A stretch of 32,000 nucleotides of DNA. Origin: Candidatus Saccharimonadota bacterium (GTDB lineage: Bacteria > Patescibacteriota > Gracilibacteria > UBA4473). Under the pieces are notes generated by a model, which was given only the letters and a program-made list of their open reading frames with translations, did not search any database and was not told where the DNA came from. Location of the stretch: assembly GCA_965228485.1 (NCBI GenBank), contig OZ245819.1, positions 1,140,001-1,172,000 on the forward strand, in the 5' to 3' direction. A program made the position numbers and the translations under genes. This document shows positions 1 to 32,000 of the stretch, one piece after another (the first letter of the stretch is position 1; the number at the start of each line of letters is the position of its first letter).

Positions 1-221
1 ATAATTTCACTAGGTAAAACGACTTCTCCGTTAAGCCCTTTTTTCCCCTCGAAGGAGTTTGGATTGATTTTTATTTGGGCCAGGTTAACGGCAGAAGTTT
101 TTATAAGTTGAACATTTACGGCCGGCTCAAAATTTGCCTTCACTGTTCCTGCGTAAAAAAAGAGAAGTAGAGAGGAGGCTAAGCAAATATTTTTGAGCTG
201 TTTGTAGAGGGAACAATTCAT
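1..221 (-). CDS. hypothetical secreted protein, N-terminal part only (gene runs off the left edge)
   Basis: Not in the supplied ORF track. The reverse complement from 221 reads ATG followed by 73 open codons, MNCSLYKQLKNICLASSLLLFFYAGTVKANFEPAV..., which looks like a signal peptide. It is on the same strand as the pgeF-like gene and 47 nt downstream of it. Confidence 0.4.
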   Translation of the reverse strand, partial: MNCSLYKQLKNICLASSLLLFFYAGTVKANFEPAVNVQLIKTSAVNLAQIKINPNSFEGKKGLNGEVVLPSEI

Positions 222-268
222 TTTTTATAATTGTATCTGTTTATTTGGTTTTTCCGAAATAAAAAGTT

Positions 269-829
269 CTACCAGTTTCCGATAACGGTAATGTTTTTCC
301 CTCGATTAAAGTTTTTATCTCGTCTCCAACTAGCTAATCTTGGGTGCGAAAAAGTACAACGTTCATCAAAGGAAGCTCTTGGGAGTAGGCTTGAAAGGCA
401 TTTTTTGAATTCAAAATAGATAATTTTAGTTTCCTGATCATGAGTGAAAAAAGAGTTTCCAAACTTTTCATATATTGCTTCATAACACTGATTCTTTTGT
501 ATTTTAAAACGAGGATAAATAGGGCCAATCCATATTTCGTGGTTTTCAGATATGAATATTTCGACCATATTTTCAATGATTCCATTTACACATCCTCGCC
601 ACCCAGCATGAATAATTCCAAATTTTTTTTCAGATTTGAATATAATAGGAGCACAGTCTGCGGTTGTGACACCTAGGCAAAAATTAGTATTTCGAGCCCA
701 GAGACCATCACAGTTTTCAATGTTTTCTTTTCCTGTTTTTATTTCAACAATATTGGCGCTATGTGTTTGATCTGGGATGAGGGTGTTTTTAGGAATTTCT
801 TGTCCTGGTGCAAATACTTGGTAGCGCAT
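269..829 (-). CDS. pgeF: YfiH/PgeF family protein (DUF152; peptidoglycan editing factor / purine nucleoside phosphorylase-like)
   Basis: 186-aa ORF with the family signature blocks GVTTADCAPI and IIHAGWRG and a C-terminal ...RCTFSHP...SWRRD block. Only 2 nt separate it from the upstream minus-strand gene. Confidence 0.85.
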   Translation of the reverse strand: MRYQVFAPGQEIPKNTLIPDQTHSANIVEIKTGKENIENCDGLWARNTNFCLGVTTADCAPIIFKSEKKFGIIHAGWRGCVNGIIENMVEIFISENHEIWIGPIYPRFKIQKNQCYEAIYEKFGNSFFTHDQETKIIYFEFKKCLSSLLPRASFDERCTFSHPRLASWRRDKNFNRGKNITVIGNW

Positions 830-831
830 TT

Positions 832-3099
832 TTATTGGAGAGAAGTTTTTGTCGTAATATTAAATACAGGTAGAGGAATTTGATCGTTTAGATTGTTAGT
901 CCTAATGACTAGGGCATGTTGATTTGCGTCGCAAATACTGCTTATTTTGGCACAATGATTGTTGCTATTGTCTGGTATAGGGTGACCTCCTGAGTAAGGT
1001 GTTCCATAGCGTCTTAGATAATTAAGATCATATTTTTGTGCTTCGGTTAGAGTAACATCTTCTTGCCAAGGGTTTTGAGGTGGAGTATCAGCGGCTCCTC
1101 CAATTGTATTTTTTGTGAAGAGCATACCATTGAAAATTAATTGTTTTCCTAGAGGGGCGCTCGGATTATCGAGATTGGACTGATTTCTATTAGTAATAAC
1201 TTCATTAACATTCAATAGTGTCGGATCTGTTTCTAGGGTACTGAGAAGACTTCCATCTGCATATACTGTGGCGTTCATGTGTTGGACTTCTCCATGTATA
1301 AATAGATTTCCAGTTCTTCGATCAGTAGTATTTGAATTGATCAATATAATTCCAAAGTGGTGGTTGGTGTTATTATCTGGGTATAAGATATCTCTATCTA
1401 TTAATAAGTTTCCGTTTTCAATAATCAGTGTTTTAGCGCCTTCATCAAACCTTATAGCATCGGGGAAACTTCCTGTTCCAGTTAAGCGAACGTTCGTGTT
1501 TTTGAAATATACGAGGTCTTCATTGGTGAAGCCTGTGTCTATATTGAATTCTGTACTGGTTCGTGCGGCTTTGCCTCGAATAAGTTTGTACACATTTCTC
1601 ATAATATCTTCCCGCAGGTCTGATCCAGATAGATTTGTCAGTACGGAAAGATTATTACTTTGTTGTTTGATATTAAATGGTCCATAAGCCTTTCCTTCAA
1701 TGTCAGCCCCAATAGCTACCATTGATATTTGGGTGAAAGGGTCTCCGTAGATATTGGTTAAGCTCTGTCCAACAAAGGCTGGGTCAGTACCAATATAAGT
1801 TCCAAGATTTCCTGCAGGATGACTAATGTTATAGAGCGTAGAGTTGTGGTTTATATTTAAATTTATAGTAGAACTAATACTTACTTTTTCTGATGGGTTA
1901 TAACTGTGTTGATTGCTGGTGGTTACAAAATTTTCAGTGTGATTATCACTGGTGACTCCATTTGAGTTTATATCAAATCCTTGTGGAAGGTTATCAATGT
2001 CCTGATTGTAGAGGTCGACATTGCTTGAGGTAAAGCCTCTGATTTTTGTATTGAATTGAGGCGGAAGTAGATGATTAACAATGTTATCGGCAAAGGCATG
2101 GAAGGTGACAGGTTCTCCATCTGGCATTTGGATATTTGTGTCTGGAGTATTGAAGTTACTTCCACTTGGAGCTTGATTGGAAAGTCTTACTCTCACCCAA
2201 GGGATAAATTGAGCATTAATAGATTCATTAATAGTTTCCTTGTTTGTACTAAGTGATCCATCAGTATTTACCTGAGGAACGAGAAATCTTATAGTGGTTG
2301 GATAGCTCGTAATTCTACTAAGGTTAAAGTAGCTCGAAAGATTTGAAGTAATGATTTCCAAGCTCGGAGCTAAAGCGGTGAGGCTTATGTCGAAATTTTT
2401 ATTACTATTGGCATCTGATTGATCTAGGTTTTGTGGGGTGATATTGAGCCCATTGAAAAAATTATCTATAGGAAAAGAGGTGATATCTAGATTTGTGATT
2501 CCTGGGGTTTTTCCCGAAATTTCAATATCAATTTGCTCATTCCCATCTAGTTCATAAATATTATCGAAATGGTCTCGGAAAGTAGCTCGTATCCCACAAC
2601 TATCTACGTTGTTAGCGACAAGATTCTCTTGGCTACAATCAACCGTTCCACTGGGGGCAGACAGTGTAGTGTTATCCAGCGCTTTTTGAAATTGGTGAGA
2701 GGTTATAGAAGAATTACTTTGTGTTGGAGTATTTGGCCTGATTTCAAGCGAAAAACTTTCTTGTCGACTATTCCCTGCGTTGTCTTCTAATTGGATAGTA
2801 ATTTCATAGATTCCTGCTTGCTGAAAGCACTCACTGTGATTACTAGTTATAGTTCTTTGCATGAAATCCCCTTCGGGAGCTTCACTTGCGGGGACAAAAA
2901 ATGATAGTGGTTGAGTAACTGGGAATGTTGTCTGTCCAAAACAATAAAAATTAGCTAAATGGTCTGGGTGAGAAGGACTGAAATTGCTAATGGTTATAGT
3001 CGAATTTGTACTGTTCCAATTAATTCCAGATTCGGCTGTACCGATGCTCTGGGCGGAAGCAATAAAGGGAAAAAGTGCCAGTAATAAGAGTTTTTTCAT
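832..3099 (-). CDS. large secreted protein of unknown function
   Basis: 755-aa uninterrupted ORF. Sec signal peptide MKKLLLLALFPFIASA/QS. Asn/Ser/Thr-rich with no catalytic motif I recognise. Packed 5 nt after the upstream gene and 2 nt before pgeF. Confidence 0.8.
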   Translation of the reverse strand: MKKLLLLALFPFIASAQSIGTAESGINWNSTNSTITISNFSPSHPDHLANFYCFGQTTFPVTQPLSFFVPASEAPEGDFMQRTITSNHSECFQQAGIYEITIQLEDNAGNSRQESFSLEIRPNTPTQSNSSITSHQFQKALDNTTLSAPSGTVDCSQENLVANNVDSCGIRATFRDHFDNIYELDGNEQIDIEISGKTPGITNLDITSFPIDNFFNGLNITPQNLDQSDANSNKNFDISLTALAPSLEIITSNLSSYFNLSRITSYPTTIRFLVPQVNTDGSLSTNKETINESINAQFIPWVRVRLSNQAPSGSNFNTPDTNIQMPDGEPVTFHAFADNIVNHLLPPQFNTKIRGFTSSNVDLYNQDIDNLPQGFDINSNGVTSDNHTENFVTTSNQHSYNPSEKVSISSTINLNINHNSTLYNISHPAGNLGTYIGTDPAFVGQSLTNIYGDPFTQISMVAIGADIEGKAYGPFNIKQQSNNLSVLTNLSGSDLREDIMRNVYKLIRGKAARTSTEFNIDTGFTNEDLVYFKNTNVRLTGTGSFPDAIRFDEGAKTLIIENGNLLIDRDILYPDNNTNHHFGIILINSNTTDRRTGNLFIHGEVQHMNATVYADGSLLSTLETDPTLLNVNEVITNRNQSNLDNPSAPLGKQLIFNGMLFTKNTIGGAADTPPQNPWQEDVTLTEAQKYDLNYLRRYGTPYSGGHPIPDNSNNHCAKISSICDANQHALVIRTNNLNDQIPLPVFNITTKTSLQ

Positions 3100-3104
3100 T
3101 TATT

Positions 3105-5534
3105 TTAAGGTTTATAGCACTGTCTCCAGAACCAGTGGAACTGGTATCCAGCTGGGCAGTTTGGTACACAGTAGTTTCCATTTCGTAGCCCACGAGCCGT
3201 GTAAAATGAAAAACGAACAATACAGGCTTGATGTCGACTTTCACAGATTTGACTTCCAGAATCATAAATAAAATCAGAACTACTGCTTTCGCCACAAGCA
3301 TTTGGGTGAAATAGGTTTTGATAAGTAGTGTTGTCTAAGGTTTCTTCTGTTCCATTTAGTTGAGGAGTTCCAACTCTGACGCTTTCAATATCAGCAAAAC
3401 TAATCTTATGTTCATATGAATCTTCGGCTCTTAAAGTGTTATTAAAAAAACTAGATAATCCTAAGATGTATTCATTAATATTTGGAGGTCGTACATCATA
3501 TTGAACAATCTCTGTTGAAATTTGATTACAGTTATTGATTTTGTCACAGACTTCATAGGTTCTAGCGGCGTTGGATTGATTATTGCAGATATTGCCGTCA
3601 TCACAGAAGTTTCCTTTCACCGTTGCGGAGAATATAGATTGATCGTTTATACATTCAGTATTGTCATTGCAGTTGATATCAACGGTGATAGGTTGATTTG
3701 TGAAGTCATTACCAGAAAGAGTATTATTTTCGTGGTCTTTAAGCTCTAATGCCAGAGTTGGTCCACTTCTGTCGATTGAAAATTCAGGATTGCCATCAAT
3801 GGTGTCGGTTGCATACCAGACTGGTGGTCCATGGTGTCTATGGTGCCCGAGATGTCCATGGTGATGGTGATGGTTGTGGTTTTGTATTTCAAAAAATATT
3901 TGGAGATCCCAGTTTCCTTCTGGGAGAATTCCTGAAATGCCTTCTTCGGAGTTTTGTGAGGCAACTTTGTCTAGATCTAATACAAAGAAATATTCACCAT
4001 ATCCATACCCGATTAAGGCAATAGTCCAATCTGATTGAATATTCCTTCTCACCCTAAATGTTCGTGTTTCTCCAGTGTCGATATGTACAAATCTCGTGGC
4101 TAGATCAATGACATGGCCTCCATAAAAGGGATTTGAGTTATCACTAGAGTCGATGACTACCCCGTTTATGGGGAGGTGTCGGAATGCATTATTTTGTTGG
4201 TCTGTAAAGCTCCAGGTTTCTACTGTTGCGGGAGGAAATATCCAGGTGTTCTCCAGTGATTGAGCTTGTGTTGTATCGGAAAAAGTCACCCCCGTTAAGG
4301 CGGCTATAAGCCATAGCATTATCTGGTTTCGTTTTTTTCTGATTCTAAGAATGTGGAATAAAAAACTTATAGTTGAAATAGTAAAAACAATGGCGATTAT
4401 CGTAATCCAGTTAACTGATTCTTGCCAGTGGGCCTTTTCCCTAAGCGTATTATCTTGCTGACTTTGTTTTGAATAAAATCTTTCAATGTTTACTTTATAG
4501 GTTTCGTTGAAATTATTATCTCCGGTAATAGCTATAGATCCGTGATAGATTCCTGTGGGAAAGGTAATAATTTGCTCTATGCTCCAAGGATTATTTTTTC
4601 TTCCAAATTCTAGAGGAATGCTTGAGTGTAGTTCATCTTCAAAAATGATTTCAGCTTTTATGTTTTTAAGGTTTGACACTCCTTGGATTCTTAGTTTGTA
4701 TTGATACTCTTCTATGTTTTCTGCATCCAGTAAAAGATAGTTTAGGTCAATGAATTTCCCTTCGGAAAATACGGTCCATTCTTTTTTAGTTGATATGGCA
4801 TTATTATTAGTATCAAAAAGTTGAGCCTGAATGATGAGTGATCCTTTTTCTGAGGGAAGATCAAAGATCACTTCGTGTAAAAATAAATTTTTATTGATAT
4901 CGATGGTTTTTTTCTCCGTAGATATCAGATTTTCAGCGTAAATTTTATCTTTGAAAATATCGATTTTTATATTTGCATTCTCAAAATTCTGCTTTCCGAT
5001 GAGATCCAAAAACAGAGTGAGATTATTGTTGTCGATTTCTATTTTAGAATCGGCGCTAATATCAAAAAATATATTAGTTTTTTTGTTAAGTTCTATTGGA
5101 TATTTTCCTCTTGAAGTTAATTTTTTTGTTTGATTATAAATATTCGCTTCGAGCCAAGCTTCTGATTCAAAATGTTGTAGATTTGGTAGTGTGTAATCGA
5201 AGGGAATTTCTAATGTTGACTCTGTGATGTCGATGTTTTCTTCCCAGAGAAAAGTGTTTTCTTTGGTTTTGATTTTTAAGTTTAGAGTTCCTGGGTCAAT
5301 AGCTCCACCAAGTTCATTGAAGATAGTTCCTTGTAGATGTTTCTTTTCTTTCCAATTTTCTTGATTAAAAACAACTCCTAGAGACTGAATAGGGGTTGAT
5401 TTCATGAGGATGACATTTTTCCCAAAAACAGGGTCGTAAAAAGTGTTTTGTGCGTTTGTGTTGGTCGAAATTAGACACAAAATAATCAAGCTGAACCAGT
5501 ATTTTATTTTTATATTCATTTTTTCATAAACCAT
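3105..5534 (-). CDS. large envelope protein: signal peptide, ectodomain, internal two-helix membrane hairpin, then a second ectodomain with a His-rich tract and a Cys-rich C-terminus
   Basis: 809-aa ORF. N-terminal signal peptide (M6 start gives MNIKIKYWFSLIILCLISTNTNA/QN). Hydrophobic WITIIAIVFTISTISFLFHIL, then RIRKKRNQ, then MLWLIAALTGVTFS near aa 376-420. HNHHHHHGHLGHHRHHG at aa 552-568. Multiple Cys in the last ~200 aa. Confidence 0.8.
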   Translation of the reverse strand: MVYEKMNIKIKYWFSLIILCLISTNTNAQNTFYDPVFGKNVILMKSTPIQSLGVVFNQENWKEKKHLQGTIFNELGGAIDPGTLNLKIKTKENTFLWEENIDITESTLEIPFDYTLPNLQHFESEAWLEANIYNQTKKLTSRGKYPIELNKKTNIFFDISADSKIEIDNNNLTLFLDLIGKQNFENANIKIDIFKDKIYAENLISTEKKTIDINKNLFLHEVIFDLPSEKGSLIIQAQLFDTNNNAISTKKEWTVFSEGKFIDLNYLLLDAENIEEYQYKLRIQGVSNLKNIKAEIIFEDELHSSIPLEFGRKNNPWSIEQIITFPTGIYHGSIAITGDNNFNETYKVNIERFYSKQSQQDNTLREKAHWQESVNWITIIAIVFTISTISFLFHILRIRKKRNQIMLWLIAALTGVTFSDTTQAQSLENTWIFPPATVETWSFTDQQNNAFRHLPINGVVIDSSDNSNPFYGGHVIDLATRFVHIDTGETRTFRVRRNIQSDWTIALIGYGYGEYFFVLDLDKVASQNSEEGISGILPEGNWDLQIFFEIQNHNHHHHHGHLGHHRHHGPPVWYATDTIDGNPEFSIDRSGPTLALELKDHENNTLSGNDFTNQPITVDINCNDNTECINDQSIFSATVKGNFCDDGNICNNQSNAARTYEVCDKINNCNQISTEIVQYDVRPPNINEYILGLSSFFNNTLRAEDSYEHKISFADIESVRVGTPQLNGTEETLDNTTYQNLFHPNACGESSSSDFIYDSGSQICESRHQACIVRFSFYTARGLRNGNYCVPNCPAGYQFHWFWRQCYKP

Positions 5535-5586
5535 TATGCTAATTTTTCAGGTCAGAGTATAGTTAATCTGTTTAATATTTTGTGTT

Positions 5587-6246
5587 ATGAAATTTTATCA
5601 TTACTTACACTGTCCATTTTGTCAGAGAGTCCGTTTGGTTTTGTCTTATAAGGGAATTGATTGTGAATCGGTAGTTCTTAGTTATGCCGATAGTAAGACT
5701 CCAGAATCGTTGATTGGCATGAAAATGTTGCCCATTATAAATTTTGAGGATGGGGATATTCAGCCAGAAAGTTTAGATTTAATAGTTGAGCTGGAATCAC
5801 GTTTTCAAAAGAAACCTCTTTTTGAAGGGATGACTGAAGAGGATTTTTCTTGGGCGAGTCGAGTGGCGGTGAGTACACCTCGCTATTTTGATCTGCTTAT
5901 TCCTTATATGTTAGAAGGTTATAAAAATGCACCGGAATTTGATGAAGAAGGGGTAGATTATTTTAAAAATGGAAAAGAGGCCAAAAGAGGTAGAACTTTT
6001 GAAGCTTTGAAATTAGAGCGTTTTGAAATTTATGAACAATCCGTAAAGCCTATGCTAGAAGTGGTTGAATCACGTTTGTTAAACACAGGTTTTGTAGGGA
6101 AGAAGTTTTCTGCAGCCGATTGTGTGCTGGTAGCGGATTTAAGCGGGCTTCGTTTGGTCGAAGGAATCGATCTTCCAAAGTTCATCAAAAATTATATCAT
6201 CAAAGTGGAAGATATTTGTGGTGACGATTTGCTGAGAGAAAGCTAA
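5587..6246 (+). CDS. grxB: glutaredoxin 2 (GrxB-type, GST-fold glutaredoxin)
   Basis: 219 aa. N-terminal MKFYHYLHCPFCQRVR with a CPFC active site, then TPESLIGMKMLPI and PESLDLI blocks. These align by eye along the whole length with E. coli Grx2 (MKLYIYDHCPYC...TPTRMVGQKQVPIL...PESMDIV...KPL). Length matches. Confidence 0.8.
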   Translation: MKFYHYLHCPFCQRVRLVLSYKGIDCESVVLSYADSKTPESLIGMKMLPIINFEDGDIQPESLDLIVELESRFQKKPLFEGMTEEDFSWASRVAVSTPRYFDLLIPYMLEGYKNAPEFDEEGVDYFKNGKEAKRGRTFEALKLERFEIYEQSVKPMLEVVESRLLNTGFVGKKFSAADCVLVADLSGLRLVEGIDLPKFIKNYIIKVEDICGDDLLRES

Positions 6247-6247
6247 T

Positions 6248-8317
6248 TTATCTCTCGTGCTCAAGGGTTCCAAAAACATTGAGTCCTCTTTCTGGATTAT
6301 TGACAAATCGACCGAGGTTGTTGTAGCTTGGAGGTTGGTAATCTAAGGTTGCCCATTCGCCATTGATTTTTTGTAGTGGAACTGGAGGGGTGAAATTTTC
6401 GTGAAGTCCAGGGTGTTTTTTAAGCGTTAGGTTGGCGAGTCTTTTCCAGGTACTTCCGATAGCAAGAATTGATACGCTTCCGGGTTTTAGAGCTTGTCCG
6501 TCAGTGTTTCCGCCCCAAAGTAAGATGGTCATTTTGGGAGTATATCCAACGATGAGATCATCGGCTGGCATGAGAACTCCATCAACTCTTTTAGAAGAAG
6601 TTCCAGTCTTTATTGCCATTGGTTTATTTGGTGCTACAAGCTCGGACCACTCTTCTGGTCGAGCATCGTTGTTGGAAAGAATATCGGCAATAAAGTAGCT
6701 CGACACAGGATCTACTTTTCTTTTGATTCTTATTTTACATGGAGAATTTAGATCTTTTCCATCTAAACTCGTGATAGAAATAATTGGACATATTTCTTGA
6801 TGTTCATTGCTTCCAAGTGTGGCATAAGCATTAGCTAAATCGATTAGCTCAACGGGAGCTGTTCCAAGGGCGAGAGTCCAGCCGAAAGCATGCCCTTTAT
6901 ATTTTTCCCGAATATCAAAGCCAAATTTGGTGTCGAGATAATTTTTGACTGTATTTTCTCCTCCAGCCATGAGGAGGGCTTTAGTGGCTGGTACATTTCT
7001 TGAGTAGGCTAAGGCGGTAGTCATTCTAATGCCTCCAAGAAAATGCCCATCGGAGTTTCGGATAACGGTCCCATTCTGTCGGAATTTTAGAGCCGAATCA
7101 TAAAATATTGTTGGAGGTTGATAGCCTTCTTCGATAGCCGCTTTATAGATAAAAGGCTTGATGGTTGAGCCGGTTTGTCTTCGAGATTGCAACATATCGA
7201 CTTGTCCAGCGATACTTCGATTCCAGAAGTTTTTTGAGCCGATCCAAACCAGCGGTCCTCGAGTTTCATGATCTAAAATTACGGTGGCGAAATTCTCTAT
7301 CCAGTGTCGCGAATCAAGCCAGTCAGCTTCACGGCGAAGTTGTTTGTAGACTTGTTTTTGTAGATCAGCATCTAGAGTCGTTTTTACCACAATTCCCTTA
7401 GAGGCTTGTTTCATGTCGAATCCGTTTTCAATCAGGAAGTTTTGAATATAGAAACGGAAATGCTGGAAGTCATCTTCAACCCATTTTTGTTTTTTTTCTA
7501 GTCCCATTTCTTTTAGTTCTTTCCAGACAGACTGAGTTTTTTTTGCATCCCATTTGTGATTCTCGGCAACGGCAAACAACAGTGATTCTACTCTTGAGAA
7601 ATCATAGTTGAGATCGATGAAAGGTGAGCATTTGTTATCCACAAATTCTACGGGACAATCTCCAAGCCATTCTGAGACGCTGTCTTTTCTGGAAAGTTGA
7701 ACAGGGTTTTTTGGGAGAACGGCAAGAGCGATGCTTTCTGCATCATTCAGTTCGGAAGGGGGTTTGTTGAAATAAACTCGAGAAGCTACAGCGACTCCAT
7801 TGATTCGAGGGCCATAGGGAACGGTATTGAGATAAAGCGTTAAGATTTCGTCTTTGCTGTAACTGGACTCAATTCCTTGGGCAATGAAAAGTTCTCGTAA
7901 TTTTCTTTCGTAACTTTTTTCATCATTGAGAAAGACTTTTCGGGCGATTTGTTGAGTAATGGTAGATCCTCCTTGGACAACATATCCTGCTTGGTGATTT
8001 TTCCAGGCAGCTCTTACGATTCCTTTTACGTCAACTCCAAAGTGGGAATAAAATCGTTTGTCTTCTGCGATAATGGTAGCCGTTCGCAGTGTTTGAGGGA
8101 TTTCTTTAAAAGGGGTCCATTCTCGGTTTTCTTTGTCAAAGCTTCGGTATATTTCTTGATCATTTCGGTCGGTAACGATGAAAGAAAATTCAAGATCTTC
8201 TATAGTAAGATTGCGTCCTAGTATAAAATCGTCTTGCCCCCACTCCCAAAGACTTTCGGTGATGGCTAGTCCAGCCCCTAAAAGCGTAAAAAAGAGTGTA
8301 ATAATGACTTTTCTCAT
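6248..8317 (-). CDS. class A penicillin-binding protein (bifunctional GT51 glycosyltransferase / transpeptidase, PBP1A family)
   Basis: 689 aa. N-terminal membrane anchor. GT51 motifs EDKRFYSHFGVD, GGSTITQQ and RKLRE. Transpeptidase motifs STIKP (SxxK), SRN (SxN) and KTGT (KTG). Confidence 0.92.
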   Translation of the reverse strand: MRKVIITLFFTLLGAGLAITESLWEWGQDDFILGRNLTIEDLEFSFIVTDRNDQEIYRSFDKENREWTPFKEIPQTLRTATIIAEDKRFYSHFGVDVKGIVRAAWKNHQAGYVVQGGSTITQQIARKVFLNDEKSYERKLRELFIAQGIESSYSKDEILTLYLNTVPYGPRINGVAVASRVYFNKPPSELNDAESIALAVLPKNPVQLSRKDSVSEWLGDCPVEFVDNKCSPFIDLNYDFSRVESLLFAVAENHKWDAKKTQSVWKELKEMGLEKKQKWVEDDFQHFRFYIQNFLIENGFDMKQASKGIVVKTTLDADLQKQVYKQLRREADWLDSRHWIENFATVILDHETRGPLVWIGSKNFWNRSIAGQVDMLQSRRQTGSTIKPFIYKAAIEEGYQPPTIFYDSALKFRQNGTVIRNSDGHFLGGIRMTTALAYSRNVPATKALLMAGGENTVKNYLDTKFGFDIREKYKGHAFGWTLALGTAPVELIDLANAYATLGSNEHQEICPIISITSLDGKDLNSPCKIRIKRKVDPVSSYFIADILSNNDARPEEWSELVAPNKPMAIKTGTSSKRVDGVLMPADDLIVGYTPKMTILLWGGNTDGQALKPGSVSILAIGSTWKRLANLTLKKHPGLHENFTPPVPLQKINGEWATLDYQPPSYNNLGRFVNNPERGLNVFGTLEHER

Positions 8318-8561
8318 ATAGATTGTTTTTTAATAAATAAAACTTTTACAAAAAAAGTCAATAAATACTTTTAGATAACTATCCCCTAGATTCAAGTAGC
8401 GTGATCTAAGTAGAGGTGGCGGACGTTCTTTTATCCCGAACCAAACATCAATGTCTGATGAAGACAACAACCCCGATGAAGACAAGTAGAATCCAATGAA
8501 TTTGGATAGTGACTAAATCTTAATAAAAAAGAAAAAATAATCTTAAAATTTCATTTCTCAG

Positions 8562-8597
8562 AAAAAGTCCAAATGATTTGATTTTGGGCTTTTTTTG
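8562..8597 (+). terminator. orphan rho-independent-terminator-like hairpin in the divergent intergenic region
   Basis: AAGTCCAAA (8565-8573) pairs with TTTGGGCTT (8583-8591) with one G.U pair and a 9-nt loop. The stem is extendable by A/T pairs and is followed by a T7 run (8590-8596). It overlaps the TTG (8578) that the ORF track uses as the start. Confidence 0.35.
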
Positions 8598-8648
8598 TTG
8601 TGGGAGTGATAAAAGTTGTGAACAAAAAGTTTGCTTGAGGGTAAAATA

Positions 8649-8657
8649 TGATACAAT
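8649..8657 (+). promoter_or_regulatory. extended -10 promoter element TGaTACAAT for the Big_1/FN3 surface protein gene
   Basis: TGATACAATGGG at 8649-8660. The same TGnTACAATGGG string recurs at 10965-10976 upstream of the next gene. The first downstream ATG (8668) lies 10 nt past the -10, so the leader is very short or absent. Confidence 0.4.
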
Positions 8658-8667
8658 GGGATCTGAA

Positions 8668-10938
8668 ATGATTAATATTCAGTCTGTATATAGATTTTTG
8701 GGAGTTTTTCTGGGCATTTATCTTGGGTTGTTTTCTTTTGTGGAGGCGGCTTTTTTAAATGTTCAGGATGCCACCGCAGGAAGCAGTGTTGAGATACGAA
8801 TGTCGAATTTGCTTTCAGATGAGGTAGTGGGCTTTAATCTTTCAAAGCCTGATGGAAAGGTCGTTCGTTTTGAAGGTGTAGCTGATGATTTGGGAGTACT
8901 TAACACTGAAGTTTTCGGATTGCATTTGCGAAAGGCCGGAGACTATCGACTAGAAGCGGTTCGTCAGTATCAATTAGAACAGCCAATATATACTTCTTTT
9001 ACTATCAGTCCAGGTCCCGTTTCGGCTTACAGAACAAAAGTTGAATCAGCGGTTTCTTCTCTGCCAGCCAATGGAGAAACAGAATCGCCTTTTAAGGTCT
9101 TTGTTGAGGATGCTTATGGTAATCCTATTCCTGATCAAAAAGTTCAAGTTTTGTCTTCTCGAAATGATGATATTGTTATCTCCCATGGACTTTCTGATAG
9201 AGACGGAATTGTCCGTGGTAAGGTGGTTTCTAAAACCCCAGGGGTAACTATCCTTTCGGCTCTGGTGGGGGATACCGTTATTTTTGATAAGTCAGAAATT
9301 ATTTTTCATTTGCCTCAAAATGATCTTGGAAATGTAGGATCTTCAGGGAATCTTGGGCGATTTTTGAAAGCTCAGCTTTTTGAAGAAGGATTTGAAGAAG
9401 TAGCGTATTTTGCGATTGAAGAACTACCAGCAGAGGTTATTACTGAGCGTAATTATACCTTTAAGGTTGTAGCAAAAGATCAGAATGGAAGTGTGGTTAA
9501 AAACTATACGGGAACCGTGAGATTTTCTTCGAGTGATAATGAAGCCCAGCTTCCGGCTGATTATGAATTTACTGAAGAAGATCAGGGAGAGCATACTTTT
9601 GCTTTAGCGGTTACTTTCGGTTCTCCTGGACAGCATGAGTTAGTGGTGAATGATAAAAATAATTTTAACATCAAAGGACAGCAAGTAGTTCAGGTTTATG
9701 ATGAAGATCGAACGGGAGAGAATCCTGATGATCAGGCTTTAACGATTATTACTCCGCTAGAAGGAACCTATAGTGCTTCTCGAATGACTATTACTGGTAA
9801 AGGTCCAGCAGGAGCTAATATTAAACTGCTCGATGGACCGACAACATTGATTGAAGATTTAGTGATTGATAGTAATGCGGATTTTGTTTATCAAACTCCA
9901 AACTTGGCTGATGGTCGACATAAGTTTATTGCCGCTTTTATGGATGATTCAGTGGTTTCAAATGAAGTTTCAATTTTGATAGATCAAACACCTCCGCGGG
10001 TTTTGGCTGTAGAGGTTGATCCACCAGACGGAGTTGATCCGAGTAGTGTTTTTCAGGTGAGAGTTTCTTCTAATGAGCCATTGGCGAGTGCTACGTGTGT
10101 ATTTAACGAAATTTCACAAAGTTTAAAACAAGCTGGAACAGCTTTTTCTGGAAACTATCAAGCGCCTAATGCTTGTGGGGAATACCCAATTTCTTGTACC
10201 GTTGCTGACCTTATGGGCAATGAATTACAAGAGCCAAATGCTACAACCGTGAAAGTTTGTGGCGGAGGTGGCGGAGGAGACGGAAAAGATACCGATGGAG
10301 ATCAAATTCCTGATAGTGTTGAAGGATATGAGTTGGATGATGATGGAGATTGTGTTTTGAATTGGTTGGAGTCAAAAACCGCTGACAGTGATGGAGACGG
10401 GATCAATGATCAAGAAGATGCGGATAATGATAGTGATGGTGGAGGGATTGATAATACTCAGGAGTGTAAAACGGACGAAACCGATCCGCTCAATCCAGAA
10501 GATGATAAAACTGGAGATGGGAATAATAATTCAAACATTCACCCAACGGCGGTGTTGAATCTATCGGCTTCTCCAGGAGATAAACGAGTAACCCTTTACT
10601 GGTCTCCAGCTAAGGATGATCAAGAAGTGTCTAAATATAAAGTTTTATTTAGTACAGATCCAAATAATCTGACACAGCAAAATATTACTCCAGACCCTCG
10701 AACTCAGTGGTATGTAGATGGGCTTGAAGAAGGAACAAAATACTTCTTTAAAGTCTTGGCTATCGATGTAAATGGAAATGAAGGAGTACCGAGTAATATG
10801 GTCGAAGCCACTACTAATGGAGATGTTTATCATTCGGCCGCAGTTCCTCGATCTGGAGCTGAGCAGTGGTTGCCATTTATTTTGGCCTTTATTGGAGGAT
10901 TTTTATTCCTGCTTCTCAGTCGGGCTAAAAGAAGCTAA
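8668..10938 (+). CDS. cell-surface adhesin-like protein: signal peptide, Big_1 (invasin/intimin-type Ig) domain, Ca-binding TSP3-like Asp repeats, FN3 domain, C-terminal anchor
   Basis: The ORF is open from 8578 (TTG), but the ATG at 8668 gives a clean signal peptide, MINIQSVYRFLGVFLGIYLGLFSFVEA/AF. Big_1-like SSLPANGETESPFKVFVEDAYGNPIPDQKVQV...GVTILSA. DTDGDQIPD and DSDGDGINDQEDADNDSDGG repeats. FN3-like RVTLYWSPA...KYKV...GTKYFFKVLAIDVNGNEG. C-terminal VPRSG + WLPFILAFIGGFLFLLL + SRAKRS. Confidence 0.8.
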   Translation: MINIQSVYRFLGVFLGIYLGLFSFVEAAFLNVQDATAGSSVEIRMSNLLSDEVVGFNLSKPDGKVVRFEGVADDLGVLNTEVFGLHLRKAGDYRLEAVRQYQLEQPIYTSFTISPGPVSAYRTKVESAVSSLPANGETESPFKVFVEDAYGNPIPDQKVQVLSSRNDDIVISHGLSDRDGIVRGKVVSKTPGVTILSALVGDTVIFDKSEIIFHLPQNDLGNVGSSGNLGRFLKAQLFEEGFEEVAYFAIEELPAEVITERNYTFKVVAKDQNGSVVKNYTGTVRFSSSDNEAQLPADYEFTEEDQGEHTFALAVTFGSPGQHELVVNDKNNFNIKGQQVVQVYDEDRTGENPDDQALTIITPLEGTYSASRMTITGKGPAGANIKLLDGPTTLIEDLVIDSNADFVYQTPNLADGRHKFIAAFMDDSVVSNEVSILIDQTPPRVLAVEVDPPDGVDPSSVFQVRVSSNEPLASATCVFNEISQSLKQAGTAFSGNYQAPNACGEYPISCTVADLMGNELQEPNATTVKVCGGGGGGDGKDTDGDQIPDSVEGYELDDDGDCVLNWLESKTADSDGDGINDQEDADNDSDGGGIDNTQECKTDETDPLNPEDDKTGDGNNNSNIHPTAVLNLSASPGDKRVTLYWSPAKDDQEVSKYKVLFSTDPNNLTQQNITPDPRTQWYVDGLEEGTKYFFKVLAIDVNGNEGVPSNMVEATTNGDVYHSAAVPRSGAEQWLPFILAFIGGFLFLLLSRAKRS

Positions 10939-10964
10939 AATCCCTTTAAAAAGTTCAGAAAATC

Positions 10965-10973
10965 TGCTACAAT
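10965..10973 (+). promoter_or_regulatory. extended -10 promoter element TGcTACAAT for the giant fibre-like gene
   Basis: TGCTACAATGGGGGG at 10965-10979, followed by an A-rich leader of roughly 30 nt with no SD before the ATG at 11009. Same core as at 8649. Confidence 0.4.
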
Positions 10974-11008
10974 GGGGGGATTAAAATAAAAATAAAACAA
11001 AAAAATCA

Positions 11009-14000
11009 ATGCGTTTACCCCGAAAAACAATAGCGGATTTGCGTCGTGCTGTAGCTGCTGTAGCAGTTTTTTCTATTTTTATACAGACCGCTCAGGCGGT
11101 GATAGTCAATCCAGATGATATTCCTCAGAAAGAGACGGGGGATGCCATTAGTGCAGGAGAATTCAACACGATGATTGATACTCTTCGGGGAGTAAAGAAA
11201 GATGATAATGATACGGCAGGACTCGGAGATGATAAAATAGGATTGTTTTTACCCGATGGGGTGAATCCTACCCAACAACTGCATGTAAATGGGACGGTGA
11301 AGGCCACTTATTTCATGGGAGATGGTTCGAATTTAACGAATCTTCCAGATGTTCACTGGGTGAAAAGTGGTAATGATGTGAATTACCCTACCGGTCGAGT
11401 CGGAGTAGGAATTGCCAGTCCAAACACGAAACTAGAAGTAAAAGATGGGGCTATCCGAGCAACCGCTAATAATTCGAACAACAACTACGTAGAAATGGCT
11501 CATAGTGGTTCAAATGCCTACTTAAACTTTGCTGGGACAGGGAACCTGGATTTTAGACGAAGTGGAGCGACCGAAATGACGCTAACGTCAGCAGGACGAC
11601 TTGGGATTGGAACTTCTAATCCGCAAGCAGTATTGCATGTAAATGGAGATTTAATTGCCGATAATATTATCCCCAGTGGAGGAGGTGGTCCAATTGCTGG
11701 GACTCAGTGGAATGATGTAACTGGAGGAATAGATTATTCCGCTGGGAATGTTGGAATTGGAGCTACAACTCCTTTGTCTAAATTACAGGTTAAAAATACT
11801 ACAGCTTATACTTTGGGAGAAGCAGATTTTCCTACTGATAGTATCGGGTTATATGGATCAGTTTCAGGTGTCAATGGAAGTTATTTTGGAGGTATTACCT
11901 GGCATAATGATGGTCGTCGTCGAGGGGGGATTGCTAGTGTTATGGAAAATGCAGATGCTGATCATGTGGGCTTAGCTTTTTTTACTCAGGGAGCAGATGG
12001 ACCAGGTCCAATGGCTGAATCAATGAGAATTTCTCACGATGGAAATGTTGGTATTAATACCACGACGCCTTCAGAAAGACTTCAGGTTGTAGGACAAGCA
12101 GAAATTCCAGAAGTGATTTTTGCTCAACATGCTAATGGAACGACGGATAAGAGCTCTATTGTAGGGGCTCCTGGGATAGTGCAGATTCACTCTGATGGCG
12201 CGATTGATTTTTACGAATCAGATGCAGGGGCTCAGAAATTTAGATTTAATGTAAATAATGGTCGATTAGGAGTGGGAACAAATAACCCTCAGAATGAAAT
12301 TCATGTTGTGGGGACGATTCGAGCTGACAACTTTGTAGATGATTTGGGTGATCCAATTGGGGATGGACTTTGGACTGAAAACGGGACTAATATTTATTAT
12401 CAAGCTGGACGAGTTGGGATTGGGTCTTCCAATGCCCCATCACACTCTCTAGACATCTTTAATGGTGGGGCAAGAGTTTCGAGTGATCTATACCAACAGG
12501 GTTCTAGTGGGAATGGGTTTATTATGCATTCTAGAGCTAGTTCAAGTTATGATTTTTGGCAATTATCGCCTATTAATGCTGGAACTAATGATTGGGCCAA
12601 AGGGATTACTCTTGTAAGAGCAGAGGGTAATGTTGGGATTAGTAATACTACTCCAGGACATCGATTAGATGTAGATGGAAATATTCGAAGTAGAATTGGT
12701 CGAATTATTTATTTTGGTACAGCGGATCAACGAATCTCTGGAGATAATGATTCAGCTTTTTATCAAAATAGTAACAACTCAACGGTTATTCAGACGATTT
12801 ATCGAGATAAAGAAAATACTGTTTATGGACGAGTTTATGGTTCTGGAAATGGTACAAACTTTGGTCTTCTGGATGGAGATGGAAACTGGGCTATCCAGAG
12901 TGTAAAAGATAATAATATTAATTTCCGAGTGAACAACACGGAAAGAATGAGAATTCAAAATAATGGGCGAGTAGGGATTGGAACAAACTCTCCAAATTCT
13001 AAATTAGAAGTGGTTGGAACGATTCGAGGAGGAGATGCCTCAGCGACTAGTGGTAGTTTAGGGTTTGGTATTAGATATACGGCTAATGATGTTCCGAATA
13101 CTTTTGGAGCGCATTACTCAACCGGAGCTACAGTACTCGGGTATGGAATAAGACCGAAAAGTGGTTCCTCAGGATATGTTTCTTCCGCAGGGAATGTTGC
13201 TTGGCCAAGAGGAGCTCTTACTATGACAGATGCTTTGGTATTTAGTAGTGCGGGGTCGTCTAGTGTAGCAGTAGGAAATGATGTAGCTTTAGCAGAACGG
13301 TTTAGAGTTCATACGAATGGTAATATAGGGATTGATCGAGCCGCTCCTTCTCATAAATTAGATGTAGATGGGAATATTCGAACTCGAGTTGGACGTTCTC
13401 TTTATTTTGGGACGACCAATAATCAGAGTATTTATGGGGATAATAGTTCTGCTTATTACATGGATAGTAATCATGATTCGGTGGTTCAACAAATTTTCCG
13501 AGATCGACAAAATACTACTTATGGACGAATTTATGGAGACGGAAATGGTGCAAACTTTGGTTTGATTGATGGAGATGGAGAGTGGGGAATTCGAATGGCG
13601 AAAGATACCGATATTCAGTTTCGAATAAACAATGATGAGAAAATGAGAATCACCTCTAGTGGAAGTGTAGGAATTGGAGATGATACTCCTGATGGAGGAA
13701 TGATGTTGGACGTAGAAGGGAAAATTGGAGCAATCGAATACTGTGATCAAAATGGTAATAATTGTTCGAGTTTTGGACGTTCAGGATTTACGGCGAGTGG
13801 AAGTAGTTCAACGGCGGATGATTGGTCTCGATTAGTGACGATTGACATGCCAGGAAGTAATTATCAGGATGGGACGATTATGTTAGCCATTGTTGGAGAA
13901 GAAATTAATGAGCCAGGAACGGCTATCGTAAGTATTGCTGTTCGACAGAGGACCAATCCAAGTATGACTATGTCAGCTGAAATTATGGAGATTCATAATG

Positions 14001-16312
14001 CTCCAATTGATATTGATGGGATAAAGTTAACTTCGAATGGTTTTGGAACGGATGTGCAGGTATGGATTAAAAGTAAGAAAAATTATCAAACCTTTGATGT
14101 ATATGAAATTGCTCGGAATACGGCCGAGTTAGGAGCGGTGACTTATGAACAGTCTTCTCCTTGGCAGGCTTCTGAGCCAAGTGGTTCGGCTTACAATGTT
14201 TATAGTCGGGGCTCTGTAGATAAATATACGCGTTATGTGAAATTTAGTGAAAATGATAATCAATTCATCTACGGAGATGGAGATTCAGCTTTTTATACTA
14301 ATAGTGCTCATAGTACCGTGGTTCAGAATATCTTTAGAGATAGAGAAAATACGGTTTATGGTCGAATTTACGGAGATGGGAATGGAGCGAATTTTGGCTT
14401 GCTAGATGGAGATGGAAATTGGGGAATTCTGATGGCAAAAGATAATCGATTTGAGTTTAGATTAAATGATGATGAGAAAATGAGAATTCTAAGTAGTAAT
14501 GGGAATGTCGGAATTAATAATACGACACCAGGTCATAAACTAGATGTAGACGGGAACATTCGAACCCGAGTTGGTCGTTCTGTGTATTTTGGAACGACAA
14601 ACAACCAAAATATCTACGGAGACAATAGTTCGGCTTTTTATACTCGGAGTAATCATAGTACCGTTGTGCAAAACATTTATCGAGATGCTCAGAATACAGT
14701 GTATGGACGAGTTTATGGTTCTGGAGATGGAGCAAATTTCGGTTTATTAGATGGAGATGGAGAATGGGCTGTTCAGAGTGTGAAGGATAACAATATTAAT
14801 TTCCGAGTGAATAACAGTGAAATTATGAGAGTTTCTAGTGGTGGAAATGTTGGGATTGGTACGACTTCTCCATCAGCCGCATTAGAAGTTTATGCAGATA
14901 GAGATATTACTGCTAATCCAGAAACAAAGGGTATTCGGTTAAGAGAAAGTGCAGGAGATTGGCTGTTTTCTTTAGGGGTTTCCGGAGTAACCAATACTGG
15001 GTTTAGTATTCGGGACAATGTTACAGATACCTATCCGCTTACCATTAGAGAGACTTCTAATAATGTGGGGATTAATAATACTGGACCAGGGCACAAACTT
15101 GATGTAGATGGGAATATTCGATCTCGAGTTGGTCGTTCTGTTTATTTCGGAACGACAAATAACCAAAACATCTATGGGGATAATAGTTCAGCTTACTACA
15201 TGGATAGTAATCATGATACGGTCATTCAACAGATATTCAGAGATCGACAAAATACTACTTATGGACGAATTTATGGAGATGGAAATGGTGCAAACTTTGG
15301 TTTGATTGATGGAGATGGAGATTGGGGAATCCAAATGCAAAAAGATAGTAATATTAATTTCCGAATTAATAATACCGAACGGATGCGTTTGAGTGGAAAT
15401 AGTGAGCTACATATCGGAAGTAATCACCTGAATGTGGCGAATTATAATTTCAATGGAACGCCAACTAATGGGATTAAGATTAGAACAAACCTTCCATATA
15501 CCAATGGTTCTCAAATGCCAACTGTGGTGATTGAGGGGTATAACTATGGTCAGGTAAAACCAATTGGTATTATACTCAACTGGTATATTTATGGAGGAAA
15601 TTTTTATAATTATCGAGCGTCTTCTTATGGAGGGTATGCGCCAACAATAAGACTAGCGAATGAAAGTGGTAAAGTCGTGATTTATATCGATGATCGTCAA
15701 TACTACAATCGATTTAATGTTCGAGTTTATGCTCAAGGAATGGGGGGAGTTGAGAGTGATGTGGCTAATTTTCAAAACTGGACGATTGTAGATCAAGCGT
15801 TAACAGGAGGAAATCAAGTCACGTTCTCATATGAAAACGAAATGGGGAACTTGAGACTTCGATCTGGGCGAGTATTGAGCTTTGGTACAGGAGACCAAAG
15901 GCTTTATGGAGATAATGGTTCAGCCCTTTATTATACATCTGAACACAGTTCAGTAACTCAACAAATCTTCCGAGATCAAGAAAATACGGTTTACGGACGA
16001 ATTTATGGAGACAGCAATGGGGCTAATTTTGGATTACTTGATGGAGATGGAAACTGGGGAATTCGAATGGAAAAAGATAATAATATTATGTTCCTCATTA
16101 ATAATAATGAACATATGCGACTTCGAAGTAATGGACGATTGGGGCTTGGGACGACAAATCCTTCTTCTCGACTAGAAGTGATTGGGGATATTGAGATTTC
16201 AGGAACGGTAAAGACTACTTCTGGAGAACTTAGATGTCCAGTTGATCGAGTAATGGTTGGTTTTGATACGAATGGAATCATTTGTGAGTTCCCACCACAG
16301 TTATACCAATAA
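11009..16312 (+). CDS. giant secreted tail-fibre-like repeat protein (1767 aa)
   Basis: Single uninterrupted ORF. Signal peptide ...AVAVFSIFIQTAQA/VIV. More than 15 copies of the tail-fibre-type motif G(N/R)VGIGTxxPxxKL(D/E/H)VxG. Six copies of a ~93-aa module. No C-terminal S74 chaperone domain; the protein ends ...CPVDRVMVGFDTNGIICEFPPQLYQ. Confidence 0.9.
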   Translation: MRLPRKTIADLRRAVAAVAVFSIFIQTAQAVIVNPDDIPQKETGDAISAGEFNTMIDTLRGVKKDDNDTAGLGDDKIGLFLPDGVNPTQQLHVNGTVKATYFMGDGSNLTNLPDVHWVKSGNDVNYPTGRVGVGIASPNTKLEVKDGAIRATANNSNNNYVEMAHSGSNAYLNFAGTGNLDFRRSGATEMTLTSAGRLGIGTSNPQAVLHVNGDLIADNIIPSGGGGPIAGTQWNDVTGGIDYSAGNVGIGATTPLSKLQVKNTTAYTLGEADFPTDSIGLYGSVSGVNGSYFGGITWHNDGRRRGGIASVMENADADHVGLAFFTQGADGPGPMAESMRISHDGNVGINTTTPSERLQVVGQAEIPEVIFAQHANGTTDKSSIVGAPGIVQIHSDGAIDFYESDAGAQKFRFNVNNGRLGVGTNNPQNEIHVVGTIRADNFVDDLGDPIGDGLWTENGTNIYYQAGRVGIGSSNAPSHSLDIFNGGARVSSDLYQQGSSGNGFIMHSRASSSYDFWQLSPINAGTNDWAKGITLVRAEGNVGISNTTPGHRLDVDGNIRSRIGRIIYFGTADQRISGDNDSAFYQNSNNSTVIQTIYRDKENTVYGRVYGSGNGTNFGLLDGDGNWAIQSVKDNNINFRVNNTERMRIQNNGRVGIGTNSPNSKLEVVGTIRGGDASATSGSLGFGIRYTANDVPNTFGAHYSTGATVLGYGIRPKSGSSGYVSSAGNVAWPRGALTMTDALVFSSAGSSSVAVGNDVALAERFRVHTNGNIGIDRAAPSHKLDVDGNIRTRVGRSLYFGTTNNQSIYGDNSSAYYMDSNHDSVVQQIFRDRQNTTYGRIYGDGNGANFGLIDGDGEWGIRMAKDTDIQFRINNDEKMRITSSGSVGIGDDTPDGGMMLDVEGKIGAIEYCDQNGNNCSSFGRSGFTASGSSSTADDWSRLVTIDMPGSNYQDGTIMLAIVGEEINEPGTAIVSIAVRQRTNPSMTMSAEIMEIHNAPIDIDGIKLTSNGFGTDVQVWIKSKKNYQTFDVYEIARNTAELGAVTYEQSSPWQASEPSGSAYNVYSRGSVDKYTRYVKFSENDNQFIYGDGDSAFYTNSAHSTVVQNIFRDRENTVYGRIYGDGNGANFGLLDGDGNWGILMAKDNRFEFRLNDDEKMRILSSNGNVGINNTTPGHKLDVDGNIRTRVGRSVYFGTTNNQNIYGDNSSAFYTRSNHSTVVQNIYRDAQNTVYGRVYGSGDGANFGLLDGDGEWAVQSVKDNNINFRVNNSEIMRVSSGGNVGIGTTSPSAALEVYADRDITANPETKGIRLRESAGDWLFSLGVSGVTNTGFSIRDNVTDTYPLTIRETSNNVGINNTGPGHKLDVDGNIRSRVGRSVYFGTTNNQNIYGDNSSAYYMDSNHDTVIQQIFRDRQNTTYGRIYGDGNGANFGLIDGDGDWGIQMQKDSNINFRINNTERMRLSGNSELHIGSNHLNVANYNFNGTPTNGIKIRTNLPYTNGSQMPTVVIEGYNYGQVKPIGIILNWYIYGGNFYNYRASSYGGYAPTIRLANESGKVVIYIDDRQYYNRFNVRVYAQGMGGVESDVANFQNWTIVDQALTGGNQVTFSYENEMGNLRLRSGRVLSFGTGDQRLYGDNGSALYYTSEHSSVTQQIFRDQENTVYGRIYGDSNGANFGLLDGDGNWGIRMEKDNNIMFLINNNEHMRLRSNGRLGLGTTNPSSRLEVIGDIEISGTVKTTSGELRCPVDRVMVGFDTNGIICEFPPQLYQ
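12710..16153 (+). repeat. six intragenic copies of a ~93-codon module inside the giant gene
   Basis: Modules lie at 12710-12985, 13403-13681, 14234-14521, 14585-14863, 15143-15421 and 15878-16153. Consensus: YFGTxxNQxIYGDNSSAFYxxSNHSTVxQxIxRDxxNTxYGRxYGxGxGANFGLxDGDGxWxxxxxKDxxIxFRxNNxExMRIxxxGxVGIGT. Modules 2 and 5 form one pair and modules 1 and 4 form another. Confidence 0.9.
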
Positions 16313-16318
16313 GGTAGT

Positions 16319-16386
16319 GTCATCTCGACAAAAAACAAGGAGAGATCTCTCCTTGGGAATTTTCAAAATACTTTCGTCGAGATGAC
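16319..16386 (+). terminator. nested stem-loop immediately after the giant gene (possible terminator or mRNA-stabilising structure)
   Basis: Outer 11-bp stem GTCATCTCGAC (16319-16329) / GTCGAGATGAC (16376-16386). It encloses a perfect 18-nt palindrome AAGGAGAGATCTCTCCTT (16337-16354), which is followed by GGGAATTTTC. The structure begins 7 nt after the TAA stop. Confidence 0.4.
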
Positions 16387-16453
16387 GGATAAATTGAAGG
16401 GCAAATTCTTTGTTTATCATCCTTGAGTAAAATGAAGGACATTACTTTTGAGA

Positions 16454-16643
16454 GACTCTGGACAAGCCAGAGATTTACAAAGGAATAAGACTAAAATTCT
16501 CGCTTGCTGAGAATCTAAATAGGCTGAATAGGAATTATCGGACTCTGGACAAGCCAGAGATTTACAAAGAAATAAGACCAAAATTCTCGCTTGCCGAGAA
16601 TCTGATCTTTCTACATTTAGTGATAAGGCTCTGGACAAGCTGG
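16454..16643. repeat. tandem 63-bp structured repeat (2 full copies plus a partial third) with non-homologous 24-nt spacers
   Basis: Copy 1 is 16454-16516 and copy 2 is 16541-16603, with 3 mismatches in 63. The partial copy GCTCTGGACAAGC lies at 16628-16640. Period is 86-87 bp. Each full copy holds two hairpins: CTCTGG-ACAAG-CCAGAG and ATTCTC(G)-CTTGC-(C/T)GAGAAT. Confidence 0.85.
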
Positions 16644-16670
16644 TAATTTAAATTATGATTTTTTTTGGAA

Positions 16671-16988
16671 ATGAGAACAAAATTCTTGATTATTTTTGCG
16701 GTTGTAATTGCTATTCTAGCTTCTAGCTTTGCGTTTCAGAATACGCAGGTAGCAGAGCTCAAGTTTTTGACCTGGAGTTTGGAAATGCCTGTTCTGCTTT
16801 TGATTTTCTTTTCTTTTGGAGCGGGTTTTGTACTAGCGCTCCTCATTGCGCTTCCAGGTAGTATGGCTCAGAAAATGAGAGAATTCCGACTTCGATTCAA
16901 AGTGAGATCATTAGAATCTAAGGTCACAAAAAAAGATAAAATCATTGAAGGGGTAAAGGCGGAAACACAGGATGTTCCTGTTGAGTAG
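16671..16988 (+). CDS. LapA-domain (DUF1049) small inner-membrane protein
   Basis: Two TM helices with the family-typical FAFQNTQ...L.FL.W....P block and a basic, coiled C-terminal tail. The ATG at 16671 is preferred over the TTG at 16665. Confidence 0.75.
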   Translation: MRTKFLIIFAVVIAILASSFAFQNTQVAELKFLTWSLEMPVLLLIFFSFGAGFVLALLIALPGSMAQKMREFRLRFKVRSLESKVTKKDKIIEGVKAETQDVPVE

Positions 16989-17060
16989 TCAATTTTTAAC
17001 AGGTAAATTTGACTGAAAACAAACTTTTTTAGTTTTTTTTTGTTATTTTTTACAAAAATT

Positions 17061-17088
17061 TTGACTGAGAAGTAAAACTTTCTAAAAT
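17061..17088 (+). promoter_or_regulatory. sigma70-type promoter of murA (TTGACT-N16-TAAAAT)
   Basis: TTGACT at 17061-17066 and TAAAAT at 17083-17088. The ATG at 17100 is only 11 nt beyond the -10, which predicts a leader of a few nucleotides at most, with no SD. Confidence 0.5.
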
Positions 17089-17099
17089 TTACTACTGCT

Positions 17100-18602
17100 A
17101 TGAATATTTCGTTTCAAACCGATTTCAGAGAATGGATGGATACCCATCGTTGGAAGCCAAAAGAGATAGCTGAAGAACTGGGTGTAAGTCGTCAGACGAT
17201 TCATCACTGGATGGATGGGACGAGTGTTCCTAAGAATGAAGAGGTTATTAAAAAACTTTATCGTTTGGGGGGGGACAAATTGATCCACTTTGAAAATCGA
17301 GACGAAAAACCACGAATTGCTAAACCAAAAGCTTATTTTGAAGTTGAAGGTGGAGCGACTATTAGTGGAAAAATTAGAATTAGCGGAGCTAAAAATGCCG
17401 CTTTGCCAATGCTCTGTGGAGCGCTTTTAACCGAAGAGAAATGTACTTTTCTAGACGTGCCACATATTACCGATGTGCAGAATCTGCTTTCGATTTTTTC
17501 TGAGATTGGAGTAGATGTGAAGTATTTTCCAGAACAGAAGAGAGTGGAGATTCAAGCAAGGCATGTGGATCTTGATAAACTGGCGGCTTCAGAGGAAGTA
17601 CGAAAGTTTAGGGCTTCAATTCTCATGATGGGACCATTGCTGGCTCGATTTGGGCGTTGTAAGCTTCTTATGCCAGGAGGATGTGTAATTGGGGCTCGTC
17701 CAAACTACATTCATACTGATGGTCTTCAGGTTTTAGGTGCTAAAATGACCGAAGGAGAGGATTTTTTGGATTTTGTTTTTAAAGACGGAAAGTTAGCGAA
17801 TAATCGGCTACTTTTATCAGAAGCTTCTGTTACAGGAACAGAGAATATTGCCATGTTTTTATCAGGAACGGACGATTCTGCTGAAATATATTTTGCAGCA
17901 GCAGAGCCTCATGTAGTTGGGACGCTCAAAATGCTTCAAGAAATGGGGGCTGATATTGAAGGAATTGGAACACATCATTTGAAAATTACAGGAACTAAAA
18001 AATTAAAAGGTGGAACCTTTACTATCCCCCCAGATGGTCTTTTGGTAGGGACTTATGCTATTGCAGCACTCATTACTCAAGGGGATTTGTTGATTGAAAA
18101 TGTTGATCATAGAGAGCTTTTTTCTTTTTATGGTATTTTGAAACGACTGGGAGCTGATTTTGAAATGAAGGATAAGGCACTGCATGTAAAACGGTCAAAA
18201 AACCTCACGGCTATCCCAAAGGTTCAGACGGCTATTTTCCCTGGTTTTTCTACAGATTTACAGAGCCCATTGGGAGTTTTGCTAACTCAGTGTGAAGGGA
18301 TGTCTCTACTATTTGAGACTTTATTTGAAAATCGTTTAACCTATTTGCTTGAGTTGGAGAAAATGGGCGCTAATGTACAGATTCTTAATCCTCATCAGGC
18401 AAAGCTTACAGGTAAAACGAAGCTTCAAGCCGCAGAAGTTCAGAGTTGGGATCTGCGTGCAGGAGCGGCTATGGTTTTGGCTGGACTTATTGCTGAAGGG
18501 GTGACTAAAATTACAAATATTGATTATATCGATCGTGGATATGAGAACTTTGTAGAGAATCTTTCGGCTCTTGGAGCGAAGATCCATAGAGTAGATTTTT
18601 AG
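17100..18602 (+). CDS. murA: UDP-N-acetylglucosamine 1-carboxyvinyltransferase (MurA) with an apparent ~75-aa N-terminal helix-turn-helix extension
   Basis: From about aa 80 it aligns by eye with E. coli MurA: ISGAKNAALP, RASILMMGPLLARFG, PGGCVIGARP (active-site Cys retained), FPGFSTDLQ, FENR, DLRAGAAMVLAGLIAEG, IDRGYE. Residues 1-60 contain WKPKEIAEELGVSRQTIHHWMDGTSVP, an XRE/Cro-like HTH. Confidence 0.9.
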   Translation: MNISFQTDFREWMDTHRWKPKEIAEELGVSRQTIHHWMDGTSVPKNEEVIKKLYRLGGDKLIHFENRDEKPRIAKPKAYFEVEGGATISGKIRISGAKNAALPMLCGALLTEEKCTFLDVPHITDVQNLLSIFSEIGVDVKYFPEQKRVEIQARHVDLDKLAASEEVRKFRASILMMGPLLARFGRCKLLMPGGCVIGARPNYIHTDGLQVLGAKMTEGEDFLDFVFKDGKLANNRLLLSEASVTGTENIAMFLSGTDDSAEIYFAAAEPHVVGTLKMLQEMGADIEGIGTHHLKITGTKKLKGGTFTIPPDGLLVGTYAIAALITQGDLLIENVDHRELFSFYGILKRLGADFEMKDKALHVKRSKNLTAIPKVQTAIFPGFSTDLQSPLGVLLTQCEGMSLLFETLFENRLTYLLELEKMGANVQILNPHQAKLTGKTKLQAAEVQSWDLRAGAAMVLAGLIAEGVTKITNIDYIDRGYENFVENLSALGAKIHRVDF

Positions 18603-18604
18603 AT

Positions 18605-18633
18605 AAAAAAAATCCCAACACGTGGGATTTTTT
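18605..18633. terminator. bidirectional rho-independent terminator between convergent murA and the acidic-protein gene
   Basis: AAAAAAAATCCCA-acacg-TGGGATTTTTT. A-run on one flank and T-run on the other. Begins 3 nt after the murA TAG. Confidence 0.65.
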
Positions 18634-18661
18634 ATGCTTTAAGGGGGGCTAATTAAGGGGC

Positions 18662-19186
18662 TTATCGAGTTCTTCGATACATTCGGTATGGCATAAGCCG
18701 GAATGTAATGTCTTCACGACAGGTGAGCGGTGCTCCTTGGCTTAGTTTTACTCTTGTGAAACGATTCATAAGTGTTTGGCTTTCCTCGGTATCACATGGA
18801 AGATATTTGCTTCGAGTTTTAGCAGAACTAAATGATAGAAATGTCATTCCTTTCGCTTGAACCGCTCCTGGAACACGATCATAGAGAGCGATTGATTTTT
18901 TATTAATTTCATCTACTCCACCAACCTCCTTGGTTTCTTTTTCAGTATCTTCTTCTGTAGTTTCGTTTTCTTCTCCCGTTGACTCTTCCTCAGAAGATTC
19001 TGATTCCTCGCTAAACTCTTCTCCAAAATCATCACCAAACAAATCACCAAATTCATCACCTAGTCCAAAATCATCTCCGGTTCCTTCTTCTGTGGGAGTA
19101 AGAATTTCATCAGCAGCAAAGCTTGTTGCTGGGGTGATAGCAAAACTCATCAATAGGACGAGGGCCGTTACAGTTGTTGTTTTCAT
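18662..19186 (-). CDS. secreted protein with a strongly acidic low-complexity N-terminal half and a basic C-terminal domain
   Basis: 174 aa. Signal peptide MKTTTVTALVLLMSFAITPATSFA/AD. Then a DDFGLGDEFGDLFGDDFGEEFSEESESSEEE... region. The C-terminal ~80 aa carry 2 Cys. It has its own near-consensus promoter. Confidence 0.7.
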   Translation of the reverse strand: MKTTTVTALVLLMSFAITPATSFAADEILTPTEEGTGDDFGLGDEFGDLFGDDFGEEFSEESESSEEESTGEENETTEEDTEKETKEVGGVDEINKKSIALYDRVPGAVQAKGMTFLSFSSAKTRSKYLPCDTEESQTLMNRFTRVKLSQGAPLTCREDITFRLMPYRMYRRTR

Positions 19187-19226
19187 GATTTATATTTTAT
19201 GTGGTATTTTTTTAAATTTATATATA

Positions 19227-19255
19227 ACTATAACACTTTATTTTTAAAAAGTCAA
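19227..19255 (-). promoter_or_regulatory. near-consensus sigma70 promoter (TTGACT-N17-TATAGT) for the acidic secreted protein gene
   Basis: On the minus strand, TTGACT (complement of 19250-19255), a 17-nt spacer, then TATAGT (complement of 19227-19232). The -10 ends 40 nt upstream of the ATG at 19186. Confidence 0.6.
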
Positions 19256-19302
19256 ATACTTAAAAAACCTTTTATATAAATCTATAAAATCTTTTTTTTT
19301 AC

Positions 19303-19554
19303 TTAGGAATCGATTTTTTTAAATAACTCTCCAATTCTGATGGGAGTCATTTTTGAAAGTAGTGTTTCGCTTTTTTCTGTACAATATGCGACTATTGGAC
19401 CATTTTCGCATTGTCCCTGGCAAGGACAGTTCTCAATAGTGACATTCTCAAGTTGTCGTTGAGATTTTTCTTTTTCGGCTCTTTCTTGAGAAAGTGAGGA
19501 AAAATTGTTTTTACAAGATTTCCCCTCACAGAATTTTAGTCTAATTTTAACCAT
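19303..19554 (-). CDS. thioredoxin-like [2Fe-2S] ferredoxin-type small protein
   Basis: 83 aa with Cys9-x4-Cys14-x30-Cys45-x3-Cys49 and the CQGQCENGP block. This resembles the Cx4C...CxGxCxxxP pattern of NuoE/thioredoxin-like ferredoxins. Its start overlaps the upstream stop (TAATG). Confidence 0.5.
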   Translation of the reverse strand: MVKIRLKFCEGKSCKNNFSSLSQERAEKEKSQRQLENVTIENCPCQGQCENGPIVAYCTEKSETLLSKMTPIRIGELFKKIDS

Positions 19555-21482
19555 TAGAGGTTGAATTCGTAGATCTTATTTTTTGTTAGTAGGCTTACAG
19601 TTTGTCCGCCTTCGTCAACGATGAAATCTCGTGCATCATCAATTCCATATAAGATTTGTCTTTTGTAAGTTGCAAATCGATCTCCTTTAACAAACACTAA
19701 TAATCGTTCGTTGTCTGGGTCAAGAACGTAGATGTAATCTAGTTCTGCGGTTGTGTAGAGTTTTACATTCGGCCCTGTAATTGGAGTTGAGGGAAGGTCT
19801 CGGAAGTCATAGTCTTGGGAAACTCCTCGGAAGATTTTTTGGATTTCTCCACTAGCAGATACCACGTATATAGCCCCATCGATAGCGAAGCTTACCGATT
19901 CTGCTAGATTTGCCCCTTGGTTATAAGCGGTGCTAGCAGAGTAGTTAGAACGACGTCGTTCATATTTCCAGATTTGGTTTTCTGCTGGATCAAGAATATA
20001 GGTATACCGTCCGTAGGTCTGAACATCAATTCCTTTTTTCCAGTTTTCATCCTGTGTTTGCATTGGAGTAATGATACCCTCTTTATATTCAATTACTCTT
20101 GGGTTATCAGTGATGAATGTGAGTGTTTTTTGATCTGGTCGGGAAGCAGCGGCTAGAATACTCCCGCCAGATTCGTTAACATTAATTGGAGCTTCTACGA
20201 TATTACGTACAGATTTGATGACTTGTTTACTGTCATAAGCAAATAAACTTCCATCTAAATTTAATAATCCTGTAGCATCGATTGTATCACTTTTCACTCC
20301 AAGATCAGCTAATAGATTTGGGGTTACTTGTCGTGCATTTTCTACTTGTAATTGTTTAGCCTTGATATCAGCTAGAAGAAATTGTGCATCAGATCGGTAG
20401 AGTTTTGATTTTGATTTAAACACTTCTTGTACGGCTGAGTTAGCTCTTTCAAGAGAATCTTTAGCTTCTGTTTTATCCCCTTGGACGAGATAAGTATCGG
20501 CTTGCTGGATAGCCTCACGAGCAATATCGAGCTCTTCTCTTAGCCGTATTTCTTCTTCTGATTCCCAATTGATAGATTTAATTCCTAGACCTACAAAGAA
20601 AAGTGTTAGTACTACGCTGGCAAGAATAAGTAGGTTTTTCTGAGGTCGAAAATTTTTAATGGCACTCACGGTTTCTGGTTTTATGAATTGTGTTTTGCTT
20701 TTTGTGATTTTTACCTCTGGGATTTCTTCGTGTTCTGCTGATGGTTCTTCGGGTATTGGTTCTGTTTCAGAACTTGGTTTAACTACTTCTTTAGCCGCTG
20801 AAACTACTTTTTCAGCTGGAGAATTTGTCATTACTTTTGAAAGGAATCCTGCAGCAGGCATTCCCCCTTCTTTTTTCCCAATCCCAATAATGGTTACGAG
20901 TAGGTCTTCATTAGATTTTTGAGATAACTCGTGTTTGAAGCTGTTAGTAGATTCTCGGTAGCTTGGTTTTGCGAAGATATCACTCAGTTCATTTGCGGTA
21001 AGGGTTCGGAGAATCCGATTTGAACTCAAAATGACAACGTCATCGATGTTTACTTGTCCGCTAAGGATGTTGAGAAACAGGTCATCGCTTTCTTCTGGGA
21101 TTTCAGTGATCTGGCTTACTCCACCATCTCGGATAAGGTAGGCTTCAGACTCCCCTGATTGAGTAAGGTAGAGGTGATGAAAATCAAAAAGAGCCACCAC
21201 GATCTCAGGAGTTTTAGAAGTCTGAGAAGCGTCTTTTCGAAACGCTTGATTCGCTTTTTTAAGGGCTTCCTCAAAGTGGTCGTAGTGATCTTTCGCAGAA
21301 GGTTTACTTAAATGATCAACGATGGCGCCAAAAAGTGATTCAGCGATATTTTGTGCTTCGGTCGTTCCGAGAGCGAATTTTGCGAGGAAATAAACTTCCT
21401 GTCCTTCACCAATATTTTGATGATAAGCAAAGCCTAGATTTCCTTCTGGATTGGTCTCAAATGTATGTACAGAAAAAGCCAT
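19554..21482 (-). CDS. membrane protein: degenerate PP2C/SpoIIE-like cytoplasmic N-domain, one TM helix, coiled coil, C-terminal repeat (beta-propeller-like) ectodomain
   Basis: 642-aa ORF. The N-terminal block HHLYLTQSGESEAYLIRDGGVSQIT...DDVVILSSN resembles the PP2C core but lacks obvious metal-binding Asp pairs. TM segment LLILASVVLTLFFVGLGI near aa 295-312. The domain call is tentative. Confidence 0.75.
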   Translation of the reverse strand: MAFSVHTFETNPEGNLGFAYHQNIGEGQEVYFLAKFALGTTEAQNIAESLFGAIVDHLSKPSAKDHYDHFEEALKKANQAFRKDASQTSKTPEIVVALFDFHHLYLTQSGESEAYLIRDGGVSQITEIPEESDDLFLNILSGQVNIDDVVILSSNRILRTLTANELSDIFAKPSYRESTNSFKHELSQKSNEDLLVTIIGIGKKEGGMPAAGFLSKVMTNSPAEKVVSAAKEVVKPSSETEPIPEEPSAEHEEIPEVKITKSKTQFIKPETVSAIKNFRPQKNLLILASVVLTLFFVGLGIKSINWESEEEIRLREELDIAREAIQQADTYLVQGDKTEAKDSLERANSAVQEVFKSKSKLYRSDAQFLLADIKAKQLQVENARQVTPNLLADLGVKSDTIDATGLLNLDGSLFAYDSKQVIKSVRNIVEAPINVNESGGSILAAASRPDQKTLTFITDNPRVIEYKEGIITPMQTQDENWKKGIDVQTYGRYTYILDPAENQIWKYERRRSNYSASTAYNQGANLAESVSFAIDGAIYVVSASGEIQKIFRGVSQDYDFRDLPSTPITGPNVKLYTTAELDYIYVLDPDNERLLVFVKGDRFATYKRQILYGIDDARDFIVDEGGQTVSLLTKNKIYEFNL

Positions 21483-21553
21483 GGGTTAGATGAGATTTAT
21501 TTTCACTTCTCATTCTACACAAATGGCCTTTAGCGCAAAGTTTTTTGTCGGTC

Positions 21554-22123
21554 TTAGAAATTTACTTCAGGAGTTTTTTGAGCTTCTTCTCGTTCTTGGC
21601 TCTCTAGTTCGAAGAATTCAGATAATTCGAAATGGTGAGCGTTTGCAACAATGTTTGATGGGAAGCTCTGCACTTTTGTGTTTAGAACGGTAACATTTCC
21701 ATTGTAAATTCTTCGTGCAGCGCTGATTTGATCTTCTGTTTCAGCGAGTTGGTTTTGTAGATTTAGAAAGTTCTGATTGGCTTTTAGATCAGGATAATTT
21801 TCTGCTACTGCAAACACCGAACGTAGAGCGCTGGTGAGAAAATTTTCGGCGCCAGCTTGTTGGGCCACTTTTCCTTCAGGGATTTCAATGGCTTTGGCTC
21901 GAGCATTTGTGACTTCTTCTAGTACGCCTTTCTCGTGTTCAGCATATCCTTTAACCGTTTTCACTAGGTTTGGAATCAGGTCATAACGTCTTTTTAGTTG
22001 TACGTCGATGCCTGACCAGGCTTCTTGAGCTTTTTGCCGAGAATGGATCAGACTGTTATAAAGTACGGCATAAACGACACCTAAGCCGACAAGAATGAGA
22101 ACGAGAGGAATAAGTAAGGCCAT
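21554..22123 (-). CDS. lemA: LemA family protein
   Basis: 189 aa. N-terminal TM helix followed by the LemA blocks AWSGIDVQLKRRYDLIPNLV, E...L.EVT.AR, ENYPDLKAN.NF..LQ..L...E..I..AR..YN and FPSNIVA. Confidence 0.9.
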   Translation of the reverse strand: MALLIPLVLILVGLGVVYAVLYNSLIHSRQKAQEAWSGIDVQLKRRYDLIPNLVKTVKGYAEHEKGVLEEVTNARAKAIEIPEGKVAQQAGAENFLTSALRSVFAVAENYPDLKANQNFLNLQNQLAETEDQISAARRIYNGNVTVLNTKVQSFPSNIVANAHHFELSEFFELESQEREEAQKTPEVNF

Positions 22124-22147
22124 GTTTGTTTTTGGTAATTATATTTA

Positions 22148-23098
22148 TTAGTCTAGGTATTTTATCATTTCTTGTGAAATTTTTAAAGTTTTGGTAATTC
22201 TATTTTCAATAAACTCTTGGTCTCGTGGATCAAGTTCTACTTTTCGAAAAAAGTTTGTTTTCATTTTAGGGAGTAAACGACCGTGGAACATAAAAATAAC
22301 CGTGTCTTCTTTGAAGAAAATTTGAGGCTTTTTTTCTTCGTTTTTTAGTTTGATTAGTTTTTCAATAAGTGCTGGGGACAAAGTCTGAATGACATTTAAA
22401 GCCGCTTGGTCTTCCTCATTGTTGTGTTTTACCGTGTAGTATTTGTTGAATTCATGAGATTCAGTTTCTAAAGAAGATCTAAATCTAAAAAAGCCAAAAG
22501 AACGGCTCTCTAATCGAAACGTACTTTTGAGTGCCTTTGGGAGTTTGATGGCAAAAATGGTTCGATAATAAGTATGGTTGCTCTTATTTTTCCCATGAGA
22601 TTTTACTTTGTACTGAAAGACCGCTTGGTAAAAATCCTGCCCCTGGAACTTGCCCCAAAATTCATCTTGAAGGTTTTGCCCGTTATTTCCTCGGCGGAAA
22701 AATTCTGGAAAATTTTGAACGGCTTTTTGCCATCTTGTACGATTTTCTTGAGTGTTATATTTCCAGTTTTGTTTTTGAGCCACCATGATTTTTACTAGGT
22801 CTCTTTCTAGTGAATGAATGTATCCATAGTAAAAAAATACGGGCATAAACGAGATGAAGACAATGAAGATTGCCAAATCAGGGGTGAGATTTAATATTTT
22901 GGTCAGTAACTGAGGGCTAAAAACAAACAATCCCAAACAAATAATTCCAGGCAAAGCACATAGAATAAGGTTTCTAATTGGAATGTGCGGATTGTCGTGA
23001 TAATAAAGGAGTTTTTGGGTAAGTTTATCACTTTTTTTATCTGAAAATTCAGTAATTTTTTTGTAAAACGGATCCCAATATTCTTGAGTGTTATTCAT
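22148..23098 (-). CDS. two-TM membrane protein of unknown function, LemA-associated (possibly DUF3137-like)
   Basis: 316-aa ORF with two adjacent hydrophobic helices (aa ~45-100) and a soluble C-terminal domain. It lies directly upstream of lemA on the same strand. The DUF3137 assignment rests on architecture and neighbourhood, not on a motif I can verify. Confidence 0.7.
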   Translation of the reverse strand: MNNTQEYWDPFYKKITEFSDKKSDKLTQKLLYYHDNPHIPIRNLILCALPGIICLGLFVFSPQLLTKILNLTPDLAIFIVFISFMPVFFYYGYIHSLERDLVKIMVAQKQNWKYNTQENRTRWQKAVQNFPEFFRRGNNGQNLQDEFWGKFQGQDFYQAVFQYKVKSHGKNKSNHTYYRTIFAIKLPKALKSTFRLESRSFGFFRFRSSLETESHEFNKYYTVKHNNEEDQAALNVIQTLSPALIEKLIKLKNEEKKPQIFFKEDTVIFMFHGRLLPKMKTNFFRKVELDPRDQEFIENRITKTLKISQEMIKYLD

Positions 23099-23209
23099 GC
23101 TTTTCTCTGTATTCTAGCATTTTCTTTGTTTTTTCTCAATTGGTGCGTCACAGTTTTTTTTTGCTTGCGTTTTGTCTTGAGCCTGGATAGAAATAGAACA
23201 AATTAAAGG

Positions 23210-23761
23210 ATGATAGATAATTCCCAGGCAAAGGTTCTGATGCAACAAGCGAAACAAGGTGATGAAGCGGCGTTTGCTCTTTTATACGAAAATTTTTATA
23301 CTCCAATATTTCGATATATTTATTCGAAAGTTGGACAGAGAGAGATGGCTGAAGATATGGCACAAACCGTTTTTATGAAAGCTTTTCAGTCAAGAGAGTC
23401 TTTTTCTGTTGGACCAACACCGATTGCTTACTTTTTTACTATTGCTCGTAACTTAGTGATTGATCACTATCGAAAAAAAAGTGAGGTTTTAATCGATAAC
23501 CAAGAGGATGGGCAGGATATGTTTAGTCAGATACCTGATGAAGAAATGAATCCCCATGATCGTTTTCTTGATAGTGAGAAGATTGGTTTTATTCAGAACC
23601 TTATTCACAAACTTAAACCAGAATATAAGGAGGTGATTGAAATGAAATTTTTACAACAACTTTCTAATAAAGAAATTGCTGAAGCCACAGGGAAAAGCGA
23701 ACAAAATATTCGTCAAATCCAAGTTCGGGCTTTGAGAAAACTTAAAGAACTTTTAACCTAA
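23210..23761 (+). CDS. ECF-type RNA polymerase sigma factor (sigma-70 family, group 4)
   Basis: 183 aa. Region 2 is GDEAAFALLYENFYTPIFRYIY...AEDMAQTVFMKAF and IARNLVIDHYRKK. Region 4 is YKEVIEMKFLQQLSNKEIAEATGKSEQNIRQIQVRALRKLKELL. Confidence 0.9.
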   Translation: MIDNSQAKVLMQQAKQGDEAAFALLYENFYTPIFRYIYSKVGQREMAEDMAQTVFMKAFQSRESFSVGPTPIAYFFTIARNLVIDHYRKKSEVLIDNQEDGQDMFSQIPDEEMNPHDRFLDSEKIGFIQNLIHKLKPEYKEVIEMKFLQQLSNKEIAEATGKSEQNIRQIQVRALRKLKELLT

Positions 23762-23770
23762 CTACATTTT

Positions 23771-24424
23771 ATGGCGTTAACAGACCAACAAATTGAATTA
23801 CTTTTAACCGAGCTAGAAACGGGAACTCCGTTGTCGGAGATACAGTCACGCTTTCCTGAGGAGGCAGAAGAGATAGCTCTTATTGCTGAAGTTAAATGTT
23901 TTATGGAAGCTCAGGCATTGGAGGTGAGTCCTGATAAGGCTGGGCTGAAATCAGCGTTAAACCAAGCCATTATTTGGGATGACGAGGAAGTAAGTCATGG
24001 TTGGGGAACTTGGATGCGCCAGTGGCGCTGGATAGCGCCTCTGAGCTTGTCTTTTGCACTTTTATTATTTGTCTTTGATCCTTGGGCTATTAGCCCTCCT
24101 AAGGTGGTGCTTACCACGCAAGAATCTGTTGCGGAGCCTTCAGCAAGAATGATGAGAGGGGCTCATGTAGAAATGGAGTTTGTGGAGGATGATATGGCTG
24201 AAGGAATGGTTCTTCAGGCGATGGATACTCCAATGGCGACGATGGCTTCTGATGAAGTTTCTTCAGAGATAACGGTGACAGATCCTATGGACGTACTTGT
24301 TAAGGAGCTTAGTCAGGAATTTGACAGCGAGTTAGTAGAATATCAAAACCTAAAAGAGGATTTGAAAACTTATTATAATGAAGAAATTTTCAGTTTATAT
24401 CCTCAATATCAATTAGTCTTTTAA
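23771..24424 (+). CDS. putative single-pass anti-sigma factor
   Basis: The call is positional: it starts 9 nt after the sigma gene stop. About 85 aa of cytoplasmic helical N-domain, one TM helix (WRWIAPLSLSFALLLFVFDPWAI), and an acidic extracytoplasmic tail. No zf-HC2 motif is present. Confidence 0.5.
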   Translation: MALTDQQIELLLTELETGTPLSEIQSRFPEEAEEIALIAEVKCFMEAQALEVSPDKAGLKSALNQAIIWDDEEVSHGWGTWMRQWRWIAPLSLSFALLLFVFDPWAISPPKVVLTTQESVAEPSARMMRGAHVEMEFVEDDMAEGMVLQAMDTPMATMASDEVSSEITVTDPMDVLVKELSQEFDSELVEYQNLKEDLKTYYNEEIFSLYPQYQLVF

Positions 24425-24850
24425 ATGAAAAAATTAATTCTCATATTCGGTGTTTTACTTTTCTGGGGAGGCTCAGTACAGGCTCAGTTTGAAAAAAAAG
24501 TTAATGACAAGATCCAGCAGTTGGAAGTATTATCTGGTCAGGTGGAAGAATCTTCTATGTTTGAAATTGATAAGGCTTGGGCTCAAGATCAAATCAGTGT
24601 TAATATCAAAAAATTGGCTGACTCGGTTACCGAGAGTGATATAGAAAAACTTCGTTCATTAGAAGCGAGTATAAATATTATCAATGCTGATATTGTAGAT
24701 TTATTGGTTGAAGCTCAGAAAAATCGATTATTAGAAAAAATAAAAGAACTTGATCAGCTTATTCTCGACTATGCGGCTCAAGGGATGAATACAGAAAAAT
24801 TGGAAATGCTGCAGATGTCGATGCTTGAACGGTTAGCTATGATTGACTAG
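24425..24850 (+). CDS. small secreted helical/coiled-coil protein
   Basis: 141 aa. The start abuts the upstream stop (TAAATG). Signal peptide MKKLILIFGVLLFWGGSVQA/QF. The remainder has heptad-like helical sequence. Confidence 0.6.
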   Translation: MKKLILIFGVLLFWGGSVQAQFEKKVNDKIQQLEVLSGQVEESSMFEIDKAWAQDQISVNIKKLADSVTESDIEKLRSLEASINIINADIVDLLVEAQKNRLLEKIKELDQLILDYAAQGMNTEKLEMLQMSMLERLAMID

Positions 24851-24887
24851 TTTTGCGTTTTGTCTTTGATGTCTTAAGATTGGTGGT

Positions 24888-26027
24888 ATGAGAATTATAT
24901 CTTTACTGTTTCTGGTTATATTTTTAGTGGCTTGTAATCCACAAAAACCAAAAACTTGCACATCAGGGTTTGAATGGAACCTTGCGACAAAAAAATGTGA
25001 ATTATCGTCGGATGATTTTTTCTTTGAATCGATAAAGAATGAGGATGAATATCATATTCTTGATTATCCGTTGGTAGGGGAGTCTTTTTCACGCAAATAT
25101 CCAGCTCTTGGAGATTATTTGGAGGCGAGGATCAAAACCTATGTTGATGAATTTATGGCTCAAGTGGAAGACTGGAAACAAGAATCACTGTCTGATACAG
25201 AGGTTGAATTTGGTATGCCCTGGAATATGGGGCTCGAAATTGTTGAACTAGAGGAGCAATCAGAGGTTTTCAGTCTTATGCTTCAAGTGTATCAATATAC
25301 GGGAGGGGCTCATGGAAATGTGTTTTATGAAGGTATTAATTACGACGTTTTACAAAATAAGATTATTACCCTAGATGAAATTTTTGTTTCGGATGAATAT
25401 TTGGTTTCACTTACAGACTTTGTGAAGTCCGATATTATTCGGCAAAAGACAGAGCGATATCCAGAAACAGATTTCTCTGATGATTTTTTTGTGACAGAAG
25501 GGGCTACTCCAGAACCTGAAAATTATGTTGATTTTTTGTTTAAGGCTGATGGTCTAGAATTTTATTTTGCTCCTTATCACATGGGGCCTTATGCAGAAGG
25601 TTCGTTCCAGGTTCTTGTTCCGTGGTCAGTCCTTAATCCTTTTTTAGCGGCTCAATATCAAGGAGAAGAAGCAATACTGAATCCCGTCAATTTTGAAGTG
25701 TTTCGTTTGCCAGCACCTTCTGGTGATGTGGTGGTTCTGAATGATTTTATCCAATCTCCAAGTATTCAGCCGAAGCGGGTTTTGGAAGGGAAAGTGCCTT
25801 CGTCTTGGGTACAGAATGATCAGGTGTCAGTAGCTTTATTAGATTTAAAGGGAAAGGAATTGTGGCAGGGGTATGGTAAGGTAGTTCCAAATCAGGAATT
25901 CTCTGGTTCAATGATGAGTTTTAAAGTGGTGTTTGATTTTAACTCTTTATCTCTTGAAGAAGGTGTTTTGAGGATTGTTTCTCAAAATGATAAGAACTTG
26001 TTTGTAGATTTATTGGTGAGCTTTTAA
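24888..26027 (+). CDS. lipoprotein with a DUF3298 (RsiV/PdaC-type) domain and a C-terminal Gmad2-like Ig domain
   Basis: Lipobox FLVAC at Cys16. The hallmark DUF3298 block is QVYQYTGGAHGN, followed by ...FYFAPYHMGPYAEG. The C-terminal ~90 aa (LEGKVPSSWVQNDQVSVALLDLKGKEL...) resemble the Gmad2 Ig-like fold; that part is less certain. Confidence 0.75.
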   Translation: MRIISLLFLVIFLVACNPQKPKTCTSGFEWNLATKKCELSSDDFFFESIKNEDEYHILDYPLVGESFSRKYPALGDYLEARIKTYVDEFMAQVEDWKQESLSDTEVEFGMPWNMGLEIVELEEQSEVFSLMLQVYQYTGGAHGNVFYEGINYDVLQNKIITLDEIFVSDEYLVSLTDFVKSDIIRQKTERYPETDFSDDFFVTEGATPEPENYVDFLFKADGLEFYFAPYHMGPYAEGSFQVLVPWSVLNPFLAAQYQGEEAILNPVNFEVFRLPAPSGDVVVLNDFIQSPSIQPKRVLEGKVPSSWVQNDQVSVALLDLKGKELWQGYGKVVPNQEFSGSMMSFKVVFDFNSLSLEEGVLRIVSQNDKNLFVDLLVSF

Positions 26028-26116
26028 TTTCCTTTAATATTAAGGTTTCGTTCTGAGTGTCTACTTACTAAAAAATGTATTAAGACTTATCTCTAAAATA
26101 GTTCAAGCGCTTTTTT

Positions 26117-26144
26117 TTGTTCGGGAGTATTTTTGCCTTAAAAT
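26117..26144 (+). promoter_or_regulatory. candidate promoter TTGTTC-N16-TAAAAT for the second fibre gene
   Basis: TTGTTC at 26117-26122 and TAAAAT at 26139-26144. The -10 overlaps the ATG at 26143, which would make the ATG at 26158 (MDKNKFRSSLPFF...) the real start. Confidence 0.3.
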
Positions 26145-29100
26145 GGAGCCTTGTAGAATGGATAAAAATAAATTTCGCTCCTCGTTGCCGTTTTTTTCTC
26201 TTGTTTTAGGAAGTTGTGTGTTCTTCGCGTCACCGGCTTTTGCCATTACGTGGCAGTATGCAACTGATGCAGAATTACAATCAGGACAACCCATTAAAGC
26301 TATACACGTAAAAGAAGTCCGAGATAAAATGGTCTGGGATTTGAATGGTGTTAGAACGTTTTATAATGGTGGTAATGTTGGGATTGGGGTTGCGTCTCCA
26401 AATCACAAGTTAGATATTAGTGGTGGAAATGTTCAGATTCGTGGAACGAGTGCGGGTCCAATTGCCGATACCTTCGGGGGGAATACTCAGCAGTCTTATA
26501 TTCATTTTCCTGCAGTTTCAGGATCGAATGATCCAGGATATATTATGCATGAAACTCGTGGAGCAGAAAATAATGAAGGAGTCCTTCATCTAGCGCCTTC
26601 AGATGATAATGTCTATGGGGATTATGTTTCTATTCATGGGACGAATGATCCAGATAGAATTAAACTTCACACTGATGGGACGGTAGAAGGGGTGACGAAT
26701 TTTACGGCCACAGGAACGGCTCGAATTAGTGGAAGCGTAGGGATTGGAACGACAAGCCCGAATGAAAAATTAGATGTTATCGGTAATATTGAACTTACCG
26801 GACGAATTGATACGGAGATTCCGGTTAATGGTGTGGCCTGGAGTTTTGAAGGTGGTGAATTTATCCGAAAAATGACCGATCGAGGAGGAGTAAGAATTGG
26901 TAAAGATGATTCTCTTGTGATTGGGGATGGAGAGGCTCCTGATACGATTTCCAATAATGTAAATATGTTATCTGAAAATACCTATGTTGGTTCTGATAAT
27001 AATGTTTATATTTACACAGATTTGCAGAATGGATGGGGGTATAGAAAAGCTTTTACTTTTAGAGATAATGGACGTTTTGGAATTGGAACGACCAACCCAG
27101 GACAAACCCTGGATGTTGTGGGAACGACTCAGACTGATTATCTGATTCTTAATCCTCAAGATGGAAGTAGTGAAGGAGGAGAGCTTCGATTAGATGGAGC
27201 TGGTAGTAACACGACTTGGTCTATGGATAATTATGCTGGGAGAATTCGTTTTTATCATGATGGTTCAGAGCGATTAACGATCAGAAATAATGGTCGTGTT
27301 GGGATTGGTACAGCGAGTCCTGGCGCGCCTCTGCACGTTGCGGGGAATATTATTGCGAGTAATCCAACAGCCAGTAATCATGTAGCGACTAAATCCTATG
27401 TAGACTCTCAAGGAGGATCAGACAATCTAGGAGATCATATTGGACGACGGAATCTAGTGTTCAACGATTATGGAAAAGGAGTCGTAGGGACTTATAGCTC
27501 GGTTCGTTACCAGAATTTATTCTCAATGGGAACAGCCTATGTTCCCGCGACGAATGGAACCGCTCTAAACAACATGTATGGGATTGCGTGGACGCATTCG
27601 AATGTTGGGGGAGAGTCAGTTCCAGGGTTGGGACACCAAGCGTTATTTGTAGCGGCGGGAGATACTCGGAGTGCTATTGGGACTGGAGTTTGGACAAAAT
27701 ATGATATAACCGGAAATCGATTTATGGATCAAAACAATACCGGGTACTACCTTGATCCACACTCGGTTTCTTATCTAAATGATATTCGACCAAATATTAT
27801 TTACGATCGGCAAAATACCGGATATTACGTGGATCCAAATGGAACGACAAATCTTAACAACCTTTACGTTCAGGGGAATGAACTGGGGGTTAATGGAGAA
27901 GCGAATTTCTGTGGTTCAGCGGGATGTACTCATTTTGCTTATGATAATGGGGGGCCGAATAATTATATTCGTGGGACGCTTTATCATAATGCTCGAATGT
28001 ATGATGAGAATAATACAGCTTATTCATTAGATATGGATAATGTGTCGTACTTTAATGATATTCGACCGAATGTTATCTATGATCGACAAAATACGGGATA
28101 TTATGTTGATCCAAATGGTTCTACGAATCTTGCGAATCTTCGAAGTACGGGGAATTATGTGATGAATAATGGTTCTCCAACTATCTATCTTCAGGATAGT
28201 GATCATCGGTCAGGGATAATTCATATGAATAGTAATCTGATGTATTTCCTTCGAGGGAGTGGAAATAATAGTACGAATTGGGCAACTTATAATGGGATGT
28301 GGCCGTTGTATTTGAACATGACAAATAATCAGGCTATATTTGGTGGAAGTATTGGAGTTCGTGCAACTCCAGGAGGGTCTTTCCATAATCACGCAGCGAT
28401 TGCCCTAGGGGATAGTGATACCGGAATTCGTCAGGATGGTGATGGTCAGTTAGAACTTTGGACGAACAATGTAGAAAGAATGCATATCCGAAATGATGGG
28501 GCGACTGGAATCGGGGTTGGAAATCCAACGGCTCGTCTTCAGGTTCATAAAGGGGTTACCTATAACGGTAATGCACTTCCCGATTGGGGTGATCGATCGA
28601 CTATTGGAGTAACGGGGACTTATCCAGCGTTGGTGGTAGGTTCTAGTGTGAACAATTGGAATCATGCAGGAGCTATTTCTCTTTGGCATCGTGTAAATGG
28701 TTCTGGTAACACTCGAAACTGGAATATCGGGGCGGCTCAAAATGGTCTAACCATTGGGACGTGTGTGAATAATGGAAATCCTCACTGTGGGCTTGAAAAT
28801 TATTCAGCTGCTTCAATCTTGAGTTTGGAGAATAATGGTAATGTCGGGGTAGGAACAATTGGGCCCGCTCGTAAGTTCCATGTTTATGGACCAAATTACG
28901 TACGATTCCAATCCCCTCATGGGTATGTAGATATTGGGCCAGGGAATGGTTCGTATACGCACTTCTATACAGATCGAGGACAGTATTACTTCAATAAAAG
29001 AATTATGGTTGATGAAGGAGTAATTGGAGCTTACAACGATCATCTTTATCTGAGAACTGGAGGAAATACTCGAATCTTTGCCAATAAAGATAATGGACGA

Positions 29101-29484
29101 GTGGGAGTTGGAAAAACAAACCCAGGTGAGCGATTAGATATTAATGGTTCTGCAAAAGCTGATGCCTTCCTCTATAATTCTGATAGACGACTGAAAAAAG
29201 ATATTCAAACTATTAGTGGTCTTGATATTATTGAACGACTTAGAGGAGTAACTTTCACCTGGAAATCTGATGATTCTAAATCGGTTGGTTTGATTGCCCA
29301 AGAGGTGGAAACAGTTCTGCCTGAAGCGGTAAGAACCAGCGATCAGGATGGATTCAAAACGGTGGATTACGCCAAACTTGTCGCACCACTCATCGAAGCC
29401 GTTAAAGAGCAAAAAGCGCAAATTGAAGCCCAACAAGCTCAGATTAATAATCTGACAAGACAGGTTTCTGAATTACAAAACTAA
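26143..29484 (+). CDS. secreted tail-fibre-like protein with a C-terminal S74 intramolecular-chaperone autoprotease domain (1113 aa; alternative start 26158)
   Basis: Signal peptide ...FFSLVLGSCVFFASPAFA/ITW. Repeated GxVGIGTxxPxxxLDVxG motifs. The tail-fibre-type block NHVATKSYVD. The C-terminus NSDRRLKKDIQTISGLDIIERLRGVTFTWKSDDSKSVGLIAQEVETVLPEAV...VDYAKLVAPLIEAVKEQ plus a coiled coil matches the endosialidase/tail-spike chaperone domain. Confidence 0.9.
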   Translation: MEPCRMDKNKFRSSLPFFSLVLGSCVFFASPAFAITWQYATDAELQSGQPIKAIHVKEVRDKMVWDLNGVRTFYNGGNVGIGVASPNHKLDISGGNVQIRGTSAGPIADTFGGNTQQSYIHFPAVSGSNDPGYIMHETRGAENNEGVLHLAPSDDNVYGDYVSIHGTNDPDRIKLHTDGTVEGVTNFTATGTARISGSVGIGTTSPNEKLDVIGNIELTGRIDTEIPVNGVAWSFEGGEFIRKMTDRGGVRIGKDDSLVIGDGEAPDTISNNVNMLSENTYVGSDNNVYIYTDLQNGWGYRKAFTFRDNGRFGIGTTNPGQTLDVVGTTQTDYLILNPQDGSSEGGELRLDGAGSNTTWSMDNYAGRIRFYHDGSERLTIRNNGRVGIGTASPGAPLHVAGNIIASNPTASNHVATKSYVDSQGGSDNLGDHIGRRNLVFNDYGKGVVGTYSSVRYQNLFSMGTAYVPATNGTALNNMYGIAWTHSNVGGESVPGLGHQALFVAAGDTRSAIGTGVWTKYDITGNRFMDQNNTGYYLDPHSVSYLNDIRPNIIYDRQNTGYYVDPNGTTNLNNLYVQGNELGVNGEANFCGSAGCTHFAYDNGGPNNYIRGTLYHNARMYDENNTAYSLDMDNVSYFNDIRPNVIYDRQNTGYYVDPNGSTNLANLRSTGNYVMNNGSPTIYLQDSDHRSGIIHMNSNLMYFLRGSGNNSTNWATYNGMWPLYLNMTNNQAIFGGSIGVRATPGGSFHNHAAIALGDSDTGIRQDGDGQLELWTNNVERMHIRNDGATGIGVGNPTARLQVHKGVTYNGNALPDWGDRSTIGVTGTYPALVVGSSVNNWNHAGAISLWHRVNGSGNTRNWNIGAAQNGLTIGTCVNNGNPHCGLENYSAASILSLENNGNVGVGTIGPARKFHVYGPNYVRFQSPHGYVDIGPGNGSYTHFYTDRGQYYFNKRIMVDEGVIGAYNDHLYLRTGGNTRIFANKDNGRVGVGKTNPGERLDINGSAKADAFLYNSDRRLKKDIQTISGLDIIERLRGVTFTWKSDDSKSVGLIAQEVETVLPEAVRTSDQDGFKTVDYAKLVAPLIEAVKEQKAQIEAQQAQINNLTRQVSELQN
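27733..28140 (+). repeat. two copies of a 44-codon unit spaced exactly 92 codons apart inside the second fibre gene
   Basis: 27733-27864 encodes NNTGYYLDPHSVSYLNDIRPNIIYDRQNTGYYVDPNGTTNLNNL. 28009-28140 encodes NNTAYSLDMDNVSYFNDIRPNVIYDRQNTGYYVDPNGSTNLANL. Confidence 0.85.
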
Positions 29485-29508
29485 TTACCAGTTTTTTCCC
29501 TTCTATAG

Positions 29509-29541
29509 AACTCCGCTCAATGTTTTGGGCGGAGTTTTTTT
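29509..29541 (+). terminator. rho-independent terminator of the second fibre gene
   Basis: AACTCCGC (29509-29516) pairs with GCGGAGTT (29529-29536). The stem is extendable through CAA/TTG with one mismatch and is followed by a T7 run. Confidence 0.8.
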
Positions 29542-29624
29542 ATTGTCTAAAAAAAGTGATTTTTTGATCATTTAATTATAGGTATTTAAATACTTTTTCC
29601 TAACGAAAAAACGGCGAAATTGGT

Positions 29625-29655
29625 TTGATTCAGCCAGGGGGCATAAGGCTATAAT
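29625..29655 (+). promoter_or_regulatory. candidate promoter of the helicase gene (perfect TATAAT -10)
   Basis: TATAAT at 29650-29655, 23 nt before the ATG at 29679. The best -35 is TTGATT at 29625-29630, but with a long 19-nt spacer. Confidence 0.35.
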
Positions 29656-29678
29656 AGGGCATACACTATTTCTAATAT

Positions 29679-31607
29679 ATGCAGTATTGCTATCGGTTTC
29701 AGCAGCTTATCGAGCTGGAGAGACAGGCAGAAAGAGACAGACATCAACAAGAAATCGAGAATTTAACCGCCCATGAGCGTCGTCAGTTAGGTCGTTGTGA
29801 GTTTTATCTGAGAGGATTTAAGGCTCCAGCGGTTTTTCATTATACGGTGGTGCGTTTTGCGAAAAAAGGACGGTTGGATACGAAAATTTCAGTTGGAGAT
29901 TTAGTTTTGGTTTCTAAAGGAAATCCTTTGGAAAGTGATCTGACTGGGACGGTTACTCAGATTAATAAAACTTGTTTGTTGGTGGCTTTCGAAAACCTAC
30001 CTCCAAAATGGGTTTATAGTAGTGGTATTCGTGTTGATCTTTATACAAATGATATTCCGTATGTGCGGATGCAGCAGAACCTTATCTGGTTTCAGAAAAT
30101 TAAGCATCCACTTAAATCTTTTCTTTTGGGAGAGAGACCAGCATTTGTGCCGAAGCCAGTAGATTTTGAACCGTATAATAAACAGTTGAATCCTTCTCAG
30201 AGAGATTCGATTTCTTCAGCGTTGGGAACTCGGGACATGTTTTTGATTCATGGCCCTCCGGGAACGGGGAAAACGACTACTTTGGCCGAGCTCGTATTTC
30301 AGGCCGTTAATAGAAGTAAGCGCGTTCTTGCAACGGCGGAATCCAATACTGCGGCAGATAATTTATTGGTGAAACTTTCTCGGTATCCAGACTTAAAAAT
30401 TGTTCGGGTAGGACATCCCGCTCGGATTGTTCCAGGATTTGAAGAGTATTCATTGTTTGCTCATTTTAATCAGCATCCACTCGCTCAAAAAATTATAGAA
30501 AAGAAAAATGAGGTATTGGGATTACGTACTCGACAAAAGAAATTTCAGCGACCTATTCCTGCTTTGAGAAGAGGAATGTCTGATGAAGAAATTGCCCGAA
30601 GTGCTCGAAGTGGAAAAGGACGAAAAGGGGTGCGTGTTAAGACTATGTGTTTGATGTATGGATGGTTGAAGATTGAAAATCAGGTAAGCCAAAAGATGTC
30701 GGCGTTGAAAGAGTTAGAAGCTCAAATTTTCTCTGATATTTTAAAATCGGCTGATGTGGTCATATCCACAAATTCAATGGCAGGGAGCGAGGTAATGACG
30801 GATCAATATTTTGATTTGGCAGTGATTGATGAGGGGAGTCAACAAGTAGAACCTTCTACGTTGATTCCGATTTTGAAAGCTCGACGATTTATATTGGCAG
30901 GAGATGATTGTCAGCTACCACCAACCGTTATTAATCCAAAAGCTCAAGATTTGAAATATACGCTTTTTGCGCGTTTGAAGTCGGCTTATCCTCAGAATTC
31001 AGCTATGTTGACGGTTCAGTATAGAATGAATGATTCAATTCTTTCTTTCCCGAAACATAAATTTTATTCCAGTCAGCTGCGATCAGCTAAGACCGTGCAG
31101 TCTCATACAATTGCTGATCTTTTGGCTGATCCGCAAAAGGCGGTTTCAGAACTTCTTAATCCAGAGCGGCCAGTAGTATTTGATGATACTTCATTGGTGG
31201 GAGAAGAAGCGTTTGAGCATCGAAATCATCGGCAATTTTCTTATGAAAATAATTTTGAAGTCACTGAAGCACTTCAGTTGGTGGAGGAGTGTTTGAGTTC
31301 AGGTTTGCAGCCCGAGCATATTGGGATTATTTCTCCTTATGCAGCTCAGGTGAGATTGATGAAAAAAACCCTTGGTGATTTATCAGTTGAGGTGGATTCA
31401 ATTGATGGATTTCAGGGACGAGAGAAGGAAGTAATCATCCTATCTCTTGTTCGGGCTAATCTGGAGGGAAATATTGGATTCTTGGAGGATGTAAGACGTT
31501 TGAATGTGGCGATTACAAGAGCGAAAAGAAAACTCATCATTATTGGACATGGAGCAACGGTGAAGCATCACCCTGTTTATAAGGAATGGTTGGAGACTAT
31601 TCGGTAA
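29679..31607 (+). CDS. SF1B Upf1/IGHMBP2 (SMUBP-2)-like helicase
   Basis: 642 aa. N-terminal beta-barrel-type region (LIELERQAE...GDLVLVSKG...GTVTQINKTCLLVAF). Helicase motifs LNPSQRDSI, HGPPGTGKTTT, VIDEGSQ, LAGDDCQLPPTV, TVQYRMN, DGFQGREKEVIILSLVR and LNVAITRAKRKLIIIG. Confidence 0.9.
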   Translation: MQYCYRFQQLIELERQAERDRHQQEIENLTAHERRQLGRCEFYLRGFKAPAVFHYTVVRFAKKGRLDTKISVGDLVLVSKGNPLESDLTGTVTQINKTCLLVAFENLPPKWVYSSGIRVDLYTNDIPYVRMQQNLIWFQKIKHPLKSFLLGERPAFVPKPVDFEPYNKQLNPSQRDSISSALGTRDMFLIHGPPGTGKTTTLAELVFQAVNRSKRVLATAESNTAADNLLVKLSRYPDLKIVRVGHPARIVPGFEEYSLFAHFNQHPLAQKIIEKKNEVLGLRTRQKKFQRPIPALRRGMSDEEIARSARSGKGRKGVRVKTMCLMYGWLKIENQVSQKMSALKELEAQIFSDILKSADVVISTNSMAGSEVMTDQYFDLAVIDEGSQQVEPSTLIPILKARRFILAGDDCQLPPTVINPKAQDLKYTLFARLKSAYPQNSAMLTVQYRMNDSILSFPKHKFYSSQLRSAKTVQSHTIADLLADPQKAVSELLNPERPVVFDDTSLVGEEAFEHRNHRQFSYENNFEVTEALQLVEECLSSGLQPEHIGIISPYAAQVRLMKKTLGDLSVEVDSIDGFQGREKEVIILSLVRANLEGNIGFLEDVRRLNVAITRAKRKLIIIGHGATVKHHPVYKEWLETIR

Positions 31608-31639
31608 CTAAATTCTTTATAGGATTCTTTTTTCTAATA

Positions 31640-31680
31640 AAAAAACAGGCTTGTCGATGTCTTAGACAAGCCTATTTTTA
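31640..31680. terminator. bidirectional rho-independent terminator between convergent helicase and aldolase genes
   Basis: AGGCTTGTC (31647-31655) pairs with GACAAGCCT (31665-31673), a perfect 9-bp stem with a 9-nt loop. An A-run lies upstream and a T-run downstream. Confidence 0.75.
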
Positions 31681-31701
31681 ATAATTATATTTTGGAGAAA
31701 A

Positions 31702-32000
31702 CTACGTGATAGAGGCTTGGTAAATTTCTTCGATTGAGTTTGAGATTGTTACCGTGAATTCTTCTTCGCTTTGCTTGGCGGAGAGTCCTTCTGTTAGGGC
31801 TCGCGAGAAACTGGCGATCATTCCTTTGTTTTCGGTAAGTCGTCGATTCGCTTCTTCTCGAGAATATCCTCCAGAAAGAGCGACTACTCGTACTACATTC
31901 GGATGATTGATAGCATCTGCGTAGAAATTAGCTTCTTCTGGAAGTGTTAGTTTTAGCATTACGTATTGACCACTTTTTAGCTGGTTTAGGTGGTTCATGA
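31702..32000 (-). CDS. fda: class I fructose-bisphosphate aldolase, C-terminal ~99 codons (gene continues beyond the right edge)
   Basis: [12 protein letters not shown]......[32 protein letters not shown]...L...QS.EEF.......I..IY.AS aligns by eye almost block for block with the C-terminus of Staphylococcus-type class I aldolase Fda. Confidence 0.8.

What the first reader, a model, noticed from the sequence alone, without database searches (positions are those of the whole stretch)
11009..16312. 1767-aa Sec-exported tail-fibre-like giant protein built from six copies of an unrecognised ~93-aa module, in a non-phage context
The protein has a signal peptide and more than 15 GxVGIGTxxPxxKLxVxG units, the motif typical of phage tail-fibre-like proteins. 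There are no capsid, tail, baseplate, terminase or integrase genes in 32 kb. It embeds six copies of a module (YFGT..NQ.IYGDNSSAFY..SNHSTV.Q.I.RD..NT.YGR.YG.G.GANFGL.DGDG.W....KD..I.FR.NN.E.MRI) that I cannot assign to any named family. Two unique globular inserts (about 13750-14230 and 15430-15870) lie between modules. Unlike its paralogue at 26143, it lacks the S74 chaperone domain. I read this as a cellular surface fibre for attachment or prey/host recognition, derived from phage fibre architecture. It is my best candidate for something undescribed in this window.
Basis: partly seen in the sequence, partly recalled or inferred. Interest (0 to 1): 0.75.

Follow-up and report, generated by a model that had tools for sequence, protein, structure and literature searches.

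The report
Cell-encoded phage-fibre-like surface fibre
This is a very long, exported fibre protein that a tiny-genome (CPR-type) bacterium encodes on its own chromosome; it is built like the phage-tail-fibre-like "MAT" adhesion fibres of the predator Bdellovibrio, and its six repeated modules are a special, unnamed version of the normal fibre-shaft unit, not a new kind of domain.

Summary
ORF 11009-16312 encodes a 1767-aa protein with an N-terminal signal peptide, 14-15 GxVGIGT motifs, six ~93-aa modules, two non-repeated inserts and no S74 domain. The 32 kb contain no phage genes.

This class is already described: by sequence and fold, the only solved relatives are the Bdellovibrio mosaic adhesive trimer (MAT) fibres, and the GxVGIGT motif is their capping loop. 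The module is not a new fold. Its model (pLDDT 95) matches MAT and phage fibre beta-helix units, and its last third aligns by sequence with the MAT unit. Its first ~55 residues belong to no named family. The core has 230 relatives among 1.84 billion representative proteins, in Bacteroidota and CPR genomes, and none in the phage searches.

The gene lies at a conserved locus (PBP1 – Big_1/fn3 membrane protein – fibre genes) in three related ~1.3-Mb CPR genomes. Only the fibre's first ~95 residues are conserved; the rest is a mosaic of shuffled cassettes.

Best reading: a homotrimeric surface fibre anchored by its N-terminus and used for cell-to-cell (host) attachment. The function is inferred, not shown. 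I rate it a new variant of a known kind, interest about 0.4.

The parts
11009..16312 (+). Gene for the 1767-aa exported fibre protein. It is of the non-S74 type.
   Evidence: ORF list and translation. It is 100% identical to public protein P0151. PHROG tail-fibre profile phrog_9942, E = 1.5e-43. The PDB sequence hits are Bdellovibrio MAT fibres.
11009..11098 (+). Sec-type signal peptide (aa 1-30, predicted cleavage after AQA).
   Evidence: Sequence inspection and hydropathy: this is the only hydrophobic segment in the protein. No predictor was run.
11099..11383 (+). Conserved N-terminal domain (aa 31-125). This is the presumed cell-proximal anchor or trimer start.
   Evidence: It is 48-53% identical to the N-termini of the fibres at the syntenic loci (P0018, P0020, P0153 cluster), while the rest of those proteins differs.
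11384..12691 (+). Seven heterogeneous fibre units, each ending in a GxVGIGTxxPxxKL capping loop (aa 126-561).
   Evidence: Motif profile scan. One cassette (aa 263-345) is 71% identical to segments of the S74 fibres P0159 and P0189.
12692..12982 (+). Module copy 1 (aa 562-658).
13031..13318 (+). Non-repeated cassette (aa 675-770) between module 1 and the next capping loop.
   Evidence: It has homologues in other fibre proteins: P0135 at 53% and P0174 at 47% identity.
13388..13678 (+). Module copy 2 (aa 794-890). Copy 5 is its closest relative (87% identity over the core).
13727..14224 (+). Insert 1 (aa 907-1072). It starts with an EYCDxxGxNC Cys pair (C912, C919).
   Evidence: It is 37% identical over about 180 aa to P0038 residues 865-1037. 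Its fold was not modelled.
14225..14515 (+). Module copy 3 (aa 1073-1169). It follows insert 1 directly, with no preceding capping loop.
14570..14860 (+). Module copy 4 (aa 1188-1284). This is the copy that was modelled.
   Evidence: AlphaFold2 model of aa 1165-1299 with a 53-sequence alignment: pLDDT 95.4, pTM 0.81, 13 beta strands.
14906..15058 (+). Short non-repeated cassette (aa 1300-1350).
   Evidence: Only weak homologues were found in other fibres.
15128..15418 (+). Module copy 5 (aa 1374-1470).
15419..15859 (+). Insert 2 (aa 1471-1617), a beta-sandwich cassette.
   Evidence: Homologues at 30-55% identity in P0277, P0152, P0188, P0179, P0250 and P0164; in P0152, P0188 and P0179 it follows a capping-loop sequence, and several copies are followed by a GxVGIG motif. 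Model: pLDDT 74.5, pTM 0.73. The best PDB folds are tailspike-like proteins (WceF 6tgf, phage tailspikes 6e1r and 7xy1), E = 2e-3 to 2e-2.
15860..16150 (+). Module copy 6 (aa 1618-1714).
   Evidence: Its nearest relative is a module in another protein (P0015, 71%).
16199..16309 (+). Short C-terminal end (aa 1731-1767) with a Cys pair (C1743, C1759). There is no S74 domain and no recognisable tip domain.
   Evidence: Pfam finds nothing here. It is 70% identical to the C-terminus of P0111.
16336..16355 (.). Palindromic GC-rich hairpin just after the stop codon (terminator-like).
8578..10938 (+). Upstream gene for a 786-aa surface protein with Big_1 and fn3 domains, an Asp-rich region and a C-terminal TM helix. 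Its position immediately upstream of the fibre genes is conserved in all three genomes. It is a possible partner or dock; this is an inference.
   Evidence: Pfam domains. It is 60% and 50% identical to the proteins at the same position in L010 and L011.
26143..29484 (+). Second fibre gene in the window (1113 aa). It has a signal peptide, seven capping loops and a C-terminal S74 chaperone. Its N-terminus differs from that of the 1767-aa fibre.

Best explanation
The gene encodes a cell-made, Sec-exported fibre of the same kind as the Bdellovibrio MAT proteins, in the non-S74 subgroup. The host is a small-genome CPR bacterium, probably Peregrinibacteria-like.

Shown here:
- The gene sits in a chromosomal, non-phage setting at a locus conserved in relatives.
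- The protein has an export signal.
- It has 14-15 capping-loop motifs that align with MAT capping loops.
- It is a mosaic of cassettes, each with its own relatives in other fibres.
- Only the first ~95 mature residues are conserved with the fibres at the same locus in related genomes.
- Each of the six modules is one inter-capping-loop unit. Its model resembles MAT and phage fibre beta-helix units, and its last third is sequence-homologous to the MAT unit.

Inferred, not shown:
- After export, three chains intertwine into a fibre roughly 100 nm long. This estimate scales from Bd3182, which has 922 aa and measures about 550 Å.
- The conserved N-terminal domain holds the fibre on the cell, possibly through the conserved neighbouring Big_1/fn3 membrane protein.
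- The variable distal part (six beta-helix modules, two beta-sandwich cassettes and a small disulphide-bonded end) contacts the surface of another cell, most likely its glycans. This could use lateral clefts bounded by capping loops, as proposed for Bd3182 and the P22 tailspike.
- In an episymbiotic CPR bacterium this contact would serve host attachment.
For: - Context. All the neighbours that can be named are cellular genes, and no PHROG structural hits occur apart from an fn3 match. There is synteny with L010 (1.33-Mb contig) and with L011 (GCA_009994005.1, whose fibre cluster carries both Peregrinibacteria and Parcubacteria labels).
- Relation to MAT by sequence. The whole protein hits only Bd3182 and Bd2133 chains in the PDB. 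The module profile hits only MAT chains, with Bd2133 at E = 1.4e-11.
- Relation to MAT by fold. The top 14 PDB Foldseek hits for the module model are MAT beta-helix domains, with probability 0.80-1.00. There are 82 BFVD hits to phage and giant-virus fibres.
- Definition of MAT features: PMC10769870.
- Mosaicism.
- The relatives' fibres at the same locus carry C1q (TNF-like) tips. This is the same tip fold as in Bd2439 and Bd2734.
- Short module proteins have the layout signal peptide – capping loop – module – capping loop – S74. The module therefore occupies the position of the Bd3182 tip beta-helix.
- Module-bearing genes elsewhere are chromosomal. None was found in IMG/VR or INPHARED.
Against: - No experiment or proteomic evidence shows surface display or binding.
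- Trimerisation was not modelled, because only monomer prediction was available.
- Foldseek TM-scores to the MAT structures are low (0.23-0.29), so the fold similarity is local.
- The conserved ~130-aa N-terminal domain that defines the Bdellovibrio MATs could not be compared. The N-terminus here resembles only CPR relatives.
- The C-terminus is only about 37 aa, whereas the adhesive element of MATs is a proper tip domain.
- CPR cells lack an outer membrane, so anchoring must differ from that in Bdellovibrio.
- The taxonomic placement rests on the labels of relatives and on genome size, not on marker genes.
Confidence: 0.6

Rival explanations
1. The fibre is a structural envelope element, such as a surface coat, a spacer, or a means of cell-cell cohesion within the population. 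On this reading it is not a specific host- or prey-recognition adhesin, and the six highly conserved modules are simply rigid shaft.
For: - The modules are unusually conserved across phyla: 50-70% identity, with a mean column identity of 42% across 53 sequences. This is typical of structural elements rather than receptor-binding ones.
- There is no recognisable tip domain.
- The module model matches shaft beta-helix units.
Against: - The distal part is hypervariable between related genomes while the N-terminus is conserved. That pattern is expected for recognition functions.
- Sister fibres at the same locus carry C1q lectin-like tips.
- Insert 2 resembles accessory domains of tailspikes.
Confidence: 0.2
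2. The six modules are themselves the ligand-binding units. Each trimeric beta-helix segment would offer lateral clefts between two capping loops, giving a multivalent glycan-binding fibre. The conserved YGDNSSAxY, RDxxNTxYGR and DGDGxW residues would form the binding or metal site.
For: - In Bd3182 the cleft between two capping loops is the proposed O-antigen site.
- In short homologues the module is the last unit before the S74 chaperone, which is the tip position.
- The same cassette is kept at high identity in otherwise unrelated fibres of Bacteroidota and CPR. This suggests a self-contained function.
Against: - No ligand or site was tested, and no model coordinates were available for mapping conservation onto the surface.
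- Invariant Gly, Asp and aromatic residues fit turn and core constraints of a beta-helix equally well.
- Bd2133 beta-helices lack such a cleft.
Confidence: 0.3
3. The gene is a phage or tailocin tail fibre left in a decayed prophage, or the fibre still serves a phage-like particle.
For: - There are strong PHROG tail-fibre profile matches.
- The fold matches many phage fibres.
- A second fibre in the window has the S74 chaperone typical of phage fibres.
Against: - No other phage gene, integrase or tRNA occurs in the 32 kb.
- The locus is syntenic between housekeeping genes in three genomes whose flanking proteins share only 50-64% identity.
- The protein has a Sec signal peptide, which virion fibres lack (established knowledge).
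- The module is absent from IMG/VR (pattern scan) and from INPHARED (tblastn).
Confidence: 0.04

Closest known systems
Bdellovibrio bacteriovorus MAT (mosaic adhesive trimer) superfamily, non-S74 subgroup, e.g. Bd2133 and Bd1334 (Caulton et al. 2024, PMC10769870)
   Same: - Both are cell-encoded, with a signal peptide.
- Both are long fibres made of beta-helix units bounded by the same capping-loop motif; direct alignments are.
- Both are mosaic, with one conserved end and a variable remainder.
- Both families have S74 and non-S74 members, and both types occur in this window.
- Sister fibres at the locus carry C1q/TNF-like tips, as Bd2439 and Bd2734 do.
   Different: - The host is a ~1.3-Mb CPR-type genome, not a predatory proteobacterium. 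CPR are not listed among MAT-bearing taxa in the paper's Table S3.
- The N-terminal domain resembles only CPR relatives. Its relation to the MAT N-domain was not tested.
- There is no globular tip. Instead, one specific unit is repeated six times and two beta-sandwich cassettes are inserted along the shaft.
- The first ~55 residues of the module core have no counterpart in MAT sequences.
Phage and giant-virus tail-fibre-like proteins with capping-loop repeats and, often, an S74 intramolecular chaperone (PHROG 9942 and 18345; T5 L-shaped fibre and K1F endosialidase as cited in PMC10769870)
   Same: The repeat architecture and fold class are shared. The paralogue at 26143 has the S74 domain.
   Different: This protein has a signal peptide, a chromosomal housekeeping context and no S74 domain. 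The module core was not found in the phage collections.
Large extracellular, strain-variable proteins of Peribacteria/Peregrinibacteria proposed to mediate attachment (Anantharaman et al. 2016, PMC4736985)
   Same: Both occur in small CPR genomes, and both are big exported proteins that vary between strains and are proposed to function in attachment to other cells.
   Different: The paper highlights cysteine-rich and FG-GAP proteins and does not describe capping-loop fibres. This protein has only 4 Cys.
Trimeric autotransporter adhesins (YadA/AtaA type)
   Same: They are functional analogues: long, modular, homotrimeric surface fibres with repeated stalk units. This comparison rests on established knowledge.
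   Different: This protein has no autotransporter beta-barrel anchor and no coiled-coil stalk. It is oriented with an N-terminal anchor, and its fold differs. The only TAA entry in the fold search was far down the list (3wpr, E = 2).

Membership tests
MAT superfamily (PMC10769870) | N-terminal signal peptide (exported, cell-encoded protein) | tested here: met
   The sequence has a basic n-region, a hydrophobic core at aa 11-33 and an AQA cleavage motif. The context is chromosomal. No signal-peptide predictor was available.
MAT superfamily (PMC10769870) | Capping-loop motif (V-G-G/N-small-x-x-P-x-x-x-L) recurring along the fibre | tested here: met
   There are 14 full copies and 1 half copy. 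HMMER aligns them with the Bd3182, Bd2133, Bd1334 and Bd2439 capping-loop regions.
MAT superfamily (PMC10769870) | Intertwined trimeric beta-helix fibre | tested here: inconclusive
   The monomer model of a module (pLDDT 95.4) has the MAT beta-helix domains as its top 14 PDB hits, with probability 0.80-1.00 but TM-scores of only 0.23-0.29. Trimer prediction was not possible with the tools.
MAT superfamily (PMC10769870) | [quoted passage not shown] | not testable with these tools
   No Bdellovibrio MAT N-terminal sequence or structure was available; the PDB entries cover C-terminal parts only, and AFDB was not available on the server. The N-domain here is shared with CPR relatives and is unlike the N-terminus of a Bacteriovoracaceae fibre, P0234.
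MAT superfamily (PMC10769870) | Mosaic build: one end conserved for retention, the other diversified; several family members per genome | tested here: met
   The N-terminus (aa 31-125) is 48-53% identical to the fibres at the syntenic loci, while the rest is made of cassettes with separate homologues. L010 has four fibre genes with this N-terminus. The window has two fibre genes.
MAT superfamily (PMC10769870) | Terminal S74 chaperone or an alternative adhesive tip domain | tested here: not met
   There is no S74 domain. Only about 37 residues follow the last capping loop, and no known tip fold was found. Sister fibres do have C1q tips.
MAT superfamily (PMC10769870) | Surface display and binding of another cell's surface molecules | not testable with these tools
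   This needs microscopy, proteomics or binding assays.
Phage virion tail fibre | Encoded within a phage structural gene cluster or prophage | tested here: not met
   The window has no phage genes, integrase or tRNA. The chromosomal synteny is conserved.
Phage virion tail fibre | Sequence match to tail-fibre profiles | tested here: met
   phrog_9942 at E = 1.5e-43 and phrog_18345 at E = 3.1e-27. The matches lie in capping-loop units, not in the module core.
Peptidase_S74 (PF13884) fibres | C-terminal intramolecular chaperone with an SDxxxK motif | tested here: not met
   It is absent from this protein and present in the paralogue at aa 1013-1064.
Pfam BTB_3 / LAGLIDADG_1 (the labels that appear on this protein) | A domain match that is significant on its own | tested here: not met
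   The whole-protein E-values are 1.5e-6 and 2.6e-4, but no stretch is individually significant. The best stretches fall inside modules 6 and 5. This is a repeat-summation artefact.

The most novel reading that the evidence does not exclude
The conserved locus (PBP1 – Big_1/fn3 membrane protein – hypervariable fibre genes) may be the host-recognition apparatus of this Peregrinibacteria-like CPR lineage. On this reading, fibres dock by their shared N-terminal domain, possibly onto the Big_1/fn3 protein. They display interchangeable cassettes, including a conserved glycan- or metal-binding beta-helix module that is exchanged horizontally with predatory or surface-associated Bacteroidota. Fibre repertoire would then determine which hosts a CPR episymbiont can attach to.
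Probability: 0.25. Interest if true: 0.7.

Novelty: new variant of a known kind. Interest (0 to 1): 0.4.

Why it matters
How CPR/Patescibacteria cells find and hold their hosts is largely unknown, and very few can be cultured.

If this locus encodes MAT-like fibres, it extends a prey-recognition system known from Bdellovibrio to a very different cell type that has no outer membrane and a ~1.3-Mb genome. It also gives concrete candidate genes for host specificity: a conserved anchor end that can be used to find all such fibres, and variable cassettes to compare between strains and hosts.

The module is a well-defined, unnamed sequence family with about 230 representative clusters. It deserves a family model so that public records stop carrying a spurious BTB_3 label.

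If the fibre turns out to be merely structural, the finding is an ordinary example of a known protein class.

Tried and rejected
- **Word-indexed homologue search with one module.** It found nothing. This was a limit of the index, not true absence: the exhaustive profile search found 230 relatives and the GTDB scan found 9 loci.
- **The look-up of encoding contigs for the window's own proteins.** It returned nothing, so the genome record and its taxonomy could not be read directly. The taxonomy is inferred from relatives.
- **Word-indexed search with insert 2.** It gave only 3 hits; the alignment for its model was completed from earlier hits.
- **PF26696 (PTL_trimer).** This family is recorded, mostly faintly, on some relatives, but it is not in the local Pfam copy and I could not work out what it covers. 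It is not recorded on this protein, so it does not describe the module.
- **Pfam BTB_3 and LAGLIDADG_1 hits.** Rejected as repeat-summation artefacts.
- **Terminase_5 hit on the EPSP synthase N-terminus.** Rejected; it is a 21-residue HTH resemblance.
- **Prophage reading.** Rejected.
- **Assembly-collapse artefact.** Rejected, because the DNA copies are only 63-83% identical.
- **Literature.** Searches linking CPR or Peregrinibacteria with tail fibres or endosialidase chaperones found nothing relevant.
Full report
**Observation.** The window has one long ORF at 11009-16312 (+), 1767 aa.
- The N-terminus, MRLPRKTIADLRRAVAAVAVFSIFIQTAQA|VIV, has the layout of a Sec signal peptide. It is the only strongly hydrophobic segment, and there is no LPXTG motif or second TM helix.
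- A regular-expression and profile scan finds 14 full GxVGIGTxxPxxKL motifs plus one half-motif.
- Six copies of a ~93-aa module are present, with GDNSSAFY cores at aa 578, 810, 1089, 1204, 1390 and 1634. They are 56-78% identical as protein and 63-83% identical as DNA. They are therefore old, diverged copies and not an assembly artefact.
- Pfam finds no S74 domain here but does find one in the second fibre gene, 26143-29484.
- The Pfam 'hits' BTB_3 and LAGLIDADG_1 have no individually significant stretch and fall inside modules. They are summed weak matches over the repeats.

**Context.** All the neighbours that can be named are cellular:
- a Cu-oxidase_4 protein, a GST/glutaredoxin-2-like protein, a class A PBP and a Big_1/fn3 surface protein;
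- a LapA-domain protein, EPSP synthase, LemA and DUF3137;
- an ECF sigma factor, a DUF3298/PdaC protein and an SF1 helicase.

PHROG scans of the unnamed neighbours find nothing phage-like, apart from an fn3 resemblance. There are no tRNAs and no Rfam families.

The protein is identical to a public sequence on a 1,295,315-bp contig, which is the size of a complete CPR genome.

Two related genomes show the same gene order. L010 lies on a 1,326,059-bp contig. L011 is from GCA_009994005.1, and its fibre cluster carries the labels 'Candidatus Peregrinibacteria', 'Candidatus Parcubacteria' or simply 'bacterium'. The order is Cu-oxidase_4/GST – PBP1 – Big_1/fn3 protein – fibre gene(s), and the flanking proteins are 50-64% identical to those of the window.

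At that position:
- L010 carries four fibre genes of 516, 868, 1232 and 1236 aa; the two long ones have FG-GAP repeats and a C1q tip.
- L011 carries a fibre of more than 3047 aa.

Only the first ~95 mature residues of these fibres are conserved with the window protein, at 48-53% identity. The locus is therefore a stable chromosomal site holding hypervariable fibre genes. It is not a prophage.

**What the protein is.** PHROG tail-fibre profiles match strongly (phrog_9942, E = 1.5e-43).

In the PDB, the only real sequence matches are Bdellovibrio bacteriovorus fibre proteins: Bd3182 (8ojn) and Bd2133 (8ond). [quoted passage not shown] 2024 (PMC10769870). MAT proteins have these features:
- they are cell-encoded and carry a signal peptide;
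- they are about 1000 aa long and form intertwined trimeric beta-helix fibres;
- they have recurring 'capping loops', a conserved N-terminal domain and variable tips;
- they end either in an S74 chaperone or without one.

HMMER aligns GRVGIGTNSPNSKLEVVG of this protein with GRVGVGTTAPTSALHVIG of Bd3182, which lies in the R656-H669 loop described in the paper.

**What the module is.** The 78-aa module core has no Pfam, NCBIfam or PHROG family.
- A word-indexed search found nothing.
- An exhaustive profile search of 1.84 billion representative proteins found 230 relatives at E ≤ 1e-3, 160 of them at E ≤ 1e-10.
- A pattern scan of GTDB species genomes found the module in nine MAGs labelled Chitinophagaceae, Chitinophagales, Saprospiraceae, Flavobacteriales, Hyphomicrobiales, 'Deltaproteobacteria', Gracilibacteria, Peregrinibacteria and Peribacteria. 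Identity was 47-68%.
- Most of these proteins have one copy; a few have two to four. Six copies is the most seen.
- In most homologues the module follows a capping loop (…GN[IL]R.DGR), and in nearly all it is followed by INNSEKMRI..NGNVGIGT.
- Two other module-bearing genes examined (P0001, P0285) also sit among ordinary cellular genes.
- No copy was found in IMG/VR by pattern scan or in INPHARED by tblastn.

An AlphaFold2 model of aa 1165-1299, built with a 53-sequence alignment, is very confident: pLDDT 95.4, pTM 0.81, 13 short beta strands.
- Against the PDB, its top 14 Foldseek hits are all MAT fibre beta-helix domains (Bd1334, Bd2439, Bd2133, Bd3182). Probabilities are 0.80-1.00 and E is about 1e-3 or weaker, but TM-scores are only 0.23-0.29.
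- Against BFVD it has 82 hits at E ≤ 1e-3. The 50 listed are phage or giant-virus proteins, many annotated as S74-bearing or tail-fibre-like, again with low TM-scores.
- A sequence profile of module plus flanks hits only MAT chains in the PDB, with Bd2133 at E = 1.4e-11. The alignment covers the module's last third plus the capping loop (DGNW…F.INN..EKMRI..GNVGIGT). The first ~55 residues are unmatched.

The module is therefore one inter-capping-loop fibre unit of the MAT or phage type, with a distinctive and strongly conserved N-terminal two-thirds. It is not a new globular domain class.

In short homologues the layout is signal peptide – capping loop – module – capping loop – S74 chaperone (for example P0044). 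There the module occupies the position of the Bd3182 tip beta-helix, whose cleft between two capping loops is the proposed O-antigen site.

**The other pieces.** Each stretch between capping loops has its own set of relatives in other fibre proteins:
- aa 263-345 is 71% identical to segments of the S74 fibres P0159 and P0189;
- aa 675-770 is 53% identical to P0135;
- insert 1 is 37% identical to P0038;
- insert 2 is 30-55% identical to P0277, P0152, P0188, P0179, P0250 and P0164; in P0152, P0188 and P0179 it follows a capping-loop sequence, and several copies are followed by a GxVGIG motif;
- the last 43 residues are 70% identical to the C-terminus of P0111.

This is the mosaic pattern that gave the MAT family its name.

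The insert 2 model (pLDDT 74.5, with a core of about 85; pTM 0.73) is a beta-sandwich. Its best PDB matches are tailspike-like proteins: WceF (6tgf) and the phage tailspikes or fibres 6e1r and 7xy1. The matches are weak, with E = 2e-3 to 2e-2 and TMq 0.30-0.50.

The protein has only four cysteines, in two local pairs (912/919 and 1743/1759), which is consistent with an extracytoplasmic location.

**How it most likely works.**
- *Shown:* an export signal, a chromosomal locus, MAT-type capping loops and units, a mosaic build, and a conserved N-terminal end.
- *Inferred from the MAT and phage-fibre literature:* three chains intertwine into a fibre. Scaling from Bd3182 (922 aa, about 550 Å) gives roughly 100 nm.
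- *Inferred:* the conserved N-terminal domain is cell-proximal. The conserved upstream Big_1/fn3 protein, which has a C-terminal TM helix, is a candidate dock; this is speculation based on conserved adjacency in three genomes.
- *Inferred:* the variable distal part contacts another cell's surface.

CPR bacteria of this kind are thought to depend on hosts. The Peribacteria genome paper had already pointed to large, strain-variable extracellular proteins as possible attachment factors (PMC4736985).

Whether the six modules are inert shaft or lateral binding sites cannot be decided here. Their cross-phylum conservation fits either a structural constraint or a self-contained binding cassette.

**Comparison and novelty.** The protein works like a non-S74 MAT fibre and meets the tested criteria: signal peptide, capping loops and mosaicism. 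Three criteria are not satisfied:
- the defining N-terminal domain could not be compared;
- trimerisation is untested;
- there is no recognisable tip domain.

I therefore file it as MAT-like and not as a proven member.

MAT-bearing taxa listed by Caulton et al. (Table S3) include Oligoflexia, Bacteroidota, Myxococcales, a Planctomycete and OP3, but no CPR. Full-text searches found no paper linking CPR with such fibres. NCBI does, however, already label some of these proteins 'tail fiber domain-containing protein'.

The new elements are:
- the CPR host;
- the conserved hypervariable locus;
- the unnamed module family and its six-fold reiteration;
- the shaft-inserted beta-sandwich cassettes.

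Verdict: a new variant of a known kind, with interest about 0.4.

Noticed in passing
window 16456-16643: In the intergenic region downstream of the fibre gene, a ~87-nt unit occurs twice (about 16456-16520 and 16543-16607): ctctggacaagccagagatttacaaagRaataagacYaaaattctcgcttgcYgagaatct. A third partial start lies at about 16629. Each unit contains two short inverted repeats. There is no Rfam match, and TRF does not report the repeat.
   Followed up: partly
window 832-5534 (- strand): Two large signal-peptide proteins of 755 and 809 aa have no Pfam, NCBIfam or PHROG family. They lie between Cu-oxidase_4 and GST, whereas in relative L011 those two genes are adjacent. This looks like a lineage-specific insertion of surface-protein genes. 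The 809-aa protein has a His-rich run (HNHHHHHGHLGHHRHHG), an internal TM segment and a Cys-rich C-terminal region.
   Followed up: partly
window 8578-10938 (+): A 786-aa Big_1/fn3 protein with an Asp-rich, thrombospondin-like stretch and a C-terminal TM helix lies immediately upstream of the fibre gene(s) in all three related genomes, with gaps of about 70-125 nt. It may be a functional partner of the fibres.
   Followed up: partly
window 11009-16312; public record P0151: The precomputed public annotation of this protein carries only PF16017 (BTB_3). This is a repeat-summation artefact with no significant single stretch.
   Followed up: yes
module homologues among P0001-P0150 (listed): Several module homologues have Trp at otherwise invariant Gly positions (for example YWDNSSAFY and DWDGSWSY). 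This is as expected if UGA = Gly (code 25, Gracilibacteria/Absconditabacteria) genes were translated with UGA = Trp. The module family therefore extends into alternatively coded CPR.
   Followed up: no
window about 27730-28150 (paralogue aa ~530-670): The S74-bearing fibre contains its own internal duplication of a different cassette (…NDIRPN[IV]IYDRQNTGYYVDPNG[TS]TNL…). This cassette is unrelated to the six-copy module.
   Followed up: no
window 17100-18602 (+): The EPSP synthase carries an N-terminal helix-turn-helix extension at aa ~10-51, ahead of the enzyme domain at aa 82-488. This is an unusual fusion. The weak 'Terminase_5' hit is this HTH.
   Followed up: no
L010 10001-18438; L014 1222-4458: Sister fibres in related genomes end in FG-GAP repeats plus a C1q domain (P0020 and its 1236-aa neighbour). 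A 1078-aa two-module fibre with S74 occurs in the same assemblies as the >3000-aa fibre, judging by NCBI accessions that differ by only 3 (NCS96102 and NCS96105). This suggests clustered fibre genes.
   Followed up: partly

Follow-up and report, generated by a model that had tools for sequence, protein, structure and literature searches.

A tail-fibre-like gene ending in an S74 autoprotease domain, probably encoding a cellular, exported surface fibre in a probable Patescibacteria host

The locus analysed here raises the question of whether a long gene ending in an S74 intramolecular-chaperone domain codes for a fibre of phage type, assembled in the cytoplasm, or for a fibre that the cell exports to its own surface. 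On balance we favour the second answer: the product is probably a cellular, Sec-exported, tail-fibre-like surface fibre of the S74-MAT ('mosaic adhesive trimer') architecture, made by a probable Patescibacteria host. The stretch of DNA that was analysed, hereafter the window, is 32 kb long. In the ORF list, the fibre ORF extends from 26143 to 29484 on the plus strand and codes for 1113 amino acids when read from its first ATG; residues are numbered from there. The public gene call (P0001, 1108 aa, 100% identical) begins at Met6 (ATG 26158), with a GGAG 8 nt 5' of this codon. ATG 26158 is probably the real start, giving an 1108-aa product, and its choice leaves the predicted signal peptide intact. 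The GC content, GC3 and codon usage of the gene match those of the rest of the window. A consensus scan found an intrinsic-terminator-like hairpin (29507-29538, plus strand; 14-bp stem with 6 GC pairs, and a T-run) 23 nt past the stop codon; thus, the fibre gene appears to close a transcription unit.

The final 101 residues (1013-1113; 29179-29481, plus strand) correspond to the Peptidase_S74 family. PF13884 matched residues 1013-1064 over positions 1-58 of its 58 positions (Pfam search; 64.7 bits against a cutoff of 22, E = 9.6e-18) and, since the match starts at profile position 1, the profile begins exactly at Ser1013 (nt 29179). The junction reads ...KADAFLYN|SDRRLKKDI, which places Lys1018 (29194-29196) five residues after Ser1013 and gives a predicted mature C-terminus ...AFLYN; the putative autocleavage site and dyad together span 29176-29196 on the plus strand, Asn1012-Ser1013 being encoded by 29176-29181. 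In phmmer alignments, SDRRLKKDI was paired with SDRRIKKDI from the distal subunit of a phage long tail fibre (6F45) and with the ICA domain of MyRF (7DC3); in the latter the motif is AD-x-x-x-K, the catalytic Ser being replaced by Ala in the deposited chain. Ser1013, Asp1014, Lys1018, Gly1049, Ala1052 and Pro1060 are invariant across an alignment of 31 sequences, and S[DS]xxxK is found at the dyad position in 94 of 122 homologues. The AlphaFold2 model has a pLDDT >90 over residues ~1010-1113, a stretch whose C-terminal part is a long helix (residues ~1077-1112, nt 29371-29478; H138-173 of the modelled fragment), and ~50 over the preceding stem, which was modelled as a monomer. The best PDB fold matches of the modelled domain were 7DC3 (Foldseek; E = 7e-7, prob 1.00) and 3GW6 (prob 1.00). 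The domain lies at the extreme C-terminus and, as in MyRF and MAT proteins, the cut site is preceded by a capping loop, GRVGVGKTNPGERLDING. By analogy with the family (PMC10769870 and its references), the protein would be expected to cleave itself between Asn1012 and Ser1013.

At the other end of the protein, residues Met6-Ala34 (26158-26244, plus strand) look like a type I Sec signal peptide cleaved after Ala34, as judged by hydropathy and motif heuristics. Its regions are n = MDKNKFRSS, h = LPFFSLVLGSCVFFASP and c = AFA, with the predicted cut before Ile35: K8, K10 and R12 precede the hydrophobic segment (residues 15-34, the sole one that the hydropathy script found in the protein), and P31 and A32-F-A34 precede I35. 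Collinear signal peptides in two homologues (SYA|TWQ in P0004 and AEA|SWQ in L001) support this prediction. A lipobox-like alternative, VLGSC (Cys25), is embedded in the predicted signal peptide, and the exported S74 fibre could be tethered at its N-terminus to the cytoplasmic membrane by such a lipoprotein signal, or by an uncleaved signal-anchor, with its shaft projecting through wall and S-layer. VLGSC fits the PROSITE-type lipobox pattern, and a classical lipobox (FLVAC) in the product of the adjacent gene at 24888 makes it probable that this organism produces lipoproteins; a membrane tether would also solve the problem of anchoring in a cell devoid of an outer membrane, and the N-terminal segments of some homologues (P0005 and P0087) look more like transmembrane anchors. 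However, Cys25 is followed by 9 hydrophobic residues (VFFASPAFA), which is unusual past a lipidated Cys, P31 with A32-x-A34 is a textbook SPase I site, and the aligned homologues lack a Cys where the window protein has Cys25, their sites being of A-x-A type with a conserved W-Q just past the site. We therefore consider a tether unlikely, though worth keeping in view, and retain the cleaved signal peptide.

The presumed mature protein starts with a short element (residues 35-75, ITWQYATDAELQSGQPIKAIHVKEVRDKMVW...; 26245-26367, plus strand) with the motif G-x-x-I-x-[AS]-x-x-h-[NK]-x-x-h-D-x-[LM]. It is collinear with the N-terminus of P0004, aligns with that of the 353-aa fibre of L001 (BLASTP HSP over residues 17-87, E = 2e-4) and was almost never matched in an exhaustive HMMER search; the motif also follows the signal peptide of a 1767-aa fibre encoded at 11009 in the window. 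The element may serve in anchoring or in trimer initiation. Taken together, these results agree with the initial annotation, which had given the same ORF (26143-29484), recognized the C-terminal S74 domain, its Ser1013/Lys1018 dyad and the mature end ...AFLYN, proposed a cleavable signal peptide and pointed to the absence of phage neighbours (borne out within 32 kb, as described below). Its argument that folding and self-cleavage would have to follow export is likewise supported. It had overlooked the annotated start at Met6, the probable CPR/Patescibacteria identity of the host and the presence of a second, related fibre lacking S74.

The shaft and tip occupy residues 76-1012 (26368-29178, plus strand) and were delineated with a motif script, DNA repeats, phmmer and PHROGs. 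There are at least seven capping-loop motifs, [VFT]G[IV]G-x-x-x-P-x-x-x-[LF], near residues 79, 199, 311, 386, 790, 901 and 987; they fit the MAT/MyRF consensus V-G-G/N-pi-x-x-P-x-x-x-L (PMC10769870), and it is through these repeats that phmmer matched Bd2133 (8OND, E = 2.2e-6). The shaft region also contains DNA repeat families D2/D3, and residues ~490-1113 match PHROGs tail-fibre families. One widespread module, SYIHFPAVSGSNDPGYIMHE...GDYVSIHGTNDPDRIKLHTDGTVEG (residues ~118-185; 26494-26697, plus strand), is beta-rich in the model (pLDDT 70-82 for the strands). The exhaustive HMMER search found it in 19,827 cluster representatives at E<1e-3; it occurs internally in fibres of up to 7,453 aa, as well as in P0012, P0013, P0019, P0057 and P0059, and a fold search against PDB and BFVD gave no significant match. 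A conserved mid-fibre module, SDNLGDH...YQNLFSMG...YGIAWTHSNVGGES...GVWTKY (residues ~426-520; 27418-27702, plus strand), emerged from the homologue alignments. It is 65% identical to its counterpart in the L001 mini-fibre (E = 8e-76) and is present in P0003, P0006, P0009, P0029/P0041, P0030 and P0037; no solved relative of this module was found. An internal duplication, VSY[LF]NDIRPN[IV]IYDRQNTGYYVDPNG[TS]TNL (27766-28172, plus strand; DNA repeats D1/D6), consists of two 131-nt copies (27766-27896 and 28042-28172) that are 73% identical. It was considered as a DGR template/variable-repeat pair and rejected, since the translation and the mismatch spectrum show no adenine bias. From its sequence, the fibre is a modular mosaic, its parts being common to phage fibres and to other exported CPR fibres.

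The surroundings of the gene were scanned over 26 kb upstream and 2.5 kb downstream. Pfam, PHROGs and NCBIfam scans revealed no phage, eCIS or integrase features in the 32-kb window, tail, baseplate, head, lysis and integration genes being absent, and the other ORFs match only cellular or unknown proteins; neither tRNAs nor Rfam families were found in the same 32 kb. The neighbours include PBP1A, MurA, LemA, an ECF sigma factor, an SF1 helicase and an aldolase-like protein, the last named by eye from its translation in the absence of a family match. The named relatives of the window MurA are Candidatus Gracilibacteria/Peregrinibacteria, and this one housekeeping protein suggests that the host is probably a small-genome member of the Patescibacteria (CPR) related to these groups. 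Relatives encode SLH-domain proteins. The genome of the closest relative has no fibre gene at the syntenic locus; the slot is variable and the gene is therefore accessory.

About 35 of the 122 metagenomic homologues (about 30% of the best 120) are predicted to be exported. The four homologues whose surroundings were checked all lie among housekeeping or surface-protein genes. The exported relative L001, on a contig labelled Saccharibacteria, adjoins EF-Tu; P0011, which shows a W-for-G pattern and comes from an apparently recoded genome, lies among MurA, L25 and ProRS; P0073, labelled Patescibacteria and with its N-terminus cut off in the record, adjoins a fibrinogen-C surface protein; and the P0004 gene directly follows PilB/PilC-like genes. 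Counted by contig, exported relatives are present on two besides that of the window that show signs of Patescibacteria (one so labelled, the other apparently recoded), and a fourth, L004, has cellular neighbours as well. Predicted exported S74 fibres are found in apparently free-living Bacteroidota-like organisms as well (P0029 and P0041).

The closest known parallel is the set of 21 'mosaic adhesive trimer' (MAT) fibres described in Bdellovibrio bacteriovorus by Caulton et al. (2024, Nat Microbiol, PMC10769870). All 21 have a signal peptide and 13 of the 21 end in an S74 domain with SDxxxK; Bd3182 is cut at Ser782 and the S782A substitution blocks cleavage, which is proposed to occur late, inside prey; and MAT members were localized to the cell surface (PMC10769870). 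The window fibre resembles the S74 subgroup (Bd3182) in its predicted signal peptide, its length of ~1000 aa, its repeated capping loops and its C-terminal S74 domain with SDxxxK. Here, too, the gene is cellular and non-phage, one genome carries paralogues with and without S74, and there are direct sequence matches to MAT crystal structures. It differs in its probable CPR/Patescibacteria host (Bdellovibrio is a Gram-negative predator), in its shaft and tip modules, and in its N-terminus. The conserved MAT N-terminal domain of ~130 aa was not detected here, the MAT PDB entries comprising tips only, and no Bdellovibrio proteins were among the named matches; instead, an element of ~40 residues shared with other CPR fibres leads at once into generic modules. 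Residues 35-230 are mostly a module internal to other fibres (model pLDDT 67, no fold match). The initial annotation had seen a different biological setting for the S74 domain. The non-phage locus and the predicted export uphold this description, whereas its novelty does not stand: the Bdellovibrio MATs precede it, signal-peptide S74 fibres are common among the metagenomic homologues, and 8OND itself is matched (E 2e-6). The exported S74 architecture having been demonstrated in Bdellovibrio in 2024, the present fibre adds an example from a new lineage to a kind of system already known; what is new is the probable CPR/Patescibacteria host, the variable slot, the exported relatives elsewhere and the second, non-S74 fibre.

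More distant comparisons can be made with four other systems. Phage S74 tailspikes and fibres (K1F endosialidase 3GW6, T5 L-shaped fibre pb1 4UW8 and S16 gp37 6F45) share the C-terminal domain with its Ser/Lys+5 dyad, its placement at the very end of the chain, behind a stem that is trimeric and beta-helical in the phage proteins and is presumed to be so here, and many shaft modules; however, the phage proteins are made without a signal peptide, their folding takes place in the cytoplasm and an N-terminal adaptor joins them to the virion, whereas the window protein has a predicted signal peptide and no virion genes nearby. The ICA domain of MYRF (myelin regulatory factor) is the best structural match, shares the capping loop ahead of the cut site and shows the S74 domain at work in a membrane-associated, non-viral protein, but MYRF is an ER-membrane transcription factor whose cleavage frees an N-terminal DNA-binding part, with neither fibre shaft nor Sec export. 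The tail fibres of eCIS may carry the S74 fold (PMC12923769); these are also bacterial, non-phage fibres, with target-cell binding as their role in eCIS, but they are encoded in eCIS clusters and assembled in the cytoplasm, unlike the window protein with its predicted signal peptide and eCIS-free surroundings. Trimeric autotransporter adhesins are functional analogues only, being long, exported, homotrimeric and modular, with a C-terminal domain that drives trimerization; they keep this domain as a beta-barrel anchor and need an outer membrane, whereas that of the window fibre is predicted to be cut off, and no sequence or fold relationship to them was found.

On the reading that we favour, the fibre would be produced as follows: (i) the unfolded chain would be exported via Sec and, to judge from sequence features, its signal peptide removed after Ala34; (ii) the C-terminus would leave the translocon last and three S74 domains (1013-1113) would join via their C-terminal helices, as in the family; (iii) this trimer would nucleate a trimeric beta-helical shaft, with the VGIG-x-x-P-x-x-x-L loops capping its edges; (iv) once the trimer is correct, Ser1013, activated by Lys1018, would cut the Asn1012-Ser1013 bond, freeing a chaperone fragment of ~11 kDa and leaving a mature tip that ends ...AFLYN; and (v) the mature fibre of ~980 residues would remain on or near the cell and recognize a ligand at a surface, the most plausible being a glycan of another cell; for an episymbiotic CPR bacterium, that other cell could be its host or its prey. 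If it is indeed an exported adhesin, a role in host attachment is possible.

Alternatively, the exported S74 fibre could do something other than recognize host or prey: it might be structural, in the envelope or in association with the S-layer, might serve as a general adhesin of the surface or of biofilms, or might compete for phage receptors or act as a decoy. No solved relative of the tip was found and its ligand is therefore not inferable, the gene is accessory, and P0029 and P0041 place such fibres in organisms that seem to live freely. Against this, the sole exported S74 fibres studied by experiment mediate adhesion between cells and are specific for glycans (PMC10769870), cultivated Patescibacteria are episymbionts in which large surface proteins are proposed host-binding factors (PMC13059738), and strain-level variability together with modular mosaicism is what would be expected of a specificity determinant, so that we find such other roles distinctly improbable. 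Least probable is a phage, prophage-remnant, tailocin or eCIS fibre assembled in the cytoplasm, its N-terminal hydrophobic stretch being incidental: the last ~450 residues have matches in numerous PHROGs tail-fibre families (best E 1.6e-31) and, by tblastn, in 488 phage records, about 70% of the best homologues have no signal peptide and resemble phage proteins, eCIS fibres can bear S74, and a locus empty in the closest relative is as expected for mobile DNA, but those phage records cover at most 38% of the protein, all at <60% identity, the codon usage and GC are native, all three signal-peptide regions are present and collinear with those of cellular homologues, the four checked homologues have cellular surroundings, and the absence of phage, eCIS, integrase and tRNA features largely refutes this reading within the window.

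The exported cellular fibre that we favour is accompanied by a second, related fibre gene (11009-16312, plus strand; 1767 aa), recognized by shared repeats, BLASTP and phmmer, so that the 32-kb window holds at least two such fibres. No PF13884 match was obtained for it in the Pfam scan, and it appears to be an NS74-like paralogue. It has a predicted signal peptide (...FIQTAQA|V) and the same capping-loop repeats, shares DNA repeat families D3/D5 with the S74 fibre and aligns with it over several modules (BLASTP, E ~2e-9). In phmmer it matches the Bdellovibrio MAT structures 8OJN/8ONB/8ONC (E = 6.8e-5) and 8OND (E = 7.6e-5). The gene sits 10 kb upstream of the S74 fibre.

The ORF at 26143-29484 (+) encodes a 1113-aa protein (residues are counted here from the first ATG) in which a single Pfam family is significant, PF13884 (Peptidase_S74, 'chaperone of endosialidase'; 64.7 bits against a cutoff of 22, E = 9.6e-18). 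The match, at residues 1013-1064, covers profile positions 1-58 of 58 and begins exactly at Ser1013 (nt 29179). The initial annotation had proposed an intact S74 domain with a Ser1013/Lys1018 dyad and a mature end at ...AFLYN. The profile search bore out the domain over its whole length, and both the dyad and the predicted end can be read in the local sequence (...SAKADAFLYN/SDRRLKKDIQTISGLD..., the slash marking the predicted cut), profile position 1 being Ser1013. When the protein was compared with PDB sequences using phmmer, its SDRRLKKDI segment was aligned to SDRRIKKDI of a phage long-tail-fibre distal subunit (6F45, E = 3.7e-9) and to the MyRF ICA domain (7DC3, E = 3.9e-5). Ser1013, Asp1014, Lys1018, Gly1049, Ala1052 and Pro1060 are invariant in an alignment of the C-terminal fragment with 30 homologous fragments, and S[DS]xxxK is found at the corresponding distance from the C-terminus in 94 out of 122 full-length homologues. 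The AlphaFold2 model built from the fragment alignment has a pLDDT above 90 over residues ~1010-1113, long terminal helix included; its only significant PDB matches are 7DC3 (MyRF ICA, E = 7e-7, probability 1.00) and 3GW6 (intramolecular chaperone of the K1F endosialidase, probability 1.00). Sequence and predicted structure thus establish the domain, the dyad and their register, to the extent that such evidence can.

The fibre has a single hydrophobic segment, residues 15-34. K8, K10 and R12 come before it, and P31 and A32-F-A34/I35 come after, an n/h/c layout that is predicted to be that of a type I Sec signal, with a likewise predicted cleavage site. The stretch VLGS-C25 fits the PROSITE lipobox pattern, but a lipoprotein reading was judged less likely because hydrophobicity runs on past Cys25. 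The prediction of an ordinary signal peptide, already made in the initial annotation, is further supported by homologues whose own signal peptides align with AFA/ITWQ of the fibre: ...SSVSYA/TWQG... in P0004, the homologue with the most similar N-terminus, and ...ITFAEA/SWQG... in a 353-aa protein of locus L001. In a BLASTP comparison of the latter with the fibre, an N-terminal HSP (residues 17-87, E = 2e-4) accompanies strong internal and C-terminal HSPs. The identity of the start codon does not affect this part of the protein, since the signal peptide is identical with either start. A start at the first ATG (26143) would add five residues (MEPCR) not present in the public gene call; the public protein, 100% identical, is 1108 aa long and must therefore have been called from Met6. 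A GGAG lies at 8-nt spacing before the ATG at 26158, which is the more likely start.

A ~40-residue element (ITWQYATDAELQSGQPIKAIHVKEVRDKMVW) behind the signal peptide contains the motif G-x-x-I-x-[AS]-x-x-h-[NK]-x-x-h-D-x-[LM], and the same motif follows the signal peptide in the L001 protein, in P0004 and in a 1767-aa protein encoded elsewhere in the window. The remainder of the protein is a mosaic in which a capping loop, [VFT]G[IV]G-x-x-x-P-x-x-x-[LF], occurs at least seven times, together with several modules: SYIHFPAVSGSNDPGYIMHE...GDYVSIHGTND, ...YQNLFSMG...YGIAWTHSNVGGES..., duplicated units (...IYDRQNTGYYVDPNG...) and a further module (...ALGDSDTGIRQDGDGQLELWTNN...). When residues 35-230 were used in an exhaustive HMMER search, 19 827 cluster representatives were returned; their matches fall at query positions ~30-190 and are internal in fibres of up to 7453 aa, and matches to the first ~28 mature residues are exceedingly rare. 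The stretch behind the signal is therefore mostly a reusable fibre module and not a large dedicated N-terminal domain. Its AlphaFold2 model is of moderate quality (pLDDT 67) and had no significant match in the PDB or BFVD; a homologue search with the same residues gave only short metagenomic fragments and no Bdellovibrio names. Sequence searches of the PDB with the tip (701-1012) and with the mid-fibre (420-700) yielded nothing significant. A diversity-generating retroelement (DGR) origin was considered for a 131-nt internal repeat and rejected, as its mismatches are not restricted to adenines and a reverse transcriptase is lacking.

The 1767-aa protein (11009-16312 (+)) looks like a second fibre, of the type lacking S74 ('NS74'). 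It has a clean signal peptide (...FIQTAQA/V) followed by GDAISAGEFNTMIDTL, in which the motif is as in the S74 fibre, and it has six internal repeats of ~278 nt as well as GNVGIGTxxP capping-loop DNA repeat families in common with the S74 fibre. BLASTP aligned several modules of the two proteins (E ~2e-9), phmmer matched the 1767-aa protein to the crystal structures 8OJN/8ONB/8ONC (E = 6.8e-5) and 8OND (E = 7.6e-5) of mosaic adhesive trimer (MAT) fibres, and no S74 domain was found in it in the Pfam scan. Together the two MAT-like fibres, an S74 and a non-S74 one, occupy 8.6 kb of the 32-kb window in a genome of ~1.3 Mb.

MAT fibres were described in Bdellovibrio bacteriovorus (Caulton et al. 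2024, PMC10769870), and one of them, bd2133 (8OND), is also matched by the S74 fibre in a phmmer search of the PDB (E = 2.2e-6). The family comprises 21 proteins, all with a signal peptide and then a conserved ~130-aa beta-rich domain; 13 end in an S74 domain with SDxxxK and 8 in other adhesive tips (PMC10769870). These proteins are located on the predator surface, their capping-loop consensus (V-G-G/N-pi-x-x-P-x-x-x-L) is common to MAT and MyRF, and Bd3182 cuts itself at Ser782, cleavage being blocked by S782A; a late cleavage, inside the prey, is proposed in the supplement (PMC10769870). It follows from that work that S74 folding and cleavage after export, on a cellular fibre, were already known, with experiments, so the suggestion in the initial annotation that the present fibre represents a new setting for the domain does not hold. 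Neither the S74 mechanism nor its use on exported bacterial fibres is new, and public data contain many homologues that have signal peptides. Like the MAT proteins, the window fibre has a signal peptide, capping loops, an S74 end and a coexisting non-S74 paralogue; the likeness is demonstrable for these features and may or may not extend to the ~130-aa N-terminal domain. On these four points of likeness we call it MAT-like, presumably working like an S74 MAT fibre, and not a proven member of the family.

The full-length homologue search gave 2707 matches, nearly all with PF13884 and most covering 7-40% of the fibre. Among the top 122, about 35 have a signal-peptide-like N-terminus by a crude test; the remaining ones begin straight with fibre repeats and look like phage proteins. 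Phage records cover at most 38% of the fibre, with identities all below 60%, and the four relatives that were checked in their genomic context are all cellular. P0004 (1583 aa, signal peptide and S74) is encoded in the region 2102-12752 of locus L004 (GCA_015489565.1, WFZM01000025.1), where its gene comes right after those of a PilB-like (MshEN/T2SSE) and a PilC-like (T2SSF) protein and three small ORFs; fibres of this kind may be connected with type IV pilus loci. P0011 (8001-10901 of locus L005), whose neighbours are MurA, L25, ProRS and SAICAR synthase, has W where G is expected (e.g. KWGNIWIGNPNP, LRWVDF), and the stored protein is not reproduced by table 11; this suggests a Gracilibacteria/Absconditabacteria gene with UGA=Gly (code 25) that was stored after translation with UGA=Trp. 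P0073, labelled 'Patescibacteria group bacterium', has a cut N-terminus, its gene running off the start of the contig, and adjoins a Gly-rich/fibrinogen-C surface protein. The 353-aa L001 protein (4188-5249 of a contig labelled 'uncultured Candidatus Saccharibacteria') is a mini-fibre adjoining EF-Tu; besides its signal peptide and N-terminal motif it has YYxxP repeats, a YGIAWTHSN module 65% identical to that of the window fibre (E = 8e-76) and an S74 domain 48% identical (E = 3e-36). Shaft length in this family accordingly varies at least four-fold between conserved ends.

By its Pfam and NCBIfam content the window is chromosomal. It encodes a YfiH-like protein, two adjacent large proteins of 755 and 809 aa (832-3099 (-) and 3105-5534 (-)) with signal-peptide-like N-termini and no match in Pfam, PHROGs or NCBIfam, a GST/glutaredoxin-2-like protein and PBP1A. 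Directly upstream of the 1767-aa fibre is a 786-aa protein (8578-10938 (+), called from TTG, start uncertain) that combines Big_1/invasin-D3 with fibronectin-III domains and is probably also a surface or adhesion protein. MurA (500 aa, 17100-18602 (+)) is followed by LemA and DUF3137 and then, at 23210-26027 (+), by an ECF sigma factor, a putative anti-sigma factor, a 141-aa secreted protein and a PdaC+DUF3298 lipoprotein, in that order; the ectodomain of the last pairs the same two domains as the lysozyme-sensing anti-sigma factor RsiV, and its NCBIfam RsiV match is weak and below cutoff. The S74 fibre, with a terminator (14-bp stem) downstream of its stop codon, an SF1 helicase and a partial ORF (by eye a class I aldolase-like C-terminal fragment, without Pfam match) complete the window. 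Of the eight ORFs scanned against PHROGs, none except the fibre itself gave a match, Pfam and NCBIfam assigned only cellular families to the remaining window ORFs, and NCBIfam has no model naming the S74 fibre. Within the 32 kb, the earlier statement that the fibre has no phage neighbours is thus upheld by all three scans. In GC, GC3 and codon usage the fibre gene resembles the rest of the window, in which neither tRNAs nor Rfam families were found.

The closest relative's locus, L002, is syntenic with the window from MurA through LemA, DUF3137, the ECF sigma factor and the anti-sigma factor to the 141-aa protein (sigma region at 17628-19728); after that block, DUF155 and an SLH protein replace the RsiV-like lipoprotein and the fibre. 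The fibre gene is therefore an accessory gene in a variable slot and no obligatory part of the sigma-factor operon. An ECF-type promoter common to the sigma gene and the fibre was sought upstream of both and not found, and a sigma-70 promoter scan performed no better than on shuffled sequences.

By family analogy, three C-terminal S74 domains would associate and nucleate the trimeric shaft, after which Ser1013 and Lys1018 would cut the Asn1012-Ser1013 bond, freeing a ~11-kDa fragment and exposing the tip. Given the topology of the protein, its C-terminus would be the last part to leave SecYEG, and the chaperone would be intramolecular and ATP-independent, both of which would suit folding outside the cytoplasm. 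The mature fibre may bind a surface structure of another cell, by analogy with MAT and given the episymbiotic biology of cultivated Patescibacteria. Candidates for its retention are the short N-terminal element, a lipid or transmembrane tether and other surface structures; for this the pilus-adjacent homologue is only a hint.

To our knowledge, host recognition and attachment by ultrasmall CPR bacteria are largely obscure; current candidates for attachment are type IV pili and assorted giant surface proteins. A full-text literature search gave no relevant paper joining S74 fibres with Patescibacteria, and in the searchable literature S74 fibres in Patescibacteria, the S74/non-S74 pair and mini-fibres with a common short N-terminal element appear undescribed. 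The fibre is a candidate for a determinant of host recognition in a lineage of uncultured episymbionts. If such fibres are host-binding adhesins, they would provide specificity determinants readable from sequence for mostly unculturable organisms, and the MAT idea of a cell using phage-type tail fibres would apply also to a second lifestyle, unrelated to the first, and to cells whose envelope lacks an outer membrane. A broader proposal, tentative and to our mind rather doubtful, is that CPR/Patescibacteria episymbionts carry repertoires of phage-derived receptor-binding fibres (S74 and non-S74) which are Sec-exported, assemble themselves outside the cell without an ATP-dependent chaperone and act as host-range determinants, their modules being exchanged with phages and from strain to strain. 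The variable locus, the two fibres in 32 kb, the L001 mini-fibre and the pilus-adjacent homologue would then be parts of one system, and an ultrasmall bacterium would be evolving host specificity in the manner of a phage.

The window is placed, with moderate confidence, in a small-genome Patescibacteria (CPR) bacterium within or close to the Gracilibacteria/Peregrinibacteria group. Named relatives of its MurA all belong to Candidatus Gracilibacteria or Peregrinibacteria (57-69% identity; closest relatives 76-77%), and the loci around the closest relatives encode SLH-domain proteins. Patescibacteria cells of the Gracilibacteria/Peregrinibacteria type are thought to have a wall and an S-layer and no outer membrane. 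The 500 aa of the window MurA include a ~80-residue N-terminal extension with a helix-turn-helix signature; this length is common to many relatives (57-77% identity), others, including most named Gracilibacteria/Peregrinibacteria matches, being 423-430 aa long. The 18 large ORFs of the window end with TAA (15) or TAG (3) and never with TGA, which is common out of frame. A reading of TGA as a non-stop codon was rejected since L002 ends 3 of its 20 genes with TGA and contains none in frame. The standard code accordingly applies in this lineage, and that no window ORF ends with TGA is probably due to chance. The 787 nt that separate the gene of the 1767-aa fibre from murA contain two copies of a 63-nt sequence without Rfam match (16454-16516 and 16541-16603; 95% identical, 87 nt apart).
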